From: Candidatus Magasanikiibacteriota bacterium
GTDB taxonomy: Bacteria; Patescibacteriota; Patescibacteriia; Magasanikbacterales; GWA2-37-8
DNA length: 64,000 nt
Assembly (NCBI GenBank): GCA_041666265.1
Contig: JBAYHH010000003.1
Coordinates: 2,020-66,019 of the forward strand
Reading direction: 5' to 3'
Shown: piece by piece, positions 1 to 64,000 of the stretch
How the letters are laid out: the number at the start of each line of letters is the position of its first letter
Position numbering within the stretch: position 1 is the first letter of the stretch
Translations under genes and position numbers: made by a program
Notes under the pieces: generated by a model
What the model was told of the DNA's origin: nothing
Database searches by the model: none
The model's input: the letters and a program-made list of their open reading frames with translations, nothing else

Positions 1-80
1 ACCTTTATATTATATATTCATTCTCCGTTTAGAGCAAATGCGCAAACCAAAATCCGCCGTGAGGCGGATTTTGAATGCCG

Positions 81-151
81 TGGACCACGGGGGAATCGAA
101 CCCCAAAAGCAGGTGTGGTAATACCGCCTACGAGACCACTCGCGCGTGGCC
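81..151 (-). tRNA. tRNA-like gene, anticodon unresolved
   Basis: Minus-strand read GGCCACGCGCGAGTGGTCTCGTAGGCGGTATTACCACACCTGCTTTTGGGGTTCGATTCCCCCGTGGTCCA. Shows a 7-bp acceptor stem (GGCCACG/CGTGGTC), a canonical T-loop TTCGATT flanked by GGGG/CCCC and a 3' CA. The D-arm (CGAG-TGGT-CTCG) is very short, the T-stem has only 4 bp and no clean 5-bp anticodon stem folds by hand, so isotype is not called. Confidence 0.5.
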
Positions 152-349
152 CTCGTGTCCTGGCGCCAATATTATATCACAAAAGTAGAAACGAAAAAAC
201 TCCCCGAAGGGAGTTTTGGTGTCGGCGCAAGTATTGATCTTGCAAGCAGTATTACCACAAATATAGAATATCAAATTTGGCGCCATTTGTCAATCCAACT
301 TATCCACACCAGAAAACAAAAATCTACTTGACCAAATCAGCCTAAGTTT

Positions 350-730
350 TTAAATGGTTTGATTTGTCTCATGGGAAATGGTCGGCATAGCCGTGTTCGG
401 CTTCACCGATTTCGGATTAGGCGAATAAAGCGGGTTTTTAATCTTCCATTTTTGCACAAATTGTCCAATCCCTCTTTTCTCCAGTTTATTTTTTACGGTA
501 GTGTGGGTCTGCGACCATTTCACCAAGCTCTCAAAGTTCACTTTATAGCGGCCGGCCACGACCACATAGGTGACCTCTTGCGAGGCGATAGCGCGGCGGA
601 TAGTCGCCTGATTGACACCAAAAAGACGAGCGGCTTCGGATACCGAAACCCGAATCATCTCCTTGGGGTCAGTCGGTTTGGGAGTTAAATTGACTGTTTC
701 TGGAGTCATATTGTGGATAACTTTGGTCAA
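350..730 (-). CDS. helix-turn-helix DNA-binding protein, excisionase/MerR-like HTH_17 family
   Basis: 126-aa ORF with the motif VSEAARLFGVNQATIRRAIASQEV..Y.VVAGRYKV typical of excisionase-family HTH domains. Start codon uncertain (several in-frame Met). It sits divergent to the sigma-factor operon across a repeat-rich region. Confidence 0.6.
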   Translation of the reverse strand: MTKVIHNMTPETVNLTPKPTDPKEMIRVSVSEAARLFGVNQATIRRAIASQEVTYVVVAGRYKVNFESLVKWSQTHTTVKNKLEKRGIGQFVQKWKIKNPLYSPNPKSVKPNTAMPTISHETNQTI

Positions 731-754
731 GTTTGTAAGCTCAATATAGCTCTG

Positions 755-982
755 TTTGTATACACTAGTCTACACAAATAATAGCACATTTGGGTGTTTT
801 TGTCAAGGGTGGGGGAATCAATGACTATTTTAGAGTATTTTTTATAGCGATTGTGGGGTATTTCCCCTATTTCAAATATTTGATAAAAGTTTGTATACAC
901 TAATCTACACAAACGCAAATTAAAATTGCTAATTTTAGCCAAATCAGTTTTACTAAAATTTGTATACACTAATCTACACAAA
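755..982. promoter_or_regulatory. array of three 24-bp dyad-symmetric direct repeats, putative operators
   Basis: Copies TTTGTATACACTA(G/A)TCTACACAAA at 755-778, 890-913 and 959-982. Each is an inverted pair of half-sites TTTGTATACA and TTTGTGTAGA (reverse complement), with an internal palindrome TGTATACA. Lies in the divergent intergenic region. Confidence 0.7.
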
Positions 983-994
983 CGACGAAATTCC

Positions 995-1130
995 AAATCA
1001 AAAATCTCAAATTCCAAATAAATCACAAATATCAAATTTCAACACCTAAACGAGCTTTTTCAGTATACACGCATATTTGGGATTTGGTATTTGTGATTTA
1101 TTTGGTATTTGTAATTTGATGTTTGATTTT
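995..1130. repeat. AT-rich imperfect inverted repeat, 17-bp perfect core with extended imperfect arms
   Basis: Left core CCAAATAAATCACAAAT (1014-1030) is the exact reverse complement of ATTTGTGATTTATTTGG (1089-1105). Flanks continue to match about 70 percent over about 20 more bp. Arms are built from phased CAAAT/ATTTG pentamers. Confidence 0.7.
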
Positions 1131-1143
1131 TCCCACCGTATAT

Positions 1144-1172
1144 TTGACCTTTCCCCTCATATATAGTATAGT
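1144..1172 (+). promoter_or_regulatory. sigma70-like promoter TTGACC-N17-TATAGT upstream of the ECF sigma gene
   Basis: TTGACC at 1144-1149, a 17-nt spacer, and TATAGT at 1167-1172, about 70 nt upstream of the ATG at 1245. Confidence 0.5.
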
Positions 1173-1244
1173 ATGCCCTACCCACCCAGTCAGTCTGCCT
1201 ATCCACGGGGGTGTAACATTTTACCCTTTTTTGCGTCTTCTATA

Positions 1245-1796
1245 ATGTCTGGAACTATTAAGGAAAAACTGCTCCTCTACCGCCTGCAATCAAAACGAGA
1301 TCCGGACGCCTTTACCGAGCTTTACGATCTATATGTTAAACGAATCTATCGGTTCGTTTATTTTAAAGTATCTGGCAAAGAAGAAGCCGAGGATATCACC
1401 TCCGAGGTGTTTCTCAAGGCTTGGAACTATATCATTAACAATAAAGAAAAAGAGATAAAAAGTTTTAGCGGCCTATTGTATCGGCTCGCGCGCAACGCGA
1501 TTATCGACATGTATCGCCGCCGATCGACTCAACCCCAGACCACGGTGATCCCCGAAGAGTTCGAATTAAGCGATGGGGGAAAGTGGTATGCGGATTTGAG
1601 CCGCAACGCCGACGCTGGACATGTGATCGCCGGACTGAAAAAATTAAAACAAGAATATCAAGAAGTGCTGACGCTAAAATATGTGGACGAACTCGAAGCC
1701 GACGAGATCGCGGAGATCACAGGCAAGGGCGCGATCGCCACGCGTGTCACTCTGCACCGCGCTTTAAAAAAGTTAAAAGAAATCTTGGGTGAGTAA
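1245..1796 (+). CDS. RNA polymerase sigma-70 factor, ECF subfamily
   Basis: Sigma-70 region 2 (DAFTELYDLYVKRIYRFVYFKV...ITSEVFLKAWNY) and region 4 HTH (LKYVDELEADEIAEITGKGAIATRVTLHRALKKLKE). The ORF opens at 1173 but the first plausible Met-initiated N-terminus is MSGTIKEK at 1245. Confidence 0.85.
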   Translation: MSGTIKEKLLLYRLQSKRDPDAFTELYDLYVKRIYRFVYFKVSGKEEAEDITSEVFLKAWNYIINNKEKEIKSFSGLLYRLARNAIIDMYRRRSTQPQTTVIPEEFELSDGGKWYADLSRNADAGHVIAGLKKLKQEYQEVLTLKYVDELEADEIAEITGKGAIATRVTLHRALKKLKEILGE

Positions 1797-3135
1797 TATG
1801 ACTAATAACTTAAAGTCACAACTCAAAGCGCTCAAACATTCTCAAGTTAATCCCTCGAGCGATTGGTTAAATTCCAACCGCGCTTTGTTGTTGTCGCAAA
1901 TCAAAAATACCGTGAGCGCCGATCGCCCGACCGAGAAATTCAACCTCAATAATATCTGGTCGCTTTTGTCTGTCTTTGTTCCTCAAACTTTGGTTTTCAA
2001 TTTTGTTCGTCCGATCGCCGTGCTTCTCATTGTCGCGCTCGTCGGCACAAGTGGTTGGGTCGCGACCGTGGATGCTTCTTATGAGTCGCTCCCGGGCGAG
2101 TGGTTGTATCCGGCCAAACGCGCGGTCGAAAAAACACAGGTGACGATTGCTTCGGTCACCGGCGATAAAAATTCCGAGGCCAAACTGCACGCCGAGTTTG
2201 CCAAACGCCGCGCCACCGAAGTAAAGAAAATCATGACCGCCGAAAAACCGGCCAGCGCCAAAGTGGTCCAGGACACCGTGCAAGATCTCAAAACCGAAAT
2301 TCAAAATGTCAATTCCAAGTTAAACGCCATCAAATCCGACGCGGTCGCCGGTAACGCGCAAAATGTTTCCGCCGACACGGTCAAAGAAGTTAAAACCACC
2401 ACCGATGAGGTCAAGGTGGTATTGGGGTTGATCAAAGATGATCTGCAGTCCGGCACCGGCACTATCGATAATGCTCTCAACAAATCCGTTTCCGAAGTCA
2501 AAGACATGGCCAATGCCACCGCCGTCAATGCGATGGGCGTGATGGTTGAGCAACATTTGAGCGGGGACACGAGCGTCACCAAAGAAGAAGTGAAAAAAGA
2601 ATTGGACAAGACCTTAGCCAGCGCCGCCGCCGATATCGTCGAAAACAAACAAAATGTCGAGGGCGTAAAAACCATCGTGGACGCGGTGACGAGCGAGGTC
2701 AAAGACTTGACCAAAGAAAGCCAGCTCGCCAGCTCAACCATCTCGACCACTACTACCAAAAATCTCACCGATCAAATGACCGATATCGCGAGCACCACCA
2801 AGGCCGCCGCCGTGAAGACCGACGCCGCCGCCGTCGCGGGTGATAAAAAAATCGCCGAGGCCAAAGAAAAAATGAGCCAAAATGATTTATCCGGCGCGAT
2901 GGATTCGGTCAAAGAATTAACCGCCGTCGCTAAAGAAGCGGAAAAAATCAAAGACACCGCGCTCCAAACCGTGCAGACCGTGCAGAATGTTTTGCCGATC
3001 GCGAATTTAGTCAAAGATTTGCCGGTCGTGAGCACGACCGCCGCCAAAGTGGAAATAAAATTTAATAACACCACGCCAGTCGCCACCGGCACATTACCAC
3101 TCAAAATAATCGTCGTCACCAGCACGAAGAAGTGA
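1789..3135 (+). CDS. membrane-anchored anti-sigma-factor-like protein with a long Ala/Lys/Val/Thr-rich coiled-coil region
   Basis: Start overlaps the stop of the sigma gene (GTG at 1789 or ATG at 1798). One predicted TM helix (IAVLLIVALVGTSGWVA), followed by low-complexity coiled-coil-like sequence. Classic sigma/anti-sigma operon position. Confidence 0.55.
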   Translation: MSNMTNNLKSQLKALKHSQVNPSSDWLNSNRALLLSQIKNTVSADRPTEKFNLNNIWSLLSVFVPQTLVFNFVRPIAVLLIVALVGTSGWVATVDASYESLPGEWLYPAKRAVEKTQVTIASVTGDKNSEAKLHAEFAKRRATEVKKIMTAEKPASAKVVQDTVQDLKTEIQNVNSKLNAIKSDAVAGNAQNVSADTVKEVKTTTDEVKVVLGLIKDDLQSGTGTIDNALNKSVSEVKDMANATAVNAMGVMVEQHLSGDTSVTKEEVKKELDKTLASAAADIVENKQNVEGVKTIVDAVTSEVKDLTKESQLASSTISTTTTKNLTDQMTDIASTTKAAAVKTDAAAVAGDKKIAEAKEKMSQNDLSGAMDSVKELTAVAKEAEKIKDTALQTVQTVQNVLPIANLVKDLPVVSTTAAKVEIKFNNTTPVATGTLPLKIIVVTSTKK

Positions 3136-3157
3136 CACCACTTCGCAGTGGTGTCAT
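3134..3157 (+). terminator. perfect 10-bp stem hairpin overlapping the stop codon, no U-tract
   Basis: TGACACCACT-tcgc-AGTGGTGTCA immediately after/overlapping the TGA at 3133-3135, followed directly by a TGTCATCCTGAGC-type repeat. Confidence 0.4.
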
Positions 3158-3187
3158 CCTGAGCCTGCCTTAGCAGGCGAAGGATCT
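3153..3187 (+). repeat. nested-hairpin intergenic repeat, family A (TGTCATYCYGAGC...GAAGRATCT)
   Basis: tgtcatcctgagc-CTGCCTTAGCAGGC-gaaggatct. Terminal arms ATCCT/AGGAT pair and the insert is itself palindromic. Confidence 0.8.
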
Positions 3188-3424
3188 ATCACCGTTTGTC
3201 TTTCTTGCATTGCCCATTTGTGTGGGCACCGCAAGAGAGGGAAAATTCATTATAACAGTTCCATGCAAAAGTCGAGGGTCCATAGTGACTCGCTGGAGCT
3301 TTGTATCGCATGAGATTTGCGCGTAGTATATACACGCGTAAACCATGTGAAACAACTTTAATTCGGTTGACCTCTGCGCTTTATCGCGCGGGGCGCGCAA
3401 TCGGTTAGAGTATTAACTAATATT

Positions 3425-6400
3425 ATGAACTTAATTAAAAAAGTATTTACATTCAGCGTAGTAGCGACTACTATCATGTGGTCTCTCGGCGTTGCGGCCC
3501 TCGTACCGGCTGTAGCCCAAGCTGACGATGTATGTCCTTCCGGCTTGGTTGCTGGCGATATGGTCAAAGTGGCCACTTCTCCGGTGATCTATGTCTTGGA
3601 CAACCAAATGAAGGTTGCTACCTTTATCAACAATGCCACTTCCGGCACCGGTAGCGCCAAAGTATATTACAGCGGTTATAAATCATGGAATCTTGACGAG
3701 AACTATTCTTTCAAGGCCGTGTCTTTTGACTGCTTAAATAAACTCGGATGGTCCACCCAATCGGTTGGTCCTCGCCCGGGTTCTTATGTGATCAAACACC
3801 CGGCTGATGGCAATTTGTATGCCGTTGGTTTGGGTCGCACTTGCTACAAAGTTACTGACGCCCTCGCGAAGCAACTTTATGGCACCAATTACAAGGCTTA
3901 TCCGTTGTCCACTACCCAGGAATTTTCCGGTATGTGCGCCAATGGCGTAGGTGTTGATTGGACTGAAGCCAAAGCCCACCCGGGTATGTTGGTTTCCAAA
4001 GATGGAAAAACTTATTTCGTGAATTCCGACAAGACACTCACCGAGATTACTGCTGAAGGCATGACTGCCAACCGCGTGAAATCTTCTTGGGTGCGCGCGT
4101 TGGATGCCGCTTTGTTGCCGGCCGTCGGCACTGCCGTCGCTGTCACCAAATATGAATCCGCGTTGGGTGATCGCTCACAATCGGGCGTCGCTTCCGCTGG
4201 AAATGACACTGTCGCGACTGGTGCGTTGACTGTCTCTTTGAGCGCCAACACTCCGGCTGCGACCAATTTACCGGATGGCACTTCCTTTAATCCGATTTTA
4301 AAGTTTACTTTAAATGCGGGTCCGGAAGCTGTCACTGTTAGTGGTGTTACCCTCAAAAAGGGTGGCTATGTTCTCAATACCAACATTTCCGGTATTGATA
4401 TCGTGGATGGCAGTGATGTCCGCCATGGTAATGTAGTTTCCTCTGTCAATTCCGACAATGAAGTTCTTATTTTGTTCGGTTCCAACCCAGTGGTTGTACC
4501 AGCCGGCGGTTCTGTCACTTTGACTGCTCGTGTTAACCTCGGCGCTTCTGCCGGTGGTAGCACCGTGAAGTTAGGTGTCAAATCCGTTGTTTCTACCGCC
4601 GCTACCGTTGGTGGTTCATTCCCATTCTATGGCAATGAATTCAATACTGTTGATGGCGCCAATGCCGTTGCTACCGCTTATTTTGATGCATTATCCGTGT
4701 CTGGTTCTGCCGGTACAGATCTGAATGCCGATGCTGATAATGAGCAAGAAATTACCAAATTTCGCTTACAGGAGTATGGTAGCAAAGAGGATCTCAAATT
4801 ATATAAATTAGTCCTCTTCAACTACGGCAATGCTGCGGATGCTGATTATAAGGATGTGCAATTGGTTTCTGCCGATGGTACAGTGCTTGCCACTGCTCAA
4901 CCGGCCAGCCAGTATGTAACCTTTGATCTTTCCGCTTCTCCGTATCTCATTGCCAAGGGTCAATACAAAGATCTTACTGTTCGTGCCAAAATCGTGAGCG
5001 GTACTTCCAAAACCATTCAATTCGTCGCTTATAATGACTACGATGTAATGGTTAAGGGTTCTGACTCCGGTTCTTATGTGTTGCCCACGGTTTCCGGTGG
5101 TGCTGGTTATGAATCTACTTTTCCAGTAGGTGATTTAGGTGCTGCAAGTGTTACTACTTTCAACAAAGTAACTATCGCCGCTGGTACTCTTAGTTTCAAC
5201 AAAGATACCACTTCCCCAACTTCCGCAGTTGCTCCAGGTGCCTCCAATGTTGTCTTGGCTAAATATTATGTCAAGCCGACTGGCGAAAACATGGAGTTAC
5301 GCAAAGTTAGTTTTGGTATTATCCAAACTGACTCCGCCCTTACCGGTAATGTCTATGTAAAAGTAGATGGTGCTACCGTGTGGAGTGGAGCCGTCAATAC
5401 CACTGAATTTCCTTTAGCTGGTACTGTTGGAACCAAGACCCTCAACACTTATCCGATTTTGACTGCCGGCAAGAATGCGTACATTACCGTTGAAGGTTCC
5501 GTGCCTTCCACTGCCACTTCGACCGTGCGCTATACAGTCAATGATTTTGACATCACTGAAGTCAAAAAATTGACCAGCAATACAATTGCCGATCCCGCAG
5601 TCAATACTGCTGATGGCAATCAAATCTCGGTGAATGCGGCTTCGTTATCCGCCAAGACTCTGTCCACTCCGGTGGCCCAGAATATCATTAGCGGTGCAAC
5701 TGGTTTCACTTTCGCCCAGTTCGAACTTAGTGCTAACACTTCTGGTGAAGATGTGCGTATTTCGTCCATTGTTGTTTCAAATGTGGGTACTGGTACTACT
5801 ACTAATATCCTCAATTTGGCTCTCTGGGATGGAACCACTCAATTAACCACCAGCAACAACACTGGTACCGGCGCTGCTTCCACCACCTTCTCCTTGACTA
5901 GCCCGTTGGTTATTACCAAGGGAACTACCAAGACATTGGTGTTAAAAGCTGATTACATTGGCACAACTGCTAATGTCACCCACAAGTTCATGTTGCACAC
6001 CGTTACCGCTACTGGCAAGGATACTGGCACCTCTGTCACTCCTTCCGTTTCCGGTATGGGTCAAGCCATGACTACTGCCTCTGGTCCGACTGTCACTTTG
6101 TCTCTTGTGTCTGGTACCGGCGCCGCGCCGAGTGCCAACCAAGTGGTACAAGTTGCCACCAATGATGGTACTTATTTTGCCTTCAAGATCACTCCGTCCA
6201 ACGAAGCGATCAAGTTGACAACTCTTAAGTTAACCGCCACTGGTACTGGTCTCAATACCAACGATGTGACTAACTTACGGTTATATCGTAACAGTGAAAC
6301 TACTCCGTTCCAGAGCTTGGGTGAAATGACCTGCTCGAGCAATTCCTGTACTGCTACCTGGGGCGGTAGTACTACCGACAACTTATTGCCGGAAGCTGTA

Positions 6401-7102
6401 CAGCCTGGTAGTCCGGTCACCGTCTATTTGAAAGCGGATGTTGGTGCGGCTGGTGTAGCCAAACTTGGAGATGATTTCACCTTCAAGATCAATGCTACCA
6501 CCACCGATTTCGTAGCCAAGGGTGCTACTACCAATGGCTCTGCTCATATTACCGGCACCCCGACAGCTTCTGGCGCCACTCACATTGTACCGTTCACGGT
6601 CAAGGTAGAAAGCGTTTCGCCGACTACCCCGGCCACAATCGGTCTTAGTACTGGTGCTACTGTTGGTGTGTTCAAGGTAACCAACCTTGGTAACGCCCAG
6701 GTTGCTCTTACCAAGCTCAGTTTTGCCAACGGCGGAGCCTCGACATCTTCATTGAATTTTGCTTTGAAGTATTCTACTGACGGCGGCGCGCAAACCGATA
6801 CTACCGGTGGCACTGCTTCAACCACAGCGACCAATCGCGTTGACTTCGGTACTCTTGATACTGCTGTTACTATTAACGGTGGTTCTTGGAGATACTTCAC
6901 AGTCAAGACATCTGGAACTGCTGTCAATTATGATACTTTCCAGTTGTCGGTGAGTTTGTTGGGCGACATTGTGTATAAAGTCAAAGATATCGATCTTGGT
7001 TATGACGGCGATACTGCCGGCGGTATTACTGATACTTATGCCAACACTGGTCTATATACCAGCGGTCTCCCGGCTCTCGAAAGCGTTACTGCTCGTAGCT
7101 AA
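3425..7102 (+). CDS. large secreted Thr/Ser/Gly/Val-rich cell-surface (S-layer-like) protein
   Basis: 1225-aa ORF with a signal peptide (MNLIKKVFTFSVVATTIMWSLGVAALVPAVAQA). The rest is low-complexity T/S/G/A/V-rich sequence with beta-strand-like periodicity and no recognisable enzymatic motifs. Confidence 0.7.
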   Translation: MNLIKKVFTFSVVATTIMWSLGVAALVPAVAQADDVCPSGLVAGDMVKVATSPVIYVLDNQMKVATFINNATSGTGSAKVYYSGYKSWNLDENYSFKAVSFDCLNKLGWSTQSVGPRPGSYVIKHPADGNLYAVGLGRTCYKVTDALAKQLYGTNYKAYPLSTTQEFSGMCANGVGVDWTEAKAHPGMLVSKDGKTYFVNSDKTLTEITAEGMTANRVKSSWVRALDAALLPAVGTAVAVTKYESALGDRSQSGVASAGNDTVATGALTVSLSANTPAATNLPDGTSFNPILKFTLNAGPEAVTVSGVTLKKGGYVLNTNISGIDIVDGSDVRHGNVVSSVNSDNEVLILFGSNPVVVPAGGSVTLTARVNLGASAGGSTVKLGVKSVVSTAATVGGSFPFYGNEFNTVDGANAVATAYFDALSVSGSAGTDLNADADNEQEITKFRLQEYGSKEDLKLYKLVLFNYGNAADADYKDVQLVSADGTVLATAQPASQYVTFDLSASPYLIAKGQYKDLTVRAKIVSGTSKTIQFVAYNDYDVMVKGSDSGSYVLPTVSGGAGYESTFPVGDLGAASVTTFNKVTIAAGTLSFNKDTTSPTSAVAPGASNVVLAKYYVKPTGENMELRKVSFGIIQTDSALTGNVYVKVDGATVWSGAVNTTEFPLAGTVGTKTLNTYPILTAGKNAYITVEGSVPSTATSTVRYTVNDFDITEVKKLTSNTIADPAVNTADGNQISVNAASLSAKTLSTPVAQNIISGATGFTFAQFELSANTSGEDVRISSIVVSNVGTGTTTNILNLALWDGTTQLTTSNNTGTGAASTTFSLTSPLVITKGTTKTLVLKADYIGTTANVTHKFMLHTVTATGKDTGTSVTPSVSGMGQAMTTASGPTVTLSLVSGTGAAPSANQVVQVATNDGTYFAFKITPSNEAIKLTTLKLTATGTGLNTNDVTNLRLYRNSETTPFQSLGEMTCSSNSCTATWGGSTTDNLLPEAVQPGSPVTVYLKADVGAAGVAKLGDDFTFKINATTTDFVAKGATTNGSAHITGTPTASGATHIVPFTVKVESVSPTTPATIGLSTGATVGVFKVTNLGNAQVALTKLSFANGGASTSSLNFALKYSTDGGAQTDTTGGTASTTATNRVDFGTLDTAVTINGGSWRYFTVKTSGTAVNYDTFQLSVSLLGDIVYKVKDIDLGYDGDTAGGITDTYANTGLYTSGLPALESVTARS

Positions 7103-7154
7103 GCTCCTCGATTAGCTTTTATCCCCGCGTTATTCACTTGAATAATTCGAGATA

Positions 7155-7216
7155 AACAAATCGAAACCATACCCGCCCTTCGCTTGAGGGGCGGGTTTTG
7201 GTACTTATCCACAGGC
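7155..7216 (+). terminator. rho-independent terminator within a conserved repeat module, family B, copy 1
   Basis: AAATCGAAACCATA-CCCGCCC-ttcgcttgag-GGGCGGG-TTTTGGTACTTATCCACAGG: 7-bp GC stem plus U-tract. The same module recurs at 8945-9010 and 9700-9765. Confidence 0.8.
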
Positions 7217-7263
7217 GATTTGGCTTAAATTAGCTATTTCTCGCCAAATTGTAGTAATATCAG

Positions 7264-7292
7264 TTGTCATTTAGTATTACTTTATGTATAAT
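7264..7292 (+). promoter_or_regulatory. sigma70-like promoter TTGTCA-N17-TATAAT
   Basis: TTGTCA at 7264-7269, a 17-nt spacer, and TATAAT at 7287-7292. The 13-bp TTGTCATTTAGTA motif is directly repeated at 7297. The gene starts at 7320. Confidence 0.5.
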
Positions 7293-7319
7293 AGTATTGT
7301 CATTTAGTAATAATATAAT

Positions 7320-8507
7320 ATGTCAAATGTATTTTTTAGTCGTAAGATTTACGGCCAAATCAAAGAGCATGTATTAGCGAAACAAATAACAGTTTTGACC
7401 GGTATGCGTCGCGTCGGCAAGACTACCATGGTAAAACAATTGCTTTCCGAGATAGTTTCCAAGAATAAAATTTATTTGGATTTGCAACAAATAAACAATC
7501 GTGAATTGTTTTCCGAAAAGAATTTTGATAATATTATCACTCGCTTGAGCCAGCTTGGTTTAAGTCTGGATGAAAAAATGTTTATCGCGATTGACGAAAT
7601 TCAGCTTTTTCCCGAAATCAGCGGTGTTTTGAAGTATCTCTATGACAGTTACGATATTAAATTTATTGTTACCGGTTCCAGCTCGTATTATTTAAAGGAT
7701 TTGTTCAGTGAATCATTGGCCGGTCGCAAGCGCGTATTCGAATTGTTCCCTTTGGATTTCGGGGAATATTTGACTTTCAAAAATATTGTTTGGGCGAACG
7801 CGGACTTTTTGGGCAAACAATTTGATGTCTATGAGTTTGAGCGGTTGCGTATTTTTTATGAAGATTATGTGGAGTATGGCGGTTTTCCAGAGGTGGTATT
7901 GGCCACGAAGTCTGAAGATAAGAAATCTATTCTCAATGACATTATTAGCTCGTATGTTAATATTGATATTAAAACATTGTCTGACTTTCGTGAAAGTAGC
8001 AATGTTTATAATCTTATTAAAATGCTGGCGGCGCGTGTGGGTACTCGGTTGGATTATGCCAAGCTATCTCGGCACAGCGGGATCGCTCGTACCACCGTTA
8101 GTAATTATGTGTCCTTATTTGAAAAAACTTATTTGATTTCTTTGGTGCCGGTGCACACCAATGATACCGATCGAGAAATCGTCAAGGCCAAAAAAGTCTA
8201 TTTTGCCGACAATGGTTTGGTGAATATTTTAGCCGATGTGGATAGTGGTTCAAAGTTTGAAAATGCTGTGTATAATCAGTTGCGACACAAAGGCGAGGTG
8301 CGGTATTTTGCGTTAAAAAATGGCCGAGAAATCGATTTTATTTTTGATGAAAAAATCGCCATGGAAGCGAAGGAGACGCCGACCGAATCAGACGCAATCG
8401 CTTTGGAAGGCTTGACCCAGTTAACCAAGGTAAAAAAATGTCGGCTGATTGGCCGTCATCATTCGCCCCGATATTCAGATTATATTTGGGCCGGGGATAT
8501 TAAATAA
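7320..8507 (+). CDS. AAA+ family ATPase (DUF4143-type)
   Basis: Walker A TGMRRVGKTT, Walker B-like IAIDEIQ, about 395 aa, architecture typical of the widespread AAA/DUF4143 ATPases. Confidence 0.7.
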   Translation: MSNVFFSRKIYGQIKEHVLAKQITVLTGMRRVGKTTMVKQLLSEIVSKNKIYLDLQQINNRELFSEKNFDNIITRLSQLGLSLDEKMFIAIDEIQLFPEISGVLKYLYDSYDIKFIVTGSSSYYLKDLFSESLAGRKRVFELFPLDFGEYLTFKNIVWANADFLGKQFDVYEFERLRIFYEDYVEYGGFPEVVLATKSEDKKSILNDIISSYVNIDIKTLSDFRESSNVYNLIKMLAARVGTRLDYAKLSRHSGIARTTVSNYVSLFEKTYLISLVPVHTNDTDREIVKAKKVYFADNGLVNILADVDSGSKFENAVYNQLRHKGEVRYFALKNGREIDFIFDEKIAMEAKETPTESDAIALEGLTQLTKVKKCRLIGRHHSPRYSDYIWAGDIK

Positions 8508-8563
8508 TCAATTTCTATGGCTTACGCCAAAAAATATTTCAGGATCACTAAAGATTTGCTTGT

Positions 8564-8899
8564 ATGGATAAACAATTATACAGCGCCGCGCAAGTAAAGC
8601 GTTGCGCTCAAAATTTTGTGCGTTATTTACACACGGAATGTCGTTTACCGGTACGGCAAGCGTTTTTATTTGGTTCTTATGCTCAAGGGCGACCGCGTTT
8701 GTGGAGTGATGTGGATATATGTGTGGTCTCTCCTAAATTTAAAAACAGCGCGAGTGCTTTGGAGTATCTTAATGTGCGTCGGCGTCGTTCCGATATTTTA
8801 CATGGCATCGAGCCGCATGGGTTCACTGTCCGTGATTTCGCGGACAATAGCAACCCGCTGGTGGCCGAGATCAAGAAAAACGGCATCCGCATTGTTTAG
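8564..8899 (+). CDS. nucleotidyltransferase-domain protein (MNT-like, no adjacent HEPN partner)
   Basis: The motif FGSYAQGRPRLWSDVDICVV is the minimal nucleotidyltransferase GS-x(n)-DxD signature. Confidence 0.65.
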   Translation: MDKQLYSAAQVKRCAQNFVRYLHTECRLPVRQAFLFGSYAQGRPRLWSDVDICVVSPKFKNSASALEYLNVRRRRSDILHGIEPHGFTVRDFADNSNPLVAEIKKNGIRIV

Positions 8900-8944
8900 T
8901 TGTTTTGCGCCATAAAATCACCCCCCCCGCATTACTTACTTGGA

Positions 8945-9010
8945 TAATCTCGAATAAATAAATCGAAACCATACCCGCCCTTCGCTTGAGGGGCGGGTTT
9001 TGGTTATGTG
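8945..9010 (+). terminator. family B terminator/repeat module, copy 2
   Basis: aaatcgaaaccatacccgcccttcgcttgaggggcgggttttggt, identical hairpin to copy 1. Confidence 0.8.
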
Positions 9011-9057
9011 GTTTCGCAATTTGCGTAATTTAACAAAATCAGGTATAATAATTACAT

Positions 9058-9357
9058 ATGAGTCCCAATATACAAGAAATTAAAAAAATTGCCTCGCCTT
9101 TTTTTAGAAGCCATGGCGTTAAGCGGGCGGCGGTGTTTGGTTCGGTGGCTCGCGGTGAAGCTACGAGAAATAGCGATATCGATATAGTCGTCGAATTCAG
9201 GGGTAAAAAAAGCCTGCTTGATTTAGTGGCGCTGGAGTTGGATTTGGGAGAGCAGTATAGCCGGAAAGTGGATGTTGTAACCTATAATTCACTTCACCCT
9301 TTATTGCGCGATCGTATTCTCAAAGACCAACATATTATCTATGGGCAAGGATCCTAA
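9058..9357 (+). CDS. MNT-type nucleotidyltransferase antitoxin (HepT/MNT type VII TA system)
   Basis: AAVFGSVARGEATRNSDIDIVVEF NTase motif; 99 aa; overlaps the downstream HEPN gene by 17 nt. Confidence 0.8.
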   Translation: MSPNIQEIKKIASPFFRSHGVKRAAVFGSVARGEATRNSDIDIVVEFRGKKSLLDLVALELDLGEQYSRKVDVVTYNSLHPLLRDRILKDQHIIYGQGS

Positions 9358-9688
9358 AATTTTTCTGGCGCATATCTTAGAAAGCATCGATCTGATTGAA
9401 GGGTACACCAAAGGAAAAAAGGAAACGGATTTTGTCCGTTCGGTTGATTTGCAGGATAAAGTAATTCGTCGTTTGGAAATTGTGGGCGAAGCTGTTCGTC
9501 ATCTTCCGGAAACTTTGCGCCAGAATTATCCGGAGACGCCTTGGCGGCAGATTGCCGGTACGCGCGATAAATTTATTCACGAATACTTTGGCGTGGATAT
9601 GGCTTTGACATGGGAGATCGTAAAGCGTGACTTGCCTAAATTAAAAAAGCAGATTTTAAAAATTGAAGAAGATTTGAGTAAAAATTAG
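9341..9688 (+). CDS. HepT-like HEPN (DUF86) RNase toxin
   Basis: 115 aa with the R-x4-H-x-Y HEPN motif (RDKFIHEY), placed immediately downstream of the MNT gene. Confidence 0.8.
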   Translation: MGKDPKIFLAHILESIDLIEGYTKGKKETDFVRSVDLQDKVIRRLEIVGEAVRHLPETLRQNYPETPWRQIAGTRDKFIHEYFGVDMALTWEIVKRDLPKLKKQILKIEEDLSKN

Positions 9689-9699
9689 GCAAAAAAGTT

Positions 9700-9765
9700 T
9701 GATAAAACCAATCGAAACCATACCCGCCCTCGCCAGGGGGCGGGTTTTGGTACTTATCCACAGGT
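9700..9765 (+). terminator. family B terminator/repeat module, copy 3
   Basis: accaatcgaaaccatacccgccctcgccagggggcgggttttggtacttatccacagg. The loop sequence differs from copies 1-2 but the stem and flanks are conserved. Confidence 0.8.
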
Positions 9766-9959
9766 GTTTTGGCTAACTGGTGCGGTTTTTCATCATGCGT
9801 AAGTCATTTTGATTGCCAAACTCACGGAATTTATACTAAATTTCGGGACTTAAGTCACGATATTCAGTGAAATTTCGGGAGTTGTTTTCTGTGGTTGATA
9901 CGATAACGCAAGTGTAGTATAATCAAAATACGATTTAGATAAATAGTAATCATTTTTTT

Positions 9960-10730
9960 ATGCTCAAAATCGGCATTATCGGCGGATCCGGTCTCGACGA
10001 TCCGAAAATTTTAGAAAATTCGCGCGATTGGGAAGTGAAAACACCCTATGGCGCGACCTCGTCACTTTTGAAATTAGGCGAGATCGCTGGGGTCGAAGTG
10101 GCTTTGATCGCTCGCCATGGACGCGAGCACACCGTCCCGCCCACGCAGGTCAATTACCGCGCCAACATTTGGGCGCTCAAAGATTGGGGAGCGACGCATA
10201 TCCTCGCGACTACCGCCGTGGGGTCACTGCGCGCAGAGATCGGGCGCGGACACTTGGTGGTGCTGGATCAGTTTATAGATTTTACTCGTCATCGTTTTTC
10301 TTCGTTTTACGAGTCGTTTGAGGCGGGAAAAAACGGCCACACGCCGATGGCTGATCCGTTTGATGAGAAATTGCGTGATTTGTTTATCGCCGGGTGCCGT
10401 GATTTGAGTTTGACCCATCATCCGCGCGGGACAGTGGTGACGATCGAGGGGCCGCGGTTTTCCACGCGCGCCGAGAGTCACATGTTTCGCGCCTGGGGAG
10501 CCGATGTGATCAATATGAGCATCGCGCCCGAGGCCGCGCTCGCGCGCGAGCTCGGTTTGCCCTATGGCGCGGTCGCGATGTCCACGGATTATGATTGTTG
10601 GAAAGCCGACGAGGAGCCGGTAACCCACGAGGCTGTGCTCAAAGTCTTCGCGCAAAACGCGCACAATGTCACCAATTTATTGGTCGAGGTGATCAAGAAG
10701 ATAAAAGCTGTTTATCAACTGTCATCCTGA
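9960..10730 (+). CDS. mtnP: S-methyl-5'-thioadenosine phosphorylase (PNP family 2)
   Basis: IGIIGGSGLDDP N-terminus, ...ALIARHGREHTVPP..., ...VINMSIAPEA...: MTAP-type phosphorylase. The stop codon TGA lies inside a family A repeat (cTG TCA TCC TGA). Confidence 0.85.
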   Translation: MLKIGIIGGSGLDDPKILENSRDWEVKTPYGATSSLLKLGEIAGVEVALIARHGREHTVPPTQVNYRANIWALKDWGATHILATTAVGSLRAEIGRGHLVVLDQFIDFTRHRFSSFYESFEAGKNGHTPMADPFDEKLRDLFIAGCRDLSLTHHPRGTVVTIEGPRFSTRAESHMFRAWGADVINMSIAPEAALARELGLPYGAVAMSTDYDCWKADEEPVTHEAVLKVFAQNAHNVTNLLVEVIKKIKAVYQLSS

Positions 10731-10747
10731 GCGAAGCGAAGGATCTC
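10720..10747 (+). repeat. family A repeat (minimal unit)
   Basis: tgtcatcctgagcgaagcgaaggatct. Confidence 0.8.
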
Positions 10748-10770
10748 CATCGGTCATTACATATATTTTT

Positions 10771-11305
10771 TATGCCTGAAATTTTAAAACAAAAAATTCG
10801 CACGGTGCCGGATTGGCCCAAAAAGGGGATTATGTTTCGCGACATCACGACCTTGCTTGGCGACGCAGTTGGATTTAAGCGAATGTTGGATTTGCTTCAC
10901 GCGCATTACCGAGATTTTAAAATTGACAAAATTTGCGGGATCGAAGCGCGCGGGTTTATTGTGGGCGCGCCTTTGGCCGATCGGCTCGGCGTCGGTTTTG
11001 TGCCGATTCGCAAAAAAGGCAAATTACCGGCCGAGACGATCAGTGAAGAATACGCGCTCGAATACGGCACGGATAAGATCGAAATGCATTTGGATGCGCT
11101 CTTGCCCGGTGAAAAAGTTTTGCTCGTTGATGATCTCATTGCCACCGGCGGTACGGCCCTCGCCGGCTGTAATCTGATCAAAAAAGCGGGTGGGGAAGTG
11201 GTGGAGTGTTGTTTTGTGGTGGATTTGCCTGATCTCGGAGGAAAGAAAAAACTCGAGTCCTCCGGCTTTAAATCTTTTGCGCTCATGGAATTTGCGGGTG
11301 ATTAG
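10771..11305 (+). CDS. apt: adenine phosphoribosyltransferase
   Basis: MPEILKQKIRTVPDWPKKGIMFRDIT..., VLLVDDLIATGGTALA PRPP-binding motif: classic APRT. The ORF-track start at 10595 is an artefact from translating the upstream repeat (VILSEAKDLH). Confidence 0.9.
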
Positions 11306-11309
11306 TAAT

Positions 11310-11408
11310 TGTCATTCCCGCGAAAGCCTGCCTGTCCGGTAGGTAGGCGGGAATCTACGCTGTCATTCTGACCTGCCTGCCGGCAGGCAGGGCGAAACGA
11401 AGAATCTA
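11310..11408 (+). repeat. two family A repeats with long GC-rich palindromic inserts
   Basis: tgtcattcccgcgaaagcctgcctgtccggtaggtaggcgggaatct and tgtcattctgacctgcctgccggcaggcagggcgaaacgaagaatct. Confidence 0.8.
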
Positions 11409-11520
11409 TTCGCTCGGCAAAAAAAGTTATCCACAGGCCAAAATTCCAAAAGTGTGCTATACTATTTGCGGGGAGGGAAAACAATCCGCCAGCGTGCGGA
11501 TTGTTTTTATAAAAGGGTAT

Positions 11521-11592
11521 CACTGTCATCCCGACCCATCGCATTGTCATCCTGACTCTCAACGCTGTCATCCTGAGCGAAGCGAAGGATCT
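11521..11592 (+). repeat. three tandem partial/complete family A repeats
   Basis: tgtcatcccgac..., tgtcatcctgac..., tgtcatcctgagcgaagcgaaggatct. Confidence 0.75.
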
Positions 11593-11631
11593 CCAAGTCA
11601 AATATTCATATTCACTTTTAATTAAAATAAT

Positions 11632-12153
11632 ATGATCGGCCAAACGCGTTCGTCGGTAATTATCCTCGCGATAATTATTTTTGTTTTAGGATTGGTTTTG
11701 ATCGTTGGCGGGTATGGTTGGTTTTTAAAAAAACAAGCACGCGTTTTGGTGGGCACGGCCCGGCCGACATTTCCCTATAGTGATTACAGTCAAGCCGATT
11801 TGAATCGGCTTTATCCGCAAGAAATTGATTATTCCGGCGTGCCCGACAAGCAAACACCCGAGCAGACCCATGCGTTATTTTTGTCCGCTTTGAAAAAAGG
11901 AGATTTTGACGCGGCGGTGAATTGTTGTTTTCGAGCGGGGGATAGAGAGAAGACAAAAGAGTTTTTGAATGGCGTCAAACAAAAAGGGATGTTGAATTTG
12001 ATGATTAGTGATATTACAAATATTGATCCCGACTTTCGATCAGAGAATAAAGCGACTTATGTTTACGATGGTACATGGAATGGGAAAAAGATCGCGAATT
12101 TTATGCAATTTATGAAATCTCTGGATGGTATTTGGTATATTGAAAAATTGTAA
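11632..12153 (+). CDS. hypothetical membrane-anchored protein
   Basis: 173-aa ORF with an N-terminal TM helix (VIILAIIIFVLGLVLIVGGYGWFL) and no recognisable motifs. Confidence 0.45.
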   Translation: MIGQTRSSVIILAIIIFVLGLVLIVGGYGWFLKKQARVLVGTARPTFPYSDYSQADLNRLYPQEIDYSGVPDKQTPEQTHALFLSALKKGDFDAAVNCCFRAGDREKTKEFLNGVKQKGMLNLMISDITNIDPDFRSENKATYVYDGTWNGKKIANFMQFMKSLDGIWYIEKL

Positions 12154-12171
12154 TTTGATTCAATTCTTTGT

Positions 12172-15100
12172 ATGCGCAGGAGGATATTTTTGTTAGTGGT
12201 ATGCTCGCTCGGCTTTTTGTTTCCCGGGCGGGCTTTTTGTTATGACACCAATGTCGCTCATCCCAATATTGTGGGGTTGGCGGCCGAAGCGTATAACACC
12301 GCTTTTCCAGACAAACAATTGAGTACCGACGATATTGCTCAAATCAAACAAGGGGCGATCGACGAAGATGTGCCAACCCGCTGGCTCAATCATTTTTATG
12401 ACCCGATCCATAATCACGGTGTTTGGTTTTTGGGAAATTTTTCAACTGCGGTGGACTGGGCGCAAGACCCCAATAGCCAAACGAATTTTTCTTTGGGCGA
12501 CGAAAGTTGGCAAAGAGCGCTTAAATATATGGCCGATGGTGATCGCGCCTCGGCGATGCGCGCTTTGGGTCACGCTGTGCATTTATTATCTGATATGAGC
12601 GTGCCGGCGCATACGCGTAATGATATTCACCCGGCTGGCGATTCATTGGAGCAATATGTGAAAAATAATTGGAGCAAGATTTCGTTTAATCCGAAATATT
12701 CATTTCAAACAGTGAAAAGTTTGAATGACGCGTTTTATAATTTGGCTAAATTTTCCAATGGAAATTTTTATAGTGATGATACAATTGAGAGTGATAGATA
12801 CAAGATAGTTAGCATTCGTGGATATGATGCCAAGGTAATTGATAAGCATGAATATTTGTTAGCAAAAGATAGGGACGGCAATATATTATTTGCTACTGAT
12901 GGTTCCGATTGGAAGGTGAGTAATAAAACTGTGAATTTAAGTAATATCCTCTCCTCCTACTCCTCCCGCCTCATCCCGGCCGCAGTATCCAATAGCGCCG
13001 GTCTAATTGATTTATTTTTTCGTGAAGTAGCCAAAAATGAAAAACAAAAAGTGCCGATTTTCAAAATCACTGTCACCGGTATTTGGGATAGTATCAAAGG
13101 ATCGATTGTCACCGGAGCCGAATATTTAAGCAATCTTTTGGGTGTGGGCGATGGGCCGAGTTTGACCACTCCACTATTGCGTCAATTAGACATAAAAATG
13201 ACCGAATTGGGTGAGGCCGCCCAAAACGACGGGGTTTTCAGCGACCCCAATGATGCGGCGGATACGGTGATAGAGCCTGTTGCCGGTGAAAATTTGGGCT
13301 CACAGATACCACCTACGCCTCCGCCACCGGCGAGCGGGTCGAGAAATCAGCCCCCAATAACCAACCCAACGACAAACCCGACGATTGGTGGTGGATCAAA
13401 TGACGGCACTGGCACCGGCGGTGGCTCGTCATCGGGCGGTGGCTCGTCTTCCGGCGATCCGACTATCACTCCGACCTCTACCATAGAAACACCGACCCCG
13501 ACCACCACACCCACTTCGACACCCTCTGATCCGGATCCGACTCCTACCACCACGCCTTCATCCACACCGATCATCGCGCCATCCGCACCCACATTGTCCG
13601 CGATATTTTCCGATACGATTTACACCACTTCGTCCGACGCGATTATTTCCGGCTCTTGTTCCACTACCACTGTCCAAATTTTTTATTATTTTTCCTCATC
13701 CACAATTGCGTCACCGCCGTCCATCGAAACCGGCACGATTTTTCCATCTATCGATAGTTGGTCAGTCTCGACCACTCTGATCGCCGGTCACAATTATTTT
13801 TATTTTGTCGCCATTGACTCGGCCGGCATCACTTCGACGCTTTCGGCGCCGGCGCATTTTATATTTGACACCGTCGCTCCGCCGATTCCGATCATCACTG
13901 TGACCAATAATTCCGATATTTCCTCCGCCAGTTTGCGTGTGGCGCTAAGCAGTATCGATGCGCTTTCACCGCCCACTTTTTTTGATTTATCCGTCGCCCC
14001 CTCGTCGACTACCGGTACCGTATGGCAGGAAATTTTTTCCAATTCCACCACCGTCGAATACGATTTTTCCGGCGCGCGTGGTCAAAGCTATTTTTTTCGC
14101 GCCCGCGCTCGCGACTATCTCGGCAATACTTCGGACTGGAGCGATGCGGTCGCGTCGAGCACGCTGTCATATATCGATTGGAGCAAACAAATCGTCATCA
14201 ACGAGATCGCCTGGGCCGGCACCAGTAATCTGACCGCGAGTGATGAGTGGATCGAATTATACAATAATTCCGATAGCGACATATTTTTTGCCAGTACCAG
14301 TAGCGGCCAAAGTTATGTGCTCAAAGTAAATAATACCGCGCTTTCGTGGAGAACAATCGCCAACGCGACCATTCCGGCGCGCGGATATTATTTGCTCGAG
14401 CGCACCGGTGATACCACCGTCGCCAATGTTAGCGCCGATGTCGTGTTTACTTTGGGTAGCGGTATTTCCAATACCGCCGCCAAAGTCGAGTTGTTTAGTC
14501 CGACCGGAGAAAAAATTGATGAGGTGGATTGTTCGGCCGGTTGGTTTGCCGGCGGCGGGACCAATTACCGGTCGATGGAACGCCTCAATGTTTTGGCGCG
14601 CGGGAGCGAGGCGAGTAATTGGCGGACCAATATCGGTCCGCGCTCGGGTCCGCAAACTTCGCGCGGCGGCACTCTGTATGGCTCGCCCAAGACATCGAAT
14701 TTCGGCAACGCGATCATCATGGAAGGCGCGCAAGAAAGCGCGACAGCGACATTGCATAGTTACGACAATCCGTTATTTTTATGGTATTACACGGTGCCGG
14801 TCGGCAAGACGCTCAATATTGAAGCCGGGACAGTGATCAAAAGTTATGCCAACGATGTGAAATTTACGATCAATGGAAATTTAAATATTAATGGCACGCC
14901 CGAAGCGCCGGTGATCTTGACTTCCGGCCGCGATCAGTCTTTTGCCGATGCGAAATTAAATACTACCGTCGGCACATTGCCGGCCGGCGATCCCGCCCCG
15001 GGTGATTGGCAGGGGATACAATTGTTCGCGGGCGCGCAGGCGACGGTGGAAAATTTGGATTTGCGCTATGCGGGTCATGCTTTTCGACCGCCGGGCGCGG

Positions 15101-16062
15101 GCATGTGGACACCCAATGTGAGTCAGGCTCTTCGTGCAGACAACGCGCACTTGACCGTGGCTAATTCAAAATTTAATAATAATTTAGGGACTGCGATTTA
15201 TACCAAAAATACCACCACCACTGTGCGTGATTCGGTTTTTGCGAGTGGGGATAGAGGCATCGAGACTTTCGGCAACCCCTTGAATATTTCCAATTGCAGT
15301 TTTTCCGGATTTACCAATGCGCAGGGTGCTGCCTATATTGCCGATAAATTGCCGACCGTGTCGGGTCTGTCGTTTTCCGACAATACCGTCGATCGATTGT
15401 ATATGGATTTTGTCGTTATTTCCGAACCGACAGTTTTATTTGCCAAAGAATTGGCGCAATCAGTGATCGTATCCAATATTTCGGTGCCGGTATCCACGAC
15501 CCTCACGATCGAGCCGGGCGCGAACATCAAAATGATCAGTTCGGGCAATTTCGATGTTTCGGGATCGCTCCAGGCCGTCGGCACGGCCGAGAGTCCGATC
15601 ATCATCGAGCCGTTCGCTGATGGCAACCGGTGGGGGCAAATTTTATTTCATAATTCCACCTCTTCGCTCGCGTATGTTGATTTGAAAAAAGGAAATTACA
15701 AATCGCCATCGTGGCCCGCTGACAATGGCGTGATTTGGGCGGAAAATTCTGATTTGGAAATGCGTCGTGTGCGAATCTTGGATACTGACCGGCCGTATTA
15801 TTCAGTGCAAGGAGTAAATTCGCGCCTCTCACTGACGGATTGCGAAATAAGTGATGCGACCAAATATGTCAATAGCTCAAACTATGCCTATGGCGTGCGG
15901 GCGCGGGGTGGCAGTTTGGCTTTGGATAATACCAATTTTTCCAATATTTATGGCGGGGTATATGGTACCGACAGTGTGGTTTTGACATTGTCCAATATGT
16001 CGCCGTTTAATTTCAACAATATTGATGTGATTTGGTCGCCGGTGGATTTGGGAGCGATTTAG
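12172..16062 (+). CDS. large secreted multidomain protein: Zn-dependent phospholipase C/P1-nuclease-like domain, Pro/Thr linker, lamin-tail domain, right-handed beta-helix repeats
   Basis: Signal peptide. NHFYDPIHNHG and ALGHAVHLLSDMSVPAHTRNDIHP match the HFWDPD and YLGEAMHYFGDIDTPYH Zn-ligand motifs of bacterial zinc PLC. A PT-rich linker spans about aa 380-470. INEIAWAGT...DEWIELYN...GYYLLER is a lamin-tail domain. The C-terminus carries repeated NxxG/beta-helix-like segments. Confidence 0.65.
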   Translation: MRRRIFLLVVCSLGFLFPGRAFCYDTNVAHPNIVGLAAEAYNTAFPDKQLSTDDIAQIKQGAIDEDVPTRWLNHFYDPIHNHGVWFLGNFSTAVDWAQDPNSQTNFSLGDESWQRALKYMADGDRASAMRALGHAVHLLSDMSVPAHTRNDIHPAGDSLEQYVKNNWSKISFNPKYSFQTVKSLNDAFYNLAKFSNGNFYSDDTIESDRYKIVSIRGYDAKVIDKHEYLLAKDRDGNILFATDGSDWKVSNKTVNLSNILSSYSSRLIPAAVSNSAGLIDLFFREVAKNEKQKVPIFKITVTGIWDSIKGSIVTGAEYLSNLLGVGDGPSLTTPLLRQLDIKMTELGEAAQNDGVFSDPNDAADTVIEPVAGENLGSQIPPTPPPPASGSRNQPPITNPTTNPTIGGGSNDGTGTGGGSSSGGGSSSGDPTITPTSTIETPTPTTTPTSTPSDPDPTPTTTPSSTPIIAPSAPTLSAIFSDTIYTTSSDAIISGSCSTTTVQIFYYFSSSTIASPPSIETGTIFPSIDSWSVSTTLIAGHNYFYFVAIDSAGITSTLSAPAHFIFDTVAPPIPIITVTNNSDISSASLRVALSSIDALSPPTFFDLSVAPSSTTGTVWQEIFSNSTTVEYDFSGARGQSYFFRARARDYLGNTSDWSDAVASSTLSYIDWSKQIVINEIAWAGTSNLTASDEWIELYNNSDSDIFFASTSSGQSYVLKVNNTALSWRTIANATIPARGYYLLERTGDTTVANVSADVVFTLGSGISNTAAKVELFSPTGEKIDEVDCSAGWFAGGGTNYRSMERLNVLARGSEASNWRTNIGPRSGPQTSRGGTLYGSPKTSNFGNAIIMEGAQESATATLHSYDNPLFLWYYTVPVGKTLNIEAGTVIKSYANDVKFTINGNLNINGTPEAPVILTSGRDQSFADAKLNTTVGTLPAGDPAPGDWQGIQLFAGAQATVENLDLRYAGHAFRPPGAGMWTPNVSQALRADNAHLTVANSKFNNNLGTAIYTKNTTTTVRDSVFASGDRGIETFGNPLNISNCSFSGFTNAQGAAYIADKLPTVSGLSFSDNTVDRLYMDFVVISEPTVLFAKELAQSVIVSNISVPVSTTLTIEPGANIKMISSGNFDVSGSLQAVGTAESPIIIEPFADGNRWGQILFHNSTSSLAYVDLKKGNYKSPSWPADNGVIWAENSDLEMRRVRILDTDRPYYSVQGVNSRLSLTDCEISDATKYVNSSNYAYGVRARGGSLALDNTNFSNIYGGVYGTDSVVLTLSNMSPFNFNNIDVIWSPVDLGAI

Positions 16063-16166
16063 ATTTGATTAACATGGGTAAATATTCGCCGTATCTTCGT
16101 TTGACACTATCGTCGTTTTTCGCTACAATATTGACGCTGGCATGGCCAGTCAAGTTTTGTTTTATT

Positions 16167-16258
16167 TGTCATTCTGAGCCTTGCCCACTGGCAGGCAGGC
16201 GAAGCGAAGAATCTCCATTCGTTTGTGTAGATCCTTCATTAACATTCAGGATGACAGT
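16167..16258. repeat. family A repeat plus inverted partial copy
   Basis: tgtcattctgagccttgcccactggcaggcaggcgaagcgaagaatct at 16167-16214 (+), and caggatgacagtg at 16240-16258, the reverse complement of the repeat head. Confidence 0.75.
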
Positions 16259-16278
16259 GTTTAAACTTTGTAATTTCT

Positions 16279-18396
16279 ATGAAAAAACAAATCGAAATGT
16301 TTATTAAAGGCCTTATTTACGCCTCGTTTTTTGTCCCACTCATCGTTATTCCCTCGTCGTTTATATTTCCGTTTATCGTTCCAAAAATTCTCGCCTTTCG
16401 TACGATTACCGAGCTGATGATGTGCGCTTACGCCTTGCTTTTGGTGATTAATTGGCGTGAGTATCGGCCGAAATTTACCGCGCTCAATTTGGCTTTGGGC
16501 GCGTTTTTGTTGAGTTTTGCTTTGTCGACATTTATTGGGGTTGATCCGTATCATAGTTTTTGGGATAACCACGAGCGTATGTTGGGCCTGTTCACCATCG
16601 CGCATTTTGTCGCCTATTATTTTATTTGCACCGCGGTTTTCAAGACCTGGAGCGATTGGAAGTGGGTGTTGCGGATGTTTTTGATTGGGGGGTCGATCGT
16701 GATGTTTATTGGGGTGTTGCAAGCATGGGTCAATCCGAGTTTGCTTTTAAACAATGGTGCCGCCACGCGTGTGGCCAGTAGCTTGGGCAACGCTATATAT
16801 GTTGGTGGGTATGGTTTATTTTTGTCTTTCGTAGCAGTTTTACTATTTTTGCGTGAAAATAATCCGGTTTGGCGTTGGGTTTATGCAATTCTTGGTATTT
16901 TTGGTGTTTTGGGGTTATTTTACAGCGGTACGCGCGGGTCAATGCTTGGTTTTGTAGCTGGCGCGGGTGTCGCCATGATCGGATATATTATTGCGTTGAA
17001 AGAATACAAAAAAACCCGCCTTGCTTTGATTGGTTTGGCGATTGCCGGAGTGATTTTAATTTCTTTATTTTACATTTTTCGACAAACTGCTTTTGTGAGA
17101 AATTTGCCGGCAGTGGGTCGCACTGTCAACACATCGTTGTCCGATATTGAACGCAGCCCGCGTTGGATTGCGTGGCAAATCGCCATCGAAAGTTGGAAAG
17201 ATCGTCCGATTTTTGGCTGGGGTCCAAATAATTTCTTTTATGCCTTTAACGCGCATTATAATCCCAAGTCGTTGAATTTTGGTTATGGTGAAACCTGGTT
17301 TGATAATGCGCACAATATTATCGTCAATACCTTGGCAGTGCAGGGTGCGTTTGGTTTGATTATATATTTAGCAGTGTTCGTAGTTGGTATCATTAGTTTG
17401 GTAATAGCTTGGAAGAATAATCAACTAAATTATCATATCGCGATTATTGGTAGCGCGTTTTTGGTAGCGCACCTCGTCGGCAATGTGACGGTATTTGAAA
17501 ATCCCACTTCGTATTTGTATTTTATGTTTTGGTTGGCGCTCATAAATAGCGTTTCTGCCACACCTGTCATCCTGAGCGCAGCGAAGGATCTTCACTGTCA
17601 TCCTGAGCCTTGCCTATCGGCAGGCAGGCGTAGCGAAGGATCTAATCGTGTCATTCCCGCGAAAGCGGGAATCCACGGTGGCGACAAGCCCATCAGCTCC
17701 GGCCTTGTCATTGGCGCCGGCGTATTCGCCTTGCTTTTAATTTTTATTTTCAATATCCAACCGGCGCGCGCCAATATGCAGACGCTCGACGCGATTCGTT
17801 ATCTTTCGCAAGATCCCGTTCTCGGTGTTTCTTATACCAAAACCGCGTTGGCGTTTAATTCACCACACATCGATGATATTCGCGCTGACATTGGCCGTAC
17901 TGCCACCCAGATGCTATCGGGCTCGGCCGATAAGCTCGGCAAAGAGCGTAGTCAAGAAATTTTTGAAATCGTTTATCCCGAGTTACAAAAAAATTTGATT
18001 TTACATCCTTTGGACATTCGCAATCAAATCACTTTATCGCAAATGGCGCAGATTGGCTATCAGATCACCAATAATGGTAAATATATCATGGAGGCGCAAA
18101 CGATGCTTGAAGATGCCTTGGTTAAGTCTCCTCGTCGCCAGCAGATTATTTACAGCTTGTCCGCGCTTAAGATGCAGTTAAATCAGGCTCCCGAAGCGGT
18201 GAAATTGCTCGAGCAGACTATCGCGGACAATCCCAATATTGGCGAGAGTTATTGGCGCTTGGCTTATGCGTATAAATTTTTGAATCAAGCAGATAAAATA
18301 GACGAAGTTTTGGCTTTGGCCGAAAAAAATAGCGTTATATTTACCGATGCGGAAAAAAATATTATCGCGCAAATAAAAACCATGCCGGCTAAATAA
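16279..18396 (+). CDS. O-antigen ligase-like (Wzy_C/WaaL family) polytopic membrane protein fused to a C-terminal TPR domain; carries an in-frame family A repeat insertion
   Basis: Multiple TM helices and a Wzy_C-like loop (YSGTRGSMLGF...FGWGPNNFFYAFNAHY...AHNIIVNTLAVQGAFGL). C-terminal TPR-like repeats. Residues encoded by 17561-17683 (TPVILSAAKDLHCHPEPCLSAGRRSEGSNRVIPAKAGIHGG) are a translation of three family A repeats. Confidence 0.75.
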   Translation: MKKQIEMFIKGLIYASFFVPLIVIPSSFIFPFIVPKILAFRTITELMMCAYALLLVINWREYRPKFTALNLALGAFLLSFALSTFIGVDPYHSFWDNHERMLGLFTIAHFVAYYFICTAVFKTWSDWKWVLRMFLIGGSIVMFIGVLQAWVNPSLLLNNGAATRVASSLGNAIYVGGYGLFLSFVAVLLFLRENNPVWRWVYAILGIFGVLGLFYSGTRGSMLGFVAGAGVAMIGYIIALKEYKKTRLALIGLAIAGVILISLFYIFRQTAFVRNLPAVGRTVNTSLSDIERSPRWIAWQIAIESWKDRPIFGWGPNNFFYAFNAHYNPKSLNFGYGETWFDNAHNIIVNTLAVQGAFGLIIYLAVFVVGIISLVIAWKNNQLNYHIAIIGSAFLVAHLVGNVTVFENPTSYLYFMFWLALINSVSATPVILSAAKDLHCHPEPCLSAGRRSEGSNRVIPAKAGIHGGDKPISSGLVIGAGVFALLLIFIFNIQPARANMQTLDAIRYLSQDPVLGVSYTKTALAFNSPHIDDIRADIGRTATQMLSGSADKLGKERSQEIFEIVYPELQKNLILHPLDIRNQITLSQMAQIGYQITNNGKYIMEAQTMLEDALVKSPRRQQIIYSLSALKMQLNQAPEAVKLLEQTIADNPNIGESYWRLAYAYKFLNQADKIDEVLALAEKNSVIFTDAEKNIIAQIKTMPAK
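17565..17676 (+). repeat. three family A repeats lying in-frame inside the CDS at 16279..18396
   Basis: tgtcatcctgagcgcagcgaaggatct; tgtcatcctgagccttgcctatcggcaggcaggcgtagcgaaggatct; tgtcattcccgcgaaagcgggaatc. The last is a perfect 8-bp stem with a GAAA tetraloop. Confidence 0.8.
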
Positions 18397-18397
18397 T

Positions 18398-18503
18398 TTG
18401 TCATTCTGACTTGCCTGCCGCCTGCCTGTCCGGTAGGCAGGGTAGGCAGGGTGTAGCCGAATAATCTATTCCTGTGTCATTCTGAGTATAGCCGAAGAAT
18501 CTA
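18398..18503 (+). repeat. two family A repeats immediately after the stop codon
   Basis: tgtcattctgacttgcctgccgcctgcctgtccggtaggcagggtaggcagg...gaataatct and tgtcattctgagtatagccgaagaatct. Confidence 0.8.
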
Positions 18504-18524
18504 TTTCACATAAATCAAATATTT

Positions 18525-19580
18525 ATGAAAAAAGCCATAATTACCGGTATCACCGGTCAGGACGGATCATATCTTGCCGAACTGCTAATAGAAAAAGGTT
18601 ATCAGGTGCACGGAATTGTTCGTCGTAGCAGTAGTTTTAATACCGGTCGGATTGATCATATTTATCAGGATCCGCACGATGATAATCGCAGGTTATTTAT
18701 GTCTTATGGAGATTTGACTGACGGTAGTAATCTTAGCCGTCTGATTGGGAAAATCAAGCCGGATGAAATATATAATCTCGGCGCCCAAAGTCATGTGCGC
18801 ACCAGTTTTGACATGCCGGTATACACGGGCAATGTCGATGGCTTGGGCACTTTACGCCTTCTTGATGCGATCAAAGATTCGGGCGTCAAAGTCAAATTTT
18901 ATCAAGCCGGATCTTCGGAAATGTTTGGTAAAATTCAAGAGAATCCCCAAAAAGAAACCACGCCGTTTTATCCGCGTTCGCCCTATGGCTGTGCCAAGGT
19001 TTACTCGCATTTTTTGTGCGTGAATTATCGCGAAGCGTACAACATGTTTATTTGTAATGGTATCTTGTTTAATCACGAATCACCGCGTCGTGGTGGCACT
19101 TTTGTGACTAAAAAAGTCACTAATGCTTTTGCTAAGATTAAATTAGGTAAACAAGAAAAAGTATATTTGGGAAATTTGGATGCGAAGCGCGATTGGGGAT
19201 ACGCCAAAGAATATGTGGAGGTGATGTGGAAGATGCTACAGCAAGACCAACCCGATGATTATGTTGTGGCTACCGGTGAGACCCATAGCGTGCGTGAATT
19301 TGTCGAGGAAACGGCTGGTTTGGTAGGATACCAAATTAAGTGGGAAGGCGAAGGTATTAAAGAAAAAGGCGTTGATGTCAAATCCGGTCAGACTTTAGTG
19401 GAGATTGATCCGTATTATTATCGTCCAACCGAGGTGGATTTCCTATTGGGCGATGCTTCCAAAGCAAAAGAAAAATTGGGTTGGGAGCCAAAAACCAAAT
19501 TTAAAGAGCTGGTAAAAATTATGATGACCGCTGAATTTGAAGAGCGGGGATTAGAACCGAGTGATTACCTGTCTTTTTAG
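18525..19580 (+). CDS. gmd: GDP-mannose 4,6-dehydratase
   Basis: [40 protein letters not shown]...: near-textbook Gmd N-terminus and length (351 aa). Confidence 0.92.
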
Positions 19581-19584
19581 CACA

Positions 19585-19717
19585 CTGTCATTCCGAACGA
19601 ATGTGAGGAATCTTTACCCAGTTGTCATCCTGAGCGTTAGCGAAGGATCTTAATCACCTACAATTCACCTGTCATTCTGAGCGAAGCCCGACCTTAGTTG
19701 GGCGGAGTCGAAGAATC
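19585..19717 (+). repeat. three family A repeats in the gmd-fcl intergenic spacer
   Basis: tgtcattccgaacgaatgtgaggaatct; tgtcatcctgagcgttagcgaaggatct; tgtcattctgagcgaagcccgaccttagttgggcggagtcgaagaatct. Confidence 0.8.
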
Positions 19718-19725
19718 TTTCGTAT

Positions 19726-20679
19726 ATGGAAAAAACCTCCAAAATATACATCGCCGGCCACCGTGGTCTCGTCGGTTCGGCTATTGTCCGTCGTCTGCAA
19801 AAAGACGGCTATGCCAATTTGGTTTTACGCACGCACGCGGAATTAGACTTATTGAGTCAGCAAGCAGTCGCGGATTTTTTTGCCATAGAAAAACCGGAAT
19901 ATGTATTTTTGGCCGCCGCCAAAGTGGGTGGAATTCTCGCTAACAATACTGAGCCAGCGCAGTTTATTTATGAAAATTTACAGATACAAAACAATATTAT
20001 TCATTGCTCGTATTTAAACAAGGTAAGAAAGCTTTTGTTTTTGGGATCTTCGTGTATCTATCCGCGTCTCTGTCCGCAACCAATGAAAGAGGATCATCTA
20101 TTGACCGGACTTTTAGAACCCACCAATGAGCCCTATGCTTTAGCCAAAATCTCTGGTATTAAAATGTGTCAAAGCTACAATCGTCAATATGGCACCAATT
20201 TTATCGCTGTCATGCCGACAAATTTATATGGTCCGGGAGATAATTTTGATTTAAATTCTTCGCATGTCATGCCGGCTCTGATTCGCAAATTTCATGATGC
20301 TAAAATAAACAATGCGCCTACGGTGACGGCGTGGGGGACCGGTAGCCCCAAGCGTGAATTTTTGCATGTTGATGATATGGCTGATGGTTGTGTATTTGTG
20401 ATGAATAATTTCAATCCCACCAAAGAACAAAATGACAAAGGTGAGATATTTTTCAATTTAGGCACCGGAGTCGATGTCACTATCAAGGAATTAACCGAGC
20501 TAGTTAAAAAGACGGTGGGTTTTAATGGTCGTATAGCATGGGATATCACCAAGCCGGATGGCGCGCCACGCAAGCTTCAAGACATGAATAGAATGCATGC
20601 TTTGGGATGGAATCATAAAATTGATTTAGCAGAGGGTGTAAGATTTACTTACGAATGGTATTTGGCAAATGTTAATTAA
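19726..20679 (+). CDS. fcl: GDP-L-fucose synthase (GDP-4-keto-6-deoxy-D-mannose 3,5-epimerase/4-reductase)
   Basis: [19 protein letters not shown]..., ...[16 protein letters not shown]...: Fcl/WcaG signature; 317 aa. Confidence 0.9.
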
Positions 20680-22096
20680 TATGGACAAGATTCAGCTCAA
20701 AGAATATTTTAATAGATTGTCGCGGGTGCGACAGAAGCGGGGCGTCCGGAATCGGTATTACCACAACGATATCTATAAATTATTGAATTTTTTGATCCCC
20801 AAAGACGCATCAGTATTAGATGTGGGCTGCGGCGACGGTGAAATATTATCTCGTTTAGGTCGTCCAAAGAGTGTTGGTATCGATTTCAGTCCGGTTGTGA
20901 TAGCTTCGGCCGAACAACAGCATCCGGCAATTGAATTCTTAGAAATGGATGCTGAATATTTGTGTTTAAACAAAAAGTTTGATTATGTTGTAATATCTGA
21001 TACCATCGGTTTTCTAAGTGATATTCAGTCGGCGTTGTCTGGTTTGCATCGAATTTGTCATCCCAAGAGCAAGATCATCATTACTTATTATAATTATTTA
21101 TGGGAGCCTATATTAAAATTGGCGGAAAAACTACACCTTAAAACATCCGAACCGATACAGAATTGGGTTTCGTGTTCCGATGTTGATAATTTATTATATT
21201 TGGCAGGTTTTGAAATAGTAAAAAGAGGAGAGCGATTGCTTTTTCCCAAATATTTTCCGCTACTTTCATCTTTTCTGAATTTTTATTTGGCCAAAATGCC
21301 GCTCTTGCGCCATTTATGTTTAATTAATTATGTGGTAGCGCGCCCTCGTCCGGCCGGAAAAGTGTTGCCCGACCGTGATCCATCCGTCACAGTTTTGATT
21401 CCCGCACGCAATGAAAAGGGGAATATTGAAACCGCCGTGCAACGAGTTCCCAAACTCGGTTCGCATACCGAAATAATTTTTGTGGAAGGCAATTCCACTG
21501 ATAGCACTTGGGAAGAAATTGGTAGAGTCAAAGCAAAATATTCAAATTTGGATATAAAGATGATGAAGCAAGATGGTAGGGGCAAGGGTGACGCTGTGCG
21601 CAAAGGATTTGATGTCGCCAGTGGTGATATTTTAATGATTCTGGATGCAGATTTAACTGTGCGCCCCGAAGAATTACCTAAATTTTACCAGGCGATCGCA
21701 TCTGGGGCAGGGGAGTTTATCAATGGCTCGCGTTTAGTATATCAGCTCGAAGATCAATCAATGCGTTTGTTAAATATTTTTGGCAATAAGTTTTTTAGTC
21801 TAATGTTTAGCTGGTTATTAGATCAGAGATTAAAAGATACGCTTTGTGGCACCAAGGTTATTTGGAAAGATGATTATGAAAGAGTAAAATCTGGCAGATC
21901 TTTTTTTGGAGATTTTGATCCGTTCGGTGACTACGATCTTCTTTTTGGCGCAGCTAAGCTTAATTTGAAAATTGTCGATTTACCCATTCGCTATCAGGCC
22001 AGAACCTATGGCACTACCAATATTTCTCGTTTTCGTCACGGCTGGCTATTATTGCAAATGTGTTTTTTTGCCATGAAGAAAATCAAGTTTATATAA
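20669..22096 (+). CDS. bifunctional class I SAM-methyltransferase / family 2 glycosyltransferase
   Basis: N-terminal [12 protein letters not shown] methyltransferase motif I. C-terminal GT2 domain ([15 protein letters not shown]...[10 protein letters not shown]). An alternative ATG at 20681 avoids overlap with fcl. Confidence 0.7.
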
Positions 22097-22125
22097 CAAG
22101 GCTGTGGATAACTTTTTGACACCTT

Positions 22126-22154
22126 TTGACACCCAATGACACCAGGGGTATAAT
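22126..22154 (+). promoter_or_regulatory. consensus sigma70 promoter TTGACA-N17-TATAAT overlapped by three TGACACC direct repeats
   Basis: TTGACA at 22126-22131, an exact 17-nt spacer, and TATAAT at 22149-22154. TTGACACC, TTGACACC and TGACACC repeat at 22116, 22126 and 22135. The downstream HTH gene starts at 22184. Confidence 0.6.
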
Positions 22155-22183
22155 ACAGGATGTCATTATGATTTTGGCTAACT

Positions 22184-22432
22184 ATGGCAGAAATCAAGCC
22201 AAACGAGGTGTATACAACCCAAGAAGCACAAGAATTGCTTAAAATTAGCAATAGCACCATGAAACGCCTTATAAAGCGTGGTCTTATTCGTGCTAATAAA
22301 ATCGGCAAGCAATATCGCATTTTGGGGCATGATATTTTGAAAATGTTATCACCAGAAGTGGACAAGAAAGCCACTAATTTATACCAAAAGGTTAAAATGA
22401 AGACCATCGAAAAAACAAAAAATTGGGATTAA
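22184..22432 (+). CDS. small HTH DNA-binding protein (excisionase/HTH_17 family)
   Basis: 82 aa; YTTQEAQELLKISNSTMKRLIKRGLIRANKIGKQYRI is a typical excisionase-family HTH. Confidence 0.6.
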   Translation: MAEIKPNEVYTTQEAQELLKISNSTMKRLIKRGLIRANKIGKQYRILGHDILKMLSPEVDKKATNLYQKVKMKTIEKTKNWD

Positions 22433-22476
22433 TTATTTTGTCAATTATAATTTTAATACGACATTTTGTGGGTTAT

Positions 22477-24018
22477 ATGGCTAATTTAGGTCACCAAGTA
22501 ATTAAAAATTCAATTTATAGTTTTATTGGTTTTATCTGGCCTATTTTATTAGCATTTATTGCCACTCCTCTTCTAATCAGAGGGCTTGGTTCGGCTAAGT
22601 TCGGCTATTATATTCTACTTAACGCCAGCGTTGCTTTCTTTGCGTTGTTGGATTTTGGCTTAAGTTATACTTTCATTAAAAAATTATCAGAAGAACCAGA
22701 GAACGCCGGCAATGAATCGGTCAAAAAACTTTTTAGTTCCACTTTTTGGGCCTATTTGGTTATTGGTCTATTGGTATTTTTATTATTATGTTTTTTGCCC
22801 AACCTATTTAACTCATGGTTTAGAATTCCGGATGGTTATGCTTATTCCCATCAGTTAATATTCTTTTGTCTTGGCTTGACTTTTCTCTTCAAGATGTTGT
22901 CGGTTACAATTGGGCAAATTCCTTATGCATTGCAACGATCGGATATTACTACTAAAGTGGCTTTGCTCAATGTTACTTTGGTGCAAGTTGCCAGCGTCAT
23001 CCTGGTACTTACCGGGCACGGCATCGCCTCATTGGTGATTGTACAGTTATTTTCTTCCGTCATTGTTTTTTTGCTTTATTTTTTTATCAGTCGATCAATC
23101 CTGCCCAATCTCAAATTGGAGTTTTATTTTTCCCCTTATTTTTTTAAAGGAATAGCTAAAGATGGTTTTTGGAATTTTATTGCCAGCGGAGCCGGCAATT
23201 TATTAACACAATTAGATAAATTCGTAGTCGGTATATTTTGTGGTTCAACCGGAGTCACTTATTACACTTCGTCTCAGATGATTCCAGAGAAGATCCATTG
23301 TACGGCTTTCAGTTTGTCTATCTGTTTTTTTCCGGTGTTTTCTCGCGCCAGTATTAGCGGGCCAGACGACGGGGTAAGAAAAATATTCAGACGCGGTTTT
23401 AGTATGGTTGCTTTTGTTTCTGGCGGCCTATCTTTGGCTGTGCTTATATATAATTATCAGTTATTAAAATATTGGTTAGGTACGGAAATAGCTGACAACG
23501 CCTCGTTGGCTGTTATTTTTTTGGTTGGCACTTATTTTCTAACATCCTTGGGTAGTTTTGGTAGTTTTTTTGTCAGTGGTTGGAGAAAGCTCAAATTCTC
23601 CGCCTTTACCGCTGTATTGATGGCCGTATTAGATATAATTTTTATGTTTATTTTAATCCCCAGATTTCAGGTGGCCGGAGCAGCTGCCGCTTATCTGCTG
23701 AGTGTGTTGCCGATTCCATTCTTTATTTTATACATTGAAAAAAATTATTTAAAATCCGAAACTATTGGCGCGATTAAATTTTATTTGAAGCATATTTTAA
23801 AAATGGCTATAGTGATTATTCCGGTTTATCTATTTTCGGTGGCTTTCTTTATTCCAATAGCTTCCAGTTTGCTTTCCACGATCTTATTGGGCGGAATATC
23901 TTTTTTATTGTATGTCGGTATTTATTGGTTATTAGGATTTTTTAACCCGGATGATATTAGCTTGCTAAAGGAGTTTATGCAGAGATCTTTGTTAAAATTT
24001 AATTTGAAACATGAATAA
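22477..24018 (+). CDS. polysaccharide/O-antigen flippase (Wzx, MOP superfamily)
   Basis: About 12 TM helices; N-terminus MANLGHQVIKNSIYSFIGF resembles Wzx starts. The ORF-track start at 22423 is probably too far upstream. Confidence 0.65.
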   Translation: MANLGHQVIKNSIYSFIGFIWPILLAFIATPLLIRGLGSAKFGYYILLNASVAFFALLDFGLSYTFIKKLSEEPENAGNESVKKLFSSTFWAYLVIGLLVFLLLCFLPNLFNSWFRIPDGYAYSHQLIFFCLGLTFLFKMLSVTIGQIPYALQRSDITTKVALLNVTLVQVASVILVLTGHGIASLVIVQLFSSVIVFLLYFFISRSILPNLKLEFYFSPYFFKGIAKDGFWNFIASGAGNLLTQLDKFVVGIFCGSTGVTYYTSSQMIPEKIHCTAFSLSICFFPVFSRASISGPDDGVRKIFRRGFSMVAFVSGGLSLAVLIYNYQLLKYWLGTEIADNASLAVIFLVGTYFLTSLGSFGSFFVSGWRKLKFSAFTAVLMAVLDIIFMFILIPRFQVAGAAAAYLLSVLPIPFFILYIEKNYLKSETIGAIKFYLKHILKMAIVIIPVYLFSVAFFIPIASSLLSTILLGGISFLLYVGIYWLLGFFNPDDISLLKEFMQRSLLKFNLKHE

Positions 24019-24895
24019 TAACAAAAATAATTTAACTCCAGAATATTCTATCGGGGTAGTTACTTACATATCGAGATTCGAAGAGTTTTTTATACCTTTA
24101 ATCAAACAGTTGGTTAGTGTGTTTCCCGATAAAGAAATCATTTGTATTATCAACGGGCACCACGATACCTTTTTTCAAATTAATTATTTAAAGCGCGTAA
24201 CTGCTTTTTTAAGCCAGTATCCCAATGTGCGTTATATCACGCACGAAAAACATCAGCCACTCGCCAAATGTTTTAATTGGTTGTTACTCATGACATTCGC
24301 GCCGAGGATGTTGGTTTTAAACGATGATGTTAGTTTGAACTTATTGTTTCGTCAAGATTTTGAAAAACATCTCCAGGAGAACGATTTGTTTTTCGTGATC
24401 AATCGTAGTTGGTGCCATTTTTTGGTTTCAAAGAAATTGGTAAAAGAAATTGGTTGGTTTGACGAAAGATTACCAGGTACCGGCTATGAAGATGGTGATT
24501 ATCATATTCGTATGGTTGAAAAAGGTCAACCGGTTACCAGGGTGGAGTGCCGAGGTCTAATTAATTATGTTGCGCTACAAAACAACCCAGGATGGGCCAC
24601 CATTTCAAAAAAAGTAAGCACGGGACGCTCTGATAAATCTGCTGTCATAAATCGTGACTTTTTTTATTCAAAATATTCTACTGATGGTATATTAAAACCA
24701 GGCATGGAAACCCCTCTTTTTTATGATTATTCATGCTTAGATAATGAAGGCAATTTTGGGGTGTCAAAATTCATATACAAAGACGCCAAACCACCGCTCG
24801 GTCGGATTTTGATGCTACCGGTTTACGCAATTTATAGTTACACTCGTAAGATAGTTAGAATTATATATAGAAGCGTCAAAAAAATATTCAAATAA
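24011..24895 (+). CDS. hypothetical protein, possible GT-A fold glycosyltransferase
   Basis: IGVVTYISRFEEF N-terminus and GWFDERLPGTGYEDGDYHIRM resemble GT2-type motifs. Weak call. Confidence 0.4.
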   Translation: MNNNKNNLTPEYSIGVVTYISRFEEFFIPLIKQLVSVFPDKEIICIINGHHDTFFQINYLKRVTAFLSQYPNVRYITHEKHQPLAKCFNWLLLMTFAPRMLVLNDDVSLNLLFRQDFEKHLQENDLFFVINRSWCHFLVSKKLVKEIGWFDERLPGTGYEDGDYHIRMVEKGQPVTRVECRGLINYVALQNNPGWATISKKVSTGRSDKSAVINRDFFYSKYSTDGILKPGMETPLFYDYSCLDNEGNFGVSKFIYKDAKPPLGRILMLPVYAIYSYTRKIVRIIYRSVKKIFK

Positions 24896-24902
24896 TGTTA
24901 TT

Positions 24903-25535
24903 ATGAAAATTATTGAAGTTAAAAATTTGATTATTCCCGATGTTAAAGTGGTGCGTTTTGAAAGATTTGTTGATAGTCGGGGTTATTTTACCGAAATGTT
25001 TCATCGTCATGAAATCGACAGCGACACCCGGTTTGGTTTTTTAAAGAAATCAGATCTAATTCAAATAAATGAAAGTTTTGTTAAAGCAGGCGTGATTAAA
25101 GGTCTTCATTTTCAGTGGCAACCACCCTTGGGCAAATTACTCCGAGTTATTTCCGGACATATGATTGATATGGTTTTGGATATTCGTAAGGGCTCTCTCA
25201 CCGAAGGTAAAATTATTTTATATGACATGCCGGTTTCGCAATCAGATAATTATGGCGAATGGATTTGGTTGCCTCCCGGTATTGCTCACGGTAATATATT
25301 CTTGGAAGATAGTATTATAGAATATTTATTTACCGCCCCCTATAATAGCGCTGGCGAGAGTAGTATTTTTCCATTTTCAGAGGATATTGACTGGTCGTTG
25401 TGTGATCCAATTTTAAAGGATAAATTTAAAAAATTTGAATCCGGTAATTTTGTCATTAGCGATAAAGATAAAACAGGCCAATCATTTTTGGAGTGGAATC
25501 ACCACAATCAATCAAAAAATTTTATATATGTATAA
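24903..25535 (+). CDS. dTDP-4-dehydrorhamnose 3,5-epimerase-like cupin (RmlC family)
   Basis: FVDSRGYFTE, GLHFQ, KLLRVISGHMIDMVLDIRKGS, PPGIAHGNIFLED: the RmlC catalytic motif pattern. Confidence 0.75.
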   Translation: MKIIEVKNLIIPDVKVVRFERFVDSRGYFTEMFHRHEIDSDTRFGFLKKSDLIQINESFVKAGVIKGLHFQWQPPLGKLLRVISGHMIDMVLDIRKGSLTEGKIILYDMPVSQSDNYGEWIWLPPGIAHGNIFLEDSIIEYLFTAPYNSAGESSIFPFSEDIDWSLCDPILKDKFKKFESGNFVISDKDKTGQSFLEWNHHNQSKNFIYV

Positions 25536-26760
25536 ACATAGCACTCATTGTAGGATTTGTAATAGTGAAAATTTATCCAAATTTTTAGATTTTGGCAACC
25601 AACCTCTGGCTAATTCGTTTTTAAAAAATAAAGAAGAGTTTGTATCGGAAAAATTTTATCCTTTGGCTGTATATTTTTGCCATGACTGTAATTTAGCTCA
25701 ACTTTTAGATGTGGTAGACAAAGAAGAAATGTTTTCTCATTATATTTATTTTAGTTCGGGCATGCCCAAGCTTTCTAATCATTTTAAGGATTATGCCGAA
25801 GATGTTATCAAACGTTTTCTAGGTCCCGGCGAGCTTGTCGTTGAGATCGCCAGTAACGATGGGATATTATTAAAATTTTTTAAAGATTCGGGTTATAAAA
25901 TTTTAGGTATTGATCCAGCAGTAAATGTTGCCAAGGTTGCTCAGGATATGGGCGTTAACACAGTAGTTGATTTTTTCCGCGAGGATCTGAGCCTGGAGAT
26001 AGCGAAAAAGCATGGCACGGCCAAAGTGATTTTAGCCAATAATGTCGTGGCTCACATTGATGATCTCCATGATTTGGCCAAAGGTATTAATAATTTGCTT
26101 GCTGATGACGGGGTTTTTATTTTGGAAGCGCCCTATTTTGTGGATATGTTTGAAAATACCACTTATGATACAATTTACCACGAACACTTATCATATCTGG
26201 CAGTTCGGCCATTGCAAAAGTTTTTTGAATTGTTTGGGATGGAGATATTTGATGTAGAGATACACGAGGTACAGGGGAGGTCGTTACGGGTTTTCGTTGG
26301 TCGTAATGGCAAACATGACATCAGTGAGAGTGTTCAAAAATTTGTAAACAAAGAATTGGATTTAGGTTTGGATTCATGGTCGGTTTATACCGCGCTGGCA
26401 GAAAAAATTTCCCAGCAAAAACAAGATCTTACCAGGCTTTTGCAAGACCTAAAAAATTCCGACAAAAAAATTGCCGCGTATGGAGCGCCAGCCAAGGGCA
26501 ATACCATGTTAAATTATTGTGGTATTGGACCAGATGTTTTAGACTATGCTTTGGAAGATTTACCGGCCAAACAGGGTTTGTTGACTCCTGGAATGCATGT
26601 TCCAACTTTTGATAGCGCTTATGCGCACGCGCACTTACCCGATTATTTTTTAATGTTAGCCTGGAATTACCAGAAGCCGATTTTAGAAAAAGAGCAACAA
26701 TATATTAAAGACGGAGGTAAGTTTATCATCCCGGTAGAAGGAATAAAAATTGTTGGTTAA
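25528..26760 (+). CDS. SAM-dependent NDP-hexose C-methyltransferase (TylC3/NovU-like, with N-terminal Zn-ribbon)
   Basis: HCRICNSENLSKFLDFGNQPLANSF Zn-ribbon, ELVVEIASNDG methyltransferase motif, and a C-terminal C-methyltransferase-type domain. Confidence 0.7.
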   Translation: MYKHSTHCRICNSENLSKFLDFGNQPLANSFLKNKEEFVSEKFYPLAVYFCHDCNLAQLLDVVDKEEMFSHYIYFSSGMPKLSNHFKDYAEDVIKRFLGPGELVVEIASNDGILLKFFKDSGYKILGIDPAVNVAKVAQDMGVNTVVDFFREDLSLEIAKKHGTAKVILANNVVAHIDDLHDLAKGINNLLADDGVFILEAPYFVDMFENTTYDTIYHEHLSYLAVRPLQKFFELFGMEIFDVEIHEVQGRSLRVFVGRNGKHDISESVQKFVNKELDLGLDSWSVYTALAEKISQQKQDLTRLLQDLKNSDKKIAAYGAPAKGNTMLNYCGIGPDVLDYALEDLPAKQGLLTPGMHVPTFDSAYAHAHLPDYFLMLAWNYQKPILEKEQQYIKDGGKFIIPVEGIKIVG

Positions 26761-26763
26761 TTT

Positions 26764-27636
26764 ATGTCAAAAAGGAATATAAAAAAAATATTAATTTGCG
26801 GCAAAGGTCAGCTCGGTCAAGAGTTGTATAATTTTTTGCGATTAAAATATGATGTAGAAATTGTGGATCAGAGCAAATTGGATATCACCGATAAAGAAAA
26901 GGTTTCTAAGTTTATCAATAAAAGTTTGCCCCATTGCATCATAAACGCTGCTGCTTATACTCAAGTTGAGCGAGCGGAACAGGAGGTAGAAGAGGCTTTC
27001 CGAGTGAATGCTTACGGTCCTTATTATTTAGCCGTCGTCGCCAAAAATGTTGGCGCGATCCTTATTCATATTAGTTCAGATTATGTATTTGATGGAACTA
27101 AAAAGTTCTTTGTGGAAACAGATGCACCCAACCCCTTAAATATTTACGGAGCATCCAAGTTGCTTGGGGAAATATTGGTTCAGATTGCCTATCCTAATTA
27201 TTATATTTTTCGCACTAGCGCCATTTTTGGTCGGTATACCAGCCAAAGTCGGACTAATTTCGTCGATCGGATAATTGGTTTGGCCCGAGGTGGCAGGGCT
27301 ATCAAAGCTGTCACCGATCAATTTACATCACCAACCTATGCCACCGATTTGGCAGTTAAAATTTCAGAATTTATTAAAAAACAGCCCCCCAGTGGCATTT
27401 ATCATATTACCAATAGCGGATCTTGTTCGTGGTATGACTTCGCTGTTAAAATATTAAGTACCATGAATTTGACCACAAAAGTTAAACCAACAAAGACCGC
27501 AAAAGTTTTAGGTCCGATATCTCGTCCATGTTATAGTATTTTACATAGTCAGTTATTAAAAAACAGCGGATTTGATACCTTGCCTTCTTGGCAAAATGCT
27601 CTCAAAAGATATTGCCGGGAAAAATATAATATTTAA
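26764..27636 (+). CDS. rmlD: dTDP-4-dehydrorhamnose reductase (RmlD family)
   Basis: ILICGKGQLGQEL, ...CIINAAAYTQVERAEQE...AFRVNAYGP...ILIHISSDYVFDG: RmlD signature. Confidence 0.8.
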   Translation: MSKRNIKKILICGKGQLGQELYNFLRLKYDVEIVDQSKLDITDKEKVSKFINKSLPHCIINAAAYTQVERAEQEVEEAFRVNAYGPYYLAVVAKNVGAILIHISSDYVFDGTKKFFVETDAPNPLNIYGASKLLGEILVQIAYPNYYIFRTSAIFGRYTSQSRTNFVDRIIGLARGGRAIKAVTDQFTSPTYATDLAVKISEFIKKQPPSGIYHITNSGSCSWYDFAVKILSTMNLTTKVKPTKTAKVLGPISRPCYSILHSQLLKNSGFDTLPSWQNALKRYCREKYNI

Positions 27637-27663
27637 CATTATTTTAAGTATAACTATCAATCT

Positions 27664-28452
27664 ATGAAGACTATTATTCTGTGTGGGGGAACAGGCACTC
27701 GCATGAAAGAGGAGACAGAATTCAAACCTAAACCACTTGTTGAAGTTGGGGGCAAGCCAATTCTTTGGCATATCATGAAGATATATGCTCACTATGGTTT
27801 TAATGATTTTATTCTAGCTCTTGGATACAAGAGCAATATGATCAAAGATTACTTTCTTAACTGGCGTGCTTTTGTAAATGATTTTTCCTTAAATACCAAG
27901 ACCGGCGAAATGATTTTTCACAATAATGATTGTGATGATTTTAAGATTACTTTCGCGGAAACCGGTCTTACTAGTCTTACCGGCGAGCGGGTGCGTCGAT
28001 TGAAAAATTATATTACCGACGATCATTTTATGGTAACTTATGGTGACGGTGTAAGCGATATAGACATTTCTGAATTAATAAATTTTCATAAAAATCAAAA
28101 GACATTGGCCACTATCACTGGTGTGCGTCCCGGCAATCGTTTTGGTTTTTTGAATATTGATCACGAAGCCAAAAAAGCAGTTGATTTTTTTCAGCACAAA
28201 GTGACCAATACCGGCAAAGAAGAATCTTCCAAAGATTATATTAATGGTGGTTTCATGGTATTTGACAAAGAGGTGTTAGATATGATTGCAGAGGACAGCA
28301 TGATCGAATCAGTTTTTCCTGTTTTGGCGGAGCAAGGGCAACTCTCGGTTTATTTGCATTCGGGAAAATGGAAGTGCATGGATACTCATAAAGAAGTGGA
28401 AGAGATGAATGAGCATTGGACCAAAGATCCTTTTTGGAAAATTTGGAAATAA
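27664..28452 (+). CDS. ddhA: glucose-1-phosphate cytidylyltransferase
   Basis: MKTIILCGGTGTRMKEETEFKPKPLVEVGGKPILWHIMKIYAHYGFNDFILALGYK: near-identical to the RfbF/DdhA consensus. Confidence 0.9.
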   Translation: MKTIILCGGTGTRMKEETEFKPKPLVEVGGKPILWHIMKIYAHYGFNDFILALGYKSNMIKDYFLNWRAFVNDFSLNTKTGEMIFHNNDCDDFKITFAETGLTSLTGERVRRLKNYITDDHFMVTYGDGVSDIDISELINFHKNQKTLATITGVRPGNRFGFLNIDHEAKKAVDFFQHKVTNTGKEESSKDYINGGFMVFDKEVLDMIAEDSMIESVFPVLAEQGQLSVYLHSGKWKCMDTHKEVEEMNEHWTKDPFWKIWK

Positions 28453-28456
28453 TTTT

Positions 28457-29530
28457 ATGAAAAATTTTTATAACAATAAAAAAGTATTGATCACTGGGCA
28501 TACTGGGTTTAAAGGATCGTGGCTTACCCAGATGCTCATTAATTGGGGGGCAAAAATAATCGGAGTTTCTCTACCGCCCAATACTACCCCCAATCTCTTT
28601 GATTCTTTGGGGTTGAAATCAAAACTATATAAAAATTATTTTGAGGATATTCGTGATTATAATAAAATGAAGGAAATCTTTGAGCACGAAAAACCGGAAA
28701 TAGTTTTTCATTTAGCCGCTCAGCCATTGGTTCGTGACAGTTATGATGATCCTTTGACCACTCATTCCTCAAATATTATGGGTACGGCTAATATTTTACA
28801 GGCAATCAAAGAAGTTGGTGGAGTAAAATCAGCTGTAATTATTACTACTGATAAAGTTTACGAAAACAAGGAATGTCTTTATCCATATCGCGAAACAGAT
28901 GCTTTGGGCGGCTACGATCCTTATAGTGCCAGCAAAGCCGCCGCCGATATCGTGGTTAATTCTTATATTCAATCATTTTTCAATCCCAAAGATTTTGGCT
29001 TGGGACATAATACCTTGATAGCCATTGCCAGAGCTGGCAATGTCATTGGCGGCGGTGATTGGGCTAAAGATAGGTTGGTGCCCAATATGGTCAGGGCAAT
29101 TTTTGAATATGATGAGTCGGTAACGATTAGAAATCCACAAGCTGTCCGGCCGTGGCAACATGTTCTTGAACCACTGGTTGGCTATCTAATGCTTGGTCAG
29201 CGTCTTTACAATGGCGACAGAGAGATGTCTGGAGCATGGAATTTTGGACCACACGAAGAAGGCGTTGTGTGTGTCGAAGAATTAGTCCAGAAGGGTATCG
29301 GAGTGTTGGGAAAGGGCAGTCATAAGGTGATCAAAGATTACTCCAAACATGAAGCCGGATTATTAAAATTAGATATTAGCAAAGCAGTTAATATTTTGGG
29401 TTGGCGTCCTAAGTGGAACTTTCATGATGGCCTTAGGATTACTTTTGAATGGTATGATCAATATTATCGTGATCCTCAAAATATTGAAGAATTGACTAAT
29501 CAGCAAATAAGATTTTATCTCGGTGATTAA
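28457..29530 (+). CDS. ddhB: CDP-glucose 4,6-dehydratase
   Basis: FYNNKKVLITGHTGFKGSWLTQML: RfbG/DdhB N-terminus. The ATG at 28457 is preferred over the track start. Confidence 0.88.
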   Translation: MKNFYNNKKVLITGHTGFKGSWLTQMLINWGAKIIGVSLPPNTTPNLFDSLGLKSKLYKNYFEDIRDYNKMKEIFEHEKPEIVFHLAAQPLVRDSYDDPLTTHSSNIMGTANILQAIKEVGGVKSAVIITTDKVYENKECLYPYRETDALGGYDPYSASKAAADIVVNSYIQSFFNPKDFGLGHNTLIAIARAGNVIGGGDWAKDRLVPNMVRAIFEYDESVTIRNPQAVRPWQHVLEPLVGYLMLGQRLYNGDREMSGAWNFGPHEEGVVCVEELVQKGIGVLGKGSHKVIKDYSKHEAGLLKLDISKAVNILGWRPKWNFHDGLRITFEWYDQYYRDPQNIEELTNQQIRFYLGD

Positions 29531-29559
29531 AATTATAGAGCGATAGACTTTTGATGTGT

Positions 29560-30423
29560 ATGAGTAAAATTAAAGTCGGTATAATCGGCACTGGCAATAT
29601 TGGAACGGATCTTCTTTGTAAAATACAGAGATCCGATATTTTGGAATGCAGTATTTTTGCGGGGCGCGATCCTGAATCAAACGGAATAAAAAGGGCGGAA
29701 AATATGGGGATCAAAACTTCTTTTGACTCTATTCATGCTATTGAAGATGACCCATCTATATGCGAAGTTGTTTTCGATGCTACTTCTGCCAGAGCACACA
29801 TAGAACATGCGCGTATATTAAAAAAATTAGGTAAGTTTGTGATAGATATTACACCATCGCGAATAGGTAAGATGTGCATTCCGGCTATAAATATTGATCA
29901 GGCGTTGCAAAGTGACAATGTTAACATGGTAACATGTGGCGGGCAAGCATCAGTACCGATTGCCAAAGCTATCATGGAAATACATCCGGAAACGGAGTAT
30001 ATTGAAGTGGTGGCTAGCATTTCTTCCAAATCAGCTGGTTTGGGCACTAGGGCTAACATTGACGAATACACCCAAACCACTAAAGATGCGATCGAAATTT
30101 TTTCTGGCGTACCAAAAGCTAAGGCCATTATAATTTTGAATCCAGCCGAACCGCCAATTTTGATGAGCAATACCATATATTCTAAAATAAATAATCCCAA
30201 TTTAGAAAAAATAAAGAATAAAATATTGGAAGTTGAGGCGCAAATTCGTAAATATGTTCCTGGTTATAAAATATCACTCGGACCTGTTTACGAAAACGGG
30301 CGCCTCACCATTATGATAGAAGTAGTTGGAGTTGGGGATTATTTACCAGAATATTCGGGTAATTTAGATATAATAACTTGCGCCGCCGTACAGGTAGCAG
30401 AAGAATACGCTAAAAGAAAATAA
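29560..30423 (+). CDS. acetaldehyde dehydrogenase (acylating), DmpF/MhpF family
   Basis: MSKIKVGIIGTGNIGTDLL, NVNMVTCGGQASVPIA, EVVASISSKSAGLGTRANIDEYTQTT, ILNPAEPP: hallmark motifs of EC 1.2.1.10 enzymes. Confidence 0.85.
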   Translation: MSKIKVGIIGTGNIGTDLLCKIQRSDILECSIFAGRDPESNGIKRAENMGIKTSFDSIHAIEDDPSICEVVFDATSARAHIEHARILKKLGKFVIDITPSRIGKMCIPAINIDQALQSDNVNMVTCGGQASVPIAKAIMEIHPETEYIEVVASISSKSAGLGTRANIDEYTQTTKDAIEIFSGVPKAKAIIILNPAEPPILMSNTIYSKINNPNLEKIKNKILEVEAQIRKYVPGYKISLGPVYENGRLTIMIEVVGVGDYLPEYSGNLDIITCAAVQVAEEYAKRK

Positions 30424-30425
30424 TT

Positions 30426-31469
30426 ATGAATAAAACTATTTTTTTCGATTCCACTTTACGCGATGGTTCTCACGCTGTCCGGCACCAGATTAGTACGGAA
30501 TCAATTAGTGATTATTGTAGAAAAGTAGATGGAGCAGGCCTGTATGTTGTTATAGTTGGTCATGGTAATGGTTTGGGGGCGTCTTCATTGCAGGTTGGTT
30601 TGTCTGCGCATTCGGACTCAGAAATGTTGTTGGCCGCTCGTCGAGAGTTGCACAAAACAAAGTTGGGAGTTTTTCTACTGCCAGGTTTCGGAACCATTAA
30701 AGATGATTTAGCCCCAGCCCTTGATATAGGGGTGGAAGTAGTTTGCGTGGCTTCGCATTGTACCGAAGCCGATACCACTAGACAGCACATCGAATATGTT
30801 AGTAATAGAGGAAAAGAGGCATACGGTGTATTAATGATGTACCATAGGTCCTCCAGAGAAAAACTGTTGGAAGAGGCTCAAAAGATGCAGGATTATGGCG
30901 CTCAGGGTGTGATATTAATGGATTCCGCCGGCGCTTCAACTCCAGAAATGGTTTCTTCCGTTATTGGTTATCTATCAGAAAATCTAAAAATTCCCGTAGG
31001 TTTTCACGCGCACAATAATTTAGGTATGGCAGTGGCAAATTCACTTTTGGCTATTGAATCAGGGGCGGGAATAATCGATGGAACTTTGCGCGGTTTTGGC
31101 GCTGGGGCAGGCAATTGTCAACTGGAGGTGTTGGTGGCTTTGATGAAAAAAATGGGCATGAAAATAGATGTTGATTTATATGAATTATTAGATGTGAGCG
31201 AAGAGGTGGTTTCTAAAATTATGACTCAACCGCAAGAGATAAGTTCCTTAAGTATAGTCAGCGGTTTAGCTGGTGTTTTTTCTGGCTTTACTCCTCATGT
31301 TAAAGATGCTGCCACCAGATTTAATGTTGATCCAAGGGATATCTTTTTGGAATTAGGTAAGTTAAAAGTAGTTGGAGGGCAAGAAGATGTTATTGTCAGA
31401 GTAGCGATGAATTTGGCCGAAAAACGAAAGAATAGTGACATTAGTTACCAAATAGAGTCTTTGTCTTAA
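30426..31469 (+). CDS. 4-hydroxy-2-oxovalerate aldolase-like (DmpG/MhpE/BphI family, DRE-TIM pyruvate aldolase)
   Basis: DSTLRDGSHAVRHQ, VASHCTEAD, QHIEYVSN, GFHAHNNLGMAVANSLLAIESGA, C-terminal MVGGQEDVIV: DmpG signature blocks. Confidence 0.85.
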   Translation: MNKTIFFDSTLRDGSHAVRHQISTESISDYCRKVDGAGLYVVIVGHGNGLGASSLQVGLSAHSDSEMLLAARRELHKTKLGVFLLPGFGTIKDDLAPALDIGVEVVCVASHCTEADTTRQHIEYVSNRGKEAYGVLMMYHRSSREKLLEEAQKMQDYGAQGVILMDSAGASTPEMVSSVIGYLSENLKIPVGFHAHNNLGMAVANSLLAIESGAGIIDGTLRGFGAGAGNCQLEVLVALMKKMGMKIDVDLYELLDVSEEVVSKIMTQPQEISSLSIVSGLAGVFSGFTPHVKDAATRFNVDPRDIFLELGKLKVVGGQEDVIVRVAMNLAEKRKNSDISYQIESLS

Positions 31470-31482
31470 CCTTGTAAATAAT

Positions 31483-33261
31483 ATGATGTTAGCAGATTAT
31501 ATTTTCAAGTTTCTATCCGAAAAAGGTGTTGACCAGGTCTTTATGGTAACTGGCGGCCAAGCCATGTTTTTAGACGATGCGGTATATAAAAATAAAAAAA
31601 TGAAATTTATTTGTACGCACCACGAACAGGCTGCTGGCATGTCGGCAGATGCTTATGGGCGTATAAAAAATAAACCGGCAGTAGCATTAGTAACGGCCGG
31701 GCCAGGCGCGGTTAATGTTATTACCGGTGTAGTCGGTGGCTGGGCGGATTCTGCGCCGATGATTATTTTGTCTGGTCAATCAAATTTATCTTATGTAGAG
31801 TATCAAGAAAAAACCGGCATCAGGCAATATGGCGTTCAAGGAATAAATATTAAGCCGATAGTTGGAAAGATTGTTAAATATTTTGTCACAGTGGATAACC
31901 CGGAAAATATTTTGTATTACCTTGAAAAAGCTTATTATTTGGCCACTAGTGGTCGTCCTGGTCCGGTTTGGATTGATGTTCCGATTGATATGCAAAGAGC
32001 TGTTGTTCCAGAAGGGCATCTAAGAGTTTTTGATGAATATGAAAAACTCAACTCAATCGATAAAGAGGATATTAGCAAAATTATTAATCTTTTGAGTAAA
32101 GCTAAACGGCCAGTTGTTTTGGCTGGACAAGGGGTCAGATTGTCGGGAGGAACGGATGAGTTTGATAAGTTTATTAAAAAAGCGAACATTCCGATTCTAA
32201 CATCAAGATTGGGTATTGATTTGATAAATAGCGACAATAAACTCTATGTTGGTCGCCCGGGTACTTATGGCGAGCGATCAGCCAACTTTGCTATTCAAAA
32301 CTCTGATTTAATGTTGATAATTGGTTGTAGGTTGGCTACGCCATTAGTTGGGCACGATGCAAAAGATTTTGGCCGAAATGCCAAAAAAATAGTGGTGGAT
32401 ATTGATCCAAAAGAACTTGATAAGCCGGGTTTGGCAATTGATATTAAAATCACGGCCGATGTCGGTATTTTTCTCAAAGAAATAAATAACGAGATTATTA
32501 ACTCTAATTTGCCTGATTATAGTCAGTGGATCGCACAGTGTAATCGTTGGAAGGAAAAATATCCGGTCGTGTTGTCTGAATACAAAGACGAGAAACCGGT
32601 CAATTCTTATTATTTTACCGACAAGCTTTCTCAAGCAGCTTCTAGCAAAGATTTGATTTTGGTTGACACCGGGTCCTGCTTTCATGTTGTCTGTCAGTCA
32701 TGGAAAATTAAAGAAGGTCAAAAATTTTTGACAACTGGCGGGCTTTCATCAATGGGCTATTGGGCGGCCAGCATTGGTGCTTGCGAGGCAAACAATCGAA
32801 TCAACACCGTAGTTATCACTGGGGATGGAAGTTTGCAGATGAATCTACAAGAATTAGCCACCATTAAACACAATAAATTACCAATTAAAATATTCATTTT
32901 TAATAATAATGGCTATTTATTGATCAGACACACTCAAAATAATTTTATGGAAGGCCGCTTGATAGGTGAAAGTCCCGATACGGGTGTTTGGTGCCCGGAT
33001 TCTTTGAAGATTGCCGAGGCCTACGGCATTCATGCGATTAGAATTGATTCGGTTGTAGGCATGGAAGAAAAAATAAAAGAGGTTTTAGAATATGACGGTC
33101 CGGTGGTTTGTGATGTAATGACCCCGCAGCTGCAATTATTAATTCCCAGGGTAGCTTCGGATAAAATGCCTGACGGCCGGTTGGTTTCTAGGCCCTACGA
33201 GGACATGTTTCCATTTTTAAGTAGAGAAGAATTACAAAGTAATTTAGTTAAAGATAATTAG
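31483..33261 (+). CDS. thiamine-diphosphate-dependent enzyme, acetolactate synthase large-subunit-like (YerE-like candidate)
   Basis: 592 aa. N-terminal pyrimidine-binding domain (VTGGQAMFLDDA...VTAGPGAVNVITGVVGGWADSAPMIILSGQ) and C-terminal ThDP motif (VITGDGSLQMNLQELAT...FNNNGY). Confidence 0.85.
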   Translation: MMLADYIFKFLSEKGVDQVFMVTGGQAMFLDDAVYKNKKMKFICTHHEQAAGMSADAYGRIKNKPAVALVTAGPGAVNVITGVVGGWADSAPMIILSGQSNLSYVEYQEKTGIRQYGVQGINIKPIVGKIVKYFVTVDNPENILYYLEKAYYLATSGRPGPVWIDVPIDMQRAVVPEGHLRVFDEYEKLNSIDKEDISKIINLLSKAKRPVVLAGQGVRLSGGTDEFDKFIKKANIPILTSRLGIDLINSDNKLYVGRPGTYGERSANFAIQNSDLMLIIGCRLATPLVGHDAKDFGRNAKKIVVDIDPKELDKPGLAIDIKITADVGIFLKEINNEIINSNLPDYSQWIAQCNRWKEKYPVVLSEYKDEKPVNSYYFTDKLSQAASSKDLILVDTGSCFHVVCQSWKIKEGQKFLTTGGLSSMGYWAASIGACEANNRINTVVITGDGSLQMNLQELATIKHNKLPIKIFIFNNNGYLLIRHTQNNFMEGRLIGESPDTGVWCPDSLKIAEAYGIHAIRIDSVVGMEEKIKEVLEYDGPVVCDVMTPQLQLLIPRVASDKMPDGRLVSRPYEDMFPFLSREELQSNLVKDN

Positions 33262-34431
33262 ATGTTGTTATACAGCGACAACTTAAAGGAATCGTCCACA
33301 TTGAGAATAAACTCAATCGCCAATCAGAAAAAAAATAATGGTGAAAAAGTATATAATTTTAGTGTTGGCGAACCGGTAATTGAAAATCACGCTCTCATCG
33401 TAGAAGGGGTTTGTAATGCTCTTAAAAGAAATCGTACTCAATATCCGCCTGTTGCCGGCATAAATGAACTTTTGAGATTATGCGCCGACTGGATGAATAC
33501 AAATTATAATTGTTCATATAATTCTCAAGAAACAATGGTAACCTGTGGGGGAAAATATGGAATATTTCTAGCCCTACAAGCATTATTGGATGTCGGCGAT
33601 GAAGTAGTAATTATTTCTCCTTATTGGGTTTCGTATCCCGAAATGATAAAAATTTTTCATGGCATTCCTCGGGTTTACACAACCAAAGAAGAATCTGATT
33701 GGCGGGTGGATGCTATGGAATTACAAAAACTTATTAACAAAAAAACAAAAGCAATTATTATCAATAACGCCTCTAATCCTACCGGACATATTTTTTCCAA
33801 ACAAGAATTGGTTGATATTCTTGAAATGGCACATGATCAAAGTATTTTCGTAATTTCCGACGAGGTTTATAGTGGTTTGGTTTATGAATATAATCAATTT
33901 ATATCGGCCGGAAGTTTTGCTGAGTTTAAAGATAAGGTAATTATAATTCAAAGTTGTTCGAAAAATTTTGGCATGACCGGTTGGAGGGTAGGTATGATAT
34001 TTGGGCCGCAGGAAATTGTTAAGTGTCTGGCAGTCATTCAGAGCCAGAGCATAACCAATACTTCCATAGTAAGCCAGTGGGCGGCAATTACAGCTATTCA
34101 GAATGCTGATACAATTACTGGCGAGGTTAGAAAAATAGTACAAGGTAGAAGAGATGTTTTTGTTAGAGTGTTTAATGAATTATTTTCCGAAAAAATCAAA
34201 GCGCCTCAATCTTCCCTGTATTGTTTTGTGTCATTGAAAAAAATGGGAGTTTTCGGAAAAAATGCGGATGAGTTTTCTGCAGATTTAATTGAACAAGCGA
34301 ATATTGCCTTGACATCTGGTGGTGGCTTTGGTGACGATAATTATGTAAGATTTTCTTTCGGTATTAGTGAGGCGGAAATTATTGATGGTTTGCGGGTTCT
34401 AAAAAATTTTACGGAAAATAAAAAATTTTGA
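33262..34431 (+). CDS. class I/II pyridoxal-phosphate aminotransferase (AspC-like fold)
   Basis: NNASNPTGHIF, VISDEVYSGL, and the SCSKNFGMTGWRVGM lysine-containing motif of class I aminotransferases. Confidence 0.8.
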   Translation: MLLYSDNLKESSTLRINSIANQKKNNGEKVYNFSVGEPVIENHALIVEGVCNALKRNRTQYPPVAGINELLRLCADWMNTNYNCSYNSQETMVTCGGKYGIFLALQALLDVGDEVVIISPYWVSYPEMIKIFHGIPRVYTTKEESDWRVDAMELQKLINKKTKAIIINNASNPTGHIFSKQELVDILEMAHDQSIFVISDEVYSGLVYEYNQFISAGSFAEFKDKVIIIQSCSKNFGMTGWRVGMIFGPQEIVKCLAVIQSQSITNTSIVSQWAAITAIQNADTITGEVRKIVQGRRDVFVRVFNELFSEKIKAPQSSLYCFVSLKKMGVFGKNADEFSADLIEQANIALTSGGGFGDDNYVRFSFGISEAEIIDGLRVLKNFTENKKF

Positions 34432-35246
34432 TTATGACTGCCACAGAATTGAAGCGAATTGCTTCAAAAATAAGAATTAATATTTTAAATTTAATTTACA
34501 AAACGAAAAGTTCGCATATCGGATCTTGTTTTTGTATTGTTGATATTCTCGCTGTTTTATATTTTAAAATAATGAATATCAATCCACAGAACATTAAAGA
34601 TGAGAATCGAGATATTTTTATTTTAAGCAAGGGGCACGCGGTAGTGGCTTTATATATTGTTTTGGCCGAAGCCGGTTTTTATGATTTTTCTGTTTTGGAT
34701 AAGTATGCTACTGATGGGTCAAAGTTGGCTGGCCATGTTATTAAAAATAGCCTCCCTGGCATCGAGGTATCGTCTGGGTCTTTGGGGCACGGCCTGTCTA
34801 TGGCTGTGGGCATGGCTTTAGCCGCTAAACTTGATAATAAAAGCAGAAAGATTTTTTGTTTGATGGGGGATGGCGAATGTAATGAAGGTTCGGTGTGGGA
34901 AGCAACTATGTTTGCCGCTCAACACAAGCTCAGCAATCTATATATCATTGTTGACTATAATAATCAACAAGGTATGGGCGAAGCAGATAAGATAATATCT
35001 CAGAATAATCTCGCTGAGAGATTTAGATCTTTTGGTTGCAACTCTATCGATGTTGATGGACATGATATTGGTGCCTTGCTGGGCGCTTTTGGCGGCAAAG
35101 TTGATACTAGGCCAGTGGTTATTGCAGCCAAAACAATAAAAGGAAAAGGCGTAAGTTTTATGGAGAATAATGTTGATTTTCACTATAAAAGCCCAACCGA
35201 TGAGCAGCATGCCTTGGCTTTAAAAGAACTAACAGAATCAGTATGA
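34428..35246 (+). CDS. transketolase, N-terminal (ThDP-binding) subunit
   Basis: GSCFCIVDILAVLYF, SKGHAVVALY, GSLGHGLSMAVGMALA, GDGECNEGSVWEA: split-transketolase N-subunit motifs. Confidence 0.85.
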   Translation: MIMTATELKRIASKIRINILNLIYKTKSSHIGSCFCIVDILAVLYFKIMNINPQNIKDENRDIFILSKGHAVVALYIVLAEAGFYDFSVLDKYATDGSKLAGHVIKNSLPGIEVSSGSLGHGLSMAVGMALAAKLDNKSRKIFCLMGDGECNEGSVWEATMFAAQHKLSNLYIIVDYNNQQGMGEADKIISQNNLAERFRSFGCNSIDVDGHDIGALLGAFGGKVDTRPVVIAAKTIKGKGVSFMENNVDFHYKSPTDEQHALALKELTESV

Positions 35247-36175
35247 GAAATTTAGTCATAAATTATATATTTGAAGAAGCTAAAAAGAATCCGAATATTA
35301 TTTTGATGACGGCTGATTTGGGTTATTCGGTGATGGAGAAGTTTATGCAGGAATTACCTAAACAATTTATCAACACCGGCATTGCCGAACAAAACATGAT
35401 CGGAGTTGCGGCCGGCCTAGCTCTAAGCGGTAAAAAAGTTTTCGTCTATACCATTGCTCCGTTCGCTACTATGAGATGTTTTGAACAGATTAGGGTTGAT
35501 GTGTGTTATCAGAATTTAGATGTAACAATAATAGGGGTGGGAGGGGGTTTGGCTTATGGTACTCTGGGTACCACTCATTACGCCTTAGAGGATTTAGCCA
35601 CCATGAGATCTTTGCCCAACATGAAAGTTATGTGTCCGGCCGATCCCAACGAAGCGGCGCTGGTTGTTAAAAAAGCCATGAAAATCGAAGGTCCGAGTTA
35701 TATTAGATTAAATCGTGGTGGTGAAAAAAATGTTATCGACGATATTGATTATTCTGGTATTGAAATAGTTAGCCCGATAAAAATAATTGAGAATAAGGGA
35801 AGTGTTGTTATTTTTTCCTGTGGCAACATTTTATCAGAAGCTTACAAGGCCGCTAATAATTTGGTTAAAAATAACAAACATGTTTCTCTTTTCAGCCTTC
35901 CGTTTCTAAAACCAGTTGATAAAGAGGCGGTGGTTAATATTTTAAAGGATTACAAAGCTATCTTTACGGTAGAGGAGCATAATATTATTGGTGGTTTAGG
36001 TTCGATAATAGCAGAAATGATTGCCGAAGAAAATTTAAATGTTAAATTGGTGAGGCTGGGCATCGAAGATAAATATTTTGATTTTATTGGCAAACAAGAT
36101 TACATGCGCGATCAAGCTGGTATATCTGCTCAAAAGATTGAACAAAAAATTATAAATAGCTTTTATGAAAGATAA
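35243..36175 (+). CDS. transketolase, C-terminal (pyrimidine-binding) subunit
   Basis: INTGIAEQNMIGVAAGLAL, FVYTIAPFATMRCFEQIR, GGGLAYGTLGTTHYALEDLATMRSLPNMKV. Confidence 0.85.
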   Translation: MRNLVINYIFEEAKKNPNIILMTADLGYSVMEKFMQELPKQFINTGIAEQNMIGVAAGLALSGKKVFVYTIAPFATMRCFEQIRVDVCYQNLDVTIIGVGGGLAYGTLGTTHYALEDLATMRSLPNMKVMCPADPNEAALVVKKAMKIEGPSYIRLNRGGEKNVIDDIDYSGIEIVSPIKIIENKGSVVIFSCGNILSEAYKAANNLVKNNKHVSLFSLPFLKPVDKEAVVNILKDYKAIFTVEEHNIIGGLGSIIAEMIAEENLNVKLVRLGIEDKYFDFIGKQDYMRDQAGISAQKIEQKIINSFYER

Positions 36176-37052
36176 AAAAAAGATATTTTTAACAGGCGGC
36201 GGAGGATTTGTTGGAAAAAATATTCTGGAACAACTTGGTGACAAATATGAATTTATTGCGCCCCGCAGTAGTGAGCTTGATTTGACCAATTCCGATAAAG
36301 TGTTTAGTTTTGTGCAATCTCTGCGACCAGATTTGGTAATACATGCGGCCAAAAAAGGCGGTTCCAGAAAAGATCCAAATTCTACTGATATTTGTTTTAA
36401 AGATTTGCAAATGTTTTTTAATATTGTTCGTAGTCGAAAATATTTTGGTAGGATGATAATGTTTGGTAGCGGAGCCGAGTACGACAAAAGATTTGATATC
36501 GCCGAAGTTAAAGAAGATTTTTTTGAAACTCGCATGCCGGTGGATCAGTACGGTTTTTATAAATATATCTGCGCCCAATATGCCGCCAGAGTTGATTTTA
36601 TCACCCACTTGCGTATTTTTGGGGTATTTGGCAAATATGAGGATTTCACCATTCGTTTTATCTCCAATAATATTTGTCGAGCACTATTTGGCCTACCTAT
36701 CTCCGTTAATCAGGATACTTTTTTTGAATATATTTTCGTAGATGATTTTATTAAGATCTTGGATTATTTTATTAATAATCCCAGTAAAGAAAAATTTTAC
36801 AACATCGGAAATGGTAGTAAATTATCATTATTGGATATTGGTAATAAAATATTAAAAAAATCGGGGAAAGATATTCCAATCCTGCTTAAAAAAACTGGGT
36901 TAAACAAGGAATACACTTGTAATATTGATCGTCTGAAAAATGAAATTCCCGACCTGTCTTTTATATCGATTGATGAAGCGATTGATAAATTATTTTTATA
37001 TTATTCCAAAAATATTAAAAATATTAAAAAAGAAGATATTTTATTTGATTAA
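36165..37052 (+). CDS. NAD(P)-dependent sugar epimerase/reductase (extended SDR)
   Basis: IFLTGGGGFVGKNI Rossmann motif; 295 aa. Confidence 0.65.
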   Translation: MKDKKKIFLTGGGGFVGKNILEQLGDKYEFIAPRSSELDLTNSDKVFSFVQSLRPDLVIHAAKKGGSRKDPNSTDICFKDLQMFFNIVRSRKYFGRMIMFGSGAEYDKRFDIAEVKEDFFETRMPVDQYGFYKYICAQYAARVDFITHLRIFGVFGKYEDFTIRFISNNICRALFGLPISVNQDTFFEYIFVDDFIKILDYFINNPSKEKFYNIGNGSKLSLLDIGNKILKKSGKDIPILLKKTGLNKEYTCNIDRLKNEIPDLSFISIDEAIDKLFLYYSKNIKNIKKEDILFD

Positions 37053-37057
37053 CTAAT

Positions 37058-38368
37058 ATGTCACTAAACGAAAAAATTATTCAGGGCATAAATGAAGAAT
37101 ATCAGAAAATGTTTCCGGTAAAAAAATTTGTTCCGGGAGTTTCGGCCGTGCCGGTTTCCGGAAAAGTATTTGATGAGCGCGAAATTCTGAACGGTGTAGA
37201 AGCGATTCTGGATGGTTGGTGGACCGAAGGTAGATTTAGTGATCAGTTTGAGAGTAAATTAGCGCGTTGGCTTGGGGTTAAAAATGTTACCTTAGTAAAT
37301 TCTGGGTCTTCCGCCAATCTCATTGCTGTATCGGCACTAACCTCCAAAAAATTAGGAGATAGATGTTTGCGACCGGGAGATGAAGTGATTACTGTTGCCG
37401 CTGCTTTTCCCAGCACTGTGAATCCGATTATTCAAAATGGCCTTGTTCCAGTATTTGTTGATGTTGAGCTCGGCCATTATAATGCCTCTATGGACGAAGT
37501 TAGGAAAGCCATCTCCCCCAAGACGAAAGCGATATTTATTGCCCACACTCTCGGTAATCCTTTTGATCTGGATAGTATGGTGCAATTTTGCAAAGAGCAT
37601 CATTTGTGGCTGATTGAAGATAATTGCGATGCCCTTGGGGCGATGTATGGAGATAAGAAAACCGGTACATTTGGTCATATCGCGACCTGCAGTTTTTACC
37701 CCGCGCACCACATAACTTTAGGTGAGGGTGGGGCAGTGTTCACTAGCGACGATGTCTTGGCGCGTATTATTCGTTCTGTGCGCGATTGGGGCAGAGACTG
37801 CCATTGTAAGACCGGTCAAGACAATACTTGTGGTATGCGCTTTGGTTGGCAATTAGGTAAATTACCGTTTGGTTATGACCATAAATATGTTTACTCCGAA
37901 ATCGGCTATAACCTTAAGTTAACAGATATGCAGGCGGCTATCGGTTTGGCTCAGTTAGATAAGCTGGATAATTTTGTCGCTAAACGGCGAAATAATTTTG
38001 ATACACTTTACAATGGTCTAACGAAGTTTGAAAAATATTTTATCTTACCAAAGCATCAGGATAAGGCGAAGCCAAGCTGGTTTGGTTTTCTGTTAACCGT
38101 AAAACCAGACGCCCCGTTTACCAGAGAAGAAATCATCACTCATTTACAGAATGAGCAGGTTGCTACCAGGTATTTATTTGGAGGTAATTTATTGAAACAG
38201 CCGTATTTTGTTGATAACGAGATTAATTATCGAGTAATTGGCGATTTACCAAACACTGATCTTATTATGAATAATACTTTTTGGGTCGGAGTATATCCTG
38301 GTATTACTACGGAGATGGCCGAATATATAGTTTCTTCCATTCAATCATTTTGTCAGAAATATGCCTAA
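37058..38368 (+). CDS. ddhC: CDP-6-deoxy-D-xylo-4-hexulose-3-dehydrase (E1, PMP-dependent, [2Fe-2S])
   Basis: DegT/DnrJ/EryC1 fold with ILDGWWTEGRF. The active-site Lys is replaced by His (SFYPAHHIT), plus a C-x-C-x7-C cysteine motif (DCHCKTGQDNTC), both characteristic of E1 rather than aminotransferases. 436 aa. Confidence 0.85.
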   Translation: MSLNEKIIQGINEEYQKMFPVKKFVPGVSAVPVSGKVFDEREILNGVEAILDGWWTEGRFSDQFESKLARWLGVKNVTLVNSGSSANLIAVSALTSKKLGDRCLRPGDEVITVAAAFPSTVNPIIQNGLVPVFVDVELGHYNASMDEVRKAISPKTKAIFIAHTLGNPFDLDSMVQFCKEHHLWLIEDNCDALGAMYGDKKTGTFGHIATCSFYPAHHITLGEGGAVFTSDDVLARIIRSVRDWGRDCHCKTGQDNTCGMRFGWQLGKLPFGYDHKYVYSEIGYNLKLTDMQAAIGLAQLDKLDNFVAKRRNNFDTLYNGLTKFEKYFILPKHQDKAKPSWFGFLLTVKPDAPFTREEIITHLQNEQVATRYLFGGNLLKQPYFVDNEINYRVIGDLPNTDLIMNNTFWVGVYPGITTEMAEYIVSSIQSFCQKYA

Positions 38369-39245
38369 AACATTATTGCTTACCGGTGGAACTGGATTTT
38401 TAGGGAGCAATTTATTAAAAAAATTATTATCAGAAAATTATCGAATTGTTTTGGCAAAGCGATCCTTTTCTAATATTTGGCGTATTAGCGATAACATATC
38501 GAAAGTTAAATTTTATGATATTGATAGGCAGGATTTATCGGTAATATTTGATGAGCAAAAGATCGATGTAATATTACATTGTGCCACTGATTATGGAAGG
38601 AAACAAGTAAACCCACTTCAGATTATTGAGGCCAATTTGATTCTACCTCTAAAATTATTACAGTTGGGAAAAGAGCGGGGAGTAAAGTATTTTATCAATA
38701 CTGATACGGTTTTGGATAAGCGTGTTAATGATTACACATTATCCAAGAAGCAATTCATAGATTGGCTTGGTACATACAAACACGATTTGGTTTGTATTAA
38801 TATGGCCTTAGAACATTTTTTTGGGCCAGGTGATGATAAGACAAAATTTGTGTCGTTTATTTTGGACAATCTATATAACAATGTCGACAAAATTGATCTC
38901 ACTAAAGGCGAACAGAAAAGAGACTTTGTTTATATCGACGATGTGGTCAGCGCTTTTATGGTGGTCATAAACAATCTCGACAAATGGCGGCACGGTTTTT
39001 TTCATTATGAGGTTGGCACCAATCAACTAACCTCAATTAAAGAGTTTGTGGGCAAGATTAAAGCAATTATTGGTAATGGTAAAACCTTATTAAATTTTGG
39101 CGCTCTTCCATACCGAGAGGGCGAGGTGATGACTTCGAGCGCTGATACAACAGCTATTCATCTATTGGGTTGGTCACCGCGATACGATGTTGATTCTGGG
39201 TTACGCGAAACAATCGCTATGGAAAATAAATTGAGAAATATTTAA
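38361..39245 (+). CDS. NAD(P)-dependent nucleotide-sugar reductase/epimerase (abequose/paratose-synthase-like or YerF-like)
   Basis: LLLTGGTGFLGSNLLKKLL Rossmann motif; 294 aa; sits in the CDP-dideoxyhexose block. Confidence 0.65.
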   Translation: MPKTLLLTGGTGFLGSNLLKKLLSENYRIVLAKRSFSNIWRISDNISKVKFYDIDRQDLSVIFDEQKIDVILHCATDYGRKQVNPLQIIEANLILPLKLLQLGKERGVKYFINTDTVLDKRVNDYTLSKKQFIDWLGTYKHDLVCINMALEHFFGPGDDKTKFVSFILDNLYNNVDKIDLTKGEQKRDFVYIDDVVSAFMVVINNLDKWRHGFFHYEVGTNQLTSIKEFVGKIKAIIGNGKTLLNFGALPYREGEVMTSSADTTAIHLLGWSPRYDVDSGLRETIAMENKLRNI

Positions 39246-39260
39246 TATGAAATATTTAAT

Positions 39261-40277
39261 ATGAAATATTTAATCACCGGTGGTTGTGGTTTCCTTGGGT
39301 CAAATTTGGCGCAACAAGTCATAAACAGGGGAGAGGAACTAATAATTTTAGATAATTTATCTCGTTTTGGTTCCGAAGAAAATTTATTATGGTTGCGGAG
39401 TTTGGGTCAATTCAAATTTATAAAGGCAGACATTAGAAATGTTGGCGATGTTGAGCGGATAATTAAAGACGAAAAACCGGATGTAGTATTTCATTTGGCT
39501 GGTCAGGTGGCCATGACCAATTCAATTGCAGATCCCAGAAAAGACTTTGAAACAAATGCCGGTGGCACTTTTAATTTATTAGATTCTGTCAGAAAATTTT
39601 CACCAGATTCGATTGTGATATACTCCTCGACCAATAAAGTTTATGGTGATTTGGAGCGGTTAGAATATTTGGAAACAAACAAACGCTACATCACACCCCA
39701 ATATCCCAATGGCTTACCGGAGTCTACTCCGCTCAGTTTTTCTTCGCCCTACGGATGTTCAAAAGGTTCCGCGGACCAGTATATGTTAGATTTTCACCGT
39801 GTTTACGGTTTAAGGACAATAGTATTTCGGCATTCCTCCATGTATGGTGGTAGGCAATTTCCAACTTATGATCAAGGCTGGATTGGTTGGTTTTGCGAAC
39901 AGGCTTTAAAAACAAAGCAGGGGAGTTTGTCAGAGTCGTTCACTATATCTGGTAATGGTAAGCAGGTGAGAGATGTTTTGCACGCCGAGGATATGGTTAA
40001 TTTGTATTTTTTGGCGGCAGAAAAAGCCGAATCTATTACCGGTGAAGTTTTTAATATCGGCGGCGGCGCGCAGAATAGCCTATCTTTATTGGAGCTTTTT
40101 GACATTTTAGAAGATGAATTAATAGTAAAATTAAGTTACCGACAGTTACCACATAGAGAAAGCGATCAAAAAGTCTTTATAGCCGATATCAATAAAGCCG
40201 GTAGATTAATTGGCTGGCAGCCAAAGGTAAACGCTCGACAAGGGATACAAAAAATGATAGAATGGATCAATCAATAA
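39261..40277 (+). CDS. CDP-paratose/tyvelose 2-epimerase homolog
   Basis: [105 protein letters not shown]: block-by-block match to RfbE/Tyv. Confidence 0.85.
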
Positions 40278-40984
40278 GAATGAAATTTATGGAAAATAAA
40301 GAATTGAGCATCATAATCCCGGCGTATTTAGAAGAAGAAAACCTTAGAATAATTCTGCCGCGTCTTAATGCTATTCTTCAAGAAATTGGTGATAATTGCG
40401 AAATTCTGGTGGTGGATACTATGGAAAAGATGGATAATACCAAAATGGTTTGCGAAGAATATGGGGCTACTTATATCAACAGGATAGGCGGTAATGATTA
40501 CGGAGACGCCATCAGAACCGGTATCAGCCGTGCCAGCGGGCAATATACAATTTTTATGGACGCAGACGGGTCTCATGACCCAGAATTTATAAAGAATTTG
40601 TACAATATCAAAGATAATTACGATGTAGTGATAGCGTCAAGATATATAGCCGGTGGGAATACTGATAATAGTAAATTGTTGATACTAATGAGTTTGGTTG
40701 TCAATGTTGCTTATTCTTTAATATTAAATATTAAGTGCAAGGATATCTCTAATAGTTTTAAATTATATAAGACGGATGATTTAAGAGATTTAAGGTTGAT
40801 GTGCAATAATTTTGATATTGTCGAAGAAATTTTGTTTAAATTGAAAAAGAAAAAGCACAATCTGCGCATAAAAGAATTGCCATTTCTTTTCAAAAAGAGA
40901 ATATTCGGTCATACTAAGAGAAATTTATTTGTGTTTATGCTTTCTTATATCGTCACAATAGTTAAGTTAAGATTTTCTAAGTAA
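40262..40984 (+). CDS. family 2 glycosyltransferase (DPM1/GtrB-like)
   Basis: [14 protein letters not shown]...ILVVD...[10 protein letters not shown]. Confidence 0.7.
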
Positions 40985-41000
40985 TTTTTGTGTTAAAAAT

Positions 41001-42257
41001 ATGAACAGTGGGATAATAGAAATTTTACAAAAATTAACTAAGCCAATTTTTTTGTTATATGCCATTATCGCTACTTTCTCCGTAGCCAATTTTCCGGCTG
41101 TAAAATTTGCTCAATTTTTTGGAATTAGCCAAGATGACTCTATAATATTGCGTGGTTTTATTTTTTTTATTGCCATTATAATATTATTTTATTTTTCCTT
41201 CAAAAATATTAACAGTCTAAAATCTTATCTATCACGAGATGTCTTTTTTCGTTCAGCCATAATATTTTTAGCATTATCGGCGCTGGTCTCTACTTTGCGC
41301 GTCATGTTTATGGGCGATGTTTATGCGCACATTGCCATATCACCATTTGGCCAAGATACCGGATTTTTTTATCGTAGGATTTTAGAGCCAGCCTTAGCGT
41401 ATTTTTTGCAGTTTAAGGGTCCATTTTTATATACTATTTTGCATTTTCTAATAACATACTCATGTATTTACATGATTATCTTATGGCTTGAAAAAAAGCT
41501 ATTGGTGAAGTTAAAAATTTGGCAACTGGTAAGTATTATGACCGCCGGCATGATGATTATGCAGTTTCAATCTCCGGGATATCCAGATCAGATAATATTG
41601 CTGTTATGTTTGTTGTCAATGTTTATTCCAATGGATAAATACAGCAGAATAAGCTTGCTGTCATTAATGTTTTTGTCTCACGAATCCGCTGCATTATTTT
41701 TGGGATTTGTTTTCATTTGGTTTTATTTTCCCAAGGAAGAGCGAAAATTTTACGTGCCGATAGTCGCGTTTAATTATTTTTTATGGCTGGCCAATTATAA
41801 TTTTAGTTTTGTGGGATTATTTTTAGGTCATTTGACGCTGGGCAACGACAATGCGCTGGGTATTCTTTTAAAAAATATAAAATTGGCGATATTGTCCGTA
41901 TTTTTTGCCTACAAATTTTTATGGCTATTTGTTTTATCCGGCCTATATTATTGTATAAAAAATAAAGACAATAAATTATTTTGGCAGATAGCTGTCATGG
42001 TTTTTGCGCCTTTAATATTGGTTGTCGTTCCGGATACTTCGCGTGTTGTGGCTTGGGGCTATGTTGGTGTTTTTTTAGCTATTACTTATTCTTACAAGTA
42101 TCTGCGCAGCCGAGCGTTTAATCTGATTTTGACAGTCAACCTACTATTGCCCAGTGTAGCAGTCGGAATAAGTACTGGCGGCGCCGTTTCTTATCCCGGT
42201 TTATATGGTTTAGTCATTCATTTATTTAAGTTATTTGTTAAAAATTACCTAATGTAA
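41001..42257 (+). CDS. hypothetical polytopic membrane protein (candidate polymerase/GT-C)
   Basis: About 10-12 hydrophobic segments and no soluble-domain motifs. Confidence 0.45.
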   Translation: MNSGIIEILQKLTKPIFLLYAIIATFSVANFPAVKFAQFFGISQDDSIILRGFIFFIAIIILFYFSFKNINSLKSYLSRDVFFRSAIIFLALSALVSTLRVMFMGDVYAHIAISPFGQDTGFFYRRILEPALAYFLQFKGPFLYTILHFLITYSCIYMIILWLEKKLLVKLKIWQLVSIMTAGMMIMQFQSPGYPDQIILLLCLLSMFIPMDKYSRISLLSLMFLSHESAALFLGFVFIWFYFPKEERKFYVPIVAFNYFLWLANYNFSFVGLFLGHLTLGNDNALGILLKNIKLAILSVFFAYKFLWLFVLSGLYYCIKNKDNKLFWQIAVMVFAPLILVVVPDTSRVVAWGYVGVFLAITYSYKYLRSRAFNLILTVNLLLPSVAVGISTGGAVSYPGLYGLVIHLFKLFVKNYLM

Positions 42258-42273
42258 AGTTAAATGATCTGGT

Positions 42274-44241
42274 ATGGTGAACAAAAGAAATGTTTATTTG
42301 TGTCAGGTAGGCAATAAGTACGGAGATAATGTTTTTTTACCGTATTCTACAGGTGTGATTATTAGTTATTGTCTTTCTATCGAACAAATAAAGGAAAATT
42401 TTGAATTTAAAGATAATTTGTTTCTAAAAGAAAATATTGAAGATGTGATAAAAAGGTTGGACAATCCGGCAGTTTTTGGTTTTTCTTCCTATATCTGGAA
42501 TTTTGAATATAATAAAAGTTTAGCCAAGCAAATAAAGACTAAATTTCCCGAATGCCTAATTGTATTTGGTGGCCATCATGTTCCATTTTTTTCGGAAGGT
42601 TTTTTTGTCGACCATGAATATATAGACATCTTGGTTCATGGCGATGGGGAATTTATTTTTTCGGAGATTTTATTAGAATTATTGTCGCCAAAACCGGATT
42701 TTACTAAAGTCAAAAATATTAGCATTAATGTTGGTGGAAAAACTTTAAAAATGGAGATGGATCGGTATAAGATAGATATTAATCAAATTCCTTCCCCATA
42801 TCTTAATGGAGTTTTTGATGAAATAATTAAGTTGCCATATTCTTTTACCGCCAGCATAGAGACTAATCGCGGCTGTCCTTATGGATGTGCGTATTGCGAT
42901 TGGGGATCACCATTAACAAGTTGCAAAAGTATCATCCCTTTTGACAAAGAAAGGGTGGACAATGAAATTGAATGGTTTGGTAAGAATAAAATAGAATATG
43001 TTATGGGTTGTGATTCTAATTTTGGAATATTGCCCAGAGACAATAAATTTATAGACAAATTCATTGAAGTCAAAAATCAATATGGTTTTCCGCGTAAATT
43101 TAGAGTAGCTTATGCCAAAAATAGTAATCAGGCAATTTTTGAAATGAACAGAAAGCTCAATGAAAGTAAGATGTGCAAGGGGGTAACACTGTCATTCCAG
43201 AGTTTGTATAATGAAACTCTGAAAGCAATCGGCAGAATTAATTTGCGCTTAGAGAATTTCAAAGAACTTTTACAGCAGTATAACAATGAAGGCATACCCA
43301 CTTATACCGAAATAATATTAGGTTTGCCCAACGAAACCTATGATACTTTTTGTGAAGGTCTAAATATTCTATTGGAAAACGGACAGCATAGCTCCATTAA
43401 TGTTTATAATTGCGAGGTTTTTCCCAACTCGATGATGGGCGATACTAAATACAAGGAGTTTTACGGCATCAAATCGGTCCGTATTCCAGTTGTTTTGTCT
43501 CATTCTTTGCCAGATATCAACGAAATTCGCGAGTATGATGAAATAGTGATTGGAACCAACACCATGTCGATTGACGAGTGGAAAGAATCTTGTATTTTTT
43601 CTTGGGCCATCCAATGTTTTCATTGTTTGGGTCTGACACAGTATATATCTATTTTTGCCCGCAATGAACATAATATTACCTACTCACAATTTTACAGGGA
43701 TTTAATTGATTATGGCAGGAATAACCAGGGCTCTATAATTGGTCGCGAATTGAGTGTTGTATCTAAAATTATAGATGGTGTTATCGGTGGTAATAGTTGG
43801 GAATTTGTAATTGATAAATTTGGGGAAATAAGTTGGACTATCGAAGAAGGATCTTTTCTGAACATTGTTGTGGGTAAAAAAGAATTTTATGATGAATTAA
43901 AAGAGTATTTATTATCATATCTAGATAAGGACGAATCTGGCAAAATTTTAGATTTGATAAATTATTCATCCCAAATGGTGATTGATCCTTTTTGCAAACA
44001 AATTATGGAATTGGATTTGAGTTATGATTTTAATCGGTATTTTAACGAGTTTTATAGGGGTACCGATAAGCCGGTGTTAACAAGTCGCAAGAATAAGCTT
44101 ATTTTTTCAGGGATTGAAGAATTTGGCGGAGATTTACCCGGTTATGCTAGAGAAATTATTTGGTACGGTAGAAAAGGCGGAAGATTCTTCCATGGTCAAA
44201 ATAAGATTAGCACCAAATATAGTGATCAATCACCAAATTAA
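42274..44241 (+). CDS. cobalamin-binding radical SAM enzyme (class B radical SAM, methyltransferase-like)
   Basis: N-terminal B12-binding-like domain followed by a CxxxCxxC motif (RGCPYGCAYCDWG). 655 aa. Confidence 0.75.
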   Translation: MVNKRNVYLCQVGNKYGDNVFLPYSTGVIISYCLSIEQIKENFEFKDNLFLKENIEDVIKRLDNPAVFGFSSYIWNFEYNKSLAKQIKTKFPECLIVFGGHHVPFFSEGFFVDHEYIDILVHGDGEFIFSEILLELLSPKPDFTKVKNISINVGGKTLKMEMDRYKIDINQIPSPYLNGVFDEIIKLPYSFTASIETNRGCPYGCAYCDWGSPLTSCKSIIPFDKERVDNEIEWFGKNKIEYVMGCDSNFGILPRDNKFIDKFIEVKNQYGFPRKFRVAYAKNSNQAIFEMNRKLNESKMCKGVTLSFQSLYNETLKAIGRINLRLENFKELLQQYNNEGIPTYTEIILGLPNETYDTFCEGLNILLENGQHSSINVYNCEVFPNSMMGDTKYKEFYGIKSVRIPVVLSHSLPDINEIREYDEIVIGTNTMSIDEWKESCIFSWAIQCFHCLGLTQYISIFARNEHNITYSQFYRDLIDYGRNNQGSIIGRELSVVSKIIDGVIGGNSWEFVIDKFGEISWTIEEGSFLNIVVGKKEFYDELKEYLLSYLDKDESGKILDLINYSSQMVIDPFCKQIMELDLSYDFNRYFNEFYRGTDKPVLTSRKNKLIFSGIEEFGGDLPGYAREIIWYGRKGGRFFHGQNKISTKYSDQSPN

Positions 44242-44252
44242 TATCTAATCTC

Positions 44253-45197
44253 ATGAATATGGAAAAGAAGAAAATTGATATACTTGTACCGTGTTATAAC
44301 GAAGTGCAGAATATTGGCGAGTTATACCTAGAAGTTAAAAAAGTGATAGGTAATTTTGTTAATTATCACTTTGAGTTTTTGTTTATAGATAACGCCTCAA
44401 CCGATGGCACCGATATTTTATTAAGGAAGATGGCGTCAGAGGATAAGCAAATTAAAGTTATATTAAACAGCCGTAATTTTGGCTGTATCAGATCACCTTA
44501 TTATGGTTTGTTACAAACCAACGCCGATGCCGTGATTATGATGGCGGCCGATTTTCAAGAGCCGCCAGAACTTATTCCTGAATTTATAAAAAGATGGGAG
44601 GAAGGAAGTCAGATGGTGATTGGTATAAAAAATAAAAGCAAGGAAAGTAAATTGATGTTTTTTCTCCGTCAGGTGTATTATTTTTTGATAAAAAAATTCT
44701 CCGAAGTAGAGCAGGTTTCCAATTTTACCAATTTCGGCCTGTATGACAAATCGTTTATAGATATTTTGCGAAATTTAGAGGAGTATTCTCCTTATTTTAG
44801 AGGATTGGTATGCGAGTTTGGTCTTAAGCGCTCCGAGGTATTTTATGTTCAGCCAGTTAGAAAACACGGTAAAAGCAGTAATAATTTTTATACTCTCTAT
44901 GATATGGCCATGAATGGTTTTGTAAATCATTCAAAATTACCTTTGCGTTTGGCAAGTTTAATCGGTTTTTTGTGTTCTTTTGTCAGTTTGTTGGTTGCGA
45001 TTGTGTATTTTTTTTACAAATTGCTATTTTGGAATGAATTTCAACTCGGTCTAGCCCCACTGGTAATTGGCATATTCTTTTTTTCCGCGGTTCAGTTATT
45101 TTTTATTGGTATTGTTGGTGAATATGTCGGAGCCATTTATACGCAAGTTAAAAAGCGCCCTTTGGTGACAGAAAGAGAGAGAATAAATTTTAATTAG
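44253..45197 (+). CDS. polyprenyl-phosphate glycosyltransferase (GtrB/ArnC-like GT2 with C-terminal TM helices)
   Basis: IDILVPCYNE, DNASTDGT, DADFQEPPE, plus two C-terminal TM helices. Confidence 0.8.
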   Translation: MNMEKKKIDILVPCYNEVQNIGELYLEVKKVIGNFVNYHFEFLFIDNASTDGTDILLRKMASEDKQIKVILNSRNFGCIRSPYYGLLQTNADAVIMMAADFQEPPELIPEFIKRWEEGSQMVIGIKNKSKESKLMFFLRQVYYFLIKKFSEVEQVSNFTNFGLYDKSFIDILRNLEEYSPYFRGLVCEFGLKRSEVFYVQPVRKHGKSSNNFYTLYDMAMNGFVNHSKLPLRLASLIGFLCSFVSLLVAIVYFFYKLLFWNEFQLGLAPLVIGIFFFSAVQLFFIGIVGEYVGAIYTQVKKRPLVTERERINFN

Positions 45198-45206
45198 AGA
45201 TAATGT

Positions 45207-47957
45207 ATGATTGATTTTTTAAAGAAAAATTTTTTAGCCATAATATTATCGTCACTTTTTGTTTTTGTCGTTATCTGGGCAGGGAACACCATATCAGTGA
45301 TTACCTGTCGCGGGGTTCTTGAGCCACTCACCATTAAAATAGATGGTTTAGACGAATATAGCCTTTCTTCTGTTAAGGTTTTGGCCATCCTCTCGCGCGC
45401 CGGCAATACTATAAATTTAGTTAAGGTGCCGGAGCACACGGGAGAATGGAATAATTATGGCCAAACATTCATAAAAAAGATAGTGCTTGGTTTAAAAAGC
45501 GAGCATTTGGATAAACTAAAACAAATAACGATCAGTCTGGGGTACAAGAATTTTATTTTTAGTCGTGATCAGTTTTTAGCCGAGTGGACTAAAAATAGTA
45601 ATCAAGAAGATAATTTTTCTTTAGCAAGTAATTTATATGATAAGGGAGGAAACCATAATTACCTGGTATATGAGGCGCCAGAACAAGTAAAGGCCGCACC
45701 ACTAAACATCCCTTTTTCACCCACTATTTTTTCCAGTATAAATTTTGGTGGTAGTGGCAAGCTGATTACTCAGCCATTGATAGCCAGTATTAAATCATTT
45801 ATTTTGGTAGAGATTGTAATGTTTGTTTTTTGCTTTATTCTACTCTATCTTCAAAGGAAAAATGATGGCGAGGTTAATGGCGGAGAAGATGATATACACA
45901 AGCGCCAGTTCATTATTTTTGGTTTGAGCATTGTCGTCGTTTTGTTGTTTTTGTTTTTATTTGATATTTTATTAGCACATTTTTATCAGCCAGATTTATC
46001 TCAAATATTGAAAGGTGCTTCTGGAATTTATCGAGACTTCATGTTGTCTAGTTTTGTGCCCAAACCAACGGAGCGAGCGCAATTTGTCCTCAGCGTATTA
46101 CTAAGTCCAATCTTGTTATTTTGCTCTTATAAATTAATAAATAAATACATTATCAAATTGAACGAAGGTATAATTAGGCGTCTGTATTATGTTTTAAGTA
46201 TCATTTTTCCTTTGGCAATTTTTGCCGTTGCTTATATTGGATTAGCCGTTAGTAATTTTCTTTACATAAAAGATAGTTATTTCTTTAATGGAATTGGCGA
46301 GTATTTATATGTTATTTTAGCGTTTCCGATTGGGGCTTACTTTGTTTATTCATCGAAAATGGAAAATAATAAAATAATTAAATTATTATTTTATTTATTT
46401 TATAGTTTGTTAATCTTGGTGATATTTTTTATCAATATTTTTGCCTTAAATGATGTTGTTTTGACCACCAAACTGTCATCTGCCCCCCACTTTAATCCGG
46501 TATTAAACCCAATAACGCAGGTAATAGTTGGCAAAACCATGCTGGTCGATCTGACTGGGCAATACGGGCTTTCGCCAATTTTTTTATCAGGTGTTTTTAA
46601 GTTGATAAATTTTAGTGTTCTATCATTTACTTCACTGATGGGTTTATTGTTGGCGCTAAGTTATTTTTTCATTTTTGTTTTTCTTCGGAGATTGATCAAG
46701 AGCAATGTTATTTTATTGTTAGGTTTTTCAACAGTGGTTTTTTATTTCTTCCAAAACGGTACTAATCCGAGTCCGTATTTTCAATATTGGCCAATTAGAA
46801 TTTTTTTTCCGTGTTTGATTTTGTTTCTAGCTTCTTTTTATATTAAAAATAAAAGTAAACTTCTTTATTTAGCGATATCTTTGGCCAGCACTCTGTCAAT
46901 TTTATGGAACACCGATTCGGGCGCGGTGGTATTCATTGCGTGGATTGCCACACTTTGTTATTCCGAATTATTTAACGCCAATAGAAAAATAATTGTCAAA
47001 AATATAATTTTGCATATAATTTTTGGGTTATTTGTATTGGGTTTGGTTTTGGCGACATATTCCATTTATGCATTTTTGAGAAGTGGGGCTTTGCCGGACC
47101 TTACTATATTATTGTTGTTTCAGAGGATTTTCTTATTAGGTTTTATGCTGATACCAATGCCGTTTCCGCATGTTTGGTTGTTGGCTGCCACAGCCTTTTT
47201 GGTTGGCCTGTTGATAGCCATTCGCAGTTGGTGCAATCAGGATAAAAGCGATAAGAATATTTTGATTTTCTTACTTTCGGTAATGGGTGTTGGCCTATTT
47301 AGCTATTATGAAGGCCGGTCTCATGATTATACTTTTTTTTGCCCCATGTATATTGTTTTGATTTTGTTAGCTGTTTTGGCAGATTTAATTTTTCAGGAGA
47401 GTATTGCCAACAAAAAATCTTATGGTAGTGGAATTATATTTTTAATGATATTGTTTTTTATTTTTTCTTCCCCATTAAATATAATTGCCAATAGCAAGCA
47501 ATACTATAGTTGGACCAAAAAAGGATTAAGCGCTTTTGTAGATAAAACCGAAACAATATTAACTAGGAATGTTGATTTTATAAAAAAATATACTGTTAGA
47601 GGAGAAAAAATTATTATTTTGTCGGAAAATTCACTAGATGGTTTGTATTATGGGGAGTCGGGCACGCGGTCCGCCTTAGATTTGCCTTCTTCAACTGAGG
47701 TGTTATTAAAACAAGAGGTTGATTATCTATTTAATGTGTTAAGGTGTAACCGTAGTTACAAATTGTTTTTTTATCCGTTTGAATATAGAGAAACAATTAT
47801 GCCCGATAAGTATTATTTTTATGACGAAAGAGTCATTAAAATTATCAAGAATGATTACGCGGTGGTAGAGAAAAGTAGTGACGATATGGTTTTATTGATT
47901 AGAAAAACTAGCGCGTCGAGTACTTGTGATATTCCCAAATTAAAATATCAAATATGA
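45207..47957 (+). CDS. very large polytopic membrane protein, candidate GT-C glycosyltransferase or polymerase
   Basis: 916 aa with more than 20 hydrophobic segments, immediately downstream of the GtrB-like gene. No motif-level assignment. Confidence 0.45.
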   Translation: MIDFLKKNFLAIILSSLFVFVVIWAGNTISVITCRGVLEPLTIKIDGLDEYSLSSVKVLAILSRAGNTINLVKVPEHTGEWNNYGQTFIKKIVLGLKSEHLDKLKQITISLGYKNFIFSRDQFLAEWTKNSNQEDNFSLASNLYDKGGNHNYLVYEAPEQVKAAPLNIPFSPTIFSSINFGGSGKLITQPLIASIKSFILVEIVMFVFCFILLYLQRKNDGEVNGGEDDIHKRQFIIFGLSIVVVLLFLFLFDILLAHFYQPDLSQILKGASGIYRDFMLSSFVPKPTERAQFVLSVLLSPILLFCSYKLINKYIIKLNEGIIRRLYYVLSIIFPLAIFAVAYIGLAVSNFLYIKDSYFFNGIGEYLYVILAFPIGAYFVYSSKMENNKIIKLLFYLFYSLLILVIFFINIFALNDVVLTTKLSSAPHFNPVLNPITQVIVGKTMLVDLTGQYGLSPIFLSGVFKLINFSVLSFTSLMGLLLALSYFFIFVFLRRLIKSNVILLLGFSTVVFYFFQNGTNPSPYFQYWPIRIFFPCLILFLASFYIKNKSKLLYLAISLASTLSILWNTDSGAVVFIAWIATLCYSELFNANRKIIVKNIILHIIFGLFVLGLVLATYSIYAFLRSGALPDLTILLLFQRIFLLGFMLIPMPFPHVWLLAATAFLVGLLIAIRSWCNQDKSDKNILIFLLSVMGVGLFSYYEGRSHDYTFFCPMYIVLILLAVLADLIFQESIANKKSYGSGIIFLMILFFIFSSPLNIIANSKQYYSWTKKGLSAFVDKTETILTRNVDFIKKYTVRGEKIIILSENSLDGLYYGESGTRSALDLPSSTEVLLKQEVDYLFNVLRCNRSYKLFFYPFEYRETIMPDKYYFYDERVIKIIKNDYAVVEKSSDDMVLLIRKTSASSTCDIPKLKYQI

Positions 47958-48865
47958 GCAATCCGATTTTGAGTATTTGCATTCCCACCTATAATAGAGC
48001 CAATTTTTTAAAAAAGAATTTGGATAGTATCATTTCGCAGTTTAATGATCGCAATATTAAAGAGTTGGTAGAAGTAGTAATATCTGATAATGCCAGCACG
48101 GATGATACTGCCATGGTCGTAAAATCATTTCAAGAAAGATTTGATAATATAAAGTTTTTTGAGAATGATCAAAATTTGTTGTTTGATAGGAATTTACTAA
48201 ATGTAATAGAAAAAAGTTCTGGTGAGTATTGTTTGACCATCGGCGATGATGATGCCCTGTTTTCAGGTAGTTTGGCCACCATTATTAGCAAATTAAAATC
48301 TATTCGTGCTGATTATTTTATTCTCAACAGTTGGGGGTATGACCATGATTTGAATCGACCATTGCTTTCACGCCCTAACACACAGCTTATCAACGATGTG
48401 ATTTTTAACAGTTTGGCAGATTTTGTCCGATCAATTAAAAAACACCGTGATTTAATAGGATATTTTGGCGGCATGTCTACTCAATTGTTTTTGCGGAATA
48501 TCTGGATGAATTATGAACACAAGAATGATTTTCTCGATACCCAAAGTATGCACACACTTGTCTTACTTAGTGCTTACAAAAATAGCAGGTTTGCCTTATT
48601 GGCATTCCCAGCTGTTAAAACCAGAAGTGATAACATGCGCTGGAACGCTATTCCTGGCCTAGAAACCACTATTCGTCGTAGCAAAGCCACTGTGGAGAGT
48701 GTTTTGTGGATTAAAAAACAATACAGCCTATCGATTTCCGGTTGGAAAATAAAAGTTTATTATCTAACCCGAGGATACTGGGTGGCTTTTAAAGAATTTA
48801 CTAAGAAGATTTTGTTAGAAATGGGACTTAAAAAAATTATTGATTTTTATCGTAGTTTAAAATAA
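47954..48865 (+). CDS. family 2 glycosyltransferase
   Basis: LSICIPTYNRANFL...VVISDNASTDDT. Confidence 0.75.
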   Translation: MSNPILSICIPTYNRANFLKKNLDSIISQFNDRNIKELVEVVISDNASTDDTAMVVKSFQERFDNIKFFENDQNLLFDRNLLNVIEKSSGEYCLTIGDDDALFSGSLATIISKLKSIRADYFILNSWGYDHDLNRPLLSRPNTQLINDVIFNSLADFVRSIKKHRDLIGYFGGMSTQLFLRNIWMNYEHKNDFLDTQSMHTLVLLSAYKNSRFALLAFPAVKTRSDNMRWNAIPGLETTIRRSKATVESVLWIKKQYSLSISGWKIKVYYLTRGYWVAFKEFTKKILLEMGLKKIIDFYRSLK

Positions 48866-48877
48866 TCCGATTTAATT

Positions 48878-49711
48878 ATGAGCAGTATTTCATTTGTAAT
48901 ATTTACAAAAAACGAAGAAAACAGAATAGGATATGTTATTCGTAATTTTATAAAATACGGTGAAGTTTTGGTATTTGATGATGGTAGTACCGATAAAACC
49001 GAGGATGTGGTCAAAGCGGCGGGGGGGCAGTACATCCTTCGTCCCAAGTCAGACGCTATGTATGTTGAAAGGCAGGATATGTATAATTTTATAAAGCCAT
49101 ACTTAAAAACCGATTGGATTTATTGGGGATATGCTGACAACATGGCATCCAAAATTCTACTGGATAAGATCTCGGAAGTTATTATAGATGGTAATATAAA
49201 GTATGTAAGGGTTCCTTTATATACTTATCTTTACGGTAACACCAAGATCCCCATGTTTAAAGGCTATGCCCCGATGTTTTTTAGGAAAGATTATATTGAT
49301 TTTACCGATAACATCATACACGGCATGGGGAAATTTATAGGAAAGAAAAATGAAATTTTAACCCTACCAAGCCGCGAGGAATACGCCATTCGCCATTATA
49401 GTCTATACGATATGAAAAAATTTGTTTTGAATCATCTGCGCTATGCGGAAGCAGAGGCGCAAAGTAAATTTGAAAGGGGAAAAAAATTTAGTATTTTTTT
49501 GATGATTGGAGCAATGATAAGGTATTTGGTTCTTTTCTATAAATTCTCTTTTAGGAATGGGGTTAAAGGTTTGGTGGTGGCTCTAATGTATTCGTATTTT
49601 AGACTGATGGTTTATGCTAAACTTTATGAATTAGAGAATGGTATTAGCTTAGAGTCGATTGAAGCAGATTTTATTGAGTCAAGAGAGAAAATTTTAAATG
49701 ATATTGAATAA
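48878..49711 (+). CDS. family 2 glycosyltransferase
   Basis: ISFVIFTKNEENRIGYVI...VLVFDDGSTDKT. Contains a G7 tract at 49021-49027. Confidence 0.7.
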   Translation: MSSISFVIFTKNEENRIGYVIRNFIKYGEVLVFDDGSTDKTEDVVKAAGGQYILRPKSDAMYVERQDMYNFIKPYLKTDWIYWGYADNMASKILLDKISEVIIDGNIKYVRVPLYTYLYGNTKIPMFKGYAPMFFRKDYIDFTDNIIHGMGKFIGKKNEILTLPSREEYAIRHYSLYDMKKFVLNHLRYAEAEAQSKFERGKKFSIFLMIGAMIRYLVLFYKFSFRNGVKGLVVALMYSYFRLMVYAKLYELENGISLESIEADFIESREKILNDIE

Positions 49712-49716
49712 TTTTT

Positions 49717-50508
49717 ATGATTACATTGATAACCTCGTCGTATCAGTCGGAAAAATATCTTAAAACATACATTACCAAGGTAGTGGAGGCGAGTAATTTT
49801 TTAGAAGACAAGATTAATTTTGAGATTATTGTTATTGCCAATGCGCCCACAAAAAAAGAGGTAGAAGCGTTTGAAAATTTAAATAAGGAAAAATGGTTCA
49901 GATATGTGGAAGTACCGAGAGAGTCGGTTTTTGCTTCAATTAATCGTGGGGTGGATTTGGCAAAAGGCGATGTGGTGGGGTTGTGGAATGTTGACGATGT
50001 TCGTTTTCCGGAAGCATTGATCGACAGTGACCGCTTGTTTAAAAATAATATTGATATAGTTTATTTTCCTTTCATTATAAAGTGGTATTTAAATTTAATC
50101 GGCATTAATTTTTTAATAAAGAGAAAAATAATCAAGCCGCCATTATTTGATAAAAAAAAATTTACTAGCGAAATGCATTGCGGCCCTTTTTTTCTTTTCA
50201 GAAAAGATTTTTATAAGCAAGTTGGTCCATTTGACGAGCAATTTAAAATATCAGGCGACCTTGATTGGTGTATCCGTGCCGCTAAAATTTCTGATAAATT
50301 TGTTTTGTCAGAAAAAGATGGCGGGGTGTTTAGGGTTGATGGTGGCGGTCTTAGCGCGGGAAGAAAGAAGCAGCATCTCTTGGAGGATAATATTATTAAG
50401 GCGCGCCACCACCTTTCCAATGAATTAAAAAATTTTAGCGCGAAGGAATTTTCGGGATTTAAAATTAACATGATTCAACGAAATAATAATTTTACAAATT
50501 ATTTGTAG
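49717..50508 (+). CDS. putative glycosyltransferase (GT-A-like)
   Basis: ITLITSSYQSEKYL N-terminus. Weak GT2-like similarity. Confidence 0.5.
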   Translation: MITLITSSYQSEKYLKTYITKVVEASNFLEDKINFEIIVIANAPTKKEVEAFENLNKEKWFRYVEVPRESVFASINRGVDLAKGDVVGLWNVDDVRFPEALIDSDRLFKNNIDIVYFPFIIKWYLNLIGINFLIKRKIIKPPLFDKKKFTSEMHCGPFFLFRKDFYKQVGPFDEQFKISGDLDWCIRAAKISDKFVLSEKDGGVFRVDGGGLSAGRKKQHLLEDNIIKARHHLSNELKNFSAKEFSGFKINMIQRNNNFTNYL

Positions 50509-50532
50509 TTTGATATTAGTATTACATGATAT

Positions 50533-51465
50533 ATGGGATTAGTAATTCTCGATCGATCACCAAAATTGAATATATTTTCTTTAGAATATTTAAAAAATAT
50601 TGGTCGTTCCATATTTAAGAAAACCAGAGGCCCTCAAGCGGTTACCACTGGTCTGTTGTTTGGCTTAAACGAACTCCGGTATGGATATAAATATAATCCA
50701 AAAGAAAAAAAAATTGATTTCGATGATATTGTTTATGTGAACGGGAGTATCAGGGCGCTTAAATGGGCAATTAAGGCAAAAAGAGACGGGAAAATAAGAA
50801 ATTTAATTGCCGGCCCGGTAATGACAGTTTTGCCAGATGATAAGTCAGGGATAATGTTAGATAAAAATATAGACAGGATTTTATTTCCTTCTCAATGGAC
50901 AAAAGATTTTTGGTTGTCGTTGGCTCCTTGGTTGGGTGAAAAAATACAAATCTGGCCAGCCGGCGTGAGTGACCCCGGAATGGTCAAAAATAGAAAAAAT
51001 AGCAGTTTTATAATATATCAAAAAAATGCGCCGGTAGCACTGTTGAGTCATATTATAAATTATTTTGAAACAAAAAATATAAATTATAAAATAATAAAAT
51101 ACGGAAGCTATAAAAAGAGTTTTTATCTTAAAATGCTGGAGAATAGTACGGGAATGGTGTATTTGTCGGAGTCAGAGAGTCAGGGGTTGGCATTGTGCGA
51201 GGCTTGGATGTATAATATACCAACCATAGTGTGGAATAGGGGATATTGGGAGTATGGTAAATATAAGTGGTTCGACACAAAGATAAGCGCTCCATATTTG
51301 ACCGAAGAATGCGGAAGGTTTTTTGCAGGAAAGGATGATTTCATAGAGAAATGGCATGATTTTGAAAATAATCTGAATGTGTATAAGCCTCGTACCTATG
51401 CCGTGGATCACTTTTCCAACAAGGTGTCGGCCAATATATTTGTGGATTTATTAAAGATTTGTTGA
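50533..51465 (+). CDS. putative GT-B glycosyltransferase (EX7E motif)
   Basis: ESESQGLALCEAWMYNIPTI carries the E-x7-E motif of GT1/GT4 enzymes. Confidence 0.5.
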   Translation: MGLVILDRSPKLNIFSLEYLKNIGRSIFKKTRGPQAVTTGLLFGLNELRYGYKYNPKEKKIDFDDIVYVNGSIRALKWAIKAKRDGKIRNLIAGPVMTVLPDDKSGIMLDKNIDRILFPSQWTKDFWLSLAPWLGEKIQIWPAGVSDPGMVKNRKNSSFIIYQKNAPVALLSHIINYFETKNINYKIIKYGSYKKSFYLKMLENSTGMVYLSESESQGLALCEAWMYNIPTIVWNRGYWEYGKYKWFDTKISAPYLTEECGRFFAGKDDFIEKWHDFENNLNVYKPRTYAVDHFSNKVSANIFVDLLKIC

Positions 51466-52184
51466 TTTATATTATGTTGTCAGAATACTTTTTACGCGTC
51501 AAATTACAGTTTAGAAAGCCAATAAACTATATTTATAGTTTTAGCTTTTTCAAACAATTTATTGGTCCAAACAAATTATTTTTTGATATTGGTGCTAATG
51601 TAGGCAACCGTACTAGAGTTTTTAATCGGTTGGGCGTAAAGGTGGTCGCTTTAGAGCCTCAGTCAAATTGCGCCGATAAACTCGCAAAAGAGTTTGTTAA
51701 TAAGAATGTGGTAATAGTACGCAAAGGCGTTGGAAGAGGGATGGGGGAGATGAGAATGAGTGTTTGTACAAATGTGAGCAGCATTTCTACTTTTTCCGAA
51801 GATTGGAAAACCGGACGATTCAAAAATTTTAAGTTTGATAAGGAGATTGTGGTTCCTATGACCACACTGGATAAATTAATAGCAGAATACGGTAGTCCAG
51901 ATTTTTGCAAAATAGATGTAGAAGGCTATGAGTTTGAAGTTTTTGCTGGCTTAACTAAAAAAATAGATTGCTTGAATTTTGAGTTCACCAGTGAATTTTT
52001 TAAAAATACAATTAAATGTCTCGAAAGATTGATAGTGATTGGTTTTAAAGAATTTAATTTTACTTTAGGTGAGGAGCCATTTTTTATTTTGCAGTCATGG
52101 GTTAACAAAGACATGTTACATGCTATTATTGAAGAAAAAATTAAAAATAATACTGATTTGTGGGGGGATATTTATGCTAGATAA
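51459..52184 (+). CDS. FkbM-family SAM-dependent methyltransferase
   Basis: FFDIGANVGNRTRVF...VVALEPQ, a signature of the FkbM family. Confidence 0.75.
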   Translation: MLIYIMLSEYFLRVKLQFRKPINYIYSFSFFKQFIGPNKLFFDIGANVGNRTRVFNRLGVKVVALEPQSNCADKLAKEFVNKNVVIVRKGVGRGMGEMRMSVCTNVSSISTFSEDWKTGRFKNFKFDKEIVVPMTTLDKLIAEYGSPDFCKIDVEGYEFEVFAGLTKKIDCLNFEFTSEFFKNTIKCLERLIVIGFKEFNFTLGEEPFFILQSWVNKDMLHAIIEEKIKNNTDLWGDIYAR

Positions 52185-52193
52185 TTAAAATTT

Positions 52194-54128
52194 ATGTTTA
52201 TGCAATTTTTGGTAGCGTTTTTTTGGGGGATTGTAGTACTGCTGGCTTTTATTGGCTATGGCAGACTTCTTAATTTAATTTTATCTCCCGGAAAAAAATT
52301 TGATCTGGGCATGCAGGCGGCCTTTGGTTTAATCTTGAGTATAACGATCGGAGGTTTTTTGAATTTTATCGCCGTTATTTCGGTATTATCAATAAAAATT
52401 TTTATTACTTTTGGTTTTTTATCGTTTTTATTTTTTTGGCTTAAAAATTTTCGAACATGGCCAATACTAATACATCAAGTATTTTCATTTGTCAAAGAAA
52501 ATATAATTTTTGCCGTGGCCGTGACTGTGATTTTCGTGATTATTTTAGGTCGTTATAGTGTTGCGGTTTCCTTTTTCGGTTTTAATGGCACCGATGATCA
52601 TTATAGTTATATGGCTTTTCCGGCACAGATGTTACAGATCGGCTCGCTTAGTAACGATCCCTTTAACGAGCGCCGTCTGGAGTCGTCTCTTGGCGGTCAG
52701 TATTTTTTGCACGCCATCATTCTTTCCGTCACCTCTTTTAAGAACTTACATCTCACAGACAATGGATTGGGTTATTTAATTTTAGTGCTTTTATTGGTTG
52801 GTTTTCTTAGAGAAAAGAAAATCGGGAAGTTTCTTGGCATCAGTGTTGTTTTTTTAATGACGGTTGTTGTCTCTCCCGTGCTTAATATTACCGCCAGCTA
52901 CACCGCCGCTGTTGTATTTTTTCTTTTTTTTAGATTGTCCTATCCGATTTTAGGATTCAAAAATCATTCCAATCTGTTTAGTGCGCTAATGATTGCTTTG
53001 CCATTATCGGCAATTTGCGCTCTAAAATCCACCTACATTGTTGTCGCGGCAATGTTGTTTATTGGGCATTATTTTGTGTATTTTCGTCGTATTGGCAATT
53101 ATCGGCCGGTAATCAAGGAGCTGGTTGTGACGGTGTCAGCAATTTTTATTTTCCTTCTGCCATGGATGTTATCAATGTTGTCATCTTCGGGGACAATGCT
53201 TTGTCCAATTTTTGGTCGCGGTTATCAAGGAACCGCTTATGGGGCTTTTGAGCATGTTGTTCAATTTGATTTGTACAGCTTATTGCGCTTGCTTTTTGAA
53301 AGTTTTAGTAGTTTTACCACACTACTACCGTTTGCTGTAATCGGTATTATGGCCTATGGTTTAGTTGGCGGTGAAGAAAAGCATTTTTTCTGGGTCATAT
53401 TTTTAAGCTCATTATCCGGTTTGTTGGCATTGATTTTGCTCATGGGCGGATATAGTTTGTATTATTATAGTTTTGCATTTCTTTTTTCAAGCATTTTATT
53501 TGTTGCTTGTTTATTGTTCGCCGGGGATTTGCGTTTTCGTATTTTTCCTATTTTTAATGATCGCCTGGTTGGATTAGCTTTGGTAACTTTTTTATTTGGT
53601 GCATTTTTACAGAGAGATTTGGCAGTGGTGGACAATATAAAATATAGCCTAAACATCGATGGTGGCCGACCGAAGATCGGGCTTATCAATTCTGATTTAG
53701 TAAGTGAGAAAGAGCTTAAACAATATTCGGATTTGCAAAAATCAGTCCCGGCTGGAGAAATAATTATTGCCCGACTCGACAAGAATTTTTTGTTTGATTT
53801 TAAAAGAAACAGGATTTATATAAATGATTCGCCGGGTGGATCCAGTTTGCCTCCCGGAATTCCATTAAAAAGCGGTAGCGAATCTATGGCTAACTATTTT
53901 TTATCCCACAATATTAAATATATCACATATTCTTACGGAAATGAGGCAAATTTTTCTTTTGCGTCCGTATCTGGGATGCTGAAACCGCATGTAAATCGGT
54001 TATTGCGCTCCATTACCGAAAATAGTTTAGCTTTTCAGGATTACACCATGGAATTAAGCAAAACAAGAAAAATAATTTATGATGACGGAAAAAATTTTGT
54101 AATCGATTTATCAATTATAACTAAATAA
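52194..54128 (+). CDS. polytopic membrane protein (Wzy-like polymerase candidate) with a C-terminal soluble domain
   Basis: About 14 hydrophobic segments in the first 480 aa, then a hydrophilic C-terminal domain. Confidence 0.45.
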   Translation: MFMQFLVAFFWGIVVLLAFIGYGRLLNLILSPGKKFDLGMQAAFGLILSITIGGFLNFIAVISVLSIKIFITFGFLSFLFFWLKNFRTWPILIHQVFSFVKENIIFAVAVTVIFVIILGRYSVAVSFFGFNGTDDHYSYMAFPAQMLQIGSLSNDPFNERRLESSLGGQYFLHAIILSVTSFKNLHLTDNGLGYLILVLLLVGFLREKKIGKFLGISVVFLMTVVVSPVLNITASYTAAVVFFLFFRLSYPILGFKNHSNLFSALMIALPLSAICALKSTYIVVAAMLFIGHYFVYFRRIGNYRPVIKELVVTVSAIFIFLLPWMLSMLSSSGTMLCPIFGRGYQGTAYGAFEHVVQFDLYSLLRLLFESFSSFTTLLPFAVIGIMAYGLVGGEEKHFFWVIFLSSLSGLLALILLMGGYSLYYYSFAFLFSSILFVACLLFAGDLRFRIFPIFNDRLVGLALVTFLFGAFLQRDLAVVDNIKYSLNIDGGRPKIGLINSDLVSEKELKQYSDLQKSVPAGEIIIARLDKNFLFDFKRNRIYINDSPGGSSLPPGIPLKSGSESMANYFLSHNIKYITYSYGNEANFSFASVSGMLKPHVNRLLRSITENSLAFQDYTMELSKTRKIIYDDGKNFVIDLSIITK

Positions 54129-54151
54129 AATTTAATTTTTAATAATGATCT

Positions 54152-55861
54152 ATGAAAATACTTGGTTTAAGCAGTTATTCCCATGAGGCCAGCGCCGCTC
54201 TTATTGTTGATGGTCAGTTAGTCTCATTTGTCGAAGAAGAGCGCATTAATCGTGAGAAACATACATGGAAATTTCCAAAAAATGCAATTACCGCCTGTTT
54301 AAAAGAGGCCAAGTTATCTATTAGGGATATTGACCATTTTACTTTTTTCTGGGTGCCATCCAAGGAATTAACCGGTAATTTATTACATTTTGCAAAGTTT
54401 TTTCCAGAGAGTATAAATCTATTTAAAGCCTCGTCCGGTTCTGATGATTTAACTTTTTTAACAAGATTAAATTTGATGCGAAACATCGGGCGTACTTTAA
54501 AAAATGAGTTTGGTTTATCGCAGATACCGCATGTTCATTATATCGAACATCATTTATCTCATGCGGCCAGTGCTTTTTTTGTTTCTCCTTATCAGGATGC
54601 TGCTATTTTAACAATGGACGGTCGCGGTGAATCAACGTCAACATTCTTGGCGGTCGGACATCAGAATAAAATTGAGAGGATAAAAGAAATTAAAGTTCCG
54701 CATTCTTTGGGACATTTATACGCAGCCGTTACCGATCATTTAGGATTCAAACCTTTTTTTGATGAGTGGAAGGTTATGGGAATGTCCGCATATGGAAAAA
54801 ATACTTATGTTAAAGATTTTCAAGATGTGGTTTCTTTGCTCAGCGACGGAACATATCGGCTTAATTTGGAATATTTTAAATTTCATACCCATGGCCAATC
54901 TCAATGGGTGAGTGATTTGTTCATAAAAAAATTTGGTCCTAAGAGAAAATATCAGGATCCATACGAACCACGACATTATGATATTGCTTATGGATTACAA
55001 AAAATTGTAGAAAATGCCGGAGTAAATTTAGCCAAACATCTATACGAAATAACGCAACTTCCCAACCTTTGTATGACCGGCGGAGTTGTTTTGAATTGTC
55101 TAATGAACAAAAGAATAGTCGAGGAGACGCAGTTTAAGGAATTCTTTTTTCAGCCAATTGCCAATGACGCAGGAACATCTTTGGGCAGTGCTTTGTATTT
55201 TCATCATCAAATTCTTAATCAGCCCCGTAAATTCATTTTTGATTCGGTTTATTGGGGGCCACAGTATAGTCCGGCGGAGATAGAAGATGTGCTAATCAAA
55301 ATGAGGGTTAAATATAAACGCTGTGATAATATTGCACGAGAAACAGCCCCACATATCGCCCAAGGTAAAATTGTTGGCTGGTTTCAAGGGAGAATGGAGG
55401 CAGGTCCTCGAGCTTTGGGTAATCGCAGTATCGTCGTCACTCCCGTTAACTCAGCAATGAAGGACAAGCTTAATGAACGCGTTAAAAAACGCGAGCATTT
55501 TCGTCCGTTCGCGCCATCAGTATTAGAAGAAAAAGCATCGGAGTATTTTAATATGCCCAAGGGGCAGTTATCGCCTTACATGATTCTTGTTGCCGATGTA
55601 AAGGAATATAAAAAGAATGTTATTCCAGCGGTTACGCATGCTGATGGGACATCGCGGGTTCACACGGTAAACCGAAATACTAATCCCCGATATTGGGAAC
55701 TAATTTCCGAGTTCGAAAAAATTACCGGTGTCGCGGTTATTATCAATACTTCTTTTAATGAGAATGAGCCAATCGTCTGTACACCACAGGATGCAGTTAG
55801 TTGTTTCTTGAGAACGGAGTTTGATGTGTTGGCTATCGGAGATTTCTTGGTTGAAAAATAA
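54152..55861 (+). CDS. carbamoyltransferase (NodU/CmcH/TobZ family)
   Basis: MKILGLSSYSHEASAALIVDGQLVSFVEEERINREKH N-terminus and C-terminal carbamoyltransferase-domain motifs; 569 aa. Confidence 0.85.
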   Translation: MKILGLSSYSHEASAALIVDGQLVSFVEEERINREKHTWKFPKNAITACLKEAKLSIRDIDHFTFFWVPSKELTGNLLHFAKFFPESINLFKASSGSDDLTFLTRLNLMRNIGRTLKNEFGLSQIPHVHYIEHHLSHAASAFFVSPYQDAAILTMDGRGESTSTFLAVGHQNKIERIKEIKVPHSLGHLYAAVTDHLGFKPFFDEWKVMGMSAYGKNTYVKDFQDVVSLLSDGTYRLNLEYFKFHTHGQSQWVSDLFIKKFGPKRKYQDPYEPRHYDIAYGLQKIVENAGVNLAKHLYEITQLPNLCMTGGVVLNCLMNKRIVEETQFKEFFFQPIANDAGTSLGSALYFHHQILNQPRKFIFDSVYWGPQYSPAEIEDVLIKMRVKYKRCDNIARETAPHIAQGKIVGWFQGRMEAGPRALGNRSIVVTPVNSAMKDKLNERVKKREHFRPFAPSVLEEKASEYFNMPKGQLSPYMILVADVKEYKKNVIPAVTHADGTSRVHTVNRNTNPRYWELISEFEKITGVAVIINTSFNENEPIVCTPQDAVSCFLRTEFDVLAIGDFLVEK

Positions 55862-55920
55862 ACAAGAATAAAGATTACCATTCATTACACAAATTTTTTA
55901 GTCAATAATTTATTCTATAT

Positions 55921-56663
55921 ATGAGTGAAGTATTTAGACCAATTTCAAATACACCGCCGGACACAGTGATAAATACAATTAAATTTTATGGCAGAATGAT
56001 TATAGATTTGCAAATATTTACCATTTTTAAAGATCTGAAAAAAACCGTAGTATCTTTTGAAGGAAATATATTAGACATTGGGTGTGGACTATCTCCATAT
56101 AAGTTTTTGTTGAAAACTGGGGGGGGACACGATATTTCGGCATTGATATTGTGGATGCAGATAAATTTGATTATAAAAATTCAAGCATCACACCTTTTGA
56201 TGGCGAAGAAATTCCCTTCGAGAATGACAAGTTTGATGGGTTAATGTGTACGGAAGTGCTTGAGCATGTTTATCACTACCAAAAATTAATAGATGAAATG
56301 TATCGTGTTATGAAAAAGGGAGGAATGGGTATTTTAACAGTTCCGTGGGGCGGTAGATACCATTACATACCTTTTGATTATTTCCGTTATACGCCCAGCA
56401 GTTATAAAATTATGTTTGACAAATTTAGCAAAGTGGAAATTTCGCCCAGGGGAACAGATATTGCAAATATTGCTAATAAGTTAATTGTGATCTGGGCAAG
56501 AGGGATTGTGCCATTTAAAATTTTTAAATTAATTTTTTTACCAGTTTGGATAATCTCATTATTATTTTTGGGTATAGTTGTGGTTCTGGCTCACTTATCA
56601 TTGAGTTATAATATTGGGAGCCAAGATGATCCTCTCGGATATACAATTAGAATAGTAAAATAA
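55921..56663 (+). pseudogene. class I SAM-methyltransferase (Methyltransf_11-like) interrupted by a frameshift at a G8 tract
   Basis: ORF 55921..56244 carries motif I (ILDIGCGLSPYKFLL). ORF 56151..56663 in the +2 frame carries motifs II/III (FDGLMCTEVLEHV...MKKGGMGILTV). They are joined only if the G-run at 56119-56126 is G9 or G6. Confidence 0.65.
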
Positions 56664-56699
56664 TCAAATTGTTGGTTTAAAAAACAAGAAGTATAAAAT

Positions 56700-57551
56700 A
56701 TGATTATAACGAAAATTAAGTGCGGGCTCGGCAATCAGATGTTTCAGTATGCGTTGGGTAGGCGTCTGGCGCTGGACTGGAAAGACGAACTAAAGGTTGA
56801 TTTATCTTGGTTCGATAATATTCAAGTTGGCGACATACCCAGGGAGTTGGAGATCGACGATTTTAATATTGTTTTAAAAGAAGCTACTGAGTCGGAGATT
56901 GCCAAATCATCGCCGTATTTTTTTTCGAGGACAGTCGATAAAATCCGCGGATGTATAAACAGAAATCATTTTTATCATTTCTATCCACAGATTTTAAAAA
57001 AGAAAAAGAACATCTATTTAGATGGCTATTTTCAAAGTTATAAATATTTTGAATCAATCAGGCATGTATTATTAGCGGAATTTATTTTAAAAAGTGGTTA
57101 TCACCAAAAAGTTGATGAAATAAAAGTGGCAATTGAGAGTGTTGATCAATCTGTGGCCATGCATATTCGTCGCGGTGATTACGCTACTATACGAAAAGGA
57201 TATCACGGGTTGTGTGATTTGTCTTATTATCAAAAAGCCTTGGCGATGATAAAAAGTCATTACCCGAATATTACATTATTTATTTTTTCGGATGATATTG
57301 AGTGGGCAAAAAGTAATTTAAAATACGACAGTCCAATGGTGTTTGTCTCACAACCAGAATTATGTCCCGCAGAAGAAATGTGGTTGATGAGTCTGTGTAA
57401 ACACCACATTATTGCTAACAGCACATATAGTTGGTGGTCGGCGTGGCTCAATCAAAATCCAGAAAAGATTGTCATTGCTCCCAAGCGCTGGATACGGGCA
57501 GCTGACATCAACACCGAAGATTTAATTCCGAGTAATTGGCTGCAAATATAA
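56700..57551 (+). CDS. alpha-1,2-fucosyltransferase (GT11 family)
   Basis: CGLGNQMFQYALGRRLA, the GT11 hallmark; 283 aa. Confidence 0.8.
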   Translation: MIITKIKCGLGNQMFQYALGRRLALDWKDELKVDLSWFDNIQVGDIPRELEIDDFNIVLKEATESEIAKSSPYFFSRTVDKIRGCINRNHFYHFYPQILKKKKNIYLDGYFQSYKYFESIRHVLLAEFILKSGYHQKVDEIKVAIESVDQSVAMHIRRGDYATIRKGYHGLCDLSYYQKALAMIKSHYPNITLFIFSDDIEWAKSNLKYDSPMVFVSQPELCPAEEMWLMSLCKHHIIANSTYSWWSAWLNQNPEKIVIAPKRWIRAADINTEDLIPSNWLQI

Positions 57552-57554
57552 ACT

Positions 57555-58301
57555 ATGTCGCAGGTGAGTGTTATAATGGTTTCTCATAATCGCGATAATT
57601 TTATCGGGCTTGCGATTGATAGTGTTTTGTCGCAATCATTTTTTGATTGGGAGATGATTATTATTGACGACTGTTCGACAGATAATACCGGTGCACTCGT
57701 TGGCAAGTATGGCGACCCTCGAATTAAATATTTTAAAAATGAAAGCCGAATGGGTATTGTGCAATCGCGCAACAAGGCTCTATCGATCGCGCGTGGTGAA
57801 TATGTGGCAATATTAGATAGCGATGATATTTGGCAGGATAAAGATAAGCTTAAAAAGCAGGTTGAGTTTCTCCAAAATAATCATGATTATGTTTTGTGTG
57901 GAGGAATGGCTGAGATTATTGATGGGAGCGGTAAAAAAGTTGGAGAAATAAATTTTAAGGAAAAAGATGATGAAATAAGAAAAATAATGCTATTAAGCAA
58001 TCAGCTTGTTCATTCTTCGGTGCTGTACAGAAAAGATCCGGCGGTCGCGGTCGGTGGATATGGTAATTATGAAGTGGGGGAGGACTATGATTTGTTTTTA
58101 AAATTGGGTTTGGTTGGCAAGTTTAAAAATTTGTCTGACCATTTAGTGTTTTACCGTCGTCATACTGGTGGGGTGACATGGCACGATCGACGAAAATCCG
58201 CGTTGTGCCATTTAAAAATTATAATTCAATATCGTAACAGATATCCTAATTATCTTTTTGCCGTACTCAAAGCCTATGTACGAGTAATAATATCATGGTA
58301 G
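57555..58301 (+). CDS. family 2 glycosyltransferase
   Basis: VSVIMVSHNRDNFIGLAIDSVLSQ...IIIDDCSTDNT. Confidence 0.75.
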   Translation: MSQVSVIMVSHNRDNFIGLAIDSVLSQSFFDWEMIIIDDCSTDNTGALVGKYGDPRIKYFKNESRMGIVQSRNKALSIARGEYVAILDSDDIWQDKDKLKKQVEFLQNNHDYVLCGGMAEIIDGSGKKVGEINFKEKDDEIRKIMLLSNQLVHSSVLYRKDPAVAVGGYGNYEVGEDYDLFLKLGLVGKFKNLSDHLVFYRRHTGGVTWHDRRKSALCHLKIIIQYRNRYPNYLFAVLKAYVRVIISW

Positions 58302-58302
58302 T

Positions 58303-59415
58303 ATGAAAATCCTCCACCTCATCACCAAATCCGAACTGGGCGGGGCGCAGACGCATGTAGCTCAACTTTGCAATTATTTTAAAATGAACGGAGTCGATGT
58401 AGTGGTTATGAGCTATCCGGGTGGGTGGCTGGAAGATGAGGTTAATAAAATAGGAGTTAAGTTTTTTCCAAATAAATATTTTTCCAATAGTCCCAATCCC
58501 ATTAAAATTTGGTTGGCGGCCAAGGAGATAAACAAAGTTTTGCTGAGCTTTGCTCCTGACATCGTTCATTGTCACGGCTCCGCTGCGGGCGTGCTAGGGC
58601 GATTGGTGGTTCGTGGTAAAATAAAAACAATTTTTACCGCTCACGGATGGAGTTTTAACAAGGGGGTGCCATTGTGGTTGAAGGTGTTTGGCGTCATCAG
58701 TGAAAAAATTTGTGGATTTTATACATCAAAAATTATCGCGGTATGTAATTTCGTGAAAGAGTACGGGATAAAATATCGGGTAGCCGAATCGGATAAATTT
58801 ACAGTTATTTATAATGGTATCGAAGTCGTTGATGGTAGATCCGTTGCTCCGCTCAGGGTAGCAGACAATCGTGGTAAGCAGAAGATAAAAATGGTGTTTG
58901 TCGGTCGTCTGGCAGCTCCCAAAGACCCGTTTATATTGATGGAAGCCCTTGCTAAAAGTGCAATTAAAGATGATGTTGAATTAAGTATCATTGGATCGGG
59001 TCCACAAGACAGCCGGGTAGCGAAACAAATGAATTCATTAGGATTAACCCAAGTAAAGCTTCTCGGATCCTTGCCCCGCCATCAAGTATTTGATATATTA
59101 AAGCAGTCTGATGTATTTGTATTAACCACCAATTGGGAGGGTTTTCCGTACGCAGTGCTCGAAGCAATGAGTTGTGGTCTGCCGGTGATCGCATCTGATG
59201 TGGGCGGTATTAAAGAAATGATAACACCCGATACGGGAATTTTGGTAAAAAAAGGTGACGCCAATCAATTAAAAATGGCCTTAGAAAAGTTAGTATTAGA
59301 TTCTGAAATGAGGCGACGAATGGGTGATGCCGCTCGAGAAAAGGTAATAAATAGTTTTTCATTGGATAAAATGTTTCAAGAAACTGCCAAAGTTTACGAA
59401 GAAGTATCACGATAG
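58303..59415 (+). CDS. family 4 (GT-B) glycosyltransferase
   Basis: MKILHLITKSELGGAQTHV...; C-terminal E-x7-E region (EGFPYAVLEAMSCGLPVIAS). Confidence 0.8.
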   Translation: MKILHLITKSELGGAQTHVAQLCNYFKMNGVDVVVMSYPGGWLEDEVNKIGVKFFPNKYFSNSPNPIKIWLAAKEINKVLLSFAPDIVHCHGSAAGVLGRLVVRGKIKTIFTAHGWSFNKGVPLWLKVFGVISEKICGFYTSKIIAVCNFVKEYGIKYRVAESDKFTVIYNGIEVVDGRSVAPLRVADNRGKQKIKMVFVGRLAAPKDPFILMEALAKSAIKDDVELSIIGSGPQDSRVAKQMNSLGLTQVKLLGSLPRHQVFDILKQSDVFVLTTNWEGFPYAVLEAMSCGLPVIASDVGGIKEMITPDTGILVKKGDANQLKMALEKLVLDSEMRRRMGDAAREKVINSFSLDKMFQETAKVYEEVSR

Positions 59416-59503
59416 ATTCCCATTCGGCTGTCGCTCAGGGCAGGCTTTCGATTCGCGGAGTTTACCCTGAGCAGAGCCGAATGGGCTTCGCTCAAAATGA
59501 CAA
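59413..59503 (-). repeat. family A repeat (reverse orientation, long palindromic insert)
   Basis: Reverse complement reads ttgtcattttgagcgaagcccattcggctctgctcaggg...ccctgagcgacagccgaatgggaatct. Confidence 0.75.
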
Positions 59504-59514
59504 ATAAATGATTT

Positions 59515-60252
59515 ATGAAAAAAAATAACCAAATGAAAGTCGGAATATTGGGTTATGGCGAGGTGGGCAAGGCCATCGCTAATTTTATTAACAAGCCACT
59601 GATTAAAGATATCGGCCGTGACGATTTTATCGGTAAGAAGATCGGGGTTTTGCATGTTTGTATACCTGATAGCGTTAATTTTGAAAAAATTGTCGGTGAA
59701 AATATATTGTCAACCAAACCAAAGTTGGTGATTATTCATTCTACTGTGGCCGTCGGTAAAACAAAGAATTTGTTTCAAAAGTTTGGCAATGTCGTCCACT
59801 CACCCGTTAGAGGCGTTCACCCCAATCTCTATCAAGGCATTAAAACTTTTATTAAATTTGTCGGAGCTGACAACAAAAAACTGGGAAAAAAAGCGGCTGA
59901 ACACCTGCGCGAAATCGGTATAAAAAATGTAAAAGTTTATACACCATCCGCGACTACCGAATTGGGGAAATTATTAGACACTACTTATTACGGGTTTTGT
60001 ATCGCGTATCACGCCTATGCCAATAAATTATGTAAAAAAACGGGCGCGGATTTTGAAGGTGCAATGACTGATTTTAATATTAGTTACAATGAAGGATATA
60101 AAAAATTAGGTAAGAAAAATGTCATTCGACCGGTTTTGTATCCACCCCAAGACGACAAAATTACCGGACATTGTGTGGTACAAAATACTGAAATTTTAAA
60201 CAAGATTTTTGGGGAAGACGAAATACTGAAATGTATTTTGAGGCACAAGTAG
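59515..60252 (+). CDS. hypothetical NAD(P)-binding dehydrogenase-like protein
   Basis: VGILGYGEVGKAIA Rossmann motif. The central region weakly resembles the UDP-glucose/GDP-mannose dehydrogenase middle domain, but at 245 aa it is too short for a canonical member. Confidence 0.4.
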   Translation: MKKNNQMKVGILGYGEVGKAIANFINKPLIKDIGRDDFIGKKIGVLHVCIPDSVNFEKIVGENILSTKPKLVIIHSTVAVGKTKNLFQKFGNVVHSPVRGVHPNLYQGIKTFIKFVGADNKKLGKKAAEHLREIGIKNVKVYTPSATTELGKLLDTTYYGFCIAYHAYANKLCKKTGADFEGAMTDFNISYNEGYKKLGKKNVIRPVLYPPQDDKITGHCVVQNTEILNKIFGEDEILKCILRHK

Positions 60253-60299
60253 TGAAGATTCTTCGACTCCGCCCTTTGGGCTTCGCTCAGAATGACAAT
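60252..60299 (-). repeat. family A repeat (reverse orientation)
   Basis: Reverse complement reads ttgtcattctgagcgaagcccaaagggcggagtcgaagaatct. Confidence 0.75.
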
Positions 60300-60323
60300 T
60301 TTCTATTTTACTAAACTAAAATT

Positions 60324-61223
60324 ATGTCCCACCTCATCGTCACCGGCGGAGCCGGATTTATCGGCTCGCATCTCACGGATAAATTAATCGCGCTTGGTCA
60401 CTCCGTCACTGTGGTGGATAATTTAATGCTCGGCAAGAAGGAATTTATCAACAAAAAAGCGAAGTTTGCTAAAGCCGATATTCGCGACTACAAAAAATTA
60501 TCAAAAATTTTTAAAAGCGCCGATGCGGTGTTTCATCTCGCTGCCGATCCGCGCTTGCCGGTTTCGATCGAAGATCCGATCGGCACCCATGAGATCAATG
60601 TCACCGGCACGCTCAATGTCCTCATGGCGGCTAAGGAGAACAGTGTCGCCAAAGTTATTTTTTCATCGTCGTGCGTCGTTTATGGCGATCAGCCTTTGCC
60701 GATCAAAGAGGGTGATTCATTTCATCCGGTGAGCCCTTATGGGTTGCACAAATTAATGAGCGAAAAATATTGCCAAATTTTTAGCGCGCTCTATGGTATT
60801 AAAACCGTGTGCCTGCGTTATTTTAATGTCTATGGCCCGCGCAAGCTCGATGCCGGCGGTTATCCGATGGTGATCCCGATTTTTCTCGGTCAAAAAAAAC
60901 GCGGTGAAAAACTGACCATCGTTGGTGATGGTGAATCCACGCGCGACTATGTGTCGGTATATGATGTGGTGGAAGCGAATATCAAAGCCTGGCAATCGAG
61001 CGTGGACGACGGGCGGGGGATAAACATCGGATCGGGACAGCAGGTGAGTGTGAATGCGATCGCGCAAATGATTGGTGGCAAGACGGTCAACATTGCTCCA
61101 CGATCTGGCGAAATGAGATTTGTGCAAGCGGACAATTCGTTGGCCAAAAATTTATTAGGCTGGGAACCAAAAGTGAAATTTGAGGAGGGGATCGAAGAGC
61201 TGAAAAAAGCATGGGGATTATAA
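60324..61223 (+). CDS. NAD-dependent epimerase/dehydratase (UDP-hexose 4-epimerase-like)
   Basis: LIVTGGAGFIGSHL, ...SSSCVVYGD..., SPYGLHK YxxxK motif. Confidence 0.8.
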   Translation: MSHLIVTGGAGFIGSHLTDKLIALGHSVTVVDNLMLGKKEFINKKAKFAKADIRDYKKLSKIFKSADAVFHLAADPRLPVSIEDPIGTHEINVTGTLNVLMAAKENSVAKVIFSSSCVVYGDQPLPIKEGDSFHPVSPYGLHKLMSEKYCQIFSALYGIKTVCLRYFNVYGPRKLDAGGYPMVIPIFLGQKKRGEKLTIVGDGESTRDYVSVYDVVEANIKAWQSSVDDGRGINIGSGQQVSVNAIAQMIGGKTVNIAPRSGEMRFVQADNSLAKNLLGWEPKVKFEEGIEELKKAWGL

Positions 61224-61230
61224 ATAACAA

Positions 61231-61256
61231 AAAAGAGCCTCGTGGCTCTTTTTTTG
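61231..61256. terminator. bidirectional rho-independent terminator between convergent genes
   Basis: aaaAGAGCCtcgtGGCTCTttttt: 6-bp stem, tetraloop, U-tract on the + strand and an A-tract on the other side that serves rpmA on the minus strand. Confidence 0.8.
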
Positions 61257-61298
61257 TATCGATTTTAGATTCATCGGTTCACTCCGGATGACAACGGC

Positions 61299-61574
61299 TT
61301 ACGCCACCACATGCGCGTATTTCGCGAGTTTGAGTGTGCCGTCGAAGCGCAGGCGTTTGGACTGAGTGAATTTCACCTTGCCGTTCGCTTTGGCGAACAG
61401 GGTGTCATCGGTGCCTTTGGCGACATTTTTGCCCGGGTGAATGCGAGTACCGCGTTGTTTGACGATAATCATGCCGGTTTTGATGGCTTGGCCATTATGG
61501 ACCTTGACTCCGAGGCGTTTGGCCTGTGAATCGCGGCCCAATCGGGTAGAGCCACCTGCTTTTTTATGTGACAT
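61299..61574 (-). CDS. rpmA: 50S ribosomal protein L27
   Basis: [25 protein letters not shown]...RQRGT..H.G.N...G.D.TLFA...G.V.F: canonical L27. Confidence 0.9.
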
Positions 61575-61760
61575 ATGGGATTATATCAAAAATCAAAGAT
61601 AATAACTCAAAAATATAGTAGCGATATTATAGCGTATTTCAACAACCTTGTCAAGACGGAGTTGGGGTGGTAGAATAAAAGGGTAAATTATCGGTATAAA
61701 CTCGATTTATCGCCAAAAATCGCTATTTTTACTTTATAATTTTTTATATTTGATTTTTTT

Positions 61761-62114
61761 ATGTTTTACTCCCCTAAACTGTTTGTCCGTGATTTGTGGA
61801 TCGGCATTCCGCTTGTCGTCACAGTCAGTTGTGTAGCGATTGTTTCGTGGTATGTCGTCGCCCATATTCACCCCACCGACGCCCAAATATTTTTACACTA
61901 CAATGCCATTTTTGGCATTGACCTAATTGGCCCTTGGTGGCAGATGTATTTTTTACCGATTTTTGCCACCGCGATTTTTTTGATAAATTTTTCCGTGGCG
62001 CTATGGTTTTATCGCGCGGACAAATTTTTGGCGCGCCTGCTCGCGGTTCTCGCGGCGGTGTGGGAAATATTTTTGGTAGTCGCGACGATTTTGATAGTGG
62101 GGTTAAATATTTAA
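61761..62114 (+). CDS. small hypothetical membrane protein
   Basis: 117 aa with 3-4 hydrophobic helices. Confidence 0.4.
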   Translation: MFYSPKLFVRDLWIGIPLVVTVSCVAIVSWYVVAHIHPTDAQIFLHYNAIFGIDLIGPWWQMYFLPIFATAIFLINFSVALWFYRADKFLARLLAVLAAVWEIFLVVATILIVGLNI

Positions 62115-62123
62115 AAATAAATT

Positions 62124-62198
62124 CAGTGTCGTTAATATATTGCGTCCAAGCGACACTGCGCAGCACAAGGAGCGGGACGCAGTATATTAACGACACTG
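62124..62198. repeat. 24-bp near-perfect inverted repeat with a 27-bp spacer, in the leader of rmlB
   Basis: CAGTGTCGTTAATATATTGCGTCC at 62124-62147 versus the reverse complement of 62175-62198, CAGTGTCGTTAATATACTGCGTCC (23 of 24 match). The spacer contains a third CGACACTG. Confidence 0.8.
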
Positions 62199-62205
62199 AG
62201 CCATT

Positions 62206-63210
62206 ATGCGTATTCTCGTCACCGGCGGCGCCGGATTTATCGGATCCAACTTCATTCGCCATATTTTAAATAAATACCCGGGTTATTCGGTGGTGAATTT
62301 AGATTTGCTTACCTATGCCGGAAATCTGGAAAATTTGCGCGATCTGGAAAAAAAACCGGCATACACTTTTGTCCAAGGCGACATCGCCGATAAAACATTG
62401 GTTGACCAGCTTGTAAAAAATACCGACGCCATCGTGCATTTCGCCGCCGAGTCGCATGTCGATCGCTCGATTTTGGACAGCTCGGCTTTTATTCATACCA
62501 ATATCATTGGCACGCATACTTTGCTTGAAGCCACGAAAAACAATGGCCTGAAACGCTTTCATCATGTTTCTACCGACGAAGTCTATGGCGCGTTGTCACC
62601 GACTGATCCGGCCTTTTGCGAAACCACGCCCTACAGTCCGCGCAGTCCGTATAGCGCCAGCAAAGCCGCGTCCGATCATTTGGCGCGCGCGTATTTTCAC
62701 ACCTACAATTTGCCGATTACCATTTCGAACTGCTCCAACAATTACGGACCCTACCAATTTCCCGAAAAATTACATGGGTTGTTTATTACCAATTTGCTCG
62801 AGGGCAAGAAAGTCCCGGTGTATGGCGATGGCCTTCAAGTGCGTGATTGGCTTTTTGTCGAAGATCATTGTCGCGCGATTGACATGATCCTTCATGATGG
62901 AAAAATTGGCGAGACCTATTGCGTGGGTGGAGCATGCGAAAAACCCAACATTGAAATCGCTCGCGCTATTTTGCGTTGGCTGAATTTGGGGGATGAGATG
63001 ATCGAGCATGTCGCGGATCGCCCCGGGCATGATCGTCGATATGCCATTGATTTTTCGAAAATAAAAAATGAGTTAGGATGGAGTCCCGAGGTGGATTTCG
63101 AACAGGGCATGAAAGCCACAGTCGAGTGGTATCAAAATAATCGCGCCTGGTGGCAAAAAATAAAAAGCGGGGAATATTTGGATTATTATAAAAAACAATA
63201 TCAAAAATAA
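62206..63210 (+). CDS. rmlB: dTDP-glucose 4,6-dehydratase
   Basis: MRILVTGGAGFIGSNFIRHILNKYPGYSVVNLDLLTYAGNLENL...: textbook RmlB. Confidence 0.92.
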   Translation: MRILVTGGAGFIGSNFIRHILNKYPGYSVVNLDLLTYAGNLENLRDLEKKPAYTFVQGDIADKTLVDQLVKNTDAIVHFAAESHVDRSILDSSAFIHTNIIGTHTLLEATKNNGLKRFHHVSTDEVYGALSPTDPAFCETTPYSPRSPYSASKAASDHLARAYFHTYNLPITISNCSNNYGPYQFPEKLHGLFITNLLEGKKVPVYGDGLQVRDWLFVEDHCRAIDMILHDGKIGETYCVGGACEKPNIEIARAILRWLNLGDEMIEHVADRPGHDRRYAIDFSKIKNELGWSPEVDFEQGMKATVEWYQNNRAWWQKIKSGEYLDYYKKQYQK

Positions 63211-63214
63211 ATTT

Positions 63215-64000
63215 ATGAAAAGTAAAAAAATGACAGTGGCGGTGCTCGGCACCGGTAATATGGGGACAGCGCTCGCGGTGATGCTATCGCGGGGCGGACA
63301 TAGCGTGCGTCTGTGGAATTATGAAGGCGACCAAGAGCCGCTCAATCAAGTGAGAGAAGCGCGTGAAAATAAAAAATATTTGCCGGGCGTGTCATTGCCG
63401 GAAAATATCAGCGCTGAACCGGATTTGGAAAATGCGGTGCAGGGCGCTACAGTGGTATTTTTTGTAGTGCCGAGTAATTTCGTGGAGGCGATCATCAAAC
63501 GAGTGGCTGGTTTTTTGCCTTGCGGAGTAGTGTGTGTGGACGCGACCAAAGGCATGGATGAGAAATCGCTCGGATTGACAAGCGATGTAATCGAAAAATT
63601 ATTGCCAAAATGTTTGAGTCAAGCAGTGGTCAGTCTCTCGGGGCCGGCGATCGCGACCGATATGGTCAAGGGTGGGTGGACGGCGATGAATATCGCGTCC
63701 AAAAGTGAGCGCGCGCTCACCGTCGTGCATGAGGTACTCGCCGGCGATACGCTCAAGCTGATCGCCACGAATGATATGGTCGGCGTGGAAGTGGCCGGAG
63801 CTTTTAAAAATGTGTATGCGATCGCCATGGGGATTTGCGATGGTCTAAAATATCCACTCAATACCAAATCCGCTTTGTTGGTCATCGCTCTCCAAGAAAT
63901 CGCCGGACTGATCAAAAAAATGGGCGGACAGCGTGAGACCGTGTATGGTCTCGCCGGGCTTGGCGATCTCGTCGGCACCGGACTTTGTGGCACCAGCCGC
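63215..64000 (+). CDS. gpsA: glycerol-3-phosphate dehydrogenase [NAD(P)+], 3'-truncated by the window end
   Basis: MTVAVLGTGNMGTALAVMLSRGGHSVRLWNYEGD...NKKYLPGVSLPENI...VVPSNF...: GpsA signature. Absent from the ORF track because there is no stop inside the window. Confidence 0.85.
   Translation, partial: MKSKKMTVAVLGTGNMGTALAVMLSRGGHSVRLWNYEGDQEPLNQVREARENKKYLPGVSLPENISAEPDLENAVQGATVVFFVVPSNFVEAIIKRVAGFLPCGVVCVDATKGMDEKSLGLTSDVIEKLLPKCLSQAVVSLSGPAIATDMVKGGWTAMNIASKSERALTVVHEVLAGDTLKLIATNDMVGVEVAGAFKNVYAIAMGICDGLKYPLNTKSALLVIALQEIAGLIKKMGGQRETVYGLAGLGDLVGTGLCGTSR

Follow-up and report, generated by a model that had tools for sequence, protein, structure and literature searches.

A surface-glycan locus of Candidatus Magasanikbacteria carries erwiniose-type sugar-branching genes together with a split transketolase and a class I aminotransferase

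In Pectobacterium atrosepticum, the acetaldehyde dehydrogenase ErwJ and the BphI/DmpG-type aldolase ErwI form (R)-4-hydroxy-2-oxopentanoate, which the YerE-like enzyme ErwE adds to a ketone with decarboxylation; a simplified analogue served to show this addition in vitro, the acceptor in the cell is proposed to be CDP-4-keto-3,6-dideoxy-D-glucose, and ErwF is the proposed reductase of the branch ketone (Steitz et al. 2022, PMC9306805). In the yersiniose A route (YerE/YerF of Yersinia pseudotuberculosis; JanthE, PpYerE), a ThDP enzyme likewise decarboxylates an alpha-keto acid and adds the remainder to a CDP-4-keto-3,6-dideoxyhexose, and the adduct is then reduced, but YerE takes pyruvate as donor and has no aldolase/dehydrogenase partner. 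Split transketolases (TKs) of sugar clusters are known only from Streptomycetes and are uncharacterised; those of miharamycin and amipurimycin are proposed to transfer a hydroxyacetyl group to keto sugars, and no TK has yet been shown to act on a ketone acceptor (2025 review, PMC12247030).

The 64,000-nt stretch analysed here (the window) belongs to a Candidatus Magasanikbacteria (Patescibacteria/CPR) MAG. Twelve genes, from ddhA to a CDP-tyvelose 2-epimerase homologue, all lie on its + strand at the coordinates first given to them. The distances between successive genes, up to the GT2 glycosyltransferase gene that follows, are -44, 20, 2, 13, 0, -4, -4, -11, 5, -8, 15 and -16 nt, and no terminator-like site was found between the genes inside the 12-gene block. 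Given this close spacing (-44 to +20 nt) and the lack of terminators between the genes, the block is best explained as one co-transcribed part of a ~40-kb surface-glycan locus. The long + strand glycan operon has a candidate promoter, proposed from a consensus match alone (TTGACA-17-TATAAT, 12/12), on the same strand at 22126..22154, within a 326-nt gap upstream of the flippase gene. The initial annotation had described a contiguous, same-strand, tightly packed or overlapping run, which the gaps bear out, and its gene families all proved correct in profile-HMM searches and structure matches; DdhB, DmpF, DmpG, E1 and the tyvelose epimerase are backed by matches at equivalog or structure level. 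Chance does not explain the co-localisation in the window, since over 20 unrelated contigs share the cassette core, in gene order or in composition. A mosaic of separable nucleotide-sugar modules is the best explanation of the block.

Like the erwiniose cluster of P. atrosepticum SCRI1043, the window combines the genes needed for CDP-4-keto-3,6-dideoxy-D-glucose with those of an acylating acetaldehyde dehydrogenase, a BphI/DmpG-type aldolase, a YerE-like carboligase and an adjacently encoded NAD(P)H reductase. The cassette of this CPR bacterium differs in that the ThDP enzyme and the reductase are separated by an AspAT-type aminotransferase and a split TK, and in that it lacks an E3 gene. The core is therefore the gene set of a known sugar pathway. 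The initial annotation knew of no characterised nucleotide-sugar pathway that joins DmpFG with YerE and transketolase; the erwiniose scheme joins a DmpFG-type pair with a YerE-like enzyme (PMC9306805). The "previously undescribed route" that the annotation proposed does not hold for this core, while a split transketolase and a class I aminotransferase within such a cassette have not been described before. We consider it rather probable that the block as a whole combines a ddh core, erwiniose-type branching, a second C-C-forming module built on the split TK, an AspAT-derived enzyme acting at the keto-acid level and a set of finishing enzymes. All substrates and products named below are predicted ones.

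The sugar core comprises ddhA (glucose-1-phosphate cytidylyltransferase, 27664..28452; TIGR02623 278.6 bits, cutoff 300.25, and PF00483), ddhB (CDP-glucose 4,6-dehydratase, 28409..29530; TIGR02622 468.8 bits, cutoff 278.45) and ddhC/RfbH, which encodes E1, the CDP-6-deoxy-L-threo-D-glycero-4-hexulose 3-dehydrase (37058..38368; NF011936 698.3 bits, cutoff 423). Homologues of ddhA head the cassette at 65-81% identity in the closest loci and 39-47% in more distant ones. The true ddhB start is probably 3' of the 44-nt overlap, since its HMM match begins at residue 20. E1 carries the pattern C190-X57-C248-X-C250-X7-C258 and has His217/218 at the position of the PLP lysine of DegT enzymes, features which we take to be E1 hallmarks. 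DdhA and DdhB would produce CDP-4-keto-6-deoxy-D-glucose, from which DdhC would take off O-3. Neither an E3 (ddhD/ascD) gene nor a plant-type 2Fe-2S motif was found anywhere in the window, and 3-deoxygenation therefore needs some other reductant.

Directly 3' of ddhB are the genes for an acylating acetaldehyde dehydrogenase of the DmpF/BphJ/ErwJ type (29551..30423; TIGR03215 395.6 bits, cutoff 282.25) and a 4-hydroxy-2-oxovalerate (pyruvate) aldolase of the DmpG/BphI/ErwI type (30426..31469; TIGR03217 389.3 bits, cutoff 286; PF00682 and the DmpG_comm domain PF07836). The dehydrogenase scores 328 bits to PDB 7z3s, in alignment with which it keeps the catalytic-cysteine motif TCGGQA, and 245 bits to DmpF (1nvm_B); the aldolase scores 265 bits to 1nvm_A and keeps the motifs LRDGSHA (LRDGxHA) and HAHNNLG. 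The pair thus resembles the DmpFG/BphIJ meta-cleavage complex in equivalog-level membership, catalytic Cys, metal- and substrate-binding motifs and the DmpG communication domain, but its context is anabolic and holds no meta-cleavage genes. It would run from acetyl-CoA and pyruvate towards a hydroxy-keto acid: the DmpF-like enzyme would convert acetyl-CoA to acetaldehyde, which the DmpG-like aldolase would join with pyruvate to give 4-hydroxy-2-oxopentanoate.

The next gene encodes a YerE/ErwE-like ThDP-dependent carboligase (31483..33261) with three TPP domains, a GDG-x26-NN motif at residue 447 and scores under every ALS cutoff. Its nearest solved structure is JanthE (8rph, 407 bits, versus at most 266 bits for ALS-named chains), a characterised YerE-like enzyme that also accepts 4-hydroxy-2-oxovalerate. 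The initial annotation had suggested looking for the co-occurrence of DmpFG homologues with ddhABC in other genomes; cassettes that combine ddhA/B/C with a DmpFG-type pair, a YerE-like ThDP enzyme and a reductase were found in Patescibacteria, Omnitrophota, Bacillota, Paenibacillus, Sulfuricurvum and a Micrarchaeota archaeon. In loci with readable flanks, DmpF/DmpG homologues adjoin every ThDP-enzyme homologue of at least 65% identity, and the trio is also present at 47-50% identity in the Micrarchaeota, Paenibacillus and Sulfuricurvum loci. Whereas YerE works without such partners, DmpFG invariably accompanies the ThDP clade of the window, and this suggests a C5 hydroxy-keto acid as donor. 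The predicted donor is 4-hydroxy-2-oxopentanoate and the predicted acceptor a CDP-4-keto sugar; orthology with ErwE would rest on family, synteny and the JanthE match. The enzyme would decarboxylate the keto acid and place a C4 acyl unit on C-4 of the sugar. The branch ketone would then be reduced by SDR295 (36165..37052), an RmlD/Fcl-like SDR reductase that matches PF01370 and PF04321 only, has no equivalog and is a candidate branch ketoreductase of the ErwF/YerF type. Its homologues (38-71% identity) lie directly 3' of the ThDP enzyme, the aminotransferase or the TK in loci L001, L007, L008, L091, L095 and L104-L107, and within the same cassette in further loci. The block very probably makes a C-branched CDP-3,6-dideoxyhexose, as the initial annotation had proposed, with the core gene set of the erwiniose scheme (PMC9306805).

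The split transketolase consists of an N-terminal (ThDP/PP) subunit (34428..35246; PF00456 134.9 bits; 237 bits to the split TK 6yak) and a C-terminal (Pyr/C) subunit (35243..36175; PF02779 and PF02780; 192 bits to 6yaj), both of a clade associated with sugar clusters. The N subunit keeps H30, H70, H103 and H252 and has lost the canonical R94 and Q101. The C subunit has GVGGGLAYGTLGTTHY in place of the canonical THGGxxVGEDGxSHQ, which corresponds to H461 -> G and D469 -> L in E. coli TK. Gly occupies the H461 position in 21/21 sugar-type C subunits and Ala or Leu the D469 position in 19/21; the clade keeps the equivalents of H26, H66, H100, H261, H473, R358 and R520. In canonical TKs, His461 and Asp469 are needed for phosphate and C2-OH recognition (residue roles as in PMC11387542). 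A ddhA, ddhB, ddhC or YerE-like gene lies near 13 of 20 sugar-type TK loci and, by this same ddh/YerE-like criterion, near none of 49 canonical split TKs (Fisher p = 2e-9). Three more sugar-type loci adjoin other nucleotide-sugar genes, which places at least 16 of the 20 in nucleotide-sugar contexts. The patescibacterial locus L104 has the order ddhA-ddhB-TKN-TKC-SDR-ddhC-B12rSAM, with no ThDP, DmpFG or aminotransferase genes; the TK thus stands where the branching enzyme would be.

The retained ThDP-binding residues, most of the catalytic histidines and the phosphate-binding R358/R520 equivalents, as well as a bona fide split TK as nearest solved structure, would also suit a plain pentose-phosphate transketolase, or a supplier of ketose or aldose phosphates, that lies in the glycan locus by chance and leaves the nucleotide sugar untouched. 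We regard this as quite unlikely, as His461 and Asp469 are lost throughout the clade, the clade shows a strong association with nucleotide-sugar genes, the 49 canonical split TKs show none with ddh or YerE-like genes, and the L104 enzyme sits exactly at the branching-enzyme position of other loci. We infer instead that the split TK is a second enzyme for C-C branching, with a CDP-keto sugar as its substrate. It would move a C2 (hydroxyacetyl-type) unit onto that sugar, to give a second branched sugar or to elaborate the first one further. Counting against this explanation, a single SDR295 would have to serve both branching enzymes, or another SDR would have to handle the TK product. The arrangement recalls miharamycin, amipurimycin and 13 Streptomyces BGCs, which also have a two-gene TK in a deoxysugar cluster and a proposed sugar-ketone acceptor (PMC12247030); those are actinomycete secondary-metabolite clusters, whereas the window-type TK is found in surface-glycan loci of Patescibacteria and other uncultured phyla, adjoining CDP-glucose genes.

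The class I aminotransferase AT1 (33262..34431; PF00155 229 bits) is an accessory module of the AspAT type. It scores 221 bits to the AspAT 1j32 and keeps K98, W122, N172, D200, Y203, K234 (the PLP lysine), R242 and R363 (the alpha-carboxylate arginine), as do the lower-identity AspAT-family homologues compared. Only about 10 close homologues were found (57-73% identity), the next matches being at most 51% identical and some of them annotated CPR AspATs, and only 14 positions are clade-specific relative to an AspAT-family set that includes several such proteins. By sequence, AT1 is a barely diverged paralogue of the housekeeping AspATs of CPR bacteria. Among the loci examined, homologues of at least 42% identity were confined to cassettes that encode a ThDP enzyme and an aldolase, HMGL-like/DmpG or HpcH (the window, L007, L009, L106 and L107), and the other TK loci examined had none. 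The core chemistry can do without AT1, which is missing from most DmpFG-ThDP cassettes. AT1 probably works on the keto-acid pool: at the alpha-keto-acid level it might convert, for example, Asp to oxaloacetate or Ala to pyruvate and so feed the aldolase and ThDP steps, with the sugar itself not thought to be its substrate.

Its constant position between the ThDP enzyme and SDR-ddhC, shared by orthologues in L007, L106 and L107, also fits action on the branched sugar. AT1 might then aminate the C-1' carbonyl of the new acyl branch, or another sugar ketone, and the product would be a branched dideoxyhexose carrying an amino group, a kind of sugar so far undescribed. The orthologues are immediately 3' of the ThDP enzyme (with one SDR between in L107) and 5' of SDR295-ddhC whatever the keto-acid module, pairs of GNAT and aminotransferase genes in the related cassettes L009 and L103 suggest amination followed by N-acetylation, and transamination is listed among acyl-branch modifications (PMC12247030). 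The retained alpha-carboxylate-binding arginine and AspAT Ib lysine, the small number of diverged positions and the continued presence of SDR295, the candidate branch ketoreductase, argue the other way. The nucleotide-sugar aminotransferases that we know of are, moreover, of the DegT family and none is of the AspAT class, and we hold branch amination to be possible but doubtful.

The stop codon of AT1 overlaps the start of the TK N-subunit gene by 4 nt, which would suit a functional pair comparable to AniQ/AniP of anisomycin, with an amino acid deaminated to an alpha-keto acid (e.g. serine to hydroxypyruvate) that the TK-like enzyme uses as decarboxylative acyl-anion donor onto a sugar or aldehyde. 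There is biochemical precedent for an aminotransferase with a keto-acid-using TK (PMC11387542), and in L103 two aminotransferase genes lie directly 5' of TKN-TKC, but these are just 28% identical to AT1. In the anisomycin system, as in the window, the aminotransferase adjoins a TK-family enzyme in which phosphate-binding residues of canonical TKs are missing, and AniP acts on substrates that carry no phosphate; AniP is, however, a single 603-aa chain that takes only aromatic keto acids and an aldehyde acceptor (PMC11387542), whereas aminotransferase and TK of the window type are separable modules across loci. L007, L106 and L107 have AT1 orthologues (57-67% identity) but no TK, and L104 and L105 have close TK orthologues (61-75% identity) but no AT1, which makes such a pairing unlikely.

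The initial annotation had offered, as an alternative, that AT1 transaminates the DmpG product 4-hydroxy-2-oxopentanoate to a gamma-hydroxy-alpha-amino acid serving as a non-carbohydrate glycan substituent. The intact alpha-keto-acid/amino-acid site of AT1 and its co-occurrence only with aldolase-containing cassettes agree with this, but AT1 and the ThDP enzyme would then compete for one keto acid, the donor of the latter, and AT1 always lies within the ThDP-SDR-ddhC run. The locus yielded no gene for an ATP-grasp, adenylating or other ligase, and its remaining ORFs without a family encode polytopic membrane proteins or small proteins with no Pfam match; lacking a supporting ligase gene, this reading is not favoured, and we judge it very unlikely. 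A role of AT1 at the keto-acid level is the reading that we retain.

The cassette ends with SDR294 (38361..39245; PF01370 104.6 bits, no equivalog) and the tyvelose epimerase homologue (39261..40277; 548 bits to 9rl0 and 464 bits to 1orr, both CDP-tyvelose 2-epimerases), which travel together in L105 and L107. SDR294 is a candidate CDP-4-keto-3,6-dideoxyhexose 4-reductase, similar to paratose/abequose synthases. The two enzymes would finish the 3,6-dideoxyhexose(s), and adjacent GT2 enzymes would install them. The GT2 gene at the tail (40262..40984, + strand; PF00535) has a counterpart of 72% identity in the corresponding place in L105, and GT2 genes of similar size lie 3' of the cassette in L003, L005 and L107. 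Further downstream, a B12-binding radical SAM enzyme (42274..44241, + strand), KedN5-like C-methyltransferase by NF033712 (275.6 bits, under the cutoff of 700), is possibly part of the TK-linked module; a 73% identical homologue lies directly 3' of ddhC in the TK-only locus L104.

The block at 27664–40277 lies on the forward strand, within a run of forward-strand genes that starts near 18.5 kb of the window and ends near 61 kb. All twelve genes of the block were found where the initial annotation had placed them. Gene spacing in the block is −44 to +20 nt, and no terminator-like site was found in its intergenic gaps. The G+C content of the forward-strand run is 0.32–0.41, as opposed to mostly 0.42–0.51 in the flanks, and a perfect sigma-70 consensus is present at 22126–22154, ahead of the flippase gene.

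The core of the block includes genes for three enzymes besides those of the ddh set. An acylating acetaldehyde dehydrogenase of the DmpF/BphJ family (TIGR03215, 395.6 bits against a cutoff of 282.25) and a 4-hydroxy-2-oxovalerate aldolase, a class II pyruvate aldolase of the DmpG/BphI family (TIGR03217, 389.3 bits against 286, with a DmpG_comm domain), are encoded by genes 2 nt apart. Both scores are above cutoff, bearing out the families first assigned to these two reading frames. Alignment to solved DmpFG-type complexes demonstrated that the catalytic-cysteine motif TCGGQA of the dehydrogenase is kept, as are the LRDGxHA and HAHNNLG motifs of the aldolase. The third enzyme is a three-domain ThDP enzyme (31483–33261), whose best solved match is JanthE (8rph; 407 bits versus at most 266 for chains named as acetolactate synthases), a characterized YerE-like enzyme that also accepts 4-hydroxy-2-oxovalerate. 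A further structure, PDB 5ahk, we take to be PpYerE. That the ThDP enzyme is a biosynthetic acetolactate synthase was ruled out, as it scores under every acetolactate synthase cutoff, its nearest structure is YerE-like, and no gene for a small regulatory subunit was found near it in the gene listing of the window.

The initial annotation had regarded the combination of DmpFG with a YerE-like enzyme as undescribed. The same combination is, however, that of the erwiniose pathway of Pectobacterium atrosepticum (Steitz et al. 2022, PMC9306805). There, the acetaldehyde dehydrogenase ErwJ and the BphI/DmpG-like aldolase ErwI produce (R)-4-hydroxy-2-oxopentanoate, and the YerE-like ErwE, which rejects pyruvate, adds this C5 acid to a ketone with decarboxylation (PMC9306805). 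In vitro, ErwE was given a simplified analogue as acceptor; its physiological acceptor is proposed to be CDP-4-keto-3,6-dideoxy-D-glucose, and ErwF to be the branch-ketone reductase, with ddh genes alongside the erwiniose genes (PMC9306805). The erwiniose cluster and the window share a DmpF/BphJ-type dehydrogenase, a DmpG/BphI-type aldolase and a ThDP carboligase that is YerE-like rather than acetolactate synthase-like. The core of the block is thus a new member of the published erwiniose-type, YerE-like acyl-branched sugar pathways. To this core the window adds two separable modules, a split transketolase (TK) and a class I aminotransferase (AT1), which are undescribed in such a context in the literature searched.

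Thousands of homologues of the ThDP enzyme were found. The best 120 are 64–82% identical to it, and named sources among them are Patescibacteria, Omnitrophota, Elusimicrobiota and Pseudomonadota MAGs. Their neighborhoods include a conserved cassette, ddhA-ddhB-DmpF-DmpG-ThDP-SDR-(ddhC)-GT2, so that the co-occurrence of DmpFG with ddh genes sought by the initial annotation does extend to other genomes. Where the flanks could be read, DmpFG adjoins every ThDP homologue of at least 65% identity, an indirect indication that the donor used by this ThDP clade may be 4-hydroxy-2-oxopentanoate and not pyruvate. In a genome collection the DmpF-DmpG-ThDP trio was found in a Falkowbacteria MAG, Oscillospiraceae and Bacillota MAGs, three Paenibacillus species, Sulfurospirillum, Sulfuricurvum and a Micrarchaeota archaeon. 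This collection was scanned by lysine-rich peptide patterns, which retrieved 13 loci, none of them from Pectobacterium; the putative orthology of the ThDP enzyme with ErwE therefore rests on family, synteny and the match to JanthE. The core extends the recently proposed unifying scheme for acyl-branched sugars far past Proteobacteria and mycobacteria, to CPR bacteria, Omnitrophota, Bacillota and a DPANN archaeon, and uncultured cells may thus commonly carry sugars of this kind. The locus from Candidatus Micrarchaeota archaeon (JBDRIM010000018.1) includes ddhA, ddhB, ddhC, DmpF, DmpG, ThDP and SDR genes at 46–59% identity; either the branched-sugar module has spread across domains or, possibly, the contig was binned in error.

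Three members of the ddhA/B/C/D set for CDP-4-keto-3,6-dideoxy-D-glucose are present in the window: DdhA (TIGR02623, 278.6 bits), DdhB (TIGR02622, 468.8 bits against a cutoff of 278) and the E1/RfbH dehydrase DdhC (NF011936, 698.3 bits against 423). The E1 homologue has cysteines 190, 248, 250 and 258, spaced C-X57-C-X-C-X7-C, and His217/218 at the site of the PLP lysine of DegT enzymes; from the E1 literature we take this cysteine motif and the replacement of lysine by histidine to be the features that tell E1 from ColD. The score, the cysteine spacing and H217/H218 all identify the DegT-family gene as E1, the assignment first made for it, and the Fe-S cysteine motif rules out ColD. No E3 gene (ddhD/ascD) was found in the window, either by Pfam searches of all large ORFs or by a six-frame search for the plant-type 2Fe-2S motif C-X4-C-X2-C-X~30-C, and no E3-type gene appears in the Pfam listings of related cassettes. 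A fully E1-like dehydrase without E3 beside it raises the question of how these organisms power 3-deoxygenation. In two related loci, L106 (3699–4706) and L107 (1915–2922), a gene for a Fer4/LdpA-like Fe-S protein lies right after ddhB; this protein might be a replacement for E3. Two SDR genes flank the E1/RfbH gene, one before it (36165–37052, a candidate branch ketoreductase) and one after it (38361–39245). The CDP-tyvelose 2-epimerase homologue matches the two solved CDP-tyvelose 2-epimerases over residues 1–337 (548 bits to 9rl0 and 464 bits to 1orr), with the next family at only 147 bits.

AT1 (33262–34431) is identical to NCBI entry MFA6486005.1 and aligns over its full length with the aspartate aminotransferases of Thermus and Phormidium. 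The PLP lysine K234, D200, Y203, N172, R242, the α-carboxylate residue R363 and K98, which in subgroup Ib contacts the distal carboxylate, are kept in AT1 and across 120 homologues. Its NCBIfam score of 306, against a cutoff of 550, supports aspartate aminotransferase Ib at the family level only. About 10 close homologues (57–73% identity) are followed by proteins of at most 51% identity, which include proteins annotated as Magasanikbacteria and Uhrbacteria aspartate aminotransferases. Only 14 clade-specific positions distinguish AT1 from this lower-identity set, none of them known to be catalytic or carboxylate-binding, and from its sequence AT1 still looks like an amino-acid/keto-acid transaminase. 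We favor the reading that AT1 would feed or balance a keto-acid pool, for example by converting aspartate to oxaloacetate. Work on BphI and HpaI is reported to show that oxaloacetate is decarboxylated to the pyruvate enolate by class II pyruvate aldolases. That AT1 aminates the branch ketone is a live alternative, to be weighed against the same conserved residues.

AT1 orthologues occur in the order ThDP-AT-SDR-ddhC in three related loci, L007, where DmpFG is present, L106 and L107, the last with an extra SDR between the ThDP and aminotransferase genes. For their keto-acid module L106 and L107 have an HMGL-like protein of a different kind, which an HpcH aldolase may or may not accompany. A 42% identical relative of AT1 precedes DmpF in a further locus, L009, whereas the TK loci examined yielded no homologue of AT1. 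AT1 is therefore tied to the aldolase and ThDP part of the block and not to the TK; an obligate pairing of the two was ruled out, as they were found apart in five loci. A trio of GNAT, class I aminotransferase and DegT-type aminotransferase genes recurs in L009 (11793–14741) and in another related locus, L103 (6241–9167). The aminotransferases of the trio are not AT1 orthologues (28% identity in L103), and the trio is a hint that the branched sugars may have amino and N-acetylated forms.

The split TK is encoded by TK-N (34428–35246) and TK-C (35243–36175), the latter identical to NCBI entry MFA6486007.1. Among solved structures, the closest to the split TK is that from Carboxydothermus, also a split TK. 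The substrate phosphate is bound by H461 in the E. coli enzyme, where D469 recognizes the 2-hydroxyl of the acceptor (PMC11387542). The canonical TK-C motif that carries these residues, THGGxxVGEDGxSHQ, is replaced by GVGGGLAYGTLGTTHY in the window, with Gly100 at the H461 site and Leu108 at the D469 site. TK-C sequences with callable motifs, from the fetched loci and the window and with identical sequences removed, comprised 21 of this sugar type (the window included), 49 canonical ones and two that were neither. The H461 equivalent is Gly in 21/21 sugar-type and His in 49/49 canonical split TKs, and the D469 equivalent is Ala or Leu in 19/21 and Asp in 49/49, respectively. Sugar-type TK-N proteins have also lost one Arg and one Gln that all 47 aligned canonical TK-N sequences share. 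The clade keeps the equivalents of H26, H66, H100, H261, H473, R358 and R520 (in the window, H30, H70, H103 and H252 of TK-N and H112, R2 and R155 of TK-C), and the ThDP-binding GDG motif of the window reads GDGECNEG. Judged by these residues, the split TK of the window is not a canonical transketolase. It was also rejected as a DXP synthase, with 180.8 bits to TIGR00204 against a cutoff of 465.95 and Leu in place of the Asp of the GxDGxTH/DG-TH motif. Close relatives (up to 79% identity) were found only in the protein database, and a metagenome scan with TK-N retrieved no relative above 54% identity.

Gene context separates the two types as well. A ddhA, ddhB, ddhC or YerE-like gene is present in the fetched DNA of 13 of 20 sugar-type loci and of none of 49 canonical loci (Fisher p = 2e-9, indicative only as some loci are near-duplicates). 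Three more sugar-type loci adjoin an NTP-transferase with an SDR, a DegT enzyme or a sugar C-methyltransferase. The closer relatives retrieved from the protein database are the most informative. L104, a Patescibacteria locus (GCA_028688375.1), has the order ddhA-ddhB-TKN-TKC-SDR-ddhC-B12 radical SAM; it lacks a YerE-like enzyme, DmpFG and an aminotransferase, and the TK occupies the exact slot of the branching module. L105 (ddhA-ddhB'-ThDP(35%)-TKN-TKC-SDR-ddhC-SDR-tyvelose epimerase-GT2) corresponds to the tail of the window without DmpFG or aminotransferase. L027, whose TK-C protein is annotated as Candidatus Magasanikbacteria, combines TK, DmpFG, an HpcH aldolase and a ThDP enzyme. From the sugar-type residues and the gene context we infer that the split TK would catalyze a second C-C bond formation, on a CDP-keto sugar. 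Hydroxyacetyl-type C2 transfer would be its simplest reaction, because the donor-binding histidines are kept.

This putative role matches the one proposed, and never shown, for the split TKs that take part in making miharamycin and amipurimycin; all 13 TKs known from sugar clusters belong to Streptomycetes and are uncharacterized (PMC12247030). A literature search for a transketolase with CDP-glucose and O-antigen returned no match. Tentatively, and with slightly less than even confidence, we propose an unrecognized, widespread TK clade, marked by GxGxGxxYGxx(A/L)GxTHH and lacking the His461 and Asp469 equivalents, whose members would accept CDP- or other NDP-keto sugars and place C2 branches on surface glycans of CPR and other uncultured bacteria; beside the YerE-like enzyme of the window, the TK would enable a single small-genome bacterium to make two different ThDP-branched dideoxyhexoses or one doubly elaborated sugar. 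If so, a TK family making tertiary alcohols from ketones would have evidence behind it for the first time, and outside Streptomyces. Whether TKs accept keto sugars, that is ketones, was raised by a 2025 review, and the split TKs are sequence-defined candidates with a diagnostic motif for this question, which the natural replacement of YerE by TK in L104 makes directly testable in vitro. The radical SAM gene directly 3' of ddhC in L104 (13145–15097) encodes a B12-binding protein (KedN5-like C-methyltransferase, below cutoff) that is 73% identical to one encoded at 42274–44241 of the window. This protein may belong to the TK module.

The block is part of a glycan locus of about 40 kb (18525–61223), which would be a heavy commitment for the organism should its genome be as small as is typical of CPR bacteria. 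The locus includes gmd/fcl, FkbM and other methyltransferases, a carbamoyltransferase and at least eight glycosyltransferase genes: six of the GT2 family between 40 and 51 kb, and GT11, GT2 and GT4 further downstream. Directly upstream of ddhA, genes at 24903–27636 encode an RmlC-like 3,5-epimerase, a TylC3-type sugar C-methyltransferase (PF08421/PF08484) and an RmlD equivalog (285 bits versus 224). These genes point to a C-methyl-branched 6-deoxyhexose as another product of the same pool of CDP-4-keto-6-deoxyglucose. At 41001–42257, 45207–47957 and 52194–54128 lie genes for three large, polytopic proteins of the membrane that have no Pfam match. A 170-aa ORF with a GTG start (56151–56663), preceded by a gap of 289 nt, resembles class I methyltransferase domains in their C-terminal half only (profile positions 47–93 of 95) and may be a truncated or mis-started gene. 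Upstream of the locus are a gene of the Wzy_C/O-antigen ligase family (16279–18396) and two very large ORFs (3425–7102 and 12172–16062). One of these two encodes 1225 aa without a Pfam match and the other 1296 aa with a lamin-tail domain and a right-handed beta-helix; both may be surface proteins.

Follow-up and report, generated by a model that had tools for sequence, protein, structure and literature searches.

To our knowledge, the characterised TokK-type enzymes (TokK, ThnK, CysS, and KedN5) all tailor antibiotics, TokK and ThnK by alkylating C6 of carbapenems and CysS and KedN5 by iterative C-methylation of aryl methoxy groups. The wider class B of radical SAM enzymes also carries out ring contractions, cyclisations and C-S bond formation, and GenK and GenD1 set a precedent for C-methylation of sugar carbons in aminoglycosides, although their substrates are free pseudo-oligosaccharides of secondary metabolism. 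We know of no described three-component glycosylation system in which a radical SAM enzyme takes part. Both TokK and CysS methylate iteratively to build side chains, and their substrates are pantetheinyl-linked. In TokK, Trp76 sits beneath the corrin, Trp215 is an active-site tryptophan and Arg280 anchors the substrate, and among characterised methylases the Trp76/Trp215 pair is common only to TokK, ThnK, and CysS, being absent from GenK, Fom3, and GenD1 (TokK paper). For lipid-linked sugars, a GT2 glycosyltransferase and a B12-binding radical SAM enzyme act together in HpnI/HpnJ (PMC13459092).

The gene considered here belongs to a Candidatus Magasanikbacteria (Patescibacteria) MAG and lies within a low-GC glycan locus of about 40 kb, all on one strand. 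In the window, by which we mean the whole 64,000-nucleotide stretch that was analysed, it is a complete ORF of 655 amino acids at 42274..44241 on the + strand (as are all features given below), starts with ATG, and is separated from its flanking genes by 16 nt and 11 nt. Judged by its sequence and its predicted structure, the product is a three-domain class B radical SAM enzyme of the TokK/ThnK/CysS type. Its N-terminal Rossmann-type cobalamin-binding domain (about residues 1–170, 42274..42783; delimited by Pfam and the TokK alignment) includes the PF02310 B12-binding match (residues 53–132, nt 42430-42669), which is a marginal pass with 33.4 bits against a cutoff of 32.1 (E 4.3e-8). The radical SAM core follows, with PF04055 Radical_SAM matching residues 196–361 (42859..43356) at 47.5 bits against a cutoff of 29.5 (E 2.8e-12). 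Within it, the motif R-G-C201-P-Y-G-C205-A-Y-C208 is read directly from the sequence; its CxxxCxxC stretch CPYGCAYC (42874..42897), the predicted [4Fe-4S] site, lines up by its cysteines with the TokK cluster motif CPYSCSFC, and the three cysteines do not vary across 31 aligned homologues. The original prediction of this motif behind a cobalamin-binding domain, with both Pfam models above threshold, is therefore borne out. The third part is a TokK-type helical domain at the C-terminus (about residues 430–655, 43561..44238), recognised from the HMM alignment, the structural match and the secondary structure of the model; the corresponding domain of TokK contributes to its substrate channel. Pfam returned neither a SPASM nor a twitch domain at E <= 1, so that a SPASM maturase without a B12-binding domain, which had been named as an outcome speaking against the prediction, was rejected on the presence of the B12-binding domain, the absence of SPASM and the helical, TokK-like C-terminus.

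The match to TokK is far above chance, because phmmer aligns residues 18–589 with the sequence of the TokK crystal structure at E = 5.2e-110 and the family profile alignment, which reaches TokK residue 610, gives E = 1.2e-165; the phmmer match to CysS has E = 8e-53. A fold search with the AlphaFold2 model (pLDDT 90.5, pTM 0.90) retrieved TokK (7KDX/7KDY) with TM 0.88–0.89 over ~685 alignment columns, i.e., at full length, followed by CysS with TM 0.74 and by TsrM and OxsB with ~0.5, and every structure matched at E <= 1e-5 was a radical SAM enzyme. This full-length agreement in sequence and structure with cobalamin-bound TokK strongly backs the assignment to class B. Beyond the shared layout, in which a radical SAM barrel stands between the cobalamin-binding Rossmann domain and a large helical domain at the C-terminus, the protein keeps CxxxCxxC and, by the TokK alignment, the equivalents of Trp76 (W75, nt 42496-42498), Trp215 (W210, nt 42901-42903), and Arg280 (R277, nt 43102-43104). 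W75 is kept in ~99–100% of each clade compared, the W75 and W210 equivalents together are ~93–100% conserved in all clades, and R277 is invariant within the clade of the query and its sister clade.

However, identity to TokK is 35%, and the TokK substrate contacts Tyr410 and Asn515, which touch pantetheine and carbapenam, are replaced by V407 and S508. With these replacements, no beta-lactam genes in the window and a clade of its own, found in glycan loci of uncultured bacteria, an orthologue of TokK or ThnK acting as carbapenem C6 alkylase was rejected. The C-terminal 96 residues alone gave only chance matches against PDB sequences, and the profile alignment ends before Tyr652, which with Arg280, Tyr410 and Asn515 makes up the carbapenam/pantetheine-binding residues of TokK. 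CysS (PDB 9N1B) and KedN5 belong to the same subfamily and share the Trp pair, but CysS is only 27% identical to the query and has Trp at the Arg280 position, and the context here is without polyketide or NRPS genes. Among NCBIfam models KedN5 (NF033712) scores highest, with 275.6 bits; since this falls far short of the 700 required and the match spans only residues 50–403 (model positions 49–400 of 624), membership of that family was discarded as well.

Comparison with other radical SAM enzymes narrows the earlier placement as GenK/Fom3/TsrM-like, of which class B stands and TsrM falls (TIGR04428 21.1 bits against a cutoff of 500, TM ~0.5, 15% identity), the nearest relatives being TokK, ThnK, and CysS. 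GenK, GenD1, and Fom3 are set apart by description only, namely by the Trp76/Trp215 pair that they lack according to the TokK paper and that the query has. Orthologues of HpnJ (TIGR03471 45.8 bits against a cutoff of 577.6) and of BchE were likewise considered and rejected in the NCBIfam search. A pseudogene or assembly artefact is ruled out, because the ORF is full length and the identical protein is encoded on two independent contigs, one of 117 kb from ENA and one of 5.1 kb from JGI from another sample.

As predicted, the surroundings are those of a glycan locus. A single + strand block at ~19.7–59.4 kb encodes sugar-nucleotide enzymes, GT2, GT4, and GT11 glycosyltransferases, a Wzx-like flippase, a Wzy_C protein and methyl- and carbamoyl-transferases. 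At its head stand Gmd (18525-19580; NCBIfam gmd 573.9 bits, cutoff 415) and Fcl, a putative GDP-L-fucose synthase (19726-20679; NCBIfam 491.6 bits, just below the cutoff of 500), together spanning 18525..20679, and a GT11 family (fucosyltransferase-type) glycosyltransferase is found further along at 56700..57551 (Pfam PF01531, 113 bits). A CDP-glucose branch is represented by a glucose-1-phosphate cytidylyltransferase (27664-28452; NCBIfam 278.6 bits, cutoff 300) and a CDP-glucose 4,6-dehydratase (28409-29530; NCBIfam 468.8 bits, cutoff 278). Next comes a C-C bond-forming and deoxygenation cassette at 31483..38368, assigned by Pfam and NCBIfam, with an ALS/YerE-like ThDP enzyme (31483-33261, under every NCBIfam cutoff), a class I/II aminotransferase (33262-34431), a split transketolase (34428-36175), an SDR (36165-37052), and an RfbH-type 3-dehydrase (37058-38368; RfbH 698 bits, cutoff 423). 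DmpF/DmpG-type aldehyde dehydrogenase and aldolase and an Asp-aminotransferase-like protein are also encoded in the locus.

The SAM C-methyltransferase that the original prediction linked with the radical SAM enzyme is real: the ORF at 25435-26760 matches Pfam Methyltransf_13, Methyltransf_14, and Methyltransf_23 and is of the TylC3 type. Such sugar C-methyltransferases also yield C-methyl branched sugars, on NDP-4-keto sugars, but by polar enolate chemistry at an activated carbon beside the keto group. Radical SAM/B12 chemistry would be called for only where the carbon is unactivated, so redundancy between the two enzymes seems unlikely.

The immediate neighbours of the radical SAM gene are, in order, an AglJ-like GT2 two genes upstream, a membrane protein, then, downstream, a PgfS/ArnC-like GT2 and a second membrane protein. 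The first of these (40262..40984; 240 residues, Pfam GT2) is a small GT2 of the AglJ/DPM1/ArnC type and a putative polyprenyl-phosphate hexose synthase, with NCBIfam scores that are all sub-cutoff (AglJ 62 bits, ArnC 45, dolichyl-phosphate hexose transferase 43, PpgS 26). The GT2 directly downstream (44253..45197, 314 residues) is a putative polyprenyl-phosphate glycosyltransferase, with PgfS at 187.7 bits and ArnC at 115.9 bits, both again sub-cutoff; a regular expression written for the DPM1/GtrB motif proved too restrictive and missed even this protein. The upstream membrane protein (41001..42257) is polytopic, 418 residues long and has 12 homologues only, mostly from Magasanikbacteria; its AlphaFold model was unusable (pLDDT 53.6). 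The downstream one (45207..47957) is a large polytopic protein of 916 residues, conserved in locus L001, and may be the transferase partner of the 44253 GT2. Neither matched Pfam or NCBIfam, and neither could be placed as GT-C-like, hhalign against GtrII-like and DUF6056 proteins from Clostridia giving <3% probability. A scan for promoters and terminators around the radical SAM gene came out near shuffled expectation.

This arrangement is reminiscent of three-component systems (GtrA/GtrB/GtrC, ArnC/ArnT, CsbB/GtcA/YfhO, PgfS/PgfM), in that polyprenyl-phosphate-type GT2s and polytopic membrane proteins surround the radical SAM gene in the window and in L001, although the membrane proteins of the window could be assigned to neither GT-C nor other families. 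L001 repeats the gene order of the window and adds a GtrA flippase gene after the PgfS/ArnC-like GT2, and arrays in Clostridia carry GtrII-like and DUF6056 proteins. Across the family, an AglJ/DPM1-like small GT2 lies <=100 nt from a TokK-like radical SAM gene in 45 of the 108 loci (3 of 108 for generic GT2s), which are phylogenetically non-independent and include many from Acutalibacteraceae; the median gap is 4 nt. The pairing occurs in Clostridia, Saccharibacteria and Magasanikbacteria, and its tight form is missing from most of the query's own clade.

That clade is distinct, with 62–78% identity to the query. As the suggested neighbourhood comparison now shows, every member with known context (the window, L001, L003, L005, L006/L090, L088/L091, L113, L114, and L115) sits in a glycan locus. 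A first neighbour count, based on GTDB representatives and probes from the window, seemed negative for sugar genes; the scan of GTDB representatives held no close orthologue (best 44% identity) and was dominated by Clostridia paralogues, and the count became informative once orthologue-level metagenome loci and a dedicated small-GT2 profile were added. The clearest cases are the Gmd-radical SAM-Fcl operons of L005 and L006, with gaps of 1–17 nt, and the same theme recurs in L014; the flanking Gmd and Fcl in L005, L006/L090, and L014 are 63–74% orthologues of those in the window. Gmd is directly upstream of the radical SAM gene in the Clostridia loci L026 and L067, and in L088 a GT10 gene directly follows it. 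GT10 or GT11 genes are near the radical SAM gene in L003, L088/L091, L115, and L112, and GT10, GT11 or GDP-mannose-synthesis genes lie <=10 kb from it in L003, L113, L115, and L112, while no Gmd or Fcl occurs within 10 kb in L113, L114, and L115. The association with GDP-mannose/fucose genes is a recurrence, with enrichment over Patescibacteria glycan loci in general unproven.

Based on these data, we consider it fairly probable that the enzyme is a cobalamin-dependent radical SAM C-methylase acting on a sugar of the surface glycan. The earlier proposal, in which a nucleotide sugar or the polyprenyl-linked glycan is C-methylated or rearranged by radical chemistry, thus gains support as an inference, from orthologues in glycan loci, from the repeated placement inside GDP-6-deoxyhexose operons and from the family-wide pairing with a polyprenyl-phosphate-type GT2. 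By homology to TokK, a reduced [4Fe-4S] cluster on C201/C205/C208 would cleave SAM to a 5'-deoxyadenosyl radical, which would strip a hydrogen from an sp3 carbon of the substrate that is not activated. Methylcobalamin, bound base-off/His-off above W75 in the N-terminal Rossmann domain, would donate its methyl group to the substrate radical so formed, and the cob(II)alamin would be reduced and re-methylated by a second SAM. Repeated reaction on one carbon may occur, as in TokK and CysS. The substrate would be a sugar destined for the cell-surface glycan of the locus, and the likeliest candidate is a GDP-mannose-derived 6-deoxyhexose of the fucose type, although we propose a 6-deoxyhexose in particular only tentatively. 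It might be handled as the GDP-sugar or as a polyprenyl-phosphate-linked monosaccharide made by the AglJ/DPM1-like GT2 (40262-40984). The adjacent membrane proteins would be candidates for flipping the modified sugar and transferring it.

The same enzyme and chemistry could instead serve a yersiniose-like sugar, a CDP-linked 3,6-dideoxy-4-C-branched hexose produced by RfbF/RfbG/RfbH and the ThDP-enzyme/transketolase cassette. The radical SAM enzyme would extend or methylate the two-carbon branch, in analogy to the ethyl and isopropyl groups that carbapenams acquire from TokK. The RfbH/ThDP cassette co-occurs with the radical SAM gene about as often as fucose genes do: RfbH and/or a ThDP enzyme is found <=10 kb away in the window, L001, L003, L005, L006, L112, and L114, and the window's own transketolase-SDR-RfbH block ends 3.9 kb upstream. 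In L003 (73% identity) the order transketolase-SDR-RfbH-radical SAM is conserved within a cassette of RfbF, RfbG, transketolase-N, transketolase-C, SDR, RfbH and, last, the radical SAM gene, and iterative side-chain building by TokK and CysS would suit such a role. Yet there are no RfbH/ThDP-type genes within 10 kb in L088/L091, L113, and L115, in L005 and L006 the radical SAM gene is inside the Gmd/Fcl operon rather than beside RfbH, and the branched-sugar pathway is itself a reconstruction, with the ALS-like enzyme below all NCBIfam cutoffs and an E3-type reductase not identified. We therefore regard this substrate as unlikely.

TokK chemistry is not guaranteed for the query, because identity is only 35% and class B chemistry is diverse, and these two facts also speak for a cobalamin radical SAM enzyme that does not methylate but rearranges a lipid- or nucleotide-linked sugar, by an HpnJ/Cds- or OxsB-like ring contraction or a ThnL-like C-S/C-C coupling. 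HpnI/HpnJ and Cds, with their proposed ring contractions, are the sole described precedents for a GT2 and a B12-binding radical SAM enzyme on a lipid-linked sugar: in HpnI-HpnJ (hopanoid cyclitol ether) and Cds (calditol), a glycosyltransferase builds the lipid-linked sugar and the neighbouring radical SAM enzyme, which in HpnJ binds B12, modifies it on the lipid. Their lipid is a hopanoid or GDGT and not polyprenyl phosphate. However, the HpnJ model scores far below its cutoff, and the three-domain TokK/CysS architecture, much closer in TM than OxsB, is that of iterative methylases, as are the conserved Trp76/Trp215 equivalents, which are tied to the TokK/ThnK/CysS methylases. A rearrangement accordingly seems rather improbable. 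Weaker still is the case for methylation of something other than a sugar, i.e., a small molecule bound to a carrier or an acyl or amino-acid-derived substituent that is put on the glycan later; the position in the locus would then reflect only co-regulation or chance. The pantetheinyl-linked substrates of TokK and CysS, the DmpF/DmpG-type, ALS-like and Asp-aminotransferase-like enzymes of the locus and one relative that adjoins an NRPS (L008) would be in keeping with it, but neither the window nor any locus of the orthologue clade has a carrier protein, NRPS, PKS or pantetheinyl-related gene, and DmpFG and ALS genes, unlike GT2 and sugar-nucleotide genes, are not conserved beside orthologues; we judge it very improbable. 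The TokK-like family is not exclusively glycan-linked, because some relatives at 38–42% identity adjoin NRPS genes (L008) or are in Streptomyces genomes.

The placement in a glycan locus had been called unusual, which holds against characterised biology but not in metagenomic data, where the family's commonest neighbours among the sampled loci are glycan genes rather than natural-product genes; TokK-type machinery is here a regular part of cell-surface glycan loci. It is conceivable, though doubtful, that TokK-like enzymes mark a widespread envelope-glycan step, a B12-dependent and possibly iterative radical C-alkylation of GDP- or polyprenyl-phosphate-linked 6-deoxyhexoses. In a literature search of incomplete coverage, no relevant paper connected cobalamin radical SAM enzymes to GDP-fucose, to Patescibacteria, to surface polysaccharides or to polyprenyl phosphate. 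If C-alkylation holds, it would join the known reactions of envelope sugars and predict new sugar structures, such as C-methyl or chain-extended sugars on Patescibacteria surfaces, e.g., 6-C-methyl-fucose (6,7-dideoxyheptose). It would also offer a testable substrate, a GDP- or polyprenyl-phosphate-linked deoxyhexose, for many class B radical SAM enzymes of "unknown function."

Patescibacteria hosts are thought unable to make cobalamin, and the envelope of these genome-reduced cells would then depend on scavenged, externally supplied B12. The window contained no gene for cobalamin uptake or for a reductant, and scans for tRNAs and for Rfam families, the cobalamin riboswitch among them, found none. 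The conserved pair of AglJ-like GT2 and TokK-like radical SAM enzyme would make a simple two-gene system for heterologous reconstitution. In gut Clostridia, tandem arrays of 3–9 radical SAM paralogues stand behind a coupled AglJ-like GT2, and heavily C-alkylated sugars might be expected from them.

The B12-binding radical SAM (rSAM) gene occupies 42274-44241 on the plus strand and encodes 655 amino acids from an ATG start, exactly as originally predicted, with 16 nt to the gene before it and 11 nt to the gene after. The proposed CxxxCxxC motif is present in the protein (R-G-C201-P-Y-G-C205-A-Y-C208), and both domains expected of such an enzyme exceeded their Pfam cutoffs, PF04055 (Radical_SAM) with 47.5 bits against 29.5 over amino acids 196-361, and PF02310 (B12-binding) with 33.4 bits, barely over 32.1, over amino acids 53-132; a Pfam search of the whole 655 amino acids returned no domain besides these two. 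The class B assignment is independent of the marginal PF02310 score because of the strong sequence matches to TokK and CysS, characterized enzymes of antibiotic tailoring. Searching PDB sequences with phmmer gave E = 5.2e-110 to TokK over amino acids 18-589 (35% identity) and 7.9e-53 to CysS (27% identity), and a 31-sequence family profile matched TokK at 1.2e-165. An AlphaFold2 model built from the 31-sequence alignment (pLDDT 90.5, pTM 0.90) had cobalamin-bound TokK structures as its top Foldseek matches (TM 0.88-0.89, ~685 columns), followed by CysS (TM 0.74), TsrM and OxsB (~0.5), with AprD4 and MiaB lower. An identical protein is on record on two independent contigs. The observation is thus confirmed as real rather than a chance motif, and the protein belongs with TokK, ThnK and CysS among the three-domain class B radical SAM enzymes.

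Belonging to the same structural subfamily as TokK, ThnK and CysS, the rSAM protein can be likened to them in its working by homology. In TokK, Trp76 sits under the corrin, resulting in four-coordinate base-off/His-off cobalamin, Arg280 anchors the substrate carboxylate, and Trp76 together with the active-site Trp215 is common only to TokK, ThnK and CysS among characterized methylases (TokK structure paper). The equivalents of Trp76, Trp215 and Arg280 in the aligned rSAM protein are W75, W210 and R277. Both tryptophans are ~93-100% conserved in every clade of the alignment, while R277 occurs without exception in the query and sister clades and in only 36% of the Clostridia clade. Other TokK substrate contacts are changed (Tyr410 to V407, Asn515 to S508, and Leu383 to C380). 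Because the Trp pair and R277 are kept and these contacts are replaced, the alignment indicates a cofactor and catalytic scaffold that is TokK-like and a substrate pocket that is not.

The best NCBIfam model for the protein was the KedN5 family (275.6 bits, well under the cutoff of 700, and covering the first two domains only). The models for TsrM, HpnJ, BchE, PhpK and others scored 15-55 bits against cutoffs of 250-650. The likeness to TsrM in the original prediction was therefore not upheld, given this score and a fold similarity of TM ~0.5. We also rejected orthology with any characterized member, as the protein fell under the cutoffs for KedN5, TsrM and HpnJ and has neither the full set of substrate residues nor the gene context of TokK.

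The family is very large, with 3233 proteins at E ≤ 1e-20 among the 8000 candidates scored and at least 588 matching stretches in species-representative genomes. Three homologues of 910-1035 amino acids (P0086, P0104 and P0108) carry inserted intein or homing-endonuclease domains (PF14528, PF14890, PF07591). In a neighbor-joining tree, in which TokK and CysS were entered as partial sequences reconstructed from alignments, the query falls in a tight clade (62-78% identity) apart from four other groups: a sister group from Patescibacteria, Saccharibacteria and Proteobacteria (41-48%), TokK and CysS, members from Streptomyces or next to an NRPS, and a very large clade from gut Clostridia.

Neighborhood comparison placed the query clade in a glycan locus in every context visible. 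The closest locus, L001 (78% to the query), is syntenic with the window from RfbH through a 644-aa unknown protein and has an extra GtrA gene. This GtrA-family flippase gene (12925-13332 in L001) precedes a 917-aa membrane protein, and it is missing at the equivalent place in the window (45197-45207), since the gap there between the PgfS/ArnC-like GT2 and the 916-aa membrane protein is only 9 nt. Counted as raw occurrences in the loci compared, Gmd, Fcl and fucosyltransferase contexts recur: the order is Gmd, methyltransferase, DegT, rSAM and Fcl-like in L005 (70%), Wzy, Gmd, rSAM, Fcl-like and Wzx in L006/L090 (62%), and methyltransferase, rSAM, GT10 and GT2 in L088/L091 (75%), while L003 (73%) has RfbF, RfbG, transketolase-N, transketolase-C, SDR, RfbH, rSAM and GT2, with GT10 further on. 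The Gmd and Fcl flanking rSAM genes in other loci are orthologous (63-74%) to the copies in the window, and in two Clostridia loci Gmd lies directly upstream of a TokK-like rSAM gene. L113 (66%) contains three GT2s, rSAM, GT2 and a mannose-1-P guanylyltransferase-like gene, with a PGI/PMI-type gene upstream, and L115 (69%) contains GT2, rSAM, GT2 and SDR, close to genes for GT11, an ABC transporter and a C-methyltransferase resembling TylC3. L114 (67%) is truncated, with a transketolase gene fragment at its edge and two further B12-rSAMs (67-1521 and 3315-4880). Additional, different B12-rSAM genes also occur in L005 (16643-18847) and L115 (15805-17271); the extra B12-rSAM proteins of L005, L114 and L115 include a 734-aa fusion of B12-rSAM and class I methyltransferase domains and BchE/HpnJ-like proteins of ~485-520 amino acids, all under curated cutoffs. 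The window has one B12-rSAM only.

In the window, the rSAM gene lies within a one-strand block of ~40 kb (19700-59400) with 33-38% GC against 42-50% in the flanks; this low-GC island is consistent with a surface-glycan region that is horizontally exchanged and varies between strains. GC skew is positive across nearly the whole window, from ~6 kb, except at 12-14 kb. The block encodes Gmd and Fcl, a methyltransferase-GT2 fusion, a Wzx-like flippase, RmlC-like and RmlD-like enzymes, RfbF, RfbG and RfbH of the CDP-glucose pathway, a split transketolase, several SDRs, seven further GT2-family genes, GT11 and GT4, and a Wzy_C protein is encoded just upstream. The C-methyltransferase claimed in the original prediction is indeed in the block and is of the conventional TylC3 type. 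Given a carbamoyltransferase (54152-55861), an FkbM-type methyltransferase (51459-52184) and a class I methyltransferase fragment (56151-56663), the glycan probably bears O-carbamoyl and O-methyl groups as well. The split transketolase (N and C halves), SDR and RfbH-type 3-dehydrase share their order between the window (34428-38368) and L003 (6042-9983), where the cassette leads directly into the rSAM gene, and suggest a pathway to a 3,6-dideoxy C-branched hexose. Odd for a sugar locus is the set at 29551-34431. A DmpF/DmpG-type pair over NCBIfam cutoffs comes first, with an acetylating acetaldehyde dehydrogenase scoring 395.6 bits and a 4-hydroxy-2-oxovalerate aldolase scoring 389.3 bits, and behind it are a ThDP enzyme of the ALS/YerE-like kind and a protein resembling aspartate aminotransferases; a C2 or C3 building block could come from this set, whether for a branched sugar or for a non-sugar substituent.

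Around the rSAM gene the order is an AglJ/DPM1-like small GT2 (40262), a 418-aa membrane protein, rSAM, a PgfS/ArnC-like GT2 (44253) and the 916-aa membrane protein; neither membrane protein matched a family in Pfam, NCBIfam or hhalign comparisons to membrane proteins of the Clostridia loci. Small GT2s beside rSAMs in Clostridia, Saccharibacteria and the window have their best matches, under curated cutoffs, to AglJ, DPhHxTase, PpgS and ArnC, which are models of polyprenyl- or dolichyl-phosphate hexose transferases (NCBIfam). Among 108 non-redundant loci, the AglJ/DPM1-like subtype profile placed such a GT2 within 100 nt of a TokK-like rSAM gene in 45 loci and within 10 kb in 61 (median gap 4 nt), vs. 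three and 12 loci, respectively, for a profile of the window's other, generic GT2s; these counts do not represent independent events, since the profile seeds were taken from the counted loci and many loci come from related MAGs. The pairing is lineage-structured. In 40 of 83 Clostridia-type loci the two genes share a strand and are coupled; in four loci of Saccharibacteria/Patescibacteria they are neighbors with divergent orientation; and in the window and L001 they are 1.27-1.29 kb apart with a membrane gene in between. The remaining query-clade members lack the pairing.

Gut and rumen Clostridia MAGs (Acutalibacteraceae, Oscillospiraceae) carry tandem arrays of three to ~9 TokK-like rSAM paralogues (L019, L050, L098, L106, L065, L028 and ~60 others), with 35-41% identity to the query; a small AglJ-like GT2, translationally coupled, usually stands first in the array. 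In L050 the GT2 overlaps the start of the first rSAM gene, and GtrII-like and DUF6056 polytopic membrane proteins are present; across the arrays, GtrII-like proteins recur (in 31 loci), as do DUF6056 proteins and a separate ~490-aa BchE/HpnJ-like B12-rSAM. Such arrays suggest that a single lipid-linked sugar is modified by radical chemistry several times or iteratively, and no characterization of them was found in the literature searched.

Taken together, we consider the rSAM protein to be probably a cobalamin-dependent radical SAM C-methylase of a glycan sugar. By homology with TokK, it would cleave SAM reductively and take a hydrogen from an unactivated sp3 carbon of the substrate, to which methylcobalamin would give its methyl group, and a second SAM would re-methylate cob(I)alamin, the cycle possibly being repeated on the same carbon; from the gene context, the substrate would be a sugar of the locus's glycan. 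Because the block already has a TylC3-type C-methyltransferase for activated positions, a radical enzyme would be sensible only for an unactivated carbon, e.g., the C6 methyl of a 6-deoxyhexose, although a 6-deoxyhexose specifically can be proposed only tentatively. A CDP-3,6-dideoxy branched sugar, to which the cassette order in L003 points, is an unlikely substrate. Rearrangement of a lipid-linked sugar without methylation, as in HpnJ and Cds, is quite unlikely, as both the architecture shared with TokK and CysS and the conserved Trp pair argue against it, and action on a non-sugar substituent or carrier-bound substrate is very unlikely in a locus with no carrier-protein, NRPS or PKS genes.

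For C-methylation of a glycan sugar, two carriers are plausible, a GDP-sugar, which fits the Gmd-rSAM-Fcl operons, and a polyprenyl-phosphate monosaccharide, which agrees with the gene order in the window and with the pairing to an AglJ-like GT2; both signals occur together in locus L014. In TokK, the channel between the three domains accommodates a long pantetheinyl tail, and an anionic group is anchored on Arg280 (TokK structure paper); by analogy one might speculate that R277 holds a phosphate.

The enzyme class itself is ordinary. In aminoglycoside pathways, GenK and GenD1 are known class B enzymes that C-methylate sugars. The same pairing logic of a GT2 and a B12-rSAM on a lipid-linked sugar as proposed here has been described for HpnI/HpnJ (PMC13459092). 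By contrast, we found no report, in the literature searched, of a TokK-type enzyme in envelope glycan assembly or of such an enzyme tightly paired with a GT2 of the polyprenyl-phosphate type; this glycan context is consistent, widespread and wholly uncharacterized, and the function of the rSAM protein is what we infer from it and from homology.

Genes flanking the locus encode giant surface proteins as well as an ECF sigma factor accompanied by a DUF5667 protein. Two giant ORFs lie upstream, one (3425-7102, 1225 aa) with no Pfam match and one (12172-16062, 1296 aa) with a lamin-tail domain and a right-handed beta-helix. No cobalamin-supply features for the rSAM protein were found within the 64-kb window. 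An MTA phosphorylase is encoded at 9960-10730, 31.5 kb upstream of the rSAM gene; members of this family can also salvage 5'-deoxyadenosine, an inhibitory by-product of radical SAM turnover.
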